Assembly (NCBI GenBank): GCA_044892505.1
Contig: CM097882.1
Span: 520,056,001-520,120,000, forward strand
Source of the DNA: Schmidtea nova
Taxonomy: Eukaryota
Length of the DNA: 64,000 bases
Direction: 5' to 3'
The first letter of the stretch is position 1, and every line of letters begins with the position of its first letter. The translations under genes were made by a program, and so were the position numbers. The notes below the pieces were generated by a model. The model was not told the DNA's origin and made no database searches. It worked only from the letters and a program-made list of their open reading frames with translations. This document shows, one piece after another, positions 1 through 64,000 of this stretch.

Positions 1-1
1 A

Positions 2-202
2 CTTACACCAACTAAAAATAAGAACGATGAACCAATTATCGTGCATGGTAATATATGTAAATCTGCAGATGATGAATTACCATTAATAAAACCTCTCAGA
101 TACAATTTAAGATCACAACCACAAAATAAATTAATGATGTCAATAGTTATCCTTACTATATTCAATATAGCGAATGCAAATACAGTAAATAATAAAGATT
201 AA
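2..202 (+). pseudogene. Gypsy integrase C-terminus running in frame into a signal-peptide-like segment (element A)
   Basis: Frame 2 reads KNKNDEPIIVHGNICK...RYNLRSQPQNKLMMSIVILTIFNIANANT, TAA at 200-202. EPIxVHxNxCK matches EPIMVHANRCK in the integrase tail at 10765-10983. Confidence 0.65.
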
Positions 203-492
203 ATAACAAAACAGAATATGATAGCATAATAATCATTAACTTAAATAAAGATTCTAAAATTCAATTATATCTAAAATTTAATAATGGTTTGTAGTGACAT
301 AATTAATATGTAAATAAATATTACATTTATAATATTCATAAGATTTATAATATTTATATTTATATTAAATATATATTTTATTATTAAAAAAGAAAAAAAA
401 CTTTTGTTTGTATTATGTAAATATTTGAAAAAATAAACGACATCTTGATTTAGTTAATTTAGTTAATTTGTTAATTTAGTTAATCATTCTTT

Positions 493-1218
493 ATGTTTTC
501 CCTAAATGATTATAAAGTATTTTGTGAAGATAACAACCTTGACAATAAAGTGGAAAATTGCAATGATAATCGTGAATTAAATCCCGACAATATTAATAGA
601 GACATAAAATACGGCATTTTGCCAAGTCTTCTTCTAAATTTCGAATGTCATACTGAAATGCTAGTTAAAGTTGCGAGCTTTGATAAATTCGAACCAATAA
701 CTGAAGATAGCCTTCCAAGGGAAACTTGCTCAAAAATTATTGATTTGGAATTCATTTGCAAATATTTCTTATTTGAAGCAATAATTCATGCAATTGTTAC
801 AATAGCTGAAATGGATCTAATAAATGATGAACAGACTGATATGTTGAGCAGCCATGCTGAGTTTATCACCAATTATAACGAGAGGTGCGATAATTATAAC
901 AACAGCAGTAGTTCATGCTTAAGCACATATACCTTACTCAATGAGATCACACAAAGGGTACCTCCTTTGATATCCATTTGCAGTGATATTAAATATCAAA
1001 TCGGAAAACATCCAAAGATAATTTCCCAGCCTGCTGACCGCTATCAAACACGACGATTTAGAAAAACTCAATGTCCATCTGTTGGGCGAATAATATACTC
1101 CCTAACGATACACGGTCGGACTAACGAGGGAAGAATCGAGGCAAACAATATAATGATGGTAAAAGCCAATACCACATGGTTTATACACACAATTTATAGA
1201 AAAGGCAAGAAACATTAA
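493..1218 (+). CDS. Open 241-aa Cys-containing ORF of unknown function in the element A accessory region; possibly env-like ectodomain
   Basis: Intact ORF with several Cys and NxS/T sites, between the signal peptide (134-190) and TM fragment (1526-1579). No family recognised. Confidence 0.35.
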   Translation: MFSLNDYKVFCEDNNLDNKVENCNDNRELNPDNINRDIKYGILPSLLLNFECHTEMLVKVASFDKFEPITEDSLPRETCSKIIDLEFICKYFLFEAIIHAIVTIAEMDLINDEQTDMLSSHAEFITNYNERCDNYNNSSSSCLSTYTLLNEITQRVPPLISICSDIKYQIGKHPKIISQPADRYQTRRFRKTQCPSVGRIIYSLTIHGRTNEGRIEANNIMMVKANTTWFIHTIYRKGKKH

Positions 1219-1462
1219 AAATAATTATATAACTATATATATATATATAAATTTAAAACCACACACAGTCTTATTTATTTATCGAAACACCAATATCGGG
1301 ATTTAAGAAGACTCAATGTGAAATAGTAAAAGCAAAACCCATTAAACCTATAAATAAATTATTAACTCAAAATATACATAAAATAAAAAAACGAGGACCT
1401 TAAAAAAAGGCTCGAAAAATTAAATAGAATACCATTGAATAAACCCGCAATAACCATAAATT

Positions 1463-1681
1463 AACTGGGAAGAATTCCATAATCTTTATTATCCTCAACC
1501 AAAACCCTTTTATAAAAGATGGCCATTTTATACAATAATATTTAGCATAACACTACTAGTAATAACAATAACATGGATAAGCACTCAAACTTATAGAAAA
1601 TATAAATGGAAAAGACAGCGCTATCGGAGTCACCTTATCCAATATGTACCTGGAATATACACACTATCTACCCTTTGTTAA
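1463..1681 (+). pseudogene. C-terminus of a type I membrane (env-like) protein, element A
   Basis: NWEEFHNLYYPQPKPFYKRWP-FYTIIFSITLLVITITWI-STQTYRKYKWKRQRYR...LC*: hydrophobic helix plus basic tail; no ATG, so absent from the ORF track. Confidence 0.55.
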
Positions 1682-2234
1682 ATTAAACTGTCTAATCACA
1701 AAATGCACAAAATACTACCCAATCAAAAATCAAAAATCATGGGTTCCAATAAAATTTAATCAAAACTTAGTATTTATATGTCAGATAATTTATAAAATTC
1801 ACTCATATAGATATTATATCGCAAATAGGGGTAAGCCTTACATTTGCTTAATTTCTAATATCATATTTATTTATCATTTTAGATCAAGAATGAATTAACA
1901 ATCCAGAGCAATTATCCAACAATCCAATCCCATCACAAACAAACCAATACACACATATGACATACACATGCAGTACATACAAACATCCAGCAGCATTTTA
2001 CAAAGCATTAAAAAATAATATTCAAGCAGACTGAGAAGATATCACCATAAGAAAATACCCTAACCAAATATGCATCCCCAATGATTTCAAAGTAGACACA
2101 GAAGAAAGAGAAATTATTCTGGTTAAATTTAATGTAGTTAAAAGATTAAAATTAAGAGAAATTATTTGCTACCATGAATCAAGCCAGAATTTGGATAAAG
2201 ATACAAAAGAAGGTAAAAAATCCTACATAGAATA

Positions 2235-3083
2235 GTGATCCAGGCTCCGAGAACGAAGATTTCACTAAAATACGAAAACAAAACCTTAGTGACACTGAGC
2301 AAAAATACGGCAGCGTTTAAAACAATAAGAACAGACAGAAAAATGTTGAACAATTTCAATTATATAATGATCCAAATACACAATATACCTTGTGTAATTG
2401 CCATAGAAATATTATACATCCCAAAAATTAATAATCCCTTTCAAAAATCAGAAATAATCATTGCAGATATCAAGATGGACGAAAATTTCATAGAAAAGAA
2501 GACACCATTTAGAAAAAGATTCCTAACAACCAAGGAAAGAAGAGAAAAAATAGATTTAGTGTATGTTAAGACACTGAATGATTGTAATCGACAACCCAAA
2601 CCAATAGACATACACATCAGGCAACACAACGGTGATTGTGTATTTAAAACCAAAATTACTCCAAGAACCAAATTATAAATGGACAAAATAAACAAAGATA
2701 CGATTATAGGTAATATGGACGAATTCGAAGTTTTTTAAGAAATTAAAAAACACTTATACGGAAAAATAATTATCGGTTTCGACATTATGGAGAAACTAAG
2801 AAGTATCTTTATTAGTTTAGATGACGTATTAGGGGTAATAGAAATGGCAAATAACGAATATACAAAACCATTTGTGAAAAATGTCCCAGAAGATAAAATA
2901 AAATTATCAAATCTTGCCTTTCAAGTTATAAAACTCAGAAATGACTTAAAAATAAATAAGACATTAAATAATATTTTACTTCAAGCGGAACCATTCAATG
3001 TTCAAGACACATGCATGATAGTTAGAATCCTATATCTAATAACAGAGACAGATTGGGAAGATCACATTAACCAACAAATGTAA
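2235..3083 (+). pseudogene. Accessory ORF with REX4/ISG20-like exonuclease fold, element A
   Basis: ORFs 2235-2678 and 2787-3083 share a frame, split by two TAA. Motifs IHIRQHNGDCVFKTKITP, EIKKHLYGKIIIGFD and VQDTCMIVRILYLITETDWEDH. Confidence 0.6.
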
Positions 3084-3193
3084 AAGATACCAAATATCCT
3101 CATAGCCCCTATATAGAAACATATATCGAAATAAAAGAAGAGCTGGAAATCCAAAATAATGAAAATATAACAAGATGGGATTTTGACTTAGAT

Positions 3194-5813
<2,620 letters not shown>

Positions 5814-6049
5814 ACTTAGATAATGAGCAAATAAACGACATAGAACCGTATGAAAACAAATCAAGAGATAGAACAAAGAATAGTTGAACAAATTAATGAT
5901 GAAGAATTAGGACCCGAGCCCACTTTATCTCTAGAAAATACACAAGATGAAAATTACATAATTTTAACAATATGATGAAAACATTAAGAACACCACGATA
6001 ATTATGGATGAAGATGAATTAAACCTTTATTATGTAGAAAAAGGTTATA

Positions 6050-7942
6050 TTTGTGTATATACATTATATTTGTATATACATTATATTTGTGTATGGCTTC
6101 TTTATTAGTAAATACTCGGTTGTTAGTATTGTCTTGCCATCGTTCTCTGAGTTTGGTCTCTTTTTTAGTATTCCTTTTAATTTGTTTTCAATGTTCTCAC
6201 TGTTTTTAGTTGTTATTTGTTTGTTTATTTCTTCGTTGTTTTTTATGTTTGATTTCTCGTCGAAAGTTACTGGTGGGATAAGTTTGTCGGCTTTCTCTAG
6301 TAGTGTGTTTATTTCTGGGCCATGATTCAGAATTTGTTTTGATTTGTTGTTTGTTAGACCCATTTGGATAACACCAATGTCTATTTTTGAATTGGTTGTC
6401 GCCATGGTTTTGACGGTTTCTTTGTTTTTGCTTGTGTTTTCGGTTAGTGTTTTATTTCGGCAGTCTATTGTGAGGTTGTAGTGTGCCAGGAAGTCAGCTC
6501 CTATTATGGACTGTTGAACATCAGCGATTATGAATGTCCAGCTGTATTTCTTTAAATTAATTGTTAGAGTTAGGGTGTGTTCACCAAATGTTTTTATGCT
6601 TGTGCCCTTGGCTGCGGTTAAATGTTTTTTTGCGTTTTTTGATTGTTTTGTGCAGGTAATGGGGTAATAAAGAGATCACAGAACCTGTGTCAATTAGGAA
6701 TTCTGTGTTATTTGAGTGCACCATAAATGTATTGTTTTTGTCACCAAATGTGTGTGCGACTACTGGCAATGTTTCCAGTTTTTTTGTATTTGTTTCATCA
6801 AATGTAGGAGCAACTACTGGCAAACATTTCAATTTTTCTGTGTTCTTTTCGTTGTATATGCATGGTTTTGTGCAATTGAATGTTTTTTCTCCAAATTTGT
6901 TATGAAAGTAACAAAATTCTTGATTTGCTAGTCTGATTTCTGGTTTCCAGAATTTTTGTCTATATACCATTAATTTGTTTTTGTTGTTGTGAGTGTTTTG
7001 GTTTTGATTTCTTGTGTTTGGCTTTGGCCGGTTGAGCCTATACAATGTTTGATTTGGGTAGTAGTTTTGTTTTAAGTTTCTTTCTTTAATTTCCTTTAGT
7101 TCTGATTTGAACCTTTTATTTTCAGTTGCGATTTTGTCATGATGACTTATTAAATTATTAAGAATTTTATTTGTTTTGCTAAATTTAGTTCTTTCGTTTT
7201 CCTCCTCATCTTGTTCATGGTTGGGTATTCTATTTTTGATGTCCTGAGTACTCTTAATACTGGGGTAAGTTCCTGCATTTATTTTATGGGCCATGTCTGT
7301 CAGCATTTTGTTTTCAGTTTGATTACTTTTAGTAGTTGATGTTTGACATGATATTTGTTCGTTTGAGTCCAAGTTTGCTATTTTGGTTTGGACATACTCC
7401 AAATTTTGTTTTAGTGGTTTTGGGAAATTATTTTGGATATTATCCTTTTGTTTGCTATTTGTGAAAGATTCTTGTATATGCTTTTTATTTGTTTGATTTC
7501 TGTTTGCTAATAGGCTGCAGAGTTTTTCAAAAGGGTTGTTGTTTGTGAACATTTCGTCTATTTGATCGGAAATTTCGTTGCAGATATAACTTGGAATTCC
7601 TGTTAATATTTTCGAGCATATTAGCTTTGGTGAGGTTATATCGCTCAAAGTTAATGTCAATTTGGCTATTTTTAACCATGCGTGGATAGAGCCATTTTCA
7701 TTGGTAAAAAATTGGGATGGGGTTATTCATTATCTTTGTTTTTTATGCTCTTCAAATTCTTGTTTTCTTGTATATTTCTAGTTTTGTATTTTGTGAAAAA
7801 ATGAGCTTTTTTAAGGATATGGCTTACTGTGTTCAGCCAACAGAGACGCTATTATTTATACCTCTATACTAGGTATACTAAAAGAAATAGCGCTTGAAAA
7901 AAACGTAGCGTGTTCTGTTTAATGTTTTTTCTTCTGACACAA
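6050..7942 (-). mobile_element. Ty3/Gypsy 5' part: PBS, gag, aspartic protease; RT absent
   Basis: Gag with FCYFHNKFGEKTFNCTKPC, protease FLIDTGSVISLLP, frameshifted continuation SIIGADFLAHYNL; PBS-like TTGTGTCAGAAG on minus strand at 7931-7942. Confidence 0.85.
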
Positions 7943-8666
7943 ATTATCATGTTGGGATATAATGTTTTTATTAGTATTTATGTTAAGAATGCTGCCTTTT
8001 AGAAAACTGTAGAGCCCAGCAGAGTCTCCTATAAAAATAACTGTCTTGGGACAGCTGGGATAAATGTTGTGTATTTTGTGTGTGTGTGTTTGTGTATGTT
8101 TATTACGACAAATCAATAAAAGATTATAATAAAACAAAACAATATTTATAACCACAACTTGTATTTACTAAACAAATAAAGAATAACCGGTACTCACAGT
8201 GGATAATTAGTTATGGACTGGAAAAGTCATAAATCATAAATAGTCAATAAATCTTCTTTGGATAACTTCTTAGTTTCTTTTAATTTGATTCCTTTTCGGG
8301 TTTATCTTTTTTCCCTGGTTAAATTCTTATAATTTTTTAGTCCATTCCATTTTTCTCAATTTATTTAGATCAATTAACTATTTATATAGTTAATTGATTT
8401 TTTGTTTAATTAAAATTATTTTTGTTTTTAACTTTTTCTTGTAATTTTGATAATTAGTCATGCACCACGAACAGGGGGAGTTCTCCTGTGTCCGCAAGGA
8501 CGCCCTTATTAATAACCGCTACAACACGGATCACAATAATAATAATAATGACAATAACAATTAAAAATATACAACATTAACAAGGACATAACCTTAAAGC
8601 CCCAGGGAGTTATATTGGAAGATGGAAGGGTCGTAAGTGTAATAAAATTAAAATATCATACAATAG

Positions 8667-8807
8667 NNNNNNNNNNNNNNNNNNNNNNNNNNNNNNNNNN
8701 NNNNNNNNNNNNNNNNNNNNNNNNNNNNNNNNNNNNNNNNNNNNNNNNNNNNNNNNNNNNNNNNNNNNNNNNNNNNNNNNNNNNNNNNNNNNNNNNNNNN
8801 NNNNNNN
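8667..8807. other. Assembly gap
   Basis: N run. Confidence 1.
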
Positions 8808-9461
8808 CAAGCCAACAATGAAGGAACAATAATTGAAAAAACTTGATAATTTAATTTTATTTTTGAAGTGAATTAACTATGATTTTTATTTGATTTATTG
8901 ATTTTTATTTTGTTATATTTGGATGTATTTTTTATGGTCAACAGATATATTTTATTTTGGTGAGGAATATGAATAAACATTTAAAGTTATTATATCATCT
9001 AAAATAGCTGGGCATAATTGTTACTGTTTTGAATATATGTATATATATGTGTGTCTGTGGGTATATATATAAATAAATCGATGAATATTTCAAATTACCA
9101 TCAAAATTTTATTTAGTAAAAAACATTATTATTATCGTTATTATTATTGTTATTATAAAAATTACTATTGTTATTATTACCATTTTTTATGTTGTTGTTA
9201 TTTTAATATTATGATTTTATTGTCATTATTATTATTTAAAAAAAGAAAATTTCTTTAAAAGCACTTAGTGCTCGAATATTTACTTGCCAAATTTAGTGCC
9301 TTCGCCATATATATATATATATATATTTACATTTTAAATTTTTGTTATATATATACATTATTAAATTAAATATAGTTTATTTACAAATTGATTAATCGGT
9401 GTTATAATTTTGACAAAAAATGGCAAGCAAACAAATTCAAATGCAAAAAATGACAGTTTTA

Positions 9462-9653
9462 TTAAATAAAAAGCAGCAAGCAAACTCGAATGCAAAGACG
9501 ACAGTTTCATTAAATAAAAAGCAGCAAGCAAACTCGAATGCAAAGACGACAGTTTTATTAAATAAAAAGCAGCAAGCAAACTCAAATGCGAAGATCACAG
9601 ATTTATTAAATAAAAAGCATCAAGCAAACTCAAATTCTAAGATGACAGTTTAT
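9462..9653 (+). repeat. 48-bp tandem repeat, 4 units plus flanking partial units, probably in an LTR U3
   Basis: TTAAATAAAAAGCAGCAAGCAAACTCGAATGCAAAGACGACAGTTTCA at 9462, 9510, 9558, 9606; followed by TATATAAA, AATAAA, CTACA and a PBS. Confidence 0.9.
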
Positions 9654-9754
9654 ATAAATATGAAGAAGGAAGCAATTCAAAACTCAACGCGCCGATATTT
9701 TTATTATAATAAAAGTTCATTATTGATAGTAATTCATTTTAGAGTTACTACAAT

Positions 9755-9766
9755 TGGTGTCAGAAG
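9755..9766 (+). promoter_or_regulatory. LTR primer-binding site, tRNA-Leu type
   Basis: TGGTGTCAGAAG two nt after LTR-like end CTACA (9752). Confidence 0.75.
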
Positions 9767-10479
9767 AAGTGACAACTGTCAATATCACAAATCATCAACA
9801 ATTGCACAATTCACAGCTTCGTTGCCTCTCGGATCCGTTCCATATCCTCTTTTCCAGCAACAGTTATTAGCACAAACTAGCCTAGCGAATGTTCAGTACA
9901 TTCACTATCCTATTCTCAGTCCAATAGCTCACGGACATAATATGCTATCAGCCTCCACGTCAACTGCCGAAGTTATACACTTTTTCGAACAAGCTTCAGC
10001 GAAGCATGCTATACTAGAACGAATTTTTTATTATATTATCTTATATAAAATCTTATCTGTAATTATCATAAAATTTATTAATTTAATAATTTTATTTTAT
10101 TACAAATTTATCTATAAAAATTTTATATACACTCCATCTACCTCACTCTTATTCCCCATTTTAACTGCAACCATATTAAAAACATGAGCCAACCCACAAC
10201 AATTATTCTTTCCCCGCAGCTGCCTCCGTTACACCAACCTATATACTTATACGCTTCAACAAAATAATAAGCCAAATCGCTATTACCACTGACCTTTACA
10301 CCGACATTGCCACCTCTCTCCACATCGATAAAACTTCTTTTTACATGCTGTGTAACTGTTTCCAGCTTTCTTCAATCACCGAGGTACTACCGAATTCAAT
10401 CATAGACATCCATTGACGCATCCTAGGAGGTAAAGGTTCTGCAGAAGAACCATCTTCCTCATCCGGATTAGTGTTTATT

Positions 10480-10983
10480 TTGTATTTTATCTTTTATCCG
10501 TTTAAGACGAATACAGAACGGGGTACAGAAAACCAAAACCCCACAGTAATATGCTGTTCATGAGTGTACGAGACAAACGCCGTTTTATCTCATGTATTTA
10601 AGACACATTAAAATGGCTATCGACTTGTTGTTTTTCCCAAAAGCAACGCAGTATTTAGACCAAGAAGATTATCTCATGGAAATGATAGAGAGAATGCAAG
10701 AGGCATGGACTAAAGCAGGAAAGAGTCGAAAGATTATCATGATAAGAAAGCCAAAGAACATGGCATGTTAGTTGAAGACAAGGTGATGCTGGAAAGCCAT
10801 TATAATAAAAAGGGCTTATCACCAAAATTAATGAGAAACTTCAAAGGACTGTATGAGGTTTTGAGAACCACGGACACGAATTTGGTCTTGCAAATAGTAG
10901 CAAATAGAAAAGCTGAACCAATAATGGTACATGCTAACAGATGCAAGAAAGTTGCGATCACTGAGAAAGATCAGGTCAAATAA
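10480..10983 (+). pseudogene. Gypsy integrase C-terminal half, element B
   Basis: AVHECTRQTPFYLMY, EMIERMQEAW, GLSPKLMRNFKGLYEV (GPY/F-like), EPIMVHANRCKK; frameshifted. Confidence 0.85.
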
Positions 10984-11039
10984 AAGAAGGATAAAGGGTC
11001 AGAACTAGTCTCAAACCGATATCCGTTACGACAAGAGGC

Positions 11040-12116
11040 GTGCCAAAATCAGTTACATTTTTGGTAATAATAAGTTGTCTCATATCATCAGCAAAAACAT
11101 TTGTCCCAACAGCGGTGCAAATCCAAGATCTCGCATTCAGAAGATCTTTCCAGGAATTTCGGATAATATCATTAGCTGAAAATGATACCAAATTCAAGTT
11201 CTCGTTTTGCGAACGACGTTGTTTCCATTTTCCATTGGATTCAAACACAAGAGTGAAAGTCATAAAGAACTTATGAGCAGAAAAGGAATATCTATTAGAT
11301 ATACTTGTACAACATTTCATGTTTGGAAGATGGTCAGATTTTTCAAAATCCCAATGGAAGCTAAAAACAGCAGAATTCAAAAGGAAAGTTAGGATAAATA
11401 TCCAACCAGGTATGATTTCCTTCAGACAACCAAAACAGGGAGTGGATAGAGTAAAGATAGCAATTCATTCCGACAAAGAAATAGTACGAGAATTGTGGTT
11501 AAATGAAGACATTGAGAAGCAGAACCTCAAATGGAACAGTTCAGTAGAATGGAAAGCCCATATCACTTATATGATAATAAACAAAAAACCAGGAGTCGAT
11601 GAATGGAATGAAGTATTTTACGAAGTAATTCCTTTGAAATTACCCCTATTATCGACAACAACAAAATCGGTTACATCATTGATACGAAAAGAAAGTTACA
11701 TAATTCATCCTGCAATATGGCAGAGACTGAAAGGGTTGAAAATGGTAAAACCAGCAGTATCAACAGAAAGTTATATTAAGAGTTGTCAGTGTACAATTAA
11801 TAAAGTAAACCCCATTACTCACTTGGCAAAATTACCCGTTGGGGTATGGATTATTACATCAGCAGTATTGGCTATGATTACAACATTGATAGCAATGGGG
11901 ATTTGGATGAAATTATTCTTCAGCCAGGCTATCGAGTCGGTTGATGGTATTATGATGACAAGATTTATGACAATTACAGATAAATCACATATTTGTATTT
12001 ATATATATTTTAAAATATATAATATTGTTGAGCTCCGAGTAGCATTAACCTATAGCATAAGTAGATCTCGTAAACCGAGATTTGTGCATTTCTTTTTAGC
12101 CAATATTGGCATATAA
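11040..12116 (+). pseudogene. env-like type I membrane protein, element B, one internal TGA at 11274-11276
   Basis: ORFs 11040-11276 and 11319-12116 share a frame; signal peptide VTFLVIISCLISSA, sequons NDT and NSS, TM VGVWIITSAVLAMITTLIAMGIW; directly after integrase. Confidence 0.7.
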
Positions 12117-12155
12117 GTATATCTGATAATAACGTTAATTATTTTTCTTTTAGAT

Positions 12156-13532
12156 ATGAAGCATCAGGTATCACAGTACAAGCAGCGTTACAGCACTATC
12201 AACGTGCAGACAATACAAAAAGAAAAGCTTATTTATCAAAACACCGAGAAAGCTATAACCGCAGAATCACGGAAAGGTCTAGGTTATTGGTATTACGGGC
12301 ACTGCACCGGCATCCCTAAAATTTCAAGTTTCTTGGATCCCCCAAGAGACAAATGTGTTTTGTTACCAGCCTTGAGAATATCCGGTTGACAAAACACATG
12401 GCAGAATTAAATCGATCAACCTTTACCCATCATCTTTTGATCCACGCGATCAACAAACCATTTACAATCTTCATGGCAGGAGCCACAGGACCTATCCTAC
12501 TCCAACCAGAATCTACTTTAGAAATCGGAAACGGAGAGGGCAGAGAAAAGAACATATCTATCCAATGCGACGGCTACAACACCAGTGTAGTGCTGGAGAT
12601 TTTGGAACCCACCAAGGCAGTGCAATCATTGTGGAAAAATGAACCTGCCTGGGCCTATAATGTTAATGAGAACGATCTAAAATCGTTTAAATCCTTTGTA
12701 CGCATGAATTTGCATCCCAATCAAAAGGATAGATTATCCATATTTGTAGCGGTTCATTATGCTACCCTGCGAGACTATTTAAAGCCAGCCTTAGTGGCTG
12801 TTTCTATTACTAACTACGGGGGTGATTTAATATTAAACACTGTGGTTACCCCCAGGAATCAGTCAAACATTACCAATCGCACGCGCATGGTATGACAGAA
12901 AAATAAATCATTGGACAGTTTGACGGGTAGGATTGCGCTGACTGCATTAGGAAATTATGTGATGGGAAAATTCTAATCGGTCTCCAAGTCAACGAATTCT
13001 TGGAAGCAGACCAGTTACCCCCTCAGCGAGTTTTAGGCATTCGAGAGCTAGGAGCAGCAAAATGTCTGGAAGCGAGAGAACTGAAGAAATGCAACGGACA
13101 TTATCGACTCGCCTATCCGACTTGAAAACGACATGTACTATTTACCTCAAACTGAGAGAAGTTTGGATAGACGACATTACCCCAGGTAATCGTAGTGGGA
13201 CGATTACATCGGAAGTTAAGTTGGCTCGTGTGGTACAGAACCCCGAAGCAGGCAAAAGAAAAGCTATTGATAGCTTACCACAGGAACAGTCAACTTCAAC
13301 TAACCTACAAAAGATAGTTGAGGAAGAATTGCTATCCCCTCCAGCTATATCTTTAGCTGATGAAGATGATTACGCCACATGCGAGAGCAATGACGAGGAT
13401 CAGACCGACCTAAAATTAACTCTACACGGAGATAGGCGTACAATCACGAAGCTTACGCCAGAAAGCTCTTTAAAGAAGGAGAACAAGCTCGTAGAACTAG
13501 TAACCAAAACATTCCAAAAATTTACTTCATAG
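12156..13532 (+). pseudogene. Accessory ORF with REX4/ISG20-like exonuclease fold (about 12730-13170) and acidic tail, element B
   Basis: Across frameshifts: LVAVSITNYGGDLILNTVVTP, HGMTEK.IIGQFD, IRKLCDGKILIGLQV, LSDLKTTCTIYLKLREVW. Confidence 0.65.
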
Positions 13533-13663
13533 GAAAAATCATCCCCAAAGAAAAGTCAAGAACCTGTTGTAAGGTTACAAGACTTGATGATTAAAAAGAA
13601 AGTCCAGAGACTATCTCACCAGAAGATGGAGATTTAATAGAAATAGCATTCGTACCACCCGAT

Positions 13664-14041
13664 TTGGAACAGATCCATCAGATTAAAGACGAACGGAAGG
13701 TGATTTCGTTGGAACAGGGAATTCGGCAAAGATACCCCAGGATCTGGATAATGAGGATCCTAGTTTTTTGGCAACGACCAGGGAGAAATTGGGCACCTCG
13801 TATAAAGGAATACGATGGAAAACCTGTACACCAATCATCAATCTCGAACTTTCCGTATTATGGAGTTTTAGAAGCGAATGGAAAATCATACGTGATTTCT
13901 TCAATAGTATATAAGGAAGTAGAAACGCGCGAAACACTGGTGGTCAGTTATAGACCAGACATAGTGGAGGACCGCATCAAGAACGAACAAGCGAATATTC
14001 GCGAACGGGCAGCTCATAATATATTCGCGAAGGATAACTAG
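13664..14041 (+). CDS. Unknown terminal accessory ORF fragment, element B
   Basis: 125-aa open frame with the same composition as the upstream ORFs, before the PPT. Confidence 0.35.
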   Translation: MEQIHQIKDERKVISLEQGIRQRYPRIWIMRILVFWQRPGRNWAPRIKEYDGKPVHQSSISNFPYYGVLEANGKSYVISSIVYKEVETRETLVVSYRPDIVEDRIKNEQANIRERAAHNIFAKDN

Positions 14042-14345
14042 CATTTCTGCTACGTTCAATTCAATGTCTAGCAATAAGCTATGACGAATCTTCATCAAAC
14101 AATTAACATTTCGGCTAATTATGCAAATTTCTCAAGTTTACAGACAGTTACCATTTGATATTTATTGTGATCAACATTATATTATGACTTATGTGTTTTG
14201 TGACTTATTTTATTTTATTTTTATGATAATTGACCAGGTGCATTCAATGTATATATGCATTATTGTTATTTTATTTTATTGCTGCTAATCTTTCTTGTCT
14301 TTTCCGCTTTAATTTTAGGGACGAAAATCTTGTTAGGGGAAGACA

Positions 14346-15221
14346 TGTTAGGGTTCGAGATCATAGGATTTCGTTTATTATAGATAATTAATAAGTATAG
14401 TAATAAATAATTACCATAAATAAATATAGATTAAATATAGTAATAATTAAATAGTATAAATAAATATAGTAATTAACAATTACTATAAATAGATAGAGAA
14501 TTACAATAATAATAAATAAATAGGTAAAAAGTAATAATAGTAATAAATAATATATAAATAATAAATATAGTTTAAAAATAGTAATAGTAAATTACTATTA
14601 TTTATAATTTTAAAGGTCAAAATAGACCAATGCATAAATAATCGTGTCTGGTCGTCTAGACCTACACGTAGATAAATATCATATATAAACTGATTGCAAA
14701 ATCAGTTAGAGTAGTTGTTTTACTGGACAGAAGTTATTTAGATTTAAATTTTTGAGTAGCAAATTTTGTGAAACGGAATTAGTAATTTTGAGAAAATATT
14801 AGTGACAGGTCGTTAGAGTTATTTAAGAAATACAGCTACTTGGTAAATTTTAATTTTATTATATTTTTTGCGATCACGGAACAATAGTATTATTTACTAT
14901 TTTGTTCCTTCAGAAAAATCGAATAAACTAATAAAATATCAGAAGGGAAATTCATTAGGAAAAATTATTAACCAATTCTGGGTTATTACTATCGCGCAAA
15001 CTACCGGGAATCCTTCATCTTCTTGTCCAATATCTTAGTCGGAGCTGTGAGCCATTTAGGTCCAGCTTTCGTTTCTTTGAATCTGAGGACGGTTTGAACA
15101 ACCGATTATCTAGCTTTAGACATAGCAGCTATTGCACTATTATCAAAACACCTTTTTGTACATTGTATTGTATTAATAAAACTTATTTCACAAAACCTTG
15201 TTTTCTTATTTACACGCAACA
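14346..15221 (+). mobile_element. Probable 3' LTR of element B
   Basis: Preceded by GGGACGAAAATCTTGTTAGGGGAAGACA (PPT-like); starts TGTT; contains TATATAAA and AATAAA; plausible end GCAACA (uncertain). Confidence 0.6.
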
Positions 15222-15979
15222 AAACACACATATTTTATTTATATTTAAATAAGAGGATTATCGTTTGGAGTACGATAATCAATTAAAGTTATTAATTATC
15301 GAATTAGTTTATCTGTGTTCTTCGTAGCCACTGATACGAACCGAACAATAGCATAAATGGTAAAAATGTAAAATTAAATTAGTTAAAACTTTAAAGGGAC
15401 GCCATTATTCAGTGCATACAAGGTGTGCTAGTTTGATGCTTTGGTCATCCTAATTATTTTTATTCGGCAACAGCCCATGTCCGGGTTGTTATTTGTTTAA
15501 TGGTAAATAAAAAAATCTAGAATAAAAAAAGAAAAAACCTGTAGTGATCACAGATCCACAAAATCAGTAAAAATTAATATTCATGAAAAAATTTAATTAA
15601 ATTAAAAAATAACTATGCACATATAACAATGAAATAAACAACTTTGTTTAAATATTAGAATTAGTTATGGGTTAAAAAAATAAAAATTGTTCAACATGTG
15701 CGTGTTAATTTTGCTTTATTGTTATTTTATCAGTGTGGTGGATATTGAATGATTTGTCAGAATTCAATATCTCAATATGAGTGTTAATATTTTCAATAAT
15801 GCCGTCACCAATCATCAATACCTGCGAGTTTCAGATAGCAAGGACGCGGATATTTTGATCTTTTCAATGGTCAAGTTGGAAGTTGAAGCCTTCATGGAAC
15901 TTTTCATGGCGTTTTCAAAGAAAGACTGCACTAAGAATTTGTGATAGTTATCGAGGGGATAACAGTATCTGATTCTTAC

Positions 15980-16250
15980 CGATATCTTAAAAAGATTTTC
16001 AGGTTCTATTATCTTTTCCTCTTATCATTAGATTCCAATTCAGCCGGAATCCGTTTCTAAAACAGCTGTTATTATATGGTTTGGTTTTTTAAAATATTTA
16101 TTTAAGCCTTTCGGACTTCGTAACGCTTCACAGGCATTTCAGTGTCACATTGATATGGTATTAGATTGTCTTCATCATTCCGTGGAATATACTGATGATA
16201 TCATTGTTGCTTCACCAAACATTGAAAACCATATTGCTCATCTTTAAAAA
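15980..16250 (+). pseudogene. Gypsy reverse transcriptase fragment
   Basis: IPIQPESVSKTAV..FG...PFGLRNASQAFQ..ID.VL..EYTDDIIVAS. Confidence 0.85.
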
Positions 16251-16269
16251 CCATTGCTCATCTTTAAAA

Positions 16270-17070
16270 TATGAAGAGTGTAAATCGTTTACCGATGAAT
16301 TTTGCTGGCGATGTACGACGACGACATGTTCCTTTTATACAAAAAAGAATTAGTATAAGGTGTGGATCATATTTTGAACAACTGAAAATATCATTTAAAA
16401 CACTTTTTAAAATTAGTGATAAGGATCAGTGCCAAACAATCACAACATTCAATATTATCTTCAATTGATATTTCAAAACCAACTTTTAGGAGGTTTAACA
16501 AAATGTTGATCGAAAGGATGAAAAATCAAAATTCTAATTCGTGGAAGTTAGGTGGTTCCGGAACAATAGTACAGGTTGATGAGACCATGATGAACTTCAA
16601 ATGCAAAAGTCATCGTGGTCGAAGTTCAACAAACCGTACTGATGCCATATGCATTGTAAAATGTTCTCCTCAAATTACAAGAATTTGGGCAGAAGTTATT
16701 TCGAAAAAATAAGCAGCCGTAATCTTACCAATAACTTGTAAACACGTTGTTTCGGGAAGCACTATTCACACTGATGAATTTAGAAGCTATAAAGCATTGA
16801 GTAAAAATGGATTTATTAATAGGTTTGTGTGCCATAAGTATAATTTTGTTGACAAAGAAACTGGTGTTCACACTCAGCATGTAGAGTCTTTGAACAATCT
16901 ACTAAAGTGTGAAATTAAAAAAATGAATGGGTGTTGCTACGGCTAATAGGGAGGAATTTTTATCTGAATTTATTTGGAAATAAAACAACAAGAATAATTT
17001 GTTTGATGTTATTTTGAATTTAATTAAACTCTTCAAATGATATTTATTTTTTATGGCAGAAAATTTTACC
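16270..17070 (+). mobile_element. Merlin (IS1595/ISXO2-like DDE) transposon, 5'-truncated
   Basis: KLGGSGTIVQVDETMM, GSTIHTDEFRSY, VCHKYNFVD..TGVHTQHVESLN; candidate right TIR GGCAGAAAATTTTACC; stops and frameshifts. Confidence 0.88.
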
Positions 17071-17238
17071 AGATCACAATATGGAAGCTTTTTTTTACCA
17101 GATTGTTTTTCATTTTATTTTTCTCAGTTTTCTAGGGATAAATAAATTTATTAATCGTCTTTACTTTTGATTTCAAGAGAATTTTATTTTCAAATCATAG
17201 AATGAATTAGTAATTGATTTAACAGGAGACTTAACTGT

Positions 17239-19094
17239 TTGTCTAATGAGAATTATTATGGAGAAGGGACACAATTTTTGCGACACCAGTCAAGAGAGAA
17301 TTTATCAGAAACATTAAAGAAAATGAATTGTGTCACTCTTCATTTCATGTCACTCTTCCTCAAAAATGGTGTGCAGAATCAAACAGAGCCCAGTCAAACA
17401 CCCATTAGATGTAAAATGCGTATAAAGAGATTGCCAAAGAAAATTCCACATAAAGAGATTTTAGTAGAATTGCAAAATAATGCTACATTTCAAAACAAAG
17501 ATGAAGATTTAGGTGTGCCGACATTTAAACACGCGACAGACAATCACACAATACTTAAACAAAGACACTTAAACACACGACATTTAAACACAAGGACATA
17601 TAATCACAGCGACAGATTAACACGGACACTTAAACGCACAAACATATAATCACAACCGAAATACCTCAAAAAACAAAATGGATGAAATATTAAATTTAGT
17701 TCAAAGACAAGACTACCTTTGTAGCGAAAATAAAGAATGTACAAGGCTTCATATGCAACGAAAACCATTTTGTTCGTAACTTTTCGAACAAGAAAAATAT
17801 TCAATGTTCCAGGTGTGAAATGCTCGGACATCAATCCCGATATTGTAAATCGGGAAAATATAAAGGTATCGAGAATAGTCAGGAGTCTCTCGATCCAAAA
17901 AATATGTTAAAAGAAAGACTCCTTTCCCTAAATGGATCGGAAAGGCTTTATAGATTCCGGCTGCTTGACAATAACCATACGCGGAGAAGGCATCACATCC
18001 CCTAACGCTCAGGTGTTTTTAGTTGATGGATCTATACTACCGGTGAGTTATAGCAAAGCATAAATCGAATTAGAAGCAAAATACTTATTCATTGACAGTT
18101 GTATTTCTATAAAAATGATAGCAGGATATAGCGTCATATTATATATGAACGCCATTATAGCACTAGGATGCGTGAAAATCAGTGAAGATGTCAGATTTGG
18201 ATGCGAATTGAAATGTTTGAGGGTTGTAAATGGAAATGAAGTTCAGAGTTTGACAATTCAAAGGAAAAACATTTAAACAAAGTTCAACAAAGAATGGATT
18301 GTATCATGGAATTTGAACACAGAACTTCTTGTAATGGCAGATCGATACTTCAAGTTCGATCTAGATAAACCAAAGGCAGACTAGGCACTCAAAGTCATTG
18401 AACAGTGAGTCAAATATGGTAGATTAATCGAATATGATGAAATTCGGTGAGCCTGTTTGTGCGGTAACTTTATTTCCCGTAATGGAAAAGAACAAGAGCA
18501 AGATACCACCAGTGTTCGATTTTAGAGCTTTAAATCATTATCTAGAGGTCTATAGAGAGGAAGCAGTAGTTTGTAATGAAACAATAAGAGAGTAGAGAAG
18601 GAAACAAAATAGCAATCTTGGATTTATCTGATGCGAACATGCAAATCCGGAAATGTGGAAATACCAGCCATGCATTGTAAACGGAAGGCGATATGCATCG
18701 ACAAGACTGGGCTTCGGAATCGATATTGTTCATGTTAGATCGTTAATCACGTGTTGGGTTTAAATGGCAAAATAAAACAAAAAGCCAGTGCGTATATAGA
18801 CGATATTTTCATAGACAAAAAAGTTATCCAGCTGAACAAGTAAAAGATTGACTAGGAAAATTTAACTTGATGACGAAAAAAATTGAACTTCCCTTAAGAA
18901 AACTTGGACTTTCAGTTGAAGGCTGATTTCGATACGCGTGCTCGTATCTCAAACGAATAAGTGAAAGAGAATTGGACAGGCTAATTGACGCACAATTATT
19001 AGATAAAGTAAATTTGCTAATGAAGTAGGTTGAATAAAATGATCCGGCTCATGATACTTGGCAAGCACTAATGGAAAGAACAAGTATTCTACGG
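17239..19094 (+). mobile_element. Degenerate Gypsy gag-pro-RT
   Basis: CCHC knuckle CSRCEMLGHQSRYC; RT motifs KIPPVFDFRALN and SAYIDDIF; many stops. Confidence 0.8.
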
Positions 19095-20760
19095 TAGGGA
19101 TTACGATATCGATAATCGATAAACCGATTAATCGGACAAAAAATATCATTTTAAAATTATCGATAAATTCTCTAAATATTATCGATAATTCGATATATAC
19201 GCGAAAACACATTTTTCAATTTCTGAAAAAGTTTTTCAAAATTTTCGATAGTTTAATTTTTTAAAATTAAAAATATCAACAGTATTCCATGATATTTGCT
19301 TTGTTTTATGTGGCTATTGTGGTTGTTGTAATTCGAAAATCATTCTGACTTTGTCTTTACACCTAAACTATTAAGCTTGTTTACAATTTTAATTTATTTA
19401 AATTAAATATCCGTATGGCAAAAATTTGTGCAATAAAGGAGTCAAAGAAAATGACAGTCGATGACAATTACAACATAAGTCCAAGCAATTTATTCCATGC
19501 AATTGAAATTGTCATCAAAGAAAGTTATTCTTCAAACAGCTCTACTAAAAAAATAACCAATGATACAGTAAAAAAATTAAAATAAGTCAAAGATGATTTA
19601 CAGATATTAGATGATTTTAGATAAATAAATAATTGTCTTTTTCTTAATAATTTCATCATTAATCTGGCGATCATATAGATTTTAAATTCCTTCATTATCC
19701 GAATTAATTCACAATCCGAAAGGAAATCGATTTCTAATTTTTCGGATTAATGAGGGTTTACTGTATTGAAATTATTTGTTTGTAAAATTGTGAAATTTGA
19801 ACTTCTACATTTTGGTAAATTTTATAAAAGGTAACGAGTTTTTTAATTTAATATATATTATACGTGTTGAATACATTTGATATTTTTCAAGGCATGGCGA
19901 ATAATACAAATTTAAATGATAAGATTAAAGATTCACTGTGGAATTACTTTAACCGCACTAAGGATGGAAATGCACAATTCAAAGTTGCTCGAAAACCATA
20001 AAATCTGCAGGCGGAATGACTACTGGTTTACGTAGCCATTTTAGAACATAGCATAACATAAATTTATTAAAAAGAGATGAAAATTGTGGAATTTTGAGCT
20101 CAAGCGGAATAAAAATGTTAAAAAAAGTCAACAAAGCAAAAAAATTACAAAAAAATATTTACAAAATTATTCACCAAAACCGTTGATGATTCTCTACCTG
20201 CAATAATATCTCGGATGACAAGCAAAGACGGCCTGGCATTTAAAACATGTTGTACGTCATATGATTTAAGAGAGCTATTAAAAAGTAAAGGTCATCAGCA
20301 AATTCCTAAATCATCCAACACAATTAGGAATATTGTTTTATCATATTCCCAAAAAATACGTGATGAAATAATAAATGGGTTTTCTTCACGAATTGTTCGC
20401 GGCGAAAGATTTAGTCTGACGAGTGGACGTGTGTTAAAAATCGCCGATATATGAATATTAATACTCACGCGAATAACATATTTTGGAACCTTGGCTTAAC
20501 GCGAGTGTATGGATCGATGCCAGCAGAGAAGTGCGTTGAAGTACTTGGTGAAAAATTGCGTGAATTTAAATTTTTACTTTATAATATTATTTCAATAACA
20601 AATCCGTTTTGACGAAAGTGGTAAAATTAGTAAATGCTGACCAACAGCTTTGTCTAGCACATGACATACAATTAGCTGTGGTAAAAGCCATTTATAAAAA
20701 ACATAGCGTAAATGAAGAATTAAATAATTATGAGAATCCAGATAATGATGAAAGTGAATA
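19095..20760 (+). mobile_element. hAT (Ac-like, BED finger) 5' remnant
   Basis: Starts TAGGGATT with ATCGAT subterminal repeats; SLWNYF..GMTTGLRSH, IISRMTSKDGL..GERFSLT, FWNLGLTRVYGSMPAE. Confidence 0.8.
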
Positions 20761-20939
20761 AAATGACGGTTTTGAGGTAATTAACAACAAGCAATTACAA
20801 CAAGCTCGTTTATACGAGAGTCTTTACATCAAAAGGAATATTCATTAGCTAAAAACAACTGTCAAGTAATGAATTTCATTTATACGTTTTATGAATATGC
20901 CAAACGTGAAACCATAAATGAATTTGATTGTATTAAGCA

Positions 20940-22730
20940 GAATGGGGAAAATTTTTCTATAACTTTAGATAAGTGGAAAAATCTGCAAAAGAAATAGCAG
21001 ATATTTGAATATCAACGTATAAAATTTAGCGGAAGATTTTAATTTGGGATTAGTTCCAATAGCTAGTTCCTGCGATGCTGAAAAAACATTAGAATTAGTT
21101 TCCCAGAGGCTACAAAATTTTAACTTAGATCTATCAACCGATATAGTTGCAGCTACAAATGATGGTGCCGCTGTTATGAAAATTTTGGTCAGTTATCACC
21201 TATAATTGATCAGCTATGCTATTCACACGCCATACACTTAGCAGTTACTCATGTGTTAAATAAAAATAAAGAAATTGCTGAACTCGATGTATATGCTACA
21301 ACTACAAGTCAGGAATCGGAAGATGGAGCCATTACAGTGCTAAGATGATTATGGCGAAGATTTTTCAAATTTTTATGAGCTGGATAATGACAGTAGATTG
21401 CATATGTTGTCTGACAACTACAAAGAATCAATTTCCCAAATTAGAAAAATTTGAAAATTTTTTAGAAAATCTCCAGCTTGGACTTAAGGAATTAAGTCTG
21501 ATTCTCGACTGCCAAACGAGATGGAATAGTTTAGAAGCCATGGTTGAAAGCTTTATAATATTTAAAAGAATGTGTTGTTTTAGCTTTGAATGATAGTGGA
21601 GCTTCTCATATGTGGAACGAAGCTCAATATCATTGAGCTTGTTAAAATATTGGGACCAATACGTCTAGCAGCTGAGGCCTTAGGGAGGCGAGATTCCAAA
21701 TTATTAACAAGTGAAAGGATATTTGAATTTCTGTTAAATGAACTAATAAATTTAAAGGCGAAGAAAGAAGAAGAAAAGAAAATATCCAGAAAGAAGTGAA
21801 AAGTCAATTGGAAAGAATTTCGCATTGGAGTGATCAGAATCTTTTTAAGATCGAAATATTTCATTTAAATAAACATTGCGGAGAAGGCTTACTATTGTTA
21901 CCTTATTATTATAAATTTAAAGACTGATATTAGTTCCAAATTTTTAAATGCTTTACTAATTCGAATTATTGAAAGAAGACAAGTTGGATATCCTTTATAC
22001 GATATTTGAAAAAATCAGCAAATAAAACTTCAGTTCGTGTTGGTAGTGTACTCCCACAATCTTCAAAATTGGATATTATGAAGTTATCTGAAAATAATAT
22101 TGTTCAGAATATATCCAAATTATTCAGTGGAAAGGGAAACAGATTCTGATTCTGATGATAAATATATGGGAGGAGGAGGCGGAGAAACTTATAATCGGGG
22201 CAATGACGTGAATCTAAAAGAAGCCATGGAAAAATAAATTCATAAGTTTCTTGAGGAACCTGAGAAATAATATCAAATGCGAAGACACTGAAGACTGATT
22301 TTTTAATATATTAGGCCCTGAAAACTATTAAACAAAGTTCAGTAGCCAGTGAAAGAGTATTTTCTATTTCAGGGAATATTGTTTCCAAAATAAGAACGAG
22401 ATTAGGTAATCGTTCAGTGGGCAGTTTATAAATTTTTATTTCATTTAGTATTTTTCTTCAGAAAATATGATTTCAAAAAACATAATTTCTTTTTCTATGG
22501 AATACAAATTTTGATTAGACCAATTTTAGTTTTTTTATTTGGCATAATTATTTATTTTGTCTTTCTGGTTCCGTAAATATTAAATAAATTGCAAAATAAG
22601 ATTTTTTTACTTTTTAAATAAATGTATATTTTTTTGAAGAAAAATTCGAAAACTGGTTTTAACCGGTTTTATGGATAAAGTGGAATTCGAAAACCGGTTT
22701 TGTAAAAATTCGGTTTTTGTATAAACCCTA
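20940..22730 (+). mobile_element. Second hAT remnant, 3' part
   Basis: FSITLD.W, ATNDGAAVM, DCQTRWNSLEAM, SVASERVFSISG; ends AAACCCTA with AACCG repeats. It repeats the catalytic N-terminus already present at 20400, so it is a separate element. Confidence 0.8.
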
Positions 22731-22816
22731 ATCCTATATTATCAAAGAAAATTAAATTGACTAGACGCAGGAATTGAGTTAAACTAAGTATTTGTATGAA
22801 ACAGAAATAACTAGAA

Positions 22817-25109
22817 CAGACACCTCAAACACGCGGCCCGCTAAGACTTTTTAATAAATTACCAAAAAAAGTTTTTAAATAGTTTTCTTTTAAATTAAAA
22901 GCATGACTTCAATATTTTTAATTAATGCTTATTAAAGAAAAACTTTAGAAAAAATAAATTTGACTCAAAACAAACCATCATCAAAGGTTATAATAAAAAA
23001 TTTGATCATTGTTGTAAATTTTAACAAATTATTCGTATTCAAAAGTTTTTACTCAATTTTTTTCAACAGTTCCAAACAAAAAAAATAATATATAAAATGC
23101 CTATGAAAAAGAAATTAAAAATGGATGTTGAGTTGGCAACAGATATGGTGGCATTAAAAAGAAAAATTAAGGATGAAAACAGAAAGTTTCAAGACAAGTG
23201 GGAAGATATGTATTTTTTATTGAAACAAAGCACCGAATTGTGCGACTTATTTGTCAGCAAACAATTGCGGTAGCAAAAGAGTTCAATATTAGTCGCCACT
23301 ATAACACACTTCATGGCAACAAATTCAACAAATTCCATGGAAAATTTAGAGAAGAGAAAATTAATCAGTTCAAATCATCATTTGAAAAACAAACAAGTTT
23401 TTTCTCCAAGTGCAATAAAGTCAGTGAAGATTCTGTCAAAGCAAGCTATGTTCTCTGTGAAATGATAGCAAAAGAAATCAAACCTTTTACAGAAGGACTT
23501 TTTTGTCAAAGAATGCATGGTACAAGCCTGCGAAATAATGTGCCCTGAAAAGAAGAAAGTGTTTGAGGGAATAAGTCTATCTGCTAATACAGTTTCTGCT
23601 CGAATTTCTGAGTTAGCAGATGACACAAAAAAACAACTTGTCAATATCGCTAAAACTTTTGAAGCATAATCCATATCTATTGATGAGAGCACAGACACAA
23701 CTGACACAGCCCAATGTGCAATCTTCATTAGAGGTGTTGACAAACATTTAATGATTACTGTGGAATTGCTAGAATTAATACCTTTGAAGAGCATAAACAC
23801 GGGAAAAGATATCTTTCAAAAGTTTGAAGAGTGTATTGCTAAAACTGAGGTACCTTGGTTAATCTTGCAACAGATAGTGCTCCAGCAATGCTTTCAGAAA
23901 AAGTCGGAGTAGTTGGTCTACTTAAAAACAAACTTCAAATCTTCAGTCCTCACGGCAACAACTTTACCAGCAGTCATTGTATTTTGCATCAAAAAGCTCT
24001 GTGTGGAAAAATATTAAAATGAAAGAAGTAATGAAAATTGTGGTAAAAACAGTTAATTTTATTAGATCAAGAAGTGTAAACCACCGACAATTTTCTTCTT
24101 TCAAATTACCAATGGTAGCCAACATGGTGAACTTTTATATCACACTGAGGTAAGGTAGCTCAGTCGTGGAAATGTTTTAAGAAGATCTTTTGATCTTTTG
24201 GATGAGATCGACTCATTCATGAAAATAAAAAACAAAGAAGTACCAGAACTCACAGACTCAAATTTCATCAGCAATCTTGCTTTTCTAACTGATATTACAG
24301 ATCACTTGAATGATCTGAATACAAAACTGCAAGGAAAAGATTTGATCATAACTCAAATGTATGATCACATAAAATCATTCATGATCAAGCTGAACTTGTG
24401 GAACAAACAAATTTCCATTTATTTTCAAACACTCAAGTCACTGAAAAAGATTGAACCCAATAACTTGATAGTCTATTCAGGTATAGACTAACGAACTCCT
24501 TCAACAGTTTGAGACACGATTTAAAGATTTTAAAATGCTTGAACCACAGTTCCAACTTTTTTAAAACACCATTTGCTGTTGATGTTAAATCCGTGGCAGA
24601 AGAAATTCAGATGGAATTAGTGGAGCTTCAGTGTGATTCTATTTTAAAACAAAAATACTTGGAATTCTTGAGTTTTATTCATATATCCAACAAGAAAGAT
24701 TTCCAAGGTTGCATTCTCAGGCACCTATCTTTATGAACAATTCTTTTCATTGATGAAATTCAACAAACCTTCAACAAGAACAAAGTTAAATGACGAACAT
24801 TTAGAAGCAACACTAAGACTGGCCACATCTCAAAAGATTGTTCCTAATATTGATGCTCTTGTGGTGGCTAAACGTTGCCAACTAAGTAGCCAGAAATAAA
24901 AATAATATATTTGACGCTTTGTTTGTCTTTATTTAAATAATTTTGTGTTACATTTTTATGTTCGTAATAATGTTTTTTTCCTATTTCTAATAAATTGCAA
25001 TTATGATAAATTCTCGAGTATTTATTTTCAAAAAAAAATATGTTGCATCCGACAGCTCATGATACTAGTCTAATGCGGCCCGCAGGCCAGTTTGAGTTTG
25101 AGACCCCTG
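22817..25109 (+). mobile_element. Full-length but inactivated hAT of the SPIN/GTF2IRD2-EPM2AIP1-like group
   Basis: TSD AACTAGAA at 22809-22816 and 25110-25117; right TIR CAGGGGTCTCAAAC, left degenerate; KRKIKDENRKFQ.KW, IDESTD..DTAQ, LAFLTDITDHLNDLN; frameshifts. Confidence 0.93.
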
Positions 25110-25207
25110 AACTAGAATATAAGAATAATATTAGTAATAGTTTGAAATGGTAGTTTGGAAATTGGGAAAAATTAGGAAGAGCCACTAAAGTTCAAAAGAT
25201 CAAAAAT

Positions 25208-25239
<32 letters not shown>

Positions 25240-25489
25240 AGTGAGTAAGAAAGAAAAATATTTAAATGATCAAATAGAGGTGAACCCAAATAAAAGATTG
25301 AATATAATATAATATACCCTAACAATATACTGTTCAATTGACAATAGTCATTCCTTAAAAACTCACCTTATTCCATTCCAGGACCAGTAAAATCAATCAT
25401 TATTGTAGATCATAGAACCTTCCTTAATCAGTTCAGGATATTTAAAATCTCATAAGCAATTTTAAAGTTTAATGATATCAAGAGTCGTT

Positions 25490-25870
25490 AATTCAGACCT
25501 CCAACTGGGACTCTCATTCATGAAACTAGACCACTGGAGATATTACCAATAGACTTCATAGAATATCTTCAAAGCCTATGAGACCAATTTATTCTAGTAT
25601 TAGGTGACAATATCAATTAGATATACATTCGTTTACTGAGGCAGTAAGATGACATTTGACCGCCATATTACAAACCAAAGAAGGGTCTCGAGAATAAACA
25701 TTGGAAAAAATGTACTCAATGGGAACTTTTTCTGTACAACAACCAACTAAACTCTTCACGATTGAACAAAACAAAATTTCGTTTGGAATTCTATTTTTAT
25801 AAAAGATCAGACCTTTACAATCGTAACCTAGATGATCTATCAAAAGGAATCAATGATGTCTCGCTTTAAC
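25490..25870 (+). pseudogene. Highly decayed retroviral-type integrase fragment
   Basis: TRPLEILPIDFIE..L..QFILV.GD resembles the rve core N-terminus; downstream match weak. Confidence 0.4.
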
Positions 25871-28800
25871 AACTATAGATGAAGAATGATGTAAAAAAAT
25901 TATTTCAATATCAATAGACTATTAAATTATAAATAAAAGCTTACTTAATTGTTCAATTATTTCAAAATCAAAATAGATATAAAAACAAATCTAACGATTA
26001 TATGCTATTGATAAGCTTCTTTAGAGAAACTTTTGAACAAAATCAATTATTATAAAATATTTATAATCTAATTATATTTAGAATATACATATCAGTTAAT
26101 AATAATATTACACAAACTTTGAATGATGCCTAAATTTGAGGTTAAAGATAATAATTATTTAAACAAATAATTTTTAATATGACTTTTTATCGATCATTAA
26201 TCAAGTTGTAAATTTAATTGTTTTTGATTCCTGGTATTTTTTGACATATGCAACAGGAAACCAATTAACTGTTTTCCAACAATTGAACCGGGGAAAACTC
26301 AACGGAAAAGTCTCACGAAACAATCCGCTAAAATATCTTTGAAAAAGTACTCTTTTGTTATTTTACATATATATATATATATGGACTCGAAATTTAATTA
26401 AAAAAATTTAATATTGAAGAACTAATGCATGTGATATTTTAAGTCTTTAATTAAACTATTTTCTAACCTTTTATGAATTTATTTCAGTTTTTATAAAAGT
26501 CAGTTTTTTAGAAAAGATCGAAAAAATATGCACATTTTAACATTTAAATTTAAAACTACTTTCAAATGTAATGCAGAATTTTAATGAATTATTTTGAAGA
26601 CTTGCTAGATAAATACATTTTTCATTAAAATTTAAAAATTTCATCTAATTTATTTTTTAAATTTAAATTATAATTCATATTTTCAATTTCATTTACCTTC
26701 ATTTCTTTACAGCAATTGTTCTTAACCAATGGCTTACGAAACGCCAGAAAATTGTTTGACTTTTATCCTTTCAAGAAGTATAATATTTTAAATTTAAGTT
26801 TTGATGTTTAAAAATTTTTATTTGGTAAAAGCGCTTCATATTTCAAAGACATATATGAAAGAACCATTTCACTTCAGATTGTAAGATATGGATGATAATG
26901 ACCATTTCAATCGAGTCTCTTAATTAAAATCGAAAAAAATTTTAAATCTTAGTTTTCATTTTTTCTGGAGGTTCTTTTTTATCTTAAAATAGCGAAATTT
27001 ATAATGAAAGTTAAGAATGTCTGCCTTAGTGAATTCTTTAAAGATAACTTTTTTATTTATTTTTAATTTTACATTCGCTTCAATAATAAAAGTTAATTTC
27101 ATAAATGAAATTAATTTATAAATGATATAGTAAATAAATAACTTAGTACTCCTAGAATGATAAATCTGGAGATAATATAAGATGGTTTAATTCTAAGTCA
27201 ATATTGACACTTAAAGTTTTGTAATTCTTTTTATGAAATCGTTAAATTATAAATGTATTGAATTGTATTTTTTTAAACAATTAGATTTCTTATAGATTTT
27301 TTTATTAAATTATTTTTAGATTACAATTTTTAAAATATGTATTTCATTAAAATAGTAATTTTCAAAAGTATAAATAAATTCCACACAAATAATACCTTTT
27401 TTGAAATCTTTGATTTCTAATTTAGTTGTCTTATTTTAATTTTGATTATGTTACTTTTATCTTTAAGTTATTATTAATTTAGTCTGAAAAATTTTAATAG
27501 CCAGAAATTCAAATGTTAATCAAAATTTATATTGAATGTTTAATAATAATTTTAATATAAAATTAACATAATCCAGCTAAAGTAGAACACTATTCAATTA
27601 ATTATCACCACTGTTTAATGCGAAAGCCAGACTTAAAAATGAAAAACCTTATAAATTTGATAAATATCTGTATTTAATATCCAAAAAATAATTAAATGCT
27701 AAAATATGTTTTAGCATTGAGATTGATCAATTATCATGTAGTTAAAATTTATTCTATTTTCATTAAGAGAAAAATAATTAATTAAAAAGCAATAATTATT
27801 AAATAGTAAAAAGGATATCATTTAATGAAAACAAACCGATTTTATTTAAAAGATGTATTAGAAATATTTTGAATAGAATAGAATTTTTTATTAACGCTAT
27901 AATACGATGACAAACACCCATTTTGAGGCGGTAACATCTATTTTTCTAGATGATGAGGTCTGTAACTCTGCTAACCGAAGCATCAGTCAAAAATATGAAA
28001 ATAGTAAACAATTCTCTAATGTCTTACAAAATATCTAACACGATCCAGGTACTTACAAAAATATCAACACGTTTACAATCTAAGAGTCATAATCTGTATT
28101 TGATCTTGTTTGAAAATCTATTAGATTAATCAGTTCAATAGGATAGAGTGAGTACTTGTAAATCGTCCATAGAATTCCGGCCAGCGGAAAGAACATCCGA
28201 ATATCACTTTGATGTGGTTGAAACTGGATACTAAAAATAAATAAGTCAATTATAGAATTTCAACGAAACAACCATTATAATAACTAGTCAAATAAATTTT
28301 ACATTAAGACAGTTTGCAAATCCTTGACTTGCATGATTACTTAATACTGTTTCGATCTATTTATATTTAACACTTATTTAGACAAAAATTTTGAATGATT
28401 CCTGTATTATATACAGTGACCAGACTTCTTCAGAGTAAATCTGATACACGGGGTTCTTCGTTTAAAAAAATATAAAATATCACACAAATTTATTTAAATT
28501 TAATGAAAATTATTAAAAATTTATTCGACTAATTAGAAAAGAACATAAATTATTTGTTATAATTATTCATTAATTTTTAATTAATTTATTTTTATTGAAT
28601 ATATTTTTCTAAGGACCTCCCATTGATATTTTATTATTATATTTGTACTCGTCTCCTCGTTTGCCATCCGTACATACCAATTTCCTTCGCGATGTGTCAA
28701 TTTATAATATTTTTAATTCTTAATTAATTTTGTACTTATTTATCAATTGGGAATTTAACACTTTTCAGCCTTTTTATTGATATTATCCCAGTCCCCCACA

Positions 28801-29750
28801 CTCTCTCGTCTCATGTTGCACCACTTTGAACGAACCTCAACAAAACTTTTAAAACAAATAGTTTAAAATGGTGAATCAAATTTTAAATACAATACTAAAT
28901 TGTCGACATGAATTTTGAAAATTATTTAAACTTTCTCCGATATATGATTTACGCATCGTAAACGGATACATGACGCATTACATTTTCAAACATTTTCCTA
29001 ATTCTCTTACAATAAATAACTTCTAATCAATTTACCAAAATGATTGATACATATAAGGTTAAAGATTAACGTTTTCTTAGTGAACCTACACAAATGAGTG
29101 TAAATCCAACAGAAATACTTGAAGAAAAGGACATTTGATGAGCATAAAGTACTCAAAACTACCCTGAAATTCCACCTGCAAATGTCGGCAAAGAAAGATG
29201 TGATGATTATCGTTATCGCTTGACATTAGAAAGACAGAAATGGTATTGTTTTAAAAGTTAAATATATACCTGTAATATTATTCGGTTTGGTTTTAAATTT
29301 TAGTTTTCACAAGACTCTTTGAGGAAATGCGACTGATAGTTTGTCCGCTATAGGTTTACTGCATAATTCATTTTGTCAATGTTTGTAACTGATTTATAAC
29401 CTTTGAATGGCACGAATGTAAATTATTTATCTTTTGGAGATAAATAAAAGAAGAATTCTGTCCGACATAGAAGTGGGTAATAAATGCTATTCATACAATC
29501 ATTAAATAAATTAAAGGAAAATAAAACTATTTTTCTCAAATATCACAATTAAAACAAAGTCTATCAAAATTTTTTTATTTTTTTTGATCTTTCTGTATTA
29601 AATGTCTAACTGGACAGGAAACGAAATTGTTTCAATTTTTTACATATAAATTTGTCATTATTTTCTAATTTTTTTGAATTATTATAGTAAGCTGAATATA
29701 ATTTGCAATACTCTTCAACACGCTTTCAAATATTTTATTGTCATTAATAA

Positions 29751-31117
29751 CACTACTCGACAAAATTTAATTTTTTTTATTTGATAAAAATGTGTCTTTC
29801 TAGGGTAATTTAGCATGCTGATTCCGAAAATTTTATCGAAATTTCTCCATCACGTCTAGTTTTTTATATAAAGCTTAATCCGAAATTTAGAAAAAAAGTC
29901 ATTTAGAAGGAAAGTTAGTTGAAGTTAACGATATATTTTTTAAGAAGATTGTCATTAAAAATATAGTAAATCATAGCGAAAACAATTTATGATAGACACA
30001 GACAGAAGTAGAAAGATACTTGCATGAGAATTTCAACAGCGAGATAAATGAAACGGAAAAAACGCTGAGTTAGGCTGTCACTATTTGATATTTCAGCAAA
30101 GAAACGCAGTGTCAATAAAATTTAAGTATCAACATTCATTAACCAGCAAAAGTCTGCCATCATCCTTAAGTCACTCCTGCCTTGATAGCGATTTTCACTA
30201 GCTTTGACTGTCTGGTGAAACCTTTCACCGTGTTCATCATTCACTTTTCCCAGATCGTCAGGAAAAAATTCAAGATGATTCTTCAAAAAATGAATTTTAA
30301 GAGACATATTGACCTGTAAGAGGTAGAAAAATAATAATATGCTACAGCCACAATAATTTGAAGTTACCTTCAGTGGAGCAAAAGCATCAAGCAGCTCAGA
30401 AACGACTTCTTTGTAGTTGCTAGAGCGGTGTTTTCCCAAAAAATTTCTGACTACCTACAGGAGAGCATTTCAGGTTCGAAGTTCTATCTTGTTGAGTGTC
30501 ATTCTGAACACTTCACTTTCCATTATCTTCTTTAAGTGTGGGCCGACAAAAACTCCTTCCTTTATCTTTGCTGCGAACAATCTGGGGAATGTCGGTCTCA
30601 GTGTTTTCATTGGCTCTCCTTCTGTATTCAAGGCTTTAACAAATTGCTTAAACAGGCCCAATTTGATGTGGAGAGTAGGTAACAAGACGCCATTAAGATC
30701 GACTAAAGAGTTGTATTTGATTGAATATCTCCCAGGTACTCGGGTCTGTCTAGCTGGCCACTGATTGGTAGTGTAGTGGTTTTGTCTATCTCTGCAATCC
30801 CACAGACATAAAATACAGCAGAATTTATAATTTAGCCAGCTTTACTTCATTGAAACAAATTAAAGGGAATAACCATTATTTCTTATGTATGCATTAAAAT
30901 AAATAAAATAAAAACCGATACGATTTTAAAGCCTTATCTCTGAATCTGGATGTGATACAATGTATGTAATATAGATTTTCTTCAACATTTTCGAATATCC
31001 TTTATATAAAAACTGGACGTGATAGAGAAATTTCGATATCATTTTTGGAATCAGCATGCAAAAATACCCTATACCAACTTCTTCTCATCAAATAAAAAAT
31101 TTTAGCGTCGGGTAGTG
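29751..31117 (-). mobile_element. Chapaev3-type DNA transposon, internally deleted
   Basis: Termini CACTAC(T/C)CGAC with long imperfect TIRs; TSD TAA; CILCLWDCR..HY..WP.R, LHIKLGLFKQFVKAL, MSLKIHFL.HL.FFP..LG.V.DEHGERFHQ. Confidence 0.9.
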
Positions 31118-31287
31118 TAATTTATATATTATTTTCATATTATTATTGTTTTAAATATTGTAAAGTTGCTTTCATAAACTTAATTGAAAGTCAAAATGGA
31201 AATATGAAATTCTCAGAAATAAAGGGGTCAAAGCAACAACAAATGTCAATCGATTTAGAGAAGAAATTGCTTGTTTACAATTGGTTT

Positions 31288-32688
31288 TGTAGTGCCTTAG
31301 ATTAAATTTTCAATCTTTTAAATTAATTAATTATTAAATGGATTAAATTAGATGTTGTTTTAATATTTACATATTTTCACTTTTTTCACGCTAATCAGAA
31401 AAAAAATGCAAGCTGTTAACAATGATTCGATATGCCAATTCACTCAAGATTCGACATACTCCACATCGACTTAGTAGGCAAACTCCCCGCAGACGACGGA
31501 TTCTGCTATATACTGACAATGATCGATAGGAAAACACGCTGGTTCGAGGCTATTCCAGTTTCTGACATCACCGCAAAAACGGTTGCACACACCTTAATAT
31601 CCACTTGGTTTTCGCGTTATGGAATCCCGACCGCCATAATCACAGACCAAGGAACACAATTTGAATCAGACCTTTTCGATCATCTGACCACCAGCCTCGG
31701 CATCAGTCATTTACGTACCAGCTCATATCACCCACAAACAAACGGTCTTGTGGAACGCGCCCACCGGACTTTGAAATCATCCCTCAGAATACTCTCAACG
31801 ACAACTTCGTGGACCAAAGCATTACCATTCGTCTTGCTCGGGTGGCACAACACTCCCAACCGCTCAAGTGGCGTGTCACCTTCACAACCTTTGTTCAGTT
31901 CCAACACATCCATGCCCAACGAACTCATAGATCTACAGAACGAATCGTCACGAGAGGAAATCAACCTCACTCGCAATCATTTTTTGAGTCTTGATACAAA
32001 TCCATCTTTCACATATTCTACATCATACAAACCGTATATACCACAATCACTTTCATCTGCCACCCACGCATGGATGAAGACAATTGACTCGTCAAACCTC
32101 AAACCTAGAAACAAAGGCCCATTCCGCATCATCTAACTATACAAAAACACAGCGAAACTAGAAATTGATAACAATCACATTATGGTCAACCTATCAAGAT
32201 TAAAACCATCCTTTTGCACACTTGAGTATGATGAACGACCAAATTACCATATCATGAAAGAAGATCCTATAGATGAAGGCATTCAAGAAGACACAGAACA
32301 ACTGAAGACCCTTACAGAAACGACAAATACCCAACTTTCTCAAGACAACCCGCCATTCTCTTCTAGGCGAACACGTAAACTCCCTCAATATCTCTCCGAT
32401 TATCACCTTCAGTGACTCACCCAACACCCAAATCCATTTTCTAGCTTAGAGACGCTCCATGTACTTCGGCGGGGGCTATTGTAGTGTCTTAGATTAAATT
32501 TTCAATCTTTTAAATTAATTAATTATTAAATGGATTAAATTAGATGTTGTTTTAATATTTACATATTTTCACTTTTTTCACGCTGATCAAAAAAAAATGC
32601 AAGCTGTTAACAATGATTCGATATGCCAATTCACTCAAGACATTCACAGCGACTCGTTTTCTTCAAATGACAACAATTATCAGTTCTA
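31288..32688 (+). mobile_element. Internally deleted Gypsy: partial LTR, integrase, PPT, LTR
   Basis: About 161-bp near-identical direct repeat starting TGTAGTG at 31288 and 32480; GGGGG PPT before the second copy; 3' end uncertain. Confidence 0.88.
31432..32136 (+). CDS. Integrase core ORF started from an LTR ATG
   Basis: HIDLVG / ITDQGTQFES / YHPQTNGLVERAHRTLK: D-D-E intact; first 6 codons are LTR sequence. Confidence 0.8.
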   Translation: MPIHSRFDILHIDLVGKLPADDGFCYILTMIDRKTRWFEAIPVSDITAKTVAHTLISTWFSRYGIPTAIITDQGTQFESDLFDHLTTSLGISHLRTSSYHPQTNGLVERAHRTLKSSLRILSTTTSWTKALPFVLLGWHNTPNRSSGVSPSQPLFSSNTSMPNELIDLQNESSREEINLTRNHFLSLDTNPSFTYSTSYKPYIPQSLSSATHAWMKTIDSSNLKPRNKGPFRII

Positions 32689-32689
32689 C

Positions 32690-33080
32690 TCTAGTGGAGA
32701 TTGTGTAGTCGATATTCAAAGAAGAAACAATTGCCAGTTCCGTAGATTGCAGAAATGTTTCGCTGCTGGAATGCGTAAAGAAGCCGTACAAACTGGAAGA
32801 TGCTTGTCAACAACTGGATCAATATTAATATACTATCCAGACAAATCTGAAATGTATAACTCAAAAAATCTACAAACCAATACATTGGATCACAATCAAT
32901 CTCGATTAAACGATTATTCGCCAGCACCAGAAATCAATCAATACGGACTGTCATGGAGCTTGCTCATTTCTACTCTTGTTATCATCGGTCAGGATTTCCC
33001 GTTGCCAAAGACCAACTTGTCAATTGGAGATCAATTTCTATTAATAAAATCTTATTTGCTTTTAGCATTCCTACAGGTTT
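32690..33080 (+). pseudogene. NR2-type nuclear receptor fragment (HNF4/COUP-TF-like): second zinc finger, hinge, start of LBD
   Basis: GDCVVDIQRRNNCQFRRLQKCFAAGMRKEAVQTGR; LBD signature-like FP...LSIGDQFLLIK; a Zn-ligand Cys reads CGT (Arg); first finger absent. Confidence 0.8.
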
Positions 33081-33770
33081 ATTTTCTGATGCTAATTCTT
33101 GTTAAATTTCCAGAAATTTAGTAATGTTGCCTAAAATTTGTTTAAAGTATAATTGAAATTTGAAGCTTAGTTTGAAATTGTACGAAGATTATTTTTGTAT
33201 TATGAATTAAAATTTAATTGTATTGTTATTGTTATAAAATCCTAGTATTTTGCATTGATTATTTTGTATTACCCAAAAACATGAACAACCAAAGAAAAAT
33301 TTAATCATCGACAGGCTTTTTTCTAAACTAAAATTTTTAAAGTTTAGTTGAATAATTTGACAAAAATTGTTTGAAATGAAGTCTAGAAAGGTAAATTATG
33401 GATTAAATTAAAGACTTGGAAGTTATATTTTGTGTTGATTTGATAAATAATAGTTAATTAGTACGAATATATAGTGATAATATTGCATCAATTATCAGAG
33501 ACTTAAGGGAGAATCTTTTTATGTTTATTGAGTAACCTAAGCAATGTGTGTTTTGATTACAAAAGAAATACAATGTTTTACTTGATAAAAGATCTATTTC
33601 GAATACAGGTCTTCATTTTTAAAAAAAAATTTACTTTTTTTGAAAAGCCAAGAATACAAGCCCTCCCTCAAATATATTCCATTTTCACTTTAAATTCAAA
33701 TATTTCAATTCAAATTCATTGAAACAATCTGAGCAATAGCATCTATATTTTTCTACACTTTATACCACTA

Positions 33771-34060
33771 ATGTCAGGAAGAAAAATGTACGCGTTTGAA
33801 TTTAAGAATAAAGTATATGAGGAGGGTAATTCGTCCAATACAATATGCCAAAAATATACATTTGATACTATAATGCTAAGAAGATGGAGCAACACCTTTA
33901 TAACAGCAGAGAACGAACACATTTGCTACACTTATAAAATATTGAGAGAAGGAGTAATCCTAAAATTAAAGACTTTGAAGATCTAATTTACAATTGGATT
34001 ATTCATAGGTGATTATTGTGTACACGGCACAGAATTTGGAAGGTCTCAAGCTTTGTTGAT
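33771..34060 (+). pseudogene. pogo-like transposase N-terminal HTH remnant
   Basis: RKMYAFEFKNKVYEE..ICQKYTFDTIMLRRW, then FEDLIYNWIIHR (CENP-B-like HTH). Confidence 0.5.
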
Positions 34061-34686
34061 ACAAAGCTTTTCATTTCACATAAAAGGATTTGCATGTGAT
34101 TTATAATTTTCCTTAATAACTATCGTTTGTAATATGTGATGATTAGTATCTTTGATCGGCATCTATGTAAATAATTAAAAAAGCGTTCCTATATCCTTTA
34201 CAAAGTTGAGACACATGCGATAAACCATATAAATGGCCGGTAAGAGAGGGCAAGTGATGGGCAATCATAAAACGTTACGCTTGACAGTGTCAGAGTTAAT
34301 GACAACAATAATTATATTTTACTTAATAATGGTAAGTGTAAAATAATAATTATAAAAAGACTATCTTTTACATTAATTGAAGTTCCATTCGCAACAGTTC
34401 GACATAAAAATGAACCATATTTGTTGATCAATCAAGATATCAAATATTGAAATCGTTGTTATGAAGCAACAACTGACTGCTAAATTTTGCAAAAACAAAT
34501 AGTTGAAAATAATGATTAAAAAGGACGATGGAATTATATTTGACTAATTTGAATTTTATTAATTTGTTTACCACGGTGTTCTTGTTTATTTTATGTGTCA
34601 TCGTACAAATCTGTGGTGTCATTAAATGTCTAGGAAAATGTTCATTATTCCCATTTATGACTCACTGATCTGCAAGTGCATAATCC

Positions 34687-34924
34687 NNNNNNNNNNNNNN
34701 NNNNNNNNNNNNNNNNNNNNNNNNNNNNNNNNNNNNNNNNNNNNNNNNNNNNNNNNNNNNNNNNNNNNNNNNNNNNNNNNNNNNNNNNNNNNNNNNNNNN
34801 NNNNNNNNNNNNNNNNNNNNNNNNNNNNNNNNNNNNNNNNNNNNNNNNNNNNNNNNNNNNNNNNNNNNNNNNNNNNNNNNNNNNNNNNNNNNNNNNNNNN
34901 NNNNNNNNNNNNNNNNNNNNNNNN
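34687..34924. other. Assembly gap adjoining the palindromic array
   Basis: N run. Confidence 1.
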
Positions 34925-35358
34925 AATAATTCTCATAATGATGATTATAGATCATAAAAATATTTTTATAAACAATAACACAATATTTCGGCACAGCCTT
35001 TATCACTTGATAATGGAATATAATAATGATCTATAGTCATCATTATGAGACTTATTGATAATAATAATAAAAAAAGATCAAAGGTGAAAAAAGATAATTA
35101 TGATAATAACAATAATAAACATAATAATAATAATAATAATAATATCATAATTATCTTTTTTTTCACCTTTGATCTTTTTTTATTATTATTATCAATAATT
35201 CTCATAATGACTATAGATCAAAATTTTTATTATAAACAATAACACAATATTTCGGCACAGCCTTTATCATAAAGGCTTTATGATAAAGGCTGTGCCGAAA
35301 TATTGTGTTATTGTTTATAAAAAAAAATTTTGATCTATTGTCATTATGAGAATTATTG

Positions 35359-35420
<62 letters not shown>

Positions 35421-35432
35421 TATTATTATTAT
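34925..35432. repeat. Array of alternately inverted PLE pLTR-derived units with truncated hammerhead cores, ending in (AAT)n(TTA)n
   Basis: Unit TCTCATAATGACTATAGATC...ACACAATATTTCGGCACAGCCTTTATCA in both orientations; palindrome centres near 35125 and 35275. Confidence 0.85.
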
Positions 35433-38400
35433 TAGCAGCAACGATATCAAAATCATTTTCGGTATCCATTAAATAAATAAAATCAACTACAAAATTTATT
35501 AAATTTGAAAACTACGCTCTTTTCTCCTAATATATAAACAAAAACTTGAAGGCTATTCTTCTTTAATTCTGATGTTGATTTAAATGCTGGCTAATTTTTA
35601 AATAAGAAATAACATATATTTTAAGGTTAATTTAATTAATTAATTTAAGATGTTTAAATAAAAATTTATGAAATCTGACAAATACAATTTAAATGTTTAT
35701 TAGCAATTTTAATTTAAACGTGAATTCTACCCTTTCATCCCCCTTCTTTAAATTCTTTAATTTTTTCAATATTCCTGATTAAAGACTTTCCACATTTATC
35801 TCTCAGCATATAACTACGATCGTGTATTCGTCTTGTTACCGTGTATGGTCCTTCATACCTATCTTGATCCTTGTTTCGAATTTTTCGTTTGATTAACACT
35901 TTGTCTCCAACTTCAAACTTCCTTGTAGTTGTTGTTTCGTCATTTAGTCTTTTACTTTCAATTTTCAATGCTATTTCTTTTCTGTTGATTTTACTATCAC
36001 TATACCATTTCGATCTATCAATTCTCCTACCAAAAACAATTTCAGCTGGACTTACTCCCGTTGTTTTTTGGATTGTCGCGTTGAGTGTATATTCTGTATC
36101 TGGAATAAGAACTGCCCAGTCTTTTGCATTTCCGTCTTTCAGCGATGCATTAATAAAATCTCTTATTGTCCGGAATTGTCTTTCGATTATACCATTCGTA
36201 TTATGATGATATGGACTCGAATACACTATTTCGATCCCTGCTTTCTTGCTTATATTCTTTATGCTATTCGCTTCGAATGTTTTCCCGCAATCTACATGTA
36301 GTTCCTTGGGTGCCCTAAATTTTAGAATACAATTGTTTAACAATATCTTCCCAATTGTCTCTTCATCCTGTTTATTTATTGCTGTTAGCGAAATGTATTT
36401 ACTGTAATGGTCGATTATTGCGCAAATGTATCTTTTCCTGTTAAATGTTTCTTTCATTGGGCCACAGATGTCCATATATATTTTCTCGAAAGATTCTGAT
36501 GCTTCAAGTACTTTTGATTTCTCTTTCATCTTTGTAGTTACAACTTTAACTTTTTGGCACGATTCGCAGTTTGATATTGCTGTTTTTACCTCATTTATTA
36601 AATCTCTCATATCAAAATTGTTTTGTATGTATTTGATAACTTTATCAACTCCGGCATGACATAATAATAAATGTGTTTTCTTAATCATTTCTCTTCTTTT
36701 ACTTTCTGGTATCCATATTCTTTTTTCTTTGTTGTATATAATGTTATCTTCTATTATAAACCTTTTACTTGGTTGAGTTCTTATTTTATTTTTAATGTCC
36801 TCTATTTCTTCACTATTTCTTTGCCATTCTTCTCCTTTCCCTTCAGTCATTATACTTAACAATCTGGTTTTCATTCTTCCCATTTTAGGATTATCGTGAT
36901 CCATAAGGCATTGCACACATGGGCCACACGTTTTCCTCGATAACATGTCTGAGTTAGCATGTAATGTACCTTTTCTAAATTCCATTTTTATATCAAGGCT
37001 GCTTAAATAGTTTATCCACGTCTGGAATTGAGCTGTAATTTGCTTCTTTGTTGTTAGCATAAACGTTATCGCCTTATGATCTGTACGTAGTGTGAATCTT
37101 TTTCCATATAAATAGTGGTTGAAATGTCGACAAAAATAGTATATAGCCAAAAGTTCTTTTCTTGTAATACAATAACCCCTTTCATGGTCATTCATCGCAT
37201 ATGATCCATATGCGATAACTTGCTCATATCCCATGTCATCCTTATGTGATAAGACTGCGCCAATCGTATCAAAACTTGCGTCCGTATCCAATATGATTTC
37301 TTTCTTAAAATCCGGAAATACCAAGATCGGTGCGGTTATCAATGCCAACTTCATATTCTCAAAAGCCTGCTCACAATTTTCATTCCATATTATTTTGTCG
37401 CTATTTTTACCACATATACTCTCTAAAGCTCTTGACTTCTTTGCGTAGTCTTTAATAAACCTTCGATAATAGTTGCAGATGCCCAAGAAACTTCTTAAAT
37501 TTTTCACACATTTTGGCCTTTGGAATGATTGAATAGCTTCAATTTTGATTTGATCAGTTTGAATGCCGCCTTTATTTATAATATGGCCTAAGAATTTCAC
37601 TTCACTTTTCAGTATTTGACATTTTTCTGGGTTAATTCTTAGTTTAGCATCCGCAATTTTCTGCAATACTCTTTCCAGCAGTTTATAGTGTTCTTCCATT
37701 GTATTCGTAAAAATTAATATATCGACCAAATAAACCATTACTCCATCTTTCCATAAATCCTTTAATATCTTCGTCATGAGCTCTTGAAAAGTGCCTGGTG
37801 CTGCTGCGATGCCAAATGGCATTCGATTAAAACAGAATTGTCCCTCTTTCGTTGAAAAAGCTGTTTTCTCCTGTGATTCTCTATCCAATTTTACATGATA
37901 GTATGCGTTTCCAAGGTCAATGGAACTAAAATATCTAGTTCCATGCAAAGCATCTAAGATCTCGTCGACATTTGGCATCGGGAACCCTTGCCTTTCAGTA
38001 ATTTTGTTAAGTTGTCTAAAATCCAAACAAAGTCTGATATCCTTCTTTTCTTTTTTCCAAACGCACACTAACGGGGTGTTCTAAGGTGAATTACACTTCC
38101 TTATAATATTATTATCCTCCAGATTTTTAATGGCCATGTTTATTTTCTCTTCCAAGTTTATAGGCTGCCTTCTTGGCATTATCATTATTGGTCCACCAGT
38201 TGTTTCAATTTTATGCTCAAATAAATCAGTGCATCCAATATCCCACTTGTCAGCCATGAAAACATTTATTTCTCTTGATAATTTCTAAAAGAAATTTATC
38301 TTCTTTTACTTTCAACTTCTCTATTGTATATTGGAATCTTTCTTCATTTGTAATATTCCTCCCAAATTTAGCATCAATTTCACATATACGTTCGTTAAAT

Positions 38401-40424
38401 ATTATTTCATCCTCTTGAATCCATCTTAATTCAATACCGAATTGTTTCTGTAATTCTACACCTCCAATAACATCTGGGACAATGTTCACTAGGACAAAGG
38501 TCACTGGGACAAAGGTCACTATTTTTGTTAGTTTCCCTATCTTTACATCAATTTGAATTTTACCGATAGTCTCCAATTTACTATCATTTGCACACCTTAG
38601 CATTTCATCTGTTTTTATTATCTCGACTTTGTCCAGTTTATCCAGTACCGCTTTAGACATAATATTAATTCGTGCTCCTGTATCTAACAGACACTCAATT
38701 CCGCGGCCCTGAATTTCAAGTGTTATACTTGGTCTACCTTGAATTTTATGATAATTCATACGAGGTCTTCTCCATTCGTCTTTTGTAAATATATTTTGTT
38801 CTACTTTATTCTTTATACTATCGGAAATTTCAATAATCCACATAATCTTATCTTCATTCATATCAAATGTCTTTTTTAGGAATCTATATACTTTTTCACC
38901 AGTTCTTTCATCGCTACACGTTATTTTTCTGTTTTCATTTTTCTGATCTGTACTGCCACTTTTATAAACATTAAAATTAGTTTTATTATCAATATTATTA
39001 CATAAATCTTTACTAACAAAATTAAAATTATTTACATTATTTAAATTATTTACATTATTATAACCAGCATTTTCATCGAAATCAAAATTACCTAATAAAT
39101 GGCTCCGATCATCGCCTCCTGTGATGGAGCTTCCTCGTTTGGGTATTGCATTTCTTCGTATTTCTCTTCGGCTTCACTTGAATAATTTACTTGATAGTTT
39201 GCATCTTGATTTCCAATTGCTGCTACCTTTCTTCTATTATACTGATTGTTTTGTTGAAATCGGTCCCTTTTATTTTGATATGCTGCATTGTTCCTTCCAT
39301 GTTGGCTCATTTTCGGCGTAAATCTTTCTAGGTTTGTATAGCATTCAGTTTCTTTGTGACCTCGTAGATGACATCTCCTACACTGGATGTTTGGACATTC
39401 TCGGTGTACGTGTCCATATAATCCACATCCAAAACACTGAATCTTCCTCTCTATAGTGCATTCCCGGCTTATATGGCCTGGTTTCTGGCATGTCCAGCAT
39501 ACGACGTTTTTAGTCACTTCCAATGGTTTTGACATCGGAATCACATTTGTCTGTGCAGGTCTTTGAACGGCATCTCTGTAGCTTTTGACAGAATTCGGAT
39601 ATGCTATAAGTCGAATGGTGTTAACATGGCTTATAGCTTTATTCACTTTCTAAACTTTTCTAATTGTGCTTTTAATTTCTTCTGACGTCTTTAGTTCTTG
39701 CATTTCTATTTCTTTTTTAACTTTTTTCTCTCGAGTTCCATTCATAAGCAGGCATTTTTAAATTTCTTCTTGGTTTCACTCATGTCTAAATAACCTTTTG
39801 GTTAATTTCTCCACTTTTTCGATGAATCGGTCTGCTAAATCGGATCCTTGTTCATAATTAAGAGCTTCCTTTAAGTCGTCAAATAATGATTTTGGTCTCG
39901 AAAATGCTGTTCTGAGCTTTTCCTCGAATGTTTTTCCTTCTACTTTTTCATATTCGTCATATAATGGTTTATCCAACAGTGTGGTAACCAGAATCATCTG
40001 CATTTTGACAGATATCTTCGTAATATTAAAAAACTTTTGACATTCTTTGATGAATTCTTCCAAGTCATCGTCTCTGTGGAATCTTTCTGGTAACATCCTG
40101 CTAATCAATAGGTTCGTTGGCGTGGTCGCCATATTAGCAGCAACGATATCAAAATCATTTTCGGTATCCATTAAATAAATAAAATCAACTACAAAATTTA
40201 TTAAATTTGAAAACTACACTCTTTTCTCCTAATATATAAACAAAAACTTGAAGGCTATTCTTCTTTAATTCTGATGTTGATTTAAATGCTGGCTAATTTT
40301 TAAATAAGAAATAACATATATTTTAAGGTTAATTTAATTAATTAATTTAAGATGTTTAAATAAAAATTTATGAAATCTGACAAATACAATTTAAATGTTT
40401 ATTAGCAATTTTAATTTAAACATG
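35430..40424 (-). mobile_element. Near full-length Ty3/Gypsy LTR retrotransposon, young but disabled
   Basis: LTRs 35430-35737 and 40132-40424 (runs into gap) nearly identical; PBS TGGCGACCACGCC; gag with three CCHC knuckles; protease LLDTGA; RT-RNaseH-IN ORF 35735-38068. Confidence 0.97.
35735..38068 (-). pseudogene. pol (RT, RNase H, integrase)
   Basis: CLDFRQLN, MPFGIAAAPGTFQ, YLVD in place of YxDD, LDTDAS, MDICG / VDCG / IIERQF; upstream TAG in CNSP*NTPLV. Confidence 0.93.
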
Positions 40425-40559
40425 NNNNNNNNNNNNNNNNNNNNNNNNNNNNNNNNNNNNNNNNNNNNNNNNNNNNNNNNNNNNNNNNNNNNNNNNNNNN
40501 NNNNNNNNNNNNNNNNNNNNNNNNNNNNNNNNNNNNNNNNNNNNNNNNNNNNNNNNNNN
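40425..40559. other. Assembly gap inside the 5' LTR
   Basis: N run. Confidence 1.
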
Positions 40560-42950
40560 AAATCTTTATCAAGTACAACGACTGGATCCAAGGAATCACG
40601 ATCAGGAATTGTCTGAATCAATGTGATAGACTCATAACGATTCACAGTTCGACAACAGGTTTGAGCAATTGCAAAATGATCAATCAAATTTTTAAATTTT
40701 ATTTCTGACTCATTAATTTCTCTTTTATATTCTAATTCATTCGTTTTTATTTTATTTTGAAGATCTTCTATTTTTGAATGAAGGTGTGTTATTAAATCCG
40801 ACTAATCAGCAAGAGAGCGTTTTGTTTTGATTTCATAATTCCCAAAATTCTTTTCCCGCTCAACTTTGTGAGTTTTAATTATTGCCAGCTCGTCAAATAA
40901 TTTTGAATAGTCTTTTAATAAAGATTCCAATTTACTTTGAATTTCATTCTTGCTTTTCGATATATTCTCATAATTAACCTCGCAAGATTTCATTTTCGTC
41001 TCTAAATCGGTCACCTCCTTTTCTCTCAATTTTAACGACATTGTATTGATTCTTTCTTCTACTAATTCCAATTCCAAAATATTTTCCCTATTTTCGAATT
41101 CATTTTTATCATTTAAATTTTCATTTATCAAATCCACATTTTTCTCTTTCAAACTATTTATTTCTTCGTTCAGTTCTGAAATTGTTTTTTCATTTAAGTC
41201 AATTAGTGACAATTTTATTTTTATTTCGTTTTCAATTACCTTTGTCAGATTCGTCATTTTCTCTTTGACGTTAAAAATTTCATTTTTTAATTCTTCAATA
41301 ATTTTTCATCTTTGTCTTTACTTTTTTCTAATGCATTTTTGAGTGACTGCTGAAAATCAACAGATTGTAGCGATTGATAAGAAATAGTAGAAATAGTAGA
41401 CATTTCATCTAATTTGTCATTTTTCTTTTGTAATTCAGTTCTGTAAAATTCGTTGGTTTCCTTTGATTTCTCTAATTCAATTCTTAGAATTTTAATTTTG
41501 GTTTCAGACGATTCATTATCAAGAGTTGAATTGTGACCCAACTTGTCAAATGATCCAATTTTATTGCCACTAATTGCATCTGATTCGCTATGAAGAGTTT
41601 CAAATCACTCTGCTCTGCTACCAATGGTTTTCGGCTAGAGCCCTTATACACCTTTAAATGCCGAATTATCTTTTTCTATACATATTGGCTCGTAAGCAGG
41701 TGACACAATTTTATCCCTTTGTCTATTTGATTCATTAAATGAACTTTGTTTATTTTCAGTTTTAATAAAATCTGTAGATAAAGTTTGCTCTTCATCGCTA
41801 TCGTAACCCCATGCAAGTTTTGTGGGATTGTTATTAGTATCCTTAATATTTTCACTAAAGGGAATGCCTACTTTATCACTATCGCCACTATCAAGATTAA
41901 TAACATTTTTCATGTCAGTTTTTCAGGTGACCAATCATTATCATCTACTCACTCAACATTACTTTTGTTTTTTCTATTTCCTATCGTCTTTTTCGTCAGA
42001 ATTTAGCCGACGTTTCCTTTGAAAACCCTTTCCCTCTAGCCATTTTTCTCGGACCTCACCTTCAATTAAATTTAAGTGGAGATTATCGATGGGGCTCATT
42101 ACAGTTATAATCTTGGCCCCATACCCTATTAAATTTATCATTAATTTAAATCTTTTAAAATTATTACTAAGGGTGCTATGATTCATATCAGAAATGAAAG
42201 ATCTTACCCAATACACGTGACCCCGAAAGAAACCACGCTCTGCTACCAATGGTTTTGACAGCTGCTCCAGCTCTTACAGAATCCATAGTTCATGGTTCCA
42301 AATATTTACCAAGTACAACGACTGGATCCAAGAAATCACGACCAGAAATTGTCTGAATCAATGTGATATACTCATCACGATTCACAGCTCGACAACAGGT
42401 CTGAGCAATTGCAAAATGATCAATCAACTGATTGATATCCTGAGATAACGGACCAAATTCCGACGAGAATCTCAATCCGGAAAAGATTTTCGAAAGCATT
42501 CGAAACCTATTTCGACGCAACTCAGTGATTCGTTTGTGGGAAATTAGCATTGATTTTTCCCTTGTGATCTGGATTTTGATTAGTAATATAATTCTCCAAT
42601 TCTTCCATGCTGTTGTTGAATACCTTTGTATTCTTTCTGATAGTCTTGGCTTAAATTCATTGGAGTCATATCATTCCAAATGGCAAATACAGTACATTTT
42701 GCAGAGCTACATATTCGAACGATAAGCCTAAACGTCATCTGCAAGACACAGAATGGAATTGAGAGACTCGGTAAATGGATAATCAGAAGTTATCATGCTT
42801 TCAGCAACATAACTGTCGTCAGTCTTATTCATATTCAAGTTAACAACAAGGACAAAATAAACAAAGTCGAAATTCCAAACAGTTATTTATATTTTTTAAC
42901 CAAATTGGAATACACCGAGATTCCAAACTTAAAACTCACACAAAGCTAAA
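40560..42950 (-). mobile_element. Stacked LTR-element 5' fragments with two tRNA-iMet PBSs and a coiled-coil gag-like ORF
   Basis: TGGTAGCAGAGC at 42229-42248 and 41612-41623, each after AAAACCA-T; about 125-bp repeat (IDHFAIAQTCC..) at 40560 and 42301; K/E-rich ORFs. Confidence 0.7.
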
Positions 42951-43341
42951 CTTAAATCACAAATCTTAATTTCTTTTTAAATTTTGAAAACATCCAAAAT
43001 TGCCAATATTATTTAAACAACAAAACAAATTGAATATATCAACCAAATAATTTACAAAAATTTTACTATTTCTAAATTCCTATTATAACTCCAATGATTT
43101 ACAATTTACAAAACTGATTTACAAATTTACAAATTTTTCTTTTCAAATCCAATTCAAAAAGATCTAAATCTAATTTCTAAAATTTTTAGTCAATAATTTT
43201 AATTCTTAATAAGTAAAAGTAAATTAATTTTTTTGTTTAAATAGAGATTTGTCATTTCTGGAAAATTTGAATCACTATTCATTCGTCATCTGAATTGCCA
43301 GCTACAAACACAACTCCGATTTTATCTGACATATAAGATAT

Positions 43342-43419
43342 TTATAGGTTTCGATAAGACCATCTAACAGCTTCAGGATTCCAGACTCGCCCCGTAATCC
43401 CTCACACCAATCAAGTCCC
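43342..43419 (-). CDS. Unidentified host gene, terminal exon
   Basis: Acceptor TTAACAG; RDLIGVRDYGRVWNPEAVRWSYRNL*; phase 0 matches the upstream exon. Confidence 0.8.
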
Positions 43420-43509
43420 GCTGTTAATTAATTAATTTCTATTTTAATTACTTTTTAAATATTTTATGAAACGGGCGCGACCAATAATAATAATAATAAT
43501 AATACGTAC

Positions 43510-43951
43510 CTGAGAGCATGAATTGAAGTCAATGCCTTCATCCAGAGATGGTCGGGAATCTAATGAGCTTTCTTGAGTTGTAATAACCTCTTGAGAACGA
43601 AATTTTTCACGAAATGTTCGACAACGTTCAGCTTGAGTAAGACTAACTTTTGGAAGTTCTCGGGTATCTTCGACGTCATTTTCATTTGGTTCTGAAGCTG
43701 ATGTAGAATGAGACACTGAGCTGGCATATCCTCTACTTTGAGCATTTGTGTTTGAATCTCTATCCGTAGCTTTGTCATGCTCTTCTGTTGAAATGGCATT
43801 TTGATGATTTCGAATAACAACCAATTGGTGGTTATTTTCTTCGCGTTCTGACGGTAACAACAGCTCTTGTTGTTCCATTACAGGCATCTGATCTTTCTCT
43901 TCGTGTTCTGAATCTGTCAGCAAACTGTGATGCAATTTAGTACCACGATGT
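43510..43951 (-). CDS. Unidentified host gene, penultimate exon
   Basis: 442 nt open; acceptor CATTAG, donor GTACGT; 90-nt intron follows. Confidence 0.85.
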
Positions 43952-43998
43952 CTAATGATGTATTTGTATCAATTTGATAATAAGACTAAAACAAACAC

Positions 43999-44341
43999 CT
44001 CATTTTAGTGCAGGCCAAAAATCTGAATGGAGATTCTCTATCTACACTGTTCATCGGTGAGTCGGAAGATGGTAAAAACAGAGTATGAGAAGTCATAGGA
44101 GTCAGTTCTAATTCAGAATTGTCAAAACTGCTATATGGAGTTTCACTAATTTTTCTCATAATTTTCAGCTTTTTTGAGCTAGTTGGACTCTGTATACTGG
44201 GACTGGGACTAGTACCAGAAAATCTGTTAATAGCTGATTGATTGGATGATGGAGCACCGACCATTCCTCCCATAAACCCAGTTGTTAAGGCGGCAATAGA
44301 TTTGAGAGCATTATTAGTCTGTTCCTTAGAGTATTTTTTGA
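43999..44341 (-). CDS. Unidentified host gene, internal exon
   Basis: 343 nt open; acceptor TTTTGTAG; a 47-nt GT-AG intron (43952-43998) restores KMR|HRGTK in frame. Confidence 0.85.
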
Positions 44342-46454
44342 CTACAAAATTAACATGAAATTATTAAAAAAATTAATGGAACAAAATGGAAAAAAGCAAG
44401 GATTAAAAAAAATATAAGTTCATATTTTATTTTATTTTATTAAAAAATATTTAAGCACTAAAAATATATTAAATAGAGTTTGAATGTATTAGCCAATTTG
44501 GTTATTATTTTATGAGAATTATTTTTCATTGAATACATTAAAACAAATATAGTAAATTTAAAAACATTGAAAAAGTAAATAAAAATGAAAAATAGAACAA
44601 TAGAATTATTTCGTGCATAAAAAAATAGAAAATGAGTAACTTAATGAAACCTAAGAAATATCCCATTATCTTGTCGAGTCCAGACTTAAATTAAAATTTC
44701 GTTTATTTTAACCAAAAAAATCTTTTCTATTTTTTCTTCACTTTTGATCTTTTTTTCGATTTCAATTTTTTTACAGCCAAATAAATAAAAAATTGTGTAT
44801 TTCTCCTATTCAAAACAAATTTTCCACCAAGCTCTTTTCGAAGGCAGTGCTAAAGATTATTGCTGATAAGGCGAAAAAAACTTTTAAAAAAAAAGTAATG
44901 AAATTTAAAAATAATCTAATAGTCTCGGCGAGGGAAATAAAGAATATAAAAATATTTTTGAATCTAAAGACAAAAATGGGTATTATAATGGTATAAAACA
45001 GCTGTAGAATTTGTGTATTATGTAATAATATGTTGACTGTCATACTCAGTTTTACATGTTTTGCCTAGGAACCAAAATATACATTTTACTGATGACCTTG
45101 TTTAAATCATTCTAAAAATATTGCAGCCCCAGTGACGGACGACCTCTACAGTCCCAATCGAAAGTAAAGCGTAGCAAACATCTTGTCTTGTTTATTTGCG
45201 CTATTTAATAATGATGCCTATTTAACAAAAATGTCCATTAATTTTAGACTAAGGTTTTGCGCCATGTGCCATCTTAAAATATCGAAAGAAATGTACATTT
45301 CGAATCACATTCTGCTATATTAAATGCAACATATCAGTAGTTATTCATTGGAAGTTCATGCAAAAAGGGCGATAAAATGTGAAAGTAAAATTAAGTATTT
45401 GTTACAAGTTCAATGTATACGACAGTCGACATTCATTTTATAGATAATATTTCGTTATATCACCGAAGGGGGGAATTATTCCATGATAATTGAGTAAAAT
45501 GCCAGTTTCAATGAATGTCGATCACAAAGTATGTAACTAATGATGATCACCGAGGCGGGATGGACAATTTAAGACGCATCTTCACAAAATAAATTTCAAA
45601 GCTGTGATATTATAATTGCTAATACTTCTAATATTAATATTCAAATAATTTCTTCAGAGAAAATGTTTTTTTTTCTCTTTTAAAGGAGATCTTTTCCATA
45701 AATGATATCAATATAGATGAAAAATTGTATGAAGTTATCTTTTTTTTAAAAAAATGTTAATTAAAAAAATGTTTTCTAGATTGGGAATTTTTCAAGGTTT
45801 TATTTTGGTGGTTTTTAAAAAAAAGGTTTAGTTTGTAAGAGGGTTAAGAAAAGGTGCCTAAAAAATAATGCATCATGTATCAGTTTTGGATGCTTAAAAT
45901 TCTATATTAGTTAATTTTTTTTATTTTTTTCTCAAATCTCATGTTTACAATACGCACTGAATTTGGCATTTGATTCGCCATTTAAAATTATTTATTTTAA
46001 ATATTTAATAAAAAAAGTTTTTATCATCAGTGGTTACTATCCATCCAGGCCTTCTTCCCACTCGTCATTCTTGATAGGCTTAACCTTTTGTGATAGCATA
46101 ATATTTTTGCTCAAATTATGACGTTAGTAAAGAGAAACTGTCGAAGAAATGTTTTATTACACTACTGTATTAGAGTTAGTATTCTTTTCAGAACGTCTAG
46201 TATTTATAACATTCATGGAAATAAATAAAATTAAAATTCAATTAATATTTAATAAATAGTGAAATATTACTAATTTTTCAAAAATAAATTTTAAATTTAA
46301 ATTAAATAAATAAAATTACTAAAAATAAATAATATAATAAATATGAATATAAAGGCACGATAATGAAGAAGTAATTCCGAATATTATTGAAGATCATTTC
46401 CCTAGATTGAAGCAATGAACTGGAGATAAAATTTGAAGATTTAAAAACAGAACA

Positions 46455-46860
46455 GCTTTTTATTTTTATCAATAATTCTCATAATGATGACTATAGATCA
46501 AAATTTTTTTATAAACAATAACACAATATTTCGGCACAGCCTTTATCAAGTGTGTATTTCAATCGTTATATTAACTTAATCCTAAATAGTAGCCTTAATT
46601 ATTTTTTTAATATTTTATAATGATTTTATTGGATGAAAAAGATTTATTTTAATTGGATGAAAAAAAATTTATTTTAATTTTTTTGTGCGAATTGAATGTT
46701 GATGGACGGTTTGTATTTTTTTATGTAAAAAGTCTCGGAAGCTAATCTTTGTAATGAATTTCTGAATCCCTCTTGTAGAATCTGGCATTTTGTTTCTTCT
46801 ATAGATGGAGTTGTTTTATGTACTTGGTAAATAAATTTGGTAAATAAATACTTATAAACC
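46455..46860 (-). mobile_element. PLE 3' end: GIY-YIG C-terminus plus pLTR-like tail
   Basis: QILQEGFRNSLQRLASETFYIKKYKPSINIQ; homologous to 49480-50020 and, inverted, 50230-50530. Confidence 0.8.
46521..46553 (-). ncRNA. Minimal type I hammerhead ribozyme, U3-A8 variant
   Basis: ACAC-UUGAUAA-A-GGC-UGU-GCC-GAAA-UAUU-GUGU: stem I 4 bp, stem II 3 bp, palindromic stem III, AUU site. Confidence 0.75.
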
Positions 46861-47032
46861 ATATTAAGTATTTATTTTGTTAACCAGTATTTATTAAAGG
46901 CAGCACAAATCAAATTTTACTAATATTAGGTGGTACCCAAAATTAAATTCTGTGTTATATCGTAAACCAACTATACTTAAAGTGGGTTTACGAACCAACA
47001 CAAAATTTAATTTTGGGCACCAAACAATATTA

Positions 47033-48307
47033 TTAGGTTGTCCGGAATGAAATGTCCGAATAATATATAATAATTGCAAATCATCATAACTTTTTTATAA
47101 AAATCGTATTTCTTTATTTTAAAGTTTATTAGAAAGCGCTTATTTCAAATTCAAATATTAAATAAGATTTATAATAACTTAATTGCCATAAATTCCAAAA
47201 GAAATGTACAAGTTAGAAAATCATGATTTGAGACTTCTTCATTTATATGAGCGGAAATTGAAGAACAATTCATTTGAGGCGGAGAGAAATATTAATAATG
47301 CTTTTGGGAGCGATACAGTTAATGAACGAACTATTAGGTGTTGGTTTAAAAAATTTGATGACGGAGAACTTGATCTAGAAAATATGCCTCACGGTAGACA
47401 CAATAACAAGCTATCGGAGGAAGATTTACGAGAAGCTGTTGCTCAAAATTCAACAAGATCTGGAGAACTTGCTATAAATCTGTCTGTCTAAAAATCAACC
47501 GTTCATGACAATTTAAAGACAATTGGTATGGTCAAAAAGCTTCAAAAATGGGTCCCACATGAATTGACTGAATTGCAGAAATTTAACAGATTGCAAACTT
47601 GTCTATCTTTTCAAGTACGACATCGAAAGTCATCTTTTCTTAATACTAGAATTACCTGCGACGGTAAATGTATTCAATACGATAATTGTAAATGATCAGG
47701 AGAATAGTTGGATAAACATCAATGTCCAACACAGTTTCCAAAACCGGAACCTCACCAAAAGAAGCCATGCTTCCAGTCTGGTGGTCGAAGTCTGATGTAA
47801 TACATTATTGTTTTCTGAAAATGACTACAACAATTAATTCTGAACGATACTGTGTAGAACTAGAAAAAATGCATGAAAAACTCATCATTAGTCACCCTGC
47901 TATTGTTAATAGAGAAAGGTCCATTTATTCTGCATGATAACGCCAGGCCTCACGTATCGACAGTCACTGTAAAAACATTACACGACTTAGAATTTTAAGT
48001 TTTACCGCATTCACCTTACTCACCCGATCTATCACCAATTGATTTCCACTTATTTAGACATTTAAGTCTTTATATCAAGGGCAGAAAGTTTAAAGATCTG
48101 GAGGAGATAAAATCGACAATTATCATTTTCTTGGACTTCAGACATGAGACGTTTTTTAAAGAAGGTATAGAAAAGCTCCAACAACGATGGCAAGAGTGTG
48201 TTAATGTTGATGGATTATATTTTGATTAAATAATAAATGTTTAAATATGTTTGTACGTCTTTAGAATTATAATTCATTTAGCGGAAATTTCATTCCGGAC
48301 AACCTAA
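47033..48307 (+). mobile_element. mariner (D,D34D), full length, inactivated
   Basis: TIR TTAGGTTGTCCGGAATGAAAT, TA TSD; WVPHEL, ITCDG, LHDNARPH, YSPDLSPIDF; stops and frameshifts. Confidence 0.96.
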
Positions 48308-49254
48308 TAATAAAATTTGATTTGTGCTGTCTTAAATAAAAACGGGTTTAAAAAATAAATACTTAGTATTGTTTATTAGTATTTAAAAAATATATGCTGA
48401 GCAAACTTTCATGCATTCCTTGACCACACATAATGAATTTTTATTTTTATTTTTTTACTTTTATTTATAAGCTAATTTAAATTATCAAAAAATTTAAAGA
48501 TAAATTTACCATAAAATCAATAAATATTTTTCCGTTTGTATTTTTGATGATTTTACTTTATCTTCATTCACGCAAAAATATTTAAACAAATTTTTAATTT
48601 TTAAAAATAATTATTTTTAACACTTTTTTTCCTGATTTTACTCATTTGATTTTACAAGAAATTTTAAACATTCTAATTTTTTTCATCTGATTTTTTTAAA
48701 TGAACTCCAAAAGCTTTCTAATATCAAAAAGCAAATTTAAACACAAAATTATTCATATGTAAAAGTTAAACAAATATTATTTTTCATCTACTAATTAAAA
48801 CAAAAAAAAATATTAAAAGTATACACAATAAAACTGAAATTCAACTATATCAATACCGGATCAATTTCATGTGCTTCGTGGTTTGAAAATATTTGTTTTT
48901 CTCACAGTTTTGATTAATTAACAAACGTGAAAATCTGATAAATCTTTATTATAATTAATGTAATAAAACAAGAAAAAATATTTTCCATGACATTCTTTGA
49001 ATACTCTCTAATTGAAATATTTCCGGTGGAATCAATTATTAATTAAAACAACGTTCAATACAGAAACCGTCCAATGATAAAAGAAACTGAATAGGTCTTT
49101 GAAGTTTTAGGCTTTTCCAAATATAAAAATGACATTTTTACGATATTGATAAAATTATCTTTTGGTTTCACCTTTGATATCTTTTTATTTAAATCAATAA
49201 TTTTCATATTAATAATTGGATGACTAAAGATCAAAAAATCCTTTTAGTTGTTAA

Positions 49255-49463
49255 CCCCTTCGCTGCGACCATATAGAAATGCTGTGTGCGACAGGATAAT
49301 TTGGTAATGCAATTTTGTTAAAACAAAGCATTTTATATAATAAAACTTACAGGGTTCCAAAGACTGTACAAATAAATACACAACATGACGAGACATACTC
49401 GTCAGTCTGACATGGGAATACTTTTTCATGACGAAACCATACTCGTCCTCCGCAGTGAAGGGA
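49255..49463. mobile_element. piggyBac-type MITE
   Basis: TTAA TSD; ends CCCCTTCGCTGCG / CGCAGTGAAGGGA; two CATGACGA..TACTCGTC subterminal palindromes; inserted in a pLTR unit. Confidence 0.88.
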
Positions 49464-49469
49464 TTAAAT

Positions 49470-49502
49470 ACACGATATTTCAGCACAGCCTTTATCAAGT
49501 TT
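49470..49502 (-). ncRNA. Minimal type I hammerhead ribozyme, second copy
   Basis: AAAC-UUGAUAA-A-GGC-UGU-GCU-GAAA-UAUC-GUGU; AUC site; one stem I mismatch. Confidence 0.65.
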
Positions 49503-49869
49503 GTATTTCGATTGCTATATCAACTTAATCCTAAATAGTAAATATAATTATTTTTTACTCTCTCTATATTAACTTCGTTGATGTTTGTAGGTTTGTATGT
49601 GCCACGCAAATTTTGTGAGGTCAAATTAACCTACTTTCCGTGATCGGATTGAGCTAAAATTTGGCAAGTAGATTTGTTGTCAAGAATACGTCATACTATC
49701 AAAGTGGCTCACACAAAAAAAGTGATTTTACGTAATAATAAATATCCAATTCTCAGATTCGAGTGAAATAATGAGAGAACTTCAAAAAACCATGTTTTTT
49801 ATGGTTGATTATTTAATATTTTAAATTGATTTTATTGGATAAATATTAATCTAATATAATTTAAAACTT

Positions 49870-50150
49870 TTTCATTTTTTGTGAGAATTGAATGTTGATA
49901 GACGATTTGTATTTTTTGATATAAGAAATTTCGGAAGGTAATTTTTGTTATGAATTTTTGAATCCGTCTTGTAAAATTTGGGCTTTTATTTTGTCTATAG
50001 ATTGGGCAATTTTATGTGCTTTCTCTCAGTGTTCGTAATAATTGCTAGTTTTATTTTTAGTGTGTTCATAAATTGATTGTGAAACGTTTTATGTGCTTCT
50101 CTTAAATAAGTAAGGTCACATTTTAGATAGGTAGGTTTATATACTATATT
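49870..50150 (-). pseudogene. PLE GIY-YIG endonuclease remnant
   Basis: NIVYKPTYLKCDLTYL..., QILQDGFKNS..SEISYIKKYKSSINIQ. Confidence 0.75.
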
Positions 50151-50689
50151 TTCGGAAAAACAAAAGCATCTGGTTATAGAACCGCAAAGACATTTATGTT
50201 TAAAGATGTTTGATATTGGTGGCTTTCAAAGTTGTGATTTTAACATTGCAGAATAAAAACCCAAATTTAACAAAACGGATTCAAAAGCTCAATACAAAGA
50301 TTAGCTTTCAAAACGTCTTTAATCATAGAAACAATTTGTCCACCAACATTCAAATCGCACAAAAATATTATTTTAAAAAATTTTAATTTAATAAAATAAA
50401 ATTAATATTCCTACAATAAAATCATTTTAAAATATAAATAAAATAATTGAATTTAATATTTAGAATTAAGTTAATATAAAAAATGAAATACATCTTTGAT
50501 AAAAGCTGAGAAAAAATATCGTGTACCTAACAAACAAAAACAATTTGATCTATAGTCATACAATTATTAATATGAGAATTATTGATTTAAATTAATAAAA
50601 TCTTCTATTTTCTTCACAATTGATTGACTATTTATAAACAAAGCAAACTTGCTTAAACAGCATTTATATTAATAATTTCCATAATGGCA

Positions 50690-50827
50690 AGACTATAGAT
50701 CAAAAATATTTTTTTAAACAAGCACACAATATTTTAGCACAGCTTTTATCAAGTGTGCATTTAACACTTGGTAAAGGCTGTGCCAAAATATTGTGTACTT
50801 GTTTAAAAAGTATTTTGATCTATAGTC
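50690..50827. repeat. Palindrome of two back-to-back mutated hammerhead units
   Basis: About 65-bp arms around GCATTTA; both copies have GAAA changed to AAAA. Confidence 0.85.
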
Positions 50828-51299
50828 ATCCATTATAGGAATAATTGATATTATTAAAAAAATATCAAAGGTGAAACAAAAAGATAATTATGATAAATAA
50901 CATTTAATACGGTTGTGCCGAAAATTTGTGTTTGTAATTTAAATCTTTTGATCTTTAGTCTTATAAAAATAAAAAAAGGAATTTTTAAATAATTTTCTTT
51001 AATTTTCAAGTTTAATTTAAAAAAAATATTAAACTTAAGTAAGTGGATAATTTAATTACTAAAATGGCTGGACTTAATAAAGAATTTTTTTTATTTTCCT
51101 TAAAATGTTTATTAAAATAAAAAATTTAAAATATTTATTAAGAAAATATTTAATCTTCCTTCTTATTTTTACCTTTGATTTGTTCTATTTTAATTCAGAA
51201 ATTTTCATTTTTTATAAAGATTATGGATCAAATTTTTTTAAAATCTTTATTTAGGTACACAATTATTTTTATTTATATATCTTAAATTTTTCTATGTAC

Positions 51300-51480
51300 A
51301 AATAATGACCCATGGTAAAGCTGGTTTCCAGATAAATGTGTACAAGCCATCCTTGGAACATATTTTTAACTGTTTAAAGCGCAATTTCAGAAGAATCACT
51401 TCTTGGTGCTAATGTTTGTCTAGGAAGATCTTTCCAGTTTAAATCAGTTTCATCAACATTATAAATAAAATCTTAGTAAT
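51300..51480 (-). pseudogene. Tigger/pogo DDE fragment
   Basis: IYNVDETDLNWKDLPRQTLA. Confidence 0.7.
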
Positions 51481-51685
51481 AACTTTCTTTTAAAAATAAT
51501 TTTTAAAGATTTTTAAAAGAATAATATTTACTCTATATATCTTAAATATAAATGTTTTAACTATTCTTCCTTAAAAATATTTATCTTTTTCGAGTTTTTC
51601 CTTTAAAATAAAATGCTTTTTACTTATAAATTGGTCATGCAAAAGTTGCTTGATGCTAAAAATGACAGAAAATATGACCTTTTCC

Positions 51686-52945
51686 TAGTTGGTGCGTCAA
51701 TAAGTAATGAAACTCGTATAGAAATAATAAAAAGAACGCAAATATATTTCGTATTTATAATAAGCAAGTCATGAAGGGTTGATTTTTCAAAATAATTTCC
51801 ATTTGCATCGACGCATATTTTTCAGCATGTAGCCAGGTTTTGGAAGGCGATTTTGAAGAAAATCTTAAATTATTTGCATAGAAATACGTCATGCATCTTT
51901 TAAATCATCTATATCAAACTGCTGGCCTTTAAGGGACTTTTTGAGGTTATTAAAAAATAGAAATTTATTGGAGCTAAATCCGGACTGTAGGGGAAGCTCG
52001 CTAAGATCATAACTCTCAATGGTGGTCATTAAAACTACACTTTTAAAACTGTACTTGGGAGCGTTAAGGAGTAAGTAATAGAGCCACACACTATGATTTT
52101 CCTTCGTAGCTTTCTTGTTTCTTCCACAAATTTGAAAGAGTAAAACATATTCATTTGAGCCAAACTTTCTGCAAAATCAGCCAGTATATTGTCATTGGCA
52201 TCCCAAAAACAATGACCTCATCTTTATAGAACAAACTTCTCCAGACAATTTTCCCTCTTAATATTCAAGTTTAGACTATGGAACATATAGCAAAAGTGGT
52301 GTTTCATCCATAATAATATTATTATCCAAAAGACTCTCCAACATAGTCCAAAATCTGAAGTTTCTATTCAGCACTACAGACGCCGACTTTGTATTTCAGC
52401 AGTTTAAAACGTGGTACAAAGCACCAGCATAATCTTTTATGCCATTTTCACTGAGTAATGTATAAATAGTGCCTTTACTCACATTCAGGCGCATTTTTAG
52501 CTTTCTAGTTGTAATTTGTCTCTCAATCTGAACAATTTTCTCAGGTCTCTCGTGAAATATTTTATGATTTCACATGACTTTCCTGGCTTTTTCTCATCAT
52601 AAACTGAAGTTTTACCACTTTGAAAGTAATTCTAACAACGGTATATTGTTGCTTTTGATGGCCACGTACCATTTTAAACTACGCCTGGCTATATATTATA
52701 GTATTCTTAACTTTTTCCTTTCAAAAAAAGAAAAAGAATGACAATGCAATATTGCACGCTTTTGATGGATATTTTATAACAAAAGATAAAATTTCTTAAT
52801 TAAGTAATAACTGAATAAAACCAATACCAGTATATTTATTTATATACACGGCTGAATATATATATATATATATATATATCCAGGTTGGTTTATTTTATTT
52901 ATTTATTTCTATAAAAACCTCACTACTAATTGCGCACATAACGTA
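51686..52945 (-). mobile_element. Old mariner, degenerate
   Basis: Imperfect TIRs GTGCG.CAAT.AGTA.TGA...TATAGAAATA about 1.26 kb apart; FFNNLKKSLKGQQF. Confidence 0.75.
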
Positions 52946-53262
52946 CCTTTTCATTTTTTAGTTTCTTAACTAATTTTCTTGATTAAGGAAAATTTTTAGT
53001 TTTGACAGATTTATTGTTTATTTCACTTGTTATGGAAGTTCCTATACTGAATTATACAACTATATAAGTCTTTTCCATTTCTTTTTTTCATTTTTGAATA
53101 ATATTTAATTTATCTGAAAATAACACAAAAATTTCTTTTTCTTTTTGGTAGATATTTAAAATCCCAAAAAAAGGAAATGTAAATGGTACATCGGGAGTTC
53201 ACAAAGTTTTACTTATGGGGACCAAAATTTTAAAATGTTTTAAAAAAAGTAATAATAGAATG

Positions 53263-53296
<34 letters not shown>

Positions 53297-54659
53297 TCGT
53301 GTGTGTGTATTCAATAGCCGCATTTGGCCCGTGGGCCATTTATTGGAAAGACCAATAAAATTATTCATCATTGATGTACTAAGTACATCAATGGTGAATA
53401 ACTACAAAAATATTATTGATAATTAATTATTATTTTCTTATAACAAATTTAATTAATTAATTAATTCTGAAAAATATTCAGCACTCAGCATTTTAATTTT
53501 CGAAATCCAATCCTTAATATTGCTCTTTCAACAAAGATCCGCTTCGTCATCTGAATCAAGGTAATCAAGGATGCTACATATAACATATTTGCGTATGGTT
53601 TCTATTTTTAAATTTCCGCTGCTTTGGTAGTTTGTAGTTCAATTATTTCTATACATTAAAACAATTATTGTTTAATACTTTGGTCATGAAAAGAAAAAGG
53701 TTAGATAAAATACAATTTTATTTTTGTATTTTGTATTTTGTATTTTATTTTATTAACACTACAGCACAACCATTTTATTCGTGAAAAAGCAAAGTACGAA
53801 TATAAGTGAAATTCATTAAAACAGTATGGACACTGTTATATAAACTATAAGTCTAAATTATCATGCAATATCAGCAAAGTATAGAGGGTGTCTAATACGG
53901 TGAGTGCGCACTTTGATGATTTTATATTTAACGTTAACAACATATACCTAGATTTGGTCAGTGCCAAATATGGCGCTGTCCGCACTGTAGAGTTAATATT
54001 AATTAAATTATAAATTTATAAATATTTTCTATCTATTTTTAAAATTATCAACTATTTGCAAAGAAAAACAAAATGTTAAATGAATATAATTCATCATCTA
54101 AAGTTCTGCGAATTAGATTTTATAAAAAGGAAACTTTACATTTCCGCCAGGAAAATGAATAATAATAATTTTCAAAAGTTTGAAAAAAATTTCCATTAAT
54201 AAAAACAAATATATTTTAATCACCAAAAGCAGAAAGTCTTTTTTTCCCATTAAAACAAAATGAAATTTTTTCCTTGATATTTTGTTTTGATTTTTTTCAT
54301 TTGCAGTTGTATCTAAAACTGAATAAATTCCCCTTTTCCCACTCATGCAGCTGGTTTGAATTTTATTAAATTTCTATTTCCTTAATTCCAAATTTTTAAG
54401 ACTTGTAGCAATTGAAAAAACAAATCTCCAAAATAACAATCGTAAAAACATCAAATTAAATTGTGCACTTTAAAACTACAATTTTCCCTGGAAAATTTAT
54501 CCGAGAGATAATTAAGGTGAATTTGATAAATGTCAAAATATTTCACCAAAATTTCCCAGAAAAAAATATTTGTTCGATAAATTCCCCCTTTTCCCCATTC
54601 AAATTAACTAATTCCTCTTATCTCATTTTTTTGTAATAATAATGAGAAAAAAATCTTAC

Positions 54660-54738
54660 ATCTTGGTTTGCAATTCTTCAGCTGCTCCTCATTTCCTCCC
54701 AATTCCTTGCAAAGCTCTTCTAGAGTTAAAACATGTTT
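54660..54738 (-). CDS. Unidentified host gene, upstream internal exon
   Basis: Acceptor TTTTCAG, donor GTAAGA; KHVLTLEELCKELGGNEEQLKNCKPR plus 1 nt joins exon 44341 as PRFKKYSKEQ. Confidence 0.8.
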
Positions 54739-55559
54739 CTGAAAACAGAAAAAAAAACAATATCAAAAAATAAATAATGCAAATTAATAAAAAAATTAAT
54801 TTAAATCTAATGAATGCTCATTTCCTTCTTCTTTTTGACAAGCGATATTGAAATTGTGGAAAAAACTGACGGAAAATTAAATTATGATGGAAAGCGATCA
54901 AGGGAAAAGGATTCGCATCAATTGTCAGATCGAGACAAATTTGTCAAAATTCACAAAATTCAATTGTAAAATTTTATCAACTGATTCCTAATGAAAATTG
55001 ACAGATTGAAAAACTTTTCATATTATTAGAGGAAATCCTACTGTCGCTTTGAGTAAGGATAATTGAGATTTAATTTTATCCCGCAATATTTCGTTCCGTG
55101 GCGTTGGAATGAGCGTATTAAAATGGAATTAAAATAGATTTGGATGGAGCAGAATTGTAAATTAATGTTTAGAACTCTAAACGCGGAATTTCAAACTACT
55201 TGATGCCGGACCAATTTATTGCTTTAATAGATTATACAAAATTTATAAATTAAAATAAAGGATTTTCTATCTCAAAAAATAATTTTCTTTTTTCAAATAT
55301 CAAAACCAAAAAACTTGTTCTATATTGAAAATTGAACATAGTTTACCATATTTTAATGCCTTGATAAAGGCTGCAATTAATAAACGTATGGCAATTCTAC
55401 AGGATTTTCCCATACTTATTATTGATGATTTATTTGAAGTTATTGTCAATGTAATTGATGGCAATGTAAATAATAGTGAAGCAAAACAATATTAGTTAAG
55501 AAAGCTTTCAAAAAGAATAAATAATTCAAAGAAAGATACAAAAAATGATTATCTGATCA

Positions 55560-56150
55560 ATTGGCATATAGTTTAAATTAACCAATGTTGATAAGATTTC
55601 CCACACTTAGTTATAAAACATGTTGGTGTTGATGATTAATGACAAATGCATTTAATGGAAATAGCACCTTTTTCAAAATTAAATAATGGATACAAGTATA
55701 CTTTGACTTGTATTGAGGTATTAATTTGAGTAAGAATTTAATATAATTTTATTCTAGGTAAAGAATTTTATAATAGCAAAGTTAAAGAAATTATCAATGG
55801 GATTAACCATTACTCGATATTTTCACAATTCAATGCAGCTGTTGTTGCAAGATTCAATCGGACTATGAGAGATAAATTGAAAAATTATAACATGTGCAAA
55901 CATCGAACCTATAATTTAATTATTAAAAGCAAATTTAATGGTTAGAAGAGTAAGAGTTGAACCATCGGTTTTGGCTGGACATCAAATTGGACTTGGCACA
56001 AGGAATGCAATTTATCCAATAAGAAATAAGGAAGTTGAAGAATTTTCATTGCCAATGGAATCTTCGTCATTTTATAAAGAACAAATATTTGGTGATAGAC
56101 GATCACCAAACTTTATTCTTGTTACACTTTAAGGATATAAAAGACATGGC
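55560..56150 (+). pseudogene. Polinton/Maverick-type integrase remnant
   Basis: GVDD..QMHLMEIAPFSKLNNGYKYTLTCIEV; GKEFYN..INHYS..AAVVARFNRTMR. Confidence 0.65.
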
Positions 56151-56499
56151 GGTTCATTTACCAAAACTTATTCAATTTACGATCCTTTTAATGTCAAACT
56201 ATTAAAATATTCAAAAATTAGAATAGTCAAAATATTTTCAATATTTTGAAAATGATAATTGCGGTATTAGTTATATGCAACTAATTATCTGTAATCTTGG
56301 GTATTTGAAACAGAATATACATTGTGGTTGTTAGAATAATTTATCATTCTTAAAATATTATTAAAATGCAAAGGATCATAAGAAAAAATTAATTTTAAAT
56401 TTAAAAATTTTATTTCTCTATTTTTTTGTTTATTAAAAGAAACTTTTTCTTTTTAAAAAGATGTTGATTATTTTAAATTACAATTTAAAATAATCCCAC

Positions 56500-57240
56500 A
56501 TATCTCCCATCTAAACCGAAGGTATGAACGCTGGCTTCAGACGATCGGCTGACACTGTTTTTAGTTTTCCATCTACGTCTATTTAAAAAGTCTTCAGATC
56601 ATCAGAGCGTGATATCACATTGAATGGACCTTCGTATATCGATTGTAAACCAGATCTAATTTCTCGTCATATCAATACTTTAGAACTTTCTTTTAGTTCT
56701 GATAGAATAAATGGTTTGATTGTGGTCAATTTGGCATCATCTCGGTTGACCATGTCTTCCAAGATCGCTTTGAAGCATTTTAATTATATCGTCCCATCGT
56801 CTTCTAAATATTTTAATATAAAATATTCTGGGAGTCTAACCATTGCTACGAAAATCTTTCGGGCTGGTGAAGCTTGTCCCTCAGAAGTGACACAATTCCG
56901 AAGGCCTAGTAAGACCTTTAGTAAACTACGAATCCATGTTTTATTGGCGTCTTTCGAGTGGACTCTTATTGCATTTTTAAGGGCTCTGTGCCATCTCTCA
57001 ACTTTGCCATTTGCTTGAGGATGATAGGCAGTAGTCCGATTATGTGTGATTCCCATTTCTCGACAATACCAGTAAAGTTCTTGATTCAAACTGAAGACCT
57101 TGATCCGAAATAACTGTCTCCAGAGGTCCAAAACGACTTACCCATGTTTCTTCGAGTGTTCTGGTAATGGAAATTGCTGTGATGTCACTAAGTGGTATCG
57201 CTTTCACACAGGAGGTGGCTCTGTCAATAATCGTCAATAA
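56500..57240 (-). pseudogene. Gypsy integrase remnant
   Basis: TIIDRAT..AIPLSDITA, WVSRFGPLETVISD, TAYHPQANGKVERWHRALK, GPF.VI, VSADRLKPA. Confidence 0.9.
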
Positions 57241-57499
57241 TCAATAGGCATCTTAGATCCAGATACACCCATATCAACATCATTAGAATTCAATATAAAA
57301 TTATCTACAGTGACTTTTCTCATCTTTTCAAGAAAAGATTTAGAGTTGTCTTTTTTAGGCAACAACTTGATACTGTATTAATAAACGTAGAAGATAATGA
57401 TCAAGCACGGAACACTAATCCTCTCACAATATCCCTCTTATATTTAAATTTACGAAAACTCAAAGGCGTAGTATACATACCAGTATCAGTCGACTTTCT

Positions 57500-60440
57500 A
57501 TATATTTAAGTCTCATAATGTTTCGTCTTGAGTTGAATGAGTAAATCTAAAAACGCAATCAATGACATTTTCTCTTCCTCACAAGCGAATTTAATGTTTG
57601 TATGCAAACCATTCATGTGATTCAACAAAGGCCTTACATGTTCTCGACTCTCAAACACCAAAGAAATATCATCAACATAACGTTTGCACACAGTTGCTTT
57701 AAAAATGATATGAAGAGATTTTTCTTTCGAAATTAGATATAAAAATGGAAACCATCGTTGGAGCTAAAGGAGAACCCATAGCGACACCATACACTTGTTT
57801 GTACCATTCAATGTTAATCAGAAAATTGATATTCGAGTAATTTACGAAAAGCTTTTTCATCCACAATATCATGTTCAGACTCATTATCATTCCACATCTT
57901 GCAACATAAATTAATCACTTCTACCAATGGAATATTAATGAAAAGACTACAAACATCAAAAGAAACCATAATTTCATCGTCAGTATTTCAGTTCAGCTAT
58001 GCAATAAATGATGCAAAATAAAAGCTATCTTTACATTCAAACTCAGAAATTATTAAAGGTTTTAATAACCCTTCCAAAAATTTGGATATTTTCTATTAAG
58101 CAGTTCTTATCATCGATAACACTGGTCTCATAAACAAACCTTCTTTATGTACTTTTGGAAGTCTATAAAGTTTTGCTGGCTGAGATAATTTCGTATATAT
58201 ATATATAGATCTCGCCAAATCTACATCAATATTTTTTATTATCAGACAATTATTTCAACAGTTTTGACAAAGTTAGTTCATCTTTCAAAGGAGATAACGT
58301 TCCATTTTACGGCAAATCCCTACTTTCACAAACTGGGGAGATAATAATACATCATTCAACTTGTTCACATAGACATCGTGGTCCAAGATCACCAAACCAT
58401 TACTTTTATCATATTTACAAACGTTAATATCTTTTTTAGCCAGATTCTTCAAGATAAAAAAAATCCTTCATGTACTGTTTTTTATTTCTATTAATATAAT
58501 CAGTTGTACTAACATTCAACAAATTCTTTACATAATTATTATCAATATCCTTATCAAACACACACATAAGTGGTGCGCCCAATAAGTCGTGAGACTAATA
58601 TAGAAATAATAATAGTAAAAAACTTGATACAGACATATTTTAACTTCAATATTTATAGGTAAAGAAAATGTATTTTGTTTTAATAATCCATTATTGTTTA
58701 AGTATATTTTTGCGAACATTCGAAAAATGCCTCTAGAAACTACTCAATACCGTAGCGTTATTCGCTTTCTCTTTCTGAAATAAAAAAATAGAGAAGAGAT
58801 TCTTTCTGAACTGAAAGCTGTTTAGCAACAAGAGTGCCCATCCACAGCAACAATTTATCGTTGGTTTAATTACTTTCAGAGTGGTAGAACCTCCGTGGTG
58901 GACGAAGAAAGATCGGGAAGACCATCAGAAATTGATGAAAAATAACGCAAAATCTGCAAAACGAGAGAAAAATAACGACGAGAGAGCTCACAACCCGTCT
59001 AAATGTGAGAAAAGGCACTGTGCATACTCTCCTCACTGAAAGTGGTATTCGAAAACTATGTTCCCGTTTTGTGCCACGCTTCTTAATGGTGGAAATGCGA
59101 CAATGACGCTTGGAATGCTGCTTGGAGAATCTGCAGATCAGGACCAATGTTGGAAACCGTTTCATTGAAAATATAATCACTGTGGACGAGACACCGTTGT
59201 CCTTTTATGTCCCCGAATCTAAAAGAGAGTCTCAAGAATAGAAACTGCCAGGAGAAAGCAGTTCCCTGAAAATGCGGTCCTCAACTTGCCACCGAAAGGT
59301 TCTCATGCTGACGCTGTTTTGGGACGCCAATGGCATTATTCTGACTGACTTTGCTGAATCCGGCGTGAAGATCAATAGTTCTTACTACTCCAACATCGTG
59401 CAGCAAGCAAGAAAAGCACGACGCAAGAGCAGAGTGTGTGATCTCTATTTTTTACACGATAATGCTCCAATCCACACCAGAAGCGTTTCCGTGGCCAAAA
59501 TTGAGCATTGCGGGCTCAATTTGCTTCCCCATCCACCATACAGCCCCGATTTGGCTCCCTCCAATTTTTCCTGTTTAGCCATCTTACGAAGCATCTGCGG
59601 GACCATGTGTTTGCCAACAAACATGATTTGAGAGCAACTGTGGAGAGTTTTCTGGGAGAAAAGCCTACAGAATTCTTCAAAAACGCCTTCGAAAACCTCG
59701 TTATTCGCTGGGAAAACTGTGTCAGTGCAGAAGGAAATTATTTTGAGAAATGATGCCTATTTACCATGCTTGTTCTAAATACAAAGTTTTGTGTTGATAT
59801 CTTAAGTCTTTCTATTTTAGTCTCACGACTTATTGGGTGCACTACGTACTAAGGTACAATCATTCGATTTTCGTGCAAAATTTAGTTTTGTCTAGTCGAA
59901 TTTTAATACCATAATTAGGGTCATATTTTAAAATACGTTCCTCATCATTAGTCAACACAATTTTGCTCATATTTAAAAGTGTCATGTACATCAAATTTAT
60001 AAATACCAAACAAGCTCCTTAAATTATTCACCTTATTAACATTGGAATAATATTTATGCTTTAATTGTAACTCAGAATTATTTATACACCCCTTGGTACA
60101 ATATTGAAAAGTTTTCTACTAAACAAAGGTAAAAATATTCAAATCACATTATTTGCAAATGAAGCTTGGTATCAAAAATTTTTTTTCTAAGATGTCTTCT
60201 AAGGTGTCTAATAATTTTATATTGAATCTAAATCACTAAAGATATTTGTCATACAACTTTTCATAAGTTTTACATAAAGCAAAGGAAAACACTTTCGCTG
60301 CCCCTTTCGTGCAAAACAAAGCACCCTATCAAAAGATGTTTTCTGCAATAAATACCTAAGAAGTTTATCTTGATTTAAAATCATTAAAACTTTCTTTCGT
60401 ACGACTTTTCGTCACAAATAAGAGGTTTTGAAAATTGAAA
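57500..60440 (-). mobile_element. Penelope-like element ORF (N-terminus and RT), split by a mariner
   Basis: YDKSNGLVILD, LPKVHK...RPVLS, SFDVCSLF, YKQVYGVAMGSPLAP, RYVDDI, NGLHTNIKF; N-terminal part 59850-60440 less certain. Confidence 0.85.
58569..59846 (+). mobile_element. mariner, full length, inactivated
   Basis: TIR GTGC(G/A)CCCAATAAGTCGTGAGACTAA, TA TSD; ITVDET, LHDNAPIH, HPPYSPDLAPSNF; several stops. Confidence 0.96.
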
Positions 60441-60452
60441 AGATTTCATGAC

Positions 60453-60850
60453 TTTAACACTTTGCGTCCTTGCCATGATGAACGTTTTGAATCTGCAAAA
60501 GCAATAGACATTTCAAATTGTAGCTCTATTTACTTTCTATCGTACAAATGTCTAAGATTGATCATATGTCAATTTTATAAAAGGTTATTACCATTTGGCT
60601 AAGTGCGCACACAACGTTTTGCAAAAAGAAAAATATTTGAAAATATTTTGACATTGACATGACGTGTTTGACACACTGTAAAACATAGAAAATGAGTCAT
60701 AACCAAAAGCATGGCGCATACCTTTGTAGCCTTAATTACGCCTGACTCACGCCTGATCCGAATAATGAGTCGTCGTGATGACTCATTACTTCTCTGATGA
60801 GCCATTTCTTTGTGAGCAAGTGTGCTCACATCGTACTACTTAATTAATAC
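60453..60850 (-). mobile_element. Probable piggyBac 3' end fragment
   Basis: TTAA|CACTTTGCGTCC terminus with Cys-rich remnants upstream on the minus strand. Confidence 0.4.
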
Positions 60851-60864
60851 TATATTTTCCTAAT

Positions 60865-61300
60865 TATACGTGGCGCGTTCAATAAGTTTCTCGCCTAAGA
60901 TTAAAATAAAAACATTAGAACTTTTATTTCTTTAAGCACGTGAAGACCAATGTAGACATTACTTTTCTATGTATGATTCACCTACAATTGGCTGAATATA
61001 CTCGGCGTCTGAGAATAAATGCCACCTCAGATACTTCTTTAGATGCCAAAAAATATAAAAGTCGCTAGAAACGAAATTAAACCTTAGGGAGAGTACTGGA
61101 ATAACGTTAACCTAGTTTACTCAACTCTAGTCTGGAGAATGCCTGCTATTTAAACAAGTGTATTGTCTTTTTAAAACACCAGTGACGTCTCTGCCTTTCG
61201 TCTCCTCTTCTTTACTGATGTTGCTGCAAGGTTACTGAAGTACTCGACATTATTGTTCACTGACTTGCCAACGAAGTTCATGTATGGAATGCAATTGCTT
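60865..61300 (-). mobile_element. mariner 3' fragment
   Basis: TIR-like TACGTGGCGCGTTCAATAAG; SSDFYIFWHLKKYLR. Confidence 0.65.
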
Positions 61301-61630
61301 TATTTTTTTACCTATACTTATATGGCTACTTCAAAATTAAAAATGAATAAGCTATTATTTTTAATTCAATATTCGGTTAGAAACCTAGTTAAACGCGCAA
61401 CGTTAATATTTTGTACGTCAGTTAACTAGTGAAAATGAGCAAGTCACGGCTTATTTAGCGATGACCTGCCAGACAATTCAAAAATGAAGCATATTATGTT
61501 TTTATCACATAAATAAATAATCTTTACAAAGTGTTTTCTTATTTGTTCATCTCTATGGCAACCATGTGTTACTGTATCTTTAGTTTAATTATTTATTATT
61601 TTTTATTATTTGGTCAATGTACATTCTTAA

Positions 61631-62318
61631 CCCTTTAAGGAAGGGAATTTTTAAAAGAAAGTTTTTAAAAAATAAAAGTGTTTTTTATTCAAAAGTTTAT
61701 TTTTGTATGCTAAATTTCAAAACAATCAACAACACAACCCAACATCACAATCATTACATTCAAATCTTGATCGCTTATTTGCAAGTTTTTTTGATCCTAT
61801 TGTACAAACTATGCATTTTCTTTGGCCGGTAGTGTTTTGATTGTTCTTTTCAATGTAAGAAGGAAAGTGTCTTGAAAATAAACGAAGAGGATTATATATT
61901 CTTGGTCTACCAATATTCGTTTTACATATTGAACAGTATTTGGTAAAAATTTGTTCAAAACCATCAAGTTTATATTTAGTAAATGATAAATTTACTGGAT
62001 TTCTCATTTTGTATATTATGTATGCATTAAAAATAGCAATATCAATCAAATGAAGTTGATATTGATCCATTTCAGATATAAAATTCAAAATAAAACTTTT
62101 TTTATAAAAACTTCTCAATTTATTGATTTTTTGAACAGGATGTGATTTTACAATAGGAAAAAATATCAAAATATTTTAATTTTTTCAAAGTAGGTCATGC
62201 TATATATCAAAATGTGCATCTTTTAATTATCTTTCAAACGATTCCTATATAAAAAAAATTGTTAATCCGTTTTCAAGATATTTGAGTTACTATATATAGT
62301 ACGCCCGTCCTGAAAGGG
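61631..62318 (-). mobile_element. piggyBac deletion derivative keeping the C-terminal Cys-rich domain
   Basis: TTAA TSD; TIR CCCTTT(A/C)AGGA; LIDIAIFNAYIIY, RHFP, RKCIVC..SRFECNDCDVGLC. Confidence 0.88.
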
Positions 62319-63409
62319 TTAAAGTCTTTTTCTAGAAAATATTTCTAATACAACTAATATAAATGAAATTCTCTAAATGGATCTCGATCATAATTTATTT
62401 AGATCAGTGATCTCAAAACCTTTTGAAAATAGGCGACACATTAAATTTTCCTCGATTAAGTGGGTCGGTTAAAATATGTTTTCAATAAAACTCCGCGCCG
62501 GTCGTACTCAGATCAGTCGCAGTTCAGATGCAGGATAACAAGTAATCACATTTCCCAAAGTTTTTGCGAAGGGGATAGGATTTGAGAATTCAGCACTCTG
62601 TGCTAGGTCTTGACAATGAAACATTCGACGTATTTATATAAATTCAAAACGACATCATTCACGTCTCACTAGAGAAAAACAGATAAACTTATAGAAAATT
62701 CTCATTCTAATTTCTTAGTGTACTAGACCCAGATCTGCACAAAGTTCCGCAACAAAGATTTAAAAAAATAGATTTTTAAAAAAAATCAAATCCCAACGAA
62801 AGAAAACCCAACAGTAAATAGAGATATAAAGGCGAAAAGGAATCTTAGGAAAAAAATCATATCAGCACGAGTTATTAGCAAATATTTGCGGTCGCTGGTG
62901 AATTCATGGACCACACTTATAGCGAAATTGATTCAATTACGTAAACATATCATTCCAGCTCATAAACAAAAAATAATTATTTACCGTCAATAGTTCTTTT
63001 TCTGTAGACAGTCTATCTACTTTCATTTGACACATGCGCCGGGTTTTCTTTTGCAAAGTGATTCGGAATTCGTCTCTCTGTTTTTCGTGCATCATGAGAC
63101 CTAGATTATATGGACAATTAATAAAGTCAGTTGTAAACAATTTCCGTGCGATCATCTGTCAGTTCTTGTGTTACATTTACCATCCATAAATATAGATATG
63201 TTGAATCAGTATTGTTTTTCTCAGGTTATGTTGACAAAAATATCAACAAATCCGTAAAATCGATAGAAAGAAACTCTTTCTCTTTTAACGCACATTTTAC
63301 TACAGTAAAATCTTTGATAAGTGTTACGAGGGAAGAATAAATATTTTGAAAAATGGAAAATTTATTTAACAAAATAACTACTAAGTATGACTCTTATCGA
63401 GTATACATG

Positions 63410-63429
63410 CACACACACACACACACACG

Positions 63430-63492
<63 letters not shown>
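63410..63492. repeat. (CA)n(TA)n microsatellite
   Basis: Direct reading. Confidence 0.95.
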
Positions 63493-63498
<6 letters not shown>

Positions 63499-64000
63499 AC
63501 AGCTTACTCTATGTACTGTATATGTAGTATAAGTAAGCTAGGTACAAACTCAAAGAGTCAGAGACAGGAACACATTCCGCAATAGAAGAGAACATTTTTA
63601 AACTTTAATATTTATGATCCCTTATGTAAAATAGAATAGTTTTGGAAAATATTTTAACATCTATCAATATTAGTCATAATATTTTATTGCAAGATATCGG
63701 TGTCCCCCAAAAAGAACTAATCATTAAAATCTGGATTGTAGATTAAATGTAGTACCAAAAACAATTCTAAAGGAACTGAATGAATGTTGGTTTTATTCCT
63801 TAAAGAGCCACATATATCAATGAATATTTTAAAAAAGAGCTTTCATGGACAAAAATATACTCTTATTTAACTGTTAGGTTGTTGGCGAAGTATAATTGGC
63901 GAAGTATAATTACCAAATAATTACGTGACTAACAAAATAGCAATTTTTAGACAATAAAAATCTTTATTGATAATCACAGATGGTACCATAAATTACAAGG

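Follow-up and report, generated by a model that had tools for sequence, protein, structure and literature searches.

The window analysed here is a stretch of 64,000 nucleotides from contig CM097882.1 of Schmidtea nova. It holds two decayed copies, A and B, of LTR-bounded, high-copy Ty3/gypsy families. Their features, including later insertions, are listed below by position and strand.

Element A
14..199, + strand: C-terminal tail of integrase, YxLR and hydrophobic internal signal, broken copy (tblastn with a natural A-family polyprotein as query, 63% identity)
208..1678, + strand: membrane module after integrase, made up of an Fn3-like domain, a stalk, a TM helix and a tail, assigned by homology to natural copies, with hints of Fn3
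~290-1170: inserted repeat splitting the membrane module, a separate high-copy repeat
1890..3185, + strand: ORF2 with predicted AlkB-fold domain and catalytically dead DEDDh domain, with stops and frameshifts (65-72% identity to natural A-family ORF2)
3192..5812, - strand: hAT DNA transposon within ORF2 (617-aa open frame, terminal inverted repeats)
5813..6048, + strand: acidic C-terminal part of ORF2 (tblastn to natural copies)
6049..8582, - strand: third insertion, an unrelated fragment with gag/protease-like frames (labelled by eye; no Pfam match)
8583..8908, + strand: last part of ORF2, likely followed by the beginning of the 3′ LTR; some of this stretch is N-masked (blastn to the A-clade copies L041 and L012; tblastn to the ORF2 end)

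Element B
10551..11012, + strand: C-terminal region of integrase in a 5′-truncated copy (from 10551 on, the DNA is 88.6% identical to that of a natural copy of the B family)
11013..11966, + strand: post-integrase membrane module with YxLR, signal, two Fn3-like repeats and TM helix (91% identity to a natural copy; hydropathy; alignments)
11968..11985, + strand: junction motif, which in unbroken copies of B and B4 reads TGA (the ORF1 stop) and then CAA TTA, ORF2 being in frame
12156..14041, + strand: ORF2 with predicted AlkB-fold domain, dead DEDDh domain, acidic tail and C-terminal extension, with stops and frameshifts (model pLDDT 94; fold matches)
14330..15347, + strand: polypurine tract and 3′ LTR (TG...CA; LTR at 14346-15347), matching both LTRs of a natural copy

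Element A begins upstream of the window, its pol lying in the adjoining locus L017, and continues downstream to about 8900, interrupted by the three insertions listed. Element B runs from ~10551 to the end of its 3′ LTR at 15347. The preliminary description of this DNA had set the elements at 1-6050 and 10480-14345, which proved incomplete. The hAT transposon is bounded by an 8-bp target duplication, ACTTAGAT, and its frame matches Dimer_Tnp_hAT (Pfam, E 7e-4) and DUF4371, both under the curated cut-off. As truncated copies, A and B in the window both miss the fusogen region described below.

The motifs by which the two elements had first been paired are present in both and in the order given. 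As proteins, A and B are joined by tblastn across the domain originally called unknown and the exonuclease motifs (E 1.4e-5). At the DNA level there is no obvious identity, since blastn returned short matches only (longest 36 nt, best E 0.014). When five unjoined pieces of the A-B alignment were compared with 1000 shuffles each, the N-part and C-part of the exonuclease gene and the integrase tail scored above all shuffles, whereas 30 of 1000 reached the score of the acidic tail and 768 of 1000 that of the stalk/TM piece. From the window copies alone, the likeness of these last two pieces is thus not supported.

Polyprotein, envelope and membrane module

Natural copies form units of ~13-15 kb with TG..CA LTR ends, a primer binding site starting with TGG and a polypurine tract. 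LTR pairs were 98.9-100% identical in 10 of the 12 loci examined, and 4-bp target duplications were seen in three of five elements whose ends were inspected. One frame of ~3000-3550 aa contains, in this order, gag, fusogen, PR, RT, RNase H, IN, YxLR, a hydrophobic stretch, an ectodomain, a TM segment and a tail, and a separate ORF2 lies downstream. Pfam confirmed the order PR-RT-RNase H-IN in natural copies of A, A2, B, B2 and C1. The proposal of a Ty3/gypsy clade that is retrovirus-like and conserves an accessory cassette at the 3′ end of LTR-bounded units was right. The cassette is not the operon that had been suggested; it consists of the end of one polyprotein plus one separate ORF. In an RT tree, the families studied here and four metagenome elements form one clade (100/100) against two unrelated gypsy outgroups, and a sister relation of A and B is neither shown nor rejected (p-AU 0.45).

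A class III fusogen was found in frame between gag and protease in all four families scanned (PF24664, E 1e-80 to 1e-90), and PF24664 likewise lies upstream of PR in both C families. By these profile matches, the envelope of the A and B families is a Monjiviricetes-type class III fusogen. The piece after integrase had been described as env-like, and it does possess a signal, a TM segment and N-glycosylation sequons (hydropathy and sequence scan) at the position of an errantivirus env. Even so, there is very little chance that it is the envelope of the element, as a complete fusogen is already encoded upstream of PR, and the ectodomain is short, variable in repeat number and matched only by Fn3/Ig-like proteins. 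The module continues in frame from integrase with Fn3-like repeats (weak matches) and a TM helix, and its tail is PDZ-like in 10 of 12; in unbroken A-family copies the tail ends in the PDZ-like motif. Most of its PDB profile matches are Fn3 receptors, of which neogenin is the best, at a weak E of 5.6e-4, along with ROS/sevenless, DCC and contactin. An Atlas match to Fn3 (0.84) is taken as a lead only, and Pfam gave nothing above cut-off, Fn3 included. Pfam scans of natural copies matched the module to no fusogen family, a result that does not exclude one. Judged by these sequence features, the module is likely a type I membrane protein and as such a second surface protein.

The gag-env-pol backbone is already known. 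Chary and Hayashi described Smed_errantivirus_1-6 as GAG-ENV-POL Ty3/gypsy elements with an HSV/gB-type env (PMC13524379), which resemble the present families in the order of their genes, the type of env and their length (14.5-18 kb). Compared by eye, the env of family A resembles that of Smed_errantivirus row _3, B that of _4, and the sister C families those of _1/_2. The main text of that paper mentions exonuclease, DEDD and fibronectin zero times, and we did not find the membrane module or ORF2 described in it. The giant planarian Gypsy elements Burro/GYPSM1 (Arkhipova and Yushenova, PMC6431247) share a single huge ORF1, CCHC knuckles in gag and an env that lies in frame from gag to PR and is homologous to mononegavirus fusion proteins, according to section 7 of that account, which names neither an Fn3-TM module nor an exonuclease ORF. 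Families A and C also have a weak, Burro-like Bcl-2 match under the cut-off. Unlike Burro, for which the criterion is >30 kb, the units here are half the size, and Pfam scans of ORF1 in natural copies gave no MATH, BIR or ankyrin. A high-copy LTR element bearing BIR was considered as a candidate Burro and rejected, as two of two copies examined showed neither RT nor an ORF2 homolog. The suggestion that the elements may be undescribed therefore stands for the 3′ cassette of membrane module and ORF2, of which we found no published description, but not for the backbone. In the literature found, the 3′ third is left unannotated.

Fold, catalytic state and evolution of ORF2

An AlphaFold model of a B-family ORF2 reached pLDDT 94.4 and pTM 0.90; an earlier model from a 4-sequence alignment had a pLDDT of only 31.5. 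The fold of the element A ORF2 was taken from this B-family homolog. In the predicted model, residues 196-362 superimpose on ISG20 (Z 18.4, rmsd 2.9, 161 aligned) and residues 1-153, with a middling Z, on OsALKBH1 (Z 11.2, rmsd 3.3, 139 aligned); ALKBH3/5/6/7 and prolyl hydroxylases gave comparable matches. The exonuclease domain was further matched to ISG20L2 by profile (E 5e-14), by Foldseek (E 2e-9) and to RNase_T in the Atlas (0.95). ORF2 is thus a predicted fusion of an AlkB-fold domain with a DEDDh domain of the ISG20/REX4 type. The model and the profile matches bear out the REX4/ISG20-like fold assigned from the letters alone, and the domain then called shared and unknown is indeed shared but would be of AlkB/2OG-Fe(II) type. 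Pfam gave nothing above cut-off on the broken window pieces and no match for ORF2 of natural copies. Word-index protein searches returned no relatives in one case and two in another, and no longer fused form, which is weak evidence; no relatives were found in viral contigs. Among viral proteins, fold matches included those to poxvirus C4L/C10L-like proteins and to closterovirus and vitivirus replicases.

The N-terminal domain shares the predicted double-stranded beta-helix fold with AlkB dioxygenases and the AlkB domains of plant RNA viruses (Z 9.6-11.2). Unlike in these, neither the HxD...H iron triad nor the 2OG-binding Arg was recovered in the ORF2 alignment with AlkB strands mapped by eye: H99 is the sole conserved His, with no conserved HxD or second His. 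On this sequence basis, we do not expect the domain to be a demethylase.

The catalytic set D-x-E, D/E, H...D is intact in 31 and absent in 22 of 53 element-type ORF2 homologs, and partial in none. In the A and B clades no more than one of these four marks survives, in agreement with the earlier remark that the nuclease is catalytically altered, and the C clade keeps all. One metagenome element (L105/L106) carries dead and intact ORF2 paralogs in tandem. Intact forms are basal in the tree, and the element clade is separate from cellular REX4-like rows (100/100). Parsimony places the catalytic losses at two to three changes, and a single dead clade is not rejected (p-AU 0.43); a first tree, which grouped 21 of the 22 dead rows, had taken in catalytic columns and long branches. 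In the dead domain, pN/pS was 0.29, 0.20 and 0.35, with no upper 95% limit above 0.44; shifted frames gave 0.98-1.67. The dead DEDDh domain is under purifying selection.

Loss of the catalytic residues and an ORF2 identity of 20-25% between clades might suggest that dead ORF2 is a functionless relic carried by the element. We consider this most improbable, as it is contradicted by the pN/pS values, with shifted-frame controls near 1 or above, by the more than 40 copies, among the 150 listed for each of two families, in which the ORF2 frame is open throughout, and by the spread of the 22 dead homologs over many lineages. Dead ORF2 could instead serve as a protein-binding scaffold or ligand sensor through its AlkB-fold domain, jelly-roll-like and of the poxvirus C4/C10 type, without any role for RNA. 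Live and dead forms do have a set of conserved N-domain residues in common (P54 96%, N55 87%, H99 90%, E150 85%), evolution is faster in dead than in live domains (root-to-tip 2.26 vs 1.36), and the poxvirus fold matches point the same way. We nonetheless regard this reading as rather unlikely, because both closest folds are nucleic-acid-processing families and selection acts on the exonuclease-fold half itself.

The closest solved folds and sequences to the second domain are the DEDDh exoribonucleases ISG20, ISG20L2 and SDN1, from which the element ORF2 differs in forming its own clade, in its added N-terminal AlkB-fold domain and in the lack of the catalytic set in A and B. The bdelloid LTR elements Juno and Vesta (Rodriguez et al., PMC5408684) also have an extra 3′ ORF with a DnaQ-like exonuclease, with a DEED variant of the motif. 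Their ORF3 is an RNase D-like DEDDy enzyme with its residues intact, whereas the present ORF2 is ISG20/REX4-like DEDDh with an AlkB-fold domain, is dead in 22 of 53 homologs and adjoins a true env. A dead DEDD domain kept by selection recalls three proteins whose dead DEDD folds bind RNA, Exuperantia (fold match to 5l80, Z 10.5), EXD1 and Maelstrom, the latter two named as dead DEDD folds in the rotifer study (PMC5408684). As these are host proteins from other DEDD branches, the analogy is one of mechanism and not of membership.

Possible expression and role of ORF2

An acceptor-like site precedes 4-5 of 15 ORF2 starts, by criteria chosen after seeing the sequences. Four sequencing runs, consisting of contigs of unrecorded kind that look like DNA, contain no splice joint at ORF2, a result without bearing on expression. 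Three of 13 junction rows have an in-frame readthrough layout; general readthrough was rejected, as the other 10 are out of frame or contain stops. The env-like ORF of SIRE1, a copia-type plant element, is made by readthrough of a UAG stop. B and B4 likewise have a single stop, then CAR YUA, and an in-frame downstream ORF, but the stop is TGA and the downstream ORF a pseudo-nuclease. Their TGA CAA TTA junction is a possible, putative readthrough signal. We infer that ORF2 would be translated from a subgenomic RNA produced by splicing; in these two families of the B clade, readthrough of the stop may also contribute.

In the reading that we prefer, at a probability of roughly 0.45, the A and B families combine gag and pol, an intervening fusogen and a second surface protein with an ORF2 predicted to be a pseudo-enzyme of AlkB-fold and DEDDh domains, which would bind RNA and so shield element transcripts from small-RNA silencing by the host. 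Given the alternating signal and TM topology, the fusogen and the Fn3-like module are predicted to be routed through the ER, with gag and pol remaining cytosolic. Through its PDZ-like tail, the module may partner the fusogen in attachment or in anchoring at junctions. Ancestral ORF2 would have trimmed RNA 3′ ends, and the dead form may have retained its surface for binding, serving as a shield or decoy. RNA-binding dead DEDD folds are noted for the piRNA field in PMC5408684, and PIWI controls gypsy elements in planarians (PMC8532177). In this reading, ORF2 would be an RNA-binding helper against host silencing.

ORF2 could also be a Rev- or CERV-like factor for export, packaging or translation of the genomic RNA of the element, with no part in counter-silencing. 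CERV of Cer1 (PMC10309623) provides a precedent; ORF2 is a separate 3′ ORF with acceptor-like sites, and readthrough of the in-frame layout in the B and B4 families would link it to the tail of the membrane protein. Moreover, two independently derived pol-less families retain ORF2, one with 29 exact junction copies and the other represented by L099/L100, though this may simply reflect deletions that spare element ends. An export factor would have no need of the full nuclease site that half of the clade retains, and one element carries both live and dead forms, so that we hold an export role possible but clearly less probable than the shielding of transcripts. Somewhat more doubtful still is a two-gene toolkit, new for LTR elements and common to an entire clade of enveloped retroelements of flatworms, in which an Fn3-repeat protein with a PDZ-binding tail would aim the fusogen at cell junctions, and ORF2, as a live nuclease degrading small RNAs and as a dead decoy paralog, would suppress PIWI silencing in animals rich in stem cells.

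If the preferred reading is correct, these elements would be analogues of complex retroviruses, with a two-glycoprotein entry system and a dedicated accessory gene for RNA handling. What a transposon gains from a nuclease was left open for the rotifer elements (PMC5408684). The AlkB-fold/DEDDh fusion, with its clean split into live and dead forms and both in one element, offers a natural pair for asking this. Because planarians combine RNAi with a well-studied PIWI system, counter-silencing encoded by the element would be directly testable.

Gene order and LTR-bounded units

A preliminary description of the window proposed that two Ty3/gypsy copies, A and B, share a 3′ cassette of an env-like protein and an altered exonuclease. 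All motifs it quoted are present in the window in the order stated. The protein likeness between A and B held for three of five unjoined pieces, which scored above all 1000 shuffles, but failed for the acidic tail and the stalk/TM piece, whose scores were reached by 30/1000 and 768/1000 shuffles, respectively. Stops and frameshifts break both copies. Element B is 5′-truncated and ends with its 3′ LTR at 14346-15347, while the pol of A lies upstream of the window and A itself is interrupted by three inserts:

484-1218, plus strand: 244-aa open frame of a separate high-copy repeat that splits A
3192-5812, minus strand: nested hAT transposon (transposase frame open over 617 aa) bounded by terminal inverted repeats, with 8 bp of target sequence duplicated
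6049-8582, minus strand: fragment with gag/protease-like frames, assigned by eye

The 244-aa frame had no match in a Pfam search, and the repeat carrying it was matched by 150/150 scored candidates, mostly at 80-91%. No second copy of the 6049-8582 fragment was found elsewhere in the window.

The same genome was then searched with one piece of A and one of B, scoring 150 candidates each, of 1083 and 919. These searches resulted in at least 152 and at least 150 matches, and more than 40 listed copies per search share a long open frame of 716 or 636 aa; the corresponding frames of sister families measure 702 and 649 aa. In 10 of the 12 fetched loci, LTR pairs with 98.9-100% identity enclose a single frame of ~3000-3550 aa (ORF1) and a second ORF (ORF2), placing the cassette inside LTR-bounded units. 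The near-identity of the LTRs suggests recent insertion.

Pfam matches along ORF1 follow the order gag zinc knuckles, Monjiviricetes fusion glycoprotein (E 1e-80 to 1e-90), protease, RT, RNase H and integrase, with a weak Bcl-2 match in A and C. Since the fusion glycoprotein lies after gag and before protease, the true envelope sits between gag and pol, and the post-integrase stretch that had been read as env is unlikely to be one. The gag-env-pol order is already described in passages on Burro (PMC6431247) and on Platyhelminthes errantiviruses (PMC13524379). By eye, the env of family A resembles Smed_errantivirus_3 of the latter source, that of B Smed_errantivirus_4, and those of the sister C families Smed_errantivirus_1/_2. 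These resemblances make a planarian host likely. The backbone is known, as are rotifer DEDDy ORFs, a case that the relevant passage of PMC6338049 cites without adding to it. Our literature search found no description of the 3′ cassette, though Repbase, the Burro genome paper or preprint supplements may annotate ORF2.

The post-integrase membrane module

In all families the frame runs past integrase into a YxLR motif, a hydrophobic stretch (under threshold in two of eight printed rows), an ectodomain and a TM helix. Combined with the signal and TM flanking the fusogen, this arrangement suggests that the polyprotein alternates between membrane sides. The ectodomain comprises one or more ~90-aa repeats, whose weak profile matches are mostly to Fn3 receptors (best E 5.6e-4). 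The last residues of ORF1 read [ST]-x-hydrophobic in 10 of the 12 rows, which are related by descent, compared to 5.4% of 1947 background termini; such an end resembles a class I PDZ motif. Between A and A2, the module has a pN/pS of 0.39.

Fold, catalytic loss and possible role of ORF2

Searching 1.84 billion proteins with a profile built from eight natural ORF2s yielded 44 clusters (E up to 1e-30), and the ten clusters looked up were all without names. The B-family ORF2 core was predicted at pLDDT 94.4 from a 79-row alignment, and its residues 196-362 match ISG20 (Z 18.4), in agreement with the exonuclease fold proposed earlier. In the predicted model, the stretch from residue 1 to 153 aligns with dioxygenases of the AlkB family (Z 11.2). 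The HxD...H triad is absent from this N-domain in the alignment; P54, N55, H99 and E150 are conserved.

For the catalytic census, 166 sequences were submitted, 116 domain rows passed the coverage filter, and 53 were considered element-type, i.e. from the same genome or a metagenome locus, or with the N-domain present (three being near duplicates). D-x-E, D/E and H...D were complete in 31 of these and at most one catalytic mark was left in 22, with no intermediates. A and B carry dead forms, consistent with the suggested catalytic alteration, and the sister C families have the intact set. In a domain tree calculated without the catalytic columns and after omission of five rows, the element domains grouped as a single clade (100/100), in which the intact forms branch basally. 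The dead ORF2 could be regarded as a relic; the dead domains are, however, under purifying selection, with a pN/pS of 0.20-0.35, as against 0.20 for an intact pair and 0.98-1.67 for shifted frames.

Acceptor-like sites are present ahead of 4-5 ORF2 starts out of 15, compared to ~4% in the background, by criteria picked after inspection. In B and B4, whose ORF2s are ~40-45% identical, the ORF1 stop TGA is followed by CAA TTA, possibly a readthrough hexamer, and an in-frame linker without stops. This layout occurs in 3 of 13 rows and in 5 of 8 B4 copies.

Beyond the observed anatomy and selection and the predicted folds, the post-integrase module may encode a second surface protein, and the ORF2 pseudo-enzyme may bind RNA and shield element transcripts from small-RNA silencing, a combined function to which we assign slightly less than even odds (roughly 0.45). 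This proposal draws on the fold relatives, on dead DEDD proteins in piRNA biology (in a passage of PMC5408684) and on PIWI control of planarian gypsy elements (in a passage of PMC8532177). Alternatively, ORF2 might act as an export or packaging factor, or as a protein scaffold.

Metagenome elements, pol-less derivatives and other repeats

Four of nine metagenome loci are long enough for pol, and all four carry the membrane module and ORF2 downstream of it. At loci L105 and L106, dead and intact ORF2 stand side by side in tandem. One metagenome element has an additional 222-aa coiled-coil-like ORF between polyprotein and ORF2 (L104:8751-9416). Weak tblastn matches place a second aspartic-protease-like stretch in an unusual position, in the post-integrase region of locus L108 and near 2929-3225 of L103.

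Two pol-less derivative families retain gag and ORF2. In the first, the pre-env signal is fused in frame to the terminal TM (29 copies with the exact junction); the second was found in 2/2 loci. The 5.9-kb pol-less units at loci L055-L059 (G000 C1 550.16-550.18 Mb, 312.98-313.0 Mb) form tandem arrays with common LTRs. Their identity to family A is ~65% in gag but ~97% in ORF2, which suggests recombination between subfamilies.

A high-copy, ~22-kb repeat-bounded element without RT (L090-L092, L095-L097) may be a non-autonomous relative of Burro. It encodes a 399-aa BIR ORF, an ORF that looks TRAF-like by eye, a coiled-coil ORF with the C-terminus ETFV and a small membrane ORF. Near A/B-type elements, a block of ORFs of 200-425 aa that by eye look Polinton/Maverick-like often recurs (L017-L018, L031, L033, L063, L089, L098). 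An unrelated gypsy element in the window served as outgroup:

36935-38131, minus strand: RT-RNase H, 35% to family C

Window positions 9398-9685 hold five 48-nt tandem units within a 257-aa frame, and similar sequence flanks another gypsy-type element at locus L046. Long inverted repeats and near-perfect hairpins cluster at 34945-35441 and 46457-50904; these are likely MITE or foldback elements.

Follow-up and report, generated by a model that had tools for sequence, protein, structure and literature searches.

The window, by which we mean the whole stretch of 64,000 nucleotides that was analysed, is AT-rich and carries transposon remains throughout, including a C4 zinc finger and fragments of Ty3/gypsy and hAT type, a content that points to an animal host. 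One region of it is best explained as what is left, after decay, of the 3′ end of an env-bearing Ty3/gypsy element of gag-env-pol type, and the accessory open reading frame (ORF) in this region combines two predicted enzyme folds. The features are as follows, with the evidence for each in brackets; L001 is a locus with an unbroken element of this kind, and P0001, P0002 and P0008 are relatives of the accessory protein.

1,881 to 3,092, + strand: accessory ORF, second copy, distant and decayed (tblastn E 9e-11 to P0001; 65.6 bits on the family profile)
10,553 to 10,953, + strand: C-terminal remnant of a Ty3/gypsy integrase, frameshifted (tblastn of the L001 polyprotein)
10,995 to 12,116, + strand: extension behind the integrase that has a signal-like and a putative transmembrane segment (hydropathy; same position and same signal-to-transmembrane layout in L001)
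12,138 to 12,153, + strand: candidate splice acceptor, 2 nt before the accessory ATG (12 of 14 positions are pyrimidines)
12,156 to 12,610, + strand: accessory ORF, domain 1, predicted 2OG/Fe(II) oxygenase (AlkB-like) fold (pieces scoring 22 and 146 bits on the profile; models of relatives; site table)
12,731 to 13,175, + strand: accessory ORF, domain 2, predicted REX4/ISG20-type DEDDh fold without the canonical active site (profile, models, site table)
13,116 to 13,125, + strand: site of a deletion of about 58 nt in which the general-base His column is lost (junctions seen in other copies' contigs; 19 residues missing relative to P0002)
13,176 to 14,041, + strand: accessory ORF tail, acidic and poorly conserved, with a stop at 13,530 (profile pieces of 5.1 and 4.5 bits)
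14,334 to 14,352, + strand: purine-rich tract followed by TG, probably the polypurine tract with the beginning of the 3′ long terminal repeat (LTR) (read from the sequence)

Among the integrase matches of the window, the remnant at 10,553–10,953 is the closest in identity to L001 (64% across 56 aa and 44% across 75 aa, with E 1e-26). The window element is cut off 5′ of this remnant and contains no reverse transcriptase (RT). In L001, P0008 lies directly behind an unbroken gag-env-PR-RT-RH-IN frame of 3,184 aa, and it is the one of eight relatives whose genomic context was seen. This frame comprises, in order, zinc knuckles, a stretch resembling UBX, a fusion protein of the Monjiviricetes/gB type (E 1e-90), protease, RT, an RNase H and an integrase, and it ends behind the integrase with a signal-like and then a transmembrane segment of no known family. 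The corresponding extension of the window, which has one internal stop near 11,274, gave no alignment with that of L001 and shares no sequence similarity with it. Since the integrase tail matches and the layout is the same, we take the window stretch to be the 3′ remnant of a related element; the order of gag, gB-type env and PR-RT-RH-IN is present in L001, and only the accessory ORF and the tail of the integrase tie the window copy to it. A partner for the presumed LTR was found neither in the 64-kb window nor in L001, which ends 157 nt past the ORF. The second copy of the accessory ORF likewise forms the 3′ end of another element, with an acceptor-like site of its own at 1,881. We dropped the idea that 10,995–12,116 is the env gene, as the fusion protein of L001 lies between gag and pol.

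Several further observations concern these elements. Positions 1–3,300 of the window repeat this order at the 3′ end of the other element: a pol-like frame whose end carries an R-Y-N-L-R motif and a signal-like stretch, an unassigned ORF (484–1,218), the acceptor-like site and the second accessory ORF. The UBX/ubiquitin-like match between gag and env in L001 (within 380–9,934) is weak (E 0.006), and just before the start of the polyprotein L001 carries a stretch at 362–379 that looks like a primer-binding site and presumably resembles the complement of the 3′ end of tRNA-Trp. Errantiviruses with a GAG-ENV-POL order and a gB-type env occur in flatworms, nematodes and bryozoans, according to the searched parts of Chary and Hayashi (2026, PMC13524379). 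With its single gag-env-pol frame and its gB/Monjiviricetes-type env, L001 is like these viruses, and its env resembles by eye the Schmidtea row in the supplement of that report. Planarian Burro elements carry other accessory domains, and the UBX-like domain of L001 recalls the ubiquitin-like motif described for them in the parts of PMC6431247 that were searched. Neither in those parts nor in the searched parts of PMC13524379 (term searches, including its seven supplements) is an accessory ORF resembling an exonuclease or AlkB named.

The remainder of the window contains other mobile DNA. A young-looking, env-less Ty3/gypsy element on the minus strand (35,430–40,424) is bounded by 293-nt direct repeats that are 99% alike and encodes gag knuckles, protease and RT-RH-IN within a frame of 781 aa. 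Two ORFs at 31,287–33,121, one for an integrase core and one for a C4 zinc finger (Pfam zf-C4, E 3e-7), open with the same duplicated stretch of about 160 nt, 1,192 nt apart. A hAT-type transposase ORF of 617 aa lies on the minus strand at 3,409–5,262, a 48-nt tandem array with one open frame at 9,398–9,685, and MITE-like short repeats, inverted and dispersed, that form one family at 34,945–35,374 and 46,457–50,751.

When the translated stretch 12,320–12,892 was searched with phmmer against 1.84 billion representative proteins, eight relatives were recovered (241–609 aa, 25–37% identical, E 1e-24 to 8e-4). All are unnamed singletons, and no Pfam family was found for any of them. P0008, the weakest, is a true member of the family, scoring 127 bits on a profile built without P0006–P0008, with a best score of 5.0 among 200 shuffles. 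A word-index search with the profile recovered only two of the eight known members, so its blanks carry little weight; with P0008 it returned that protein itself only, and with a piece of the window it returned none among longer proteins. No related loci were found in viral contigs, and none for P0002 in metagenome contigs. An atlas search gave RNase_T clusters at 0.78–0.81, to be read as a lead only, and nothing usable with the N-terminal domain.

The original prediction had proposed, for the second of the two domains, an exonuclease fold of the REX4/ISG20 family that keeps the scaffold and has lost the DEDDh active site. The scaffold is borne out by the eight relatives, which confirm a DnaQ-like fold: the family profile matches ISG20L2 with E 3.3e-11, ISG20 with 0.012 and SDN1 with 0.17, and P0002 alone matches ISG20L2 at 5e-7 and ISG20 at 2e-5. 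The AlphaFold2 model of P0002 (10 sequences, mean pLDDT 57, with a disordered tail below 50) superimposes on ISG20 with Z 12.6 and an rmsd of 2.9 over 149 aligned residues, and the offset between the two at both ends equals that of the sequence register. P0008 gave Z 9.0 against ISG20 and a Foldseek E-value of 7e-5, the two models having mean pLDDT values of 57–58 and alignment rows in common and thus not being fully independent. Overall, exonucleases of the ISG20L2/ISG20/REXO4 type are the best matches in sequence (E 3e-11) and structure (Z 12.6 and 12.1). The argument for a decoy that had been drawn from the antiviral role of ISG20 is weak, as the best matches reflect which structures are solved; the host appears to be an invertebrate, for which we would presume a REXO4-like donor to be likelier. 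ISG20 clusters with REXO1/3/4 and PAN2 in the part of PMC3985635 consulted.

The window copy itself is heavily broken. The motifs quoted in support of the exonuclease fold are all present at the expected place and are spread over three frames, the breaks having gone unmentioned: FVAVHYAT and VSITNYGGDLILNTVVTP share one frame that runs to 12,862, HGMTE and GKILIG lie in a second (12,850–13,113, with stops at 12,904 and 12,928), and SDLKTTCTIYLKLREVW, the ExoIII helix, lies in a third from about 13,113. Frame changes thus occur near 12,861 and 13,116 in domain 2, and domain 1 has one near 12,316–12,319. On the family profile, the piece 12,850–13,113, which lies outside the query that recovered the relatives, reaches 79 bits, compared with at most 5.9 for 600 shuffled frames. 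For the ExoIII piece the score is only 5.1 bits, and its placement rests on colinearity; the two tail pieces (5.1 and 4.5 bits) do not exceed the best shuffled frame (5.9), and the tail ends near 13,844–13,951 in a small, beta-rich, conserved-looking segment. No single piece of the window reached the cut-off of a Pfam family, and the pieces alone gave no exonuclease match among PDB sequences. As the copy is decayed, it alone cannot separate an old catalytic loss from recent decay.

Other copies of the stretch form a many-copy family in four public runs of one study (465–923 contigs per run). The breaks near 12,319 and 12,861 are absent from most of the contig depth in all four runs, and the stop at 13,530 is specific to the window rather than common to the contigs of other copies. 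At 13,116–13,125, three of the four runs each have one contig that reads 68 letters against 10 in the window, and this deletion costs 19 codons relative to P0002, the column of the general-base His among them. Hence, the missing His is an artefact of the window copy: the residue is not evident there, as had been stated, and its loss cannot be judged from a deleted column.

In the register of ISG20 and ISG20L2, the window has Ala (12,749) in place of the Asp and His (12,755) in place of the Glu of the ExoI DxE motif, and Phe (12,997) at the ExoII Asp, in agreement with what had been read from the DNA. Among the copies, the ExoI differences at 12,748, 12,751, 12,753 and 12,767 are those found in the 40 listed of 1,632 substitutions, and the majority third base of the codon 12,749–12,751 (592/692, 95/107, 90/90 and 627/651 in the four runs) excludes Asp. 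The relatives extend this loss. The ExoI Asp is present in none of the eight (A, S, V or G instead) and the ExoI Glu in two, so that no relative restores DxE; the ExoII Asp is likewise absent from all eight (F, I or T), three of which have an acidic residue one position before this column. Two proteins end earlier, which leaves six for the last two positions: the general-base His occurs in none (L five times, Y once), and ExoIII carries Asp in one and Glu in another. The ExoIII Asp, kept in the window at 13,119 as predicted, is therefore not a trait of the family. Each relative keeps at most two of the five DEDDh residues. ISG20 D11, E13 and D94 are visible in the alignment with P0002, H149 and D154 of ISG20 are taken by us to mark the His and ExoIII Asp positions, and the pairwise P0002 alignment shifts the ExoIII Asp column by one. 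We therefore consider it highly probable that the canonical DEDDh site was lost family-wide, which supports the pseudonuclease originally proposed. Since the site is absent across the eight relatives, its loss predates the decay of the window copy.

This bears directly on the view that an active exonuclease decayed after insertion, or that the gene is functionless cargo. The heavy decay of the window copy would suit it, as would a family sample that is small and derived from one single-sequence search, and substitutions that are known from 40 of 1,632 rows. Six relatives, however, have open frames of 485–609 aa without the site, one of them inside an unbroken element, and the gene persists at 20–37% identity across lineages. 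Decay or cargo is thus largely refuted and very improbable as an account of the family.

The exonuclease domain noted earlier turned out to be the second half of a fusion, in which an AlkB-like fold comes first. In the P0002 model, residues 1–156 resemble 2OG/Fe(II) oxygenases: ALKBH5 (Z 11.5), ALKBH6 (11.2), ALKBH7 (11.1; Foldseek E 5e-4), E. coli AlkB (11.0) and prolyl hydroxylases (10.6–11.0), and the P0008 model gave ALKBH6 (11.2), ALKBH7 (10.5) and prolyl hydroxylases (10.2). The double-stranded beta-helix core and the N-terminal subdomain are both found (Z 11.2–11.5 over about 140 residues in two models). Since ALKBH5/6/7 (Z 11.1–11.5) and the prolyl hydroxylases (10.6–11.0) are tied within one Z unit, a nucleic-acid ancestry does not follow from the fold, and hhalign gave no sequence-level match to E. 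coli AlkB. The register of this domain relies on strand order, a match of G-E-G-R to G-E-S-R and an end offset that stays constant across the rows of E. coli AlkB, and is less certain than that of the nuclease. Placed by this register, the site columns His131, His187, Arg204 and Arg210 would be kept in none of the eight relatives and Asp133 in five, so the oxygenase site, too, is probably dead. A His of the third strand (H100) is kept in seven of eight and is unexplained.

Could new residues have taken over? A D-E pair (261–262 in P0002) is invariant in all eight relatives, as is the Asp of GIRD/GYID (D302); R133 and E151 are further invariant residues and unexplained. D261-E262 and D302 in the exonuclease fold, and D83 and H100 in the oxygenase fold (the Asp and His kept in five and seven of eight), could form a re-wired working site, and rearranged sites do occur in the RNase H-like superfamily, as the part of PMC3985635 consulted describes. 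The D-E pair, however, aligns with the start of the A-T-P-F helix of ISG20L2, a place that suits a helix cap, which it may be. Moreover, four DEDDh columns are mostly small or hydrophobic and vary freely, unlike a constrained pocket. We thus regard a re-wired enzyme as unlikely.

A pyrimidine-rich AG stands 2 nt (window), 13 nt (L001) and 7 nt (second element) ahead of the accessory ATG. With the observed value set as the threshold, 2 of 281, 3 of 677 and 2 of 168 AG sites, respectively, are as strong, the background for 12 or more pyrimidines being 34 of 2,969. P0001–P0004 start with Met at the same place as the window ORF. The acceptor-like sites and this shared start make a spliced subgenomic RNA the likely source, from which the accessory gene is probably translated. 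L001 at the same time offers a second route: at 9,932–10,030 a UGA-CGG stop, behind which the ORF continues in frame, precedes by 8 nt a 14-bp stem with a loop of about 50 nt (z −2.2; stem score reached by 0 of 300 shuffles), an arrangement that we take to resemble a type II read-through signal. Both expression routes may therefore exist.

Read-through would make the ORF an extension of the polyprotein and its folds structural modules of a membrane-linked particle component. Besides the L001 signal, this would fit the window ORF being in frame with the transmembrane extension, the stop at 12,114 that separates them being absent in contigs of other copies. It sits poorly with an acceptor and ATG in all three elements and with the Met shared by P0001–P0004 and the window, and a pyrimidine tract would by itself encode a hydrophobic stretch such as the one ahead of the ATG. 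A particle component therefore appears quite unlikely to us.

The last gene of the element would then encode an accessory protein of about 500–600 aa, with an AlkB-like fold, a REX4/ISG20-like fold and a disordered tail. Its exonuclease site was gone long before the window copy decayed, as eight relatives show, and its oxygenase site, judged by the register, probably was too. As our main reading, to which we give a probability of roughly 0.45, we propose by analogy that this protein is a non-catalytic factor that binds RNA of the element itself. Single-stranded nucleotides, perhaps methylated, could be held by the vacated oxygenase pocket with its lid, and RNA ends could be capped or clamped by the vacated exonuclease cleft; unspliced genomic RNA might in this way be shielded from host decay or passed on for export and packaging. 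The exonuclease domain is net positive in all eight relatives (+1 to +8), which counts mildly for RNA binding; NLS-like motifs are enriched in one of six tails only. Functional analogies exist for both parts of this reading. Maelstrom and EXD1 are inactive DEDD proteins that keep RNA binding, as described in the parts of PMC5408684 and PMC7968707 consulted, but are host silencing factors. CERV of Cer1 exports genomic RNA and has a spliced RNA as its source, according to the consulted part of PMC10309623.

The loss of both sites with retention of both folds would equally fit mimicry. The dead folds could pass for host enzymes and engage the partners or substrates of these (e.g. those of REXO4 or the AlkB family), and would blunt host RNA surveillance without binding element RNA. 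Foldseek matches to poxvirus C4/C10-like proteins (E 9e-4) and to vaccinia C16 (E 3e-4), whose oxygenase fold we understand to be catalytically dead, point in this direction. C16 binds and inhibits PHD2, as stated in the parts of PMC8546648 and PMC4298679 consulted. The C16 match, however, reflects a common fold only, and the relatives are merely 16–75% identical per domain. We hence consider a protein decoy rather unlikely.

Enzymes of both types have been described in LTR retrotransposons. Rotifer Juno and Vesta elements carry a DEDDy exonuclease as ORF3 (Rodriguez et al. 2017, PMC5408684), and, as far as the consulted part of that report goes, they share with the present element an extra ORF behind the pol of a Ty3/gypsy element and a DnaQ-like 3′-5′ exonuclease fold. 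Their enzyme is RNase D-like with its invariant residues intact, whereas the domain described here is REX4/ISG20-like of the DEDDh type, has lost these residues and is fused to an oxygenase fold. Compared with ISG20L2, ISG20 and REXO4, the catalytic D, E, D, H and D are lost and an invariant D-E motif is new. Phalaenopsis Ty3/gypsy elements carry an AlkB (2-ODD) ORF (Alvarado-Marchena et al. 2022, PMC9289625) and are thus likewise gypsy elements with an additional ORF of AlkB-like fold. That ORF was found by CDD profiles and encodes an active m6A demethylase, according to the part of the report consulted, in contrast to the domain described here, which has no detectable sequence similarity to AlkB, appears to have lost its His ligands and forms a fusion with a nuclease fold. 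In the open-access literature searched, no report of a fused or inactive version, or of an AlkB-like and exonuclease-like pseudoenzyme fusion in a retroelement, was found.

It is possible, albeit doubtful, that an old env-bearing gypsy lineage captured, fused and disabled two host RNA enzymes to obtain a spliced antagonist of host RNA surveillance. If this were true, the protein would be a reader of modified bases and a shield of 3′ ends, with a role like that of the Rev-like or anti-silencing accessory proteins of complex retroviruses. Reports of extra enzymes in LTR retrotransposons concern single enzymes with intact catalysis; two pseudoenzymes in one conserved fusion, unseen by Pfam, would show that such elements can capture host RNA enzymes and keep only their binding surfaces. 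Its targets would indicate which host RNA-surveillance steps restrict these elements, and if the hosts are flatworms, RNAi knock-down would be practical.
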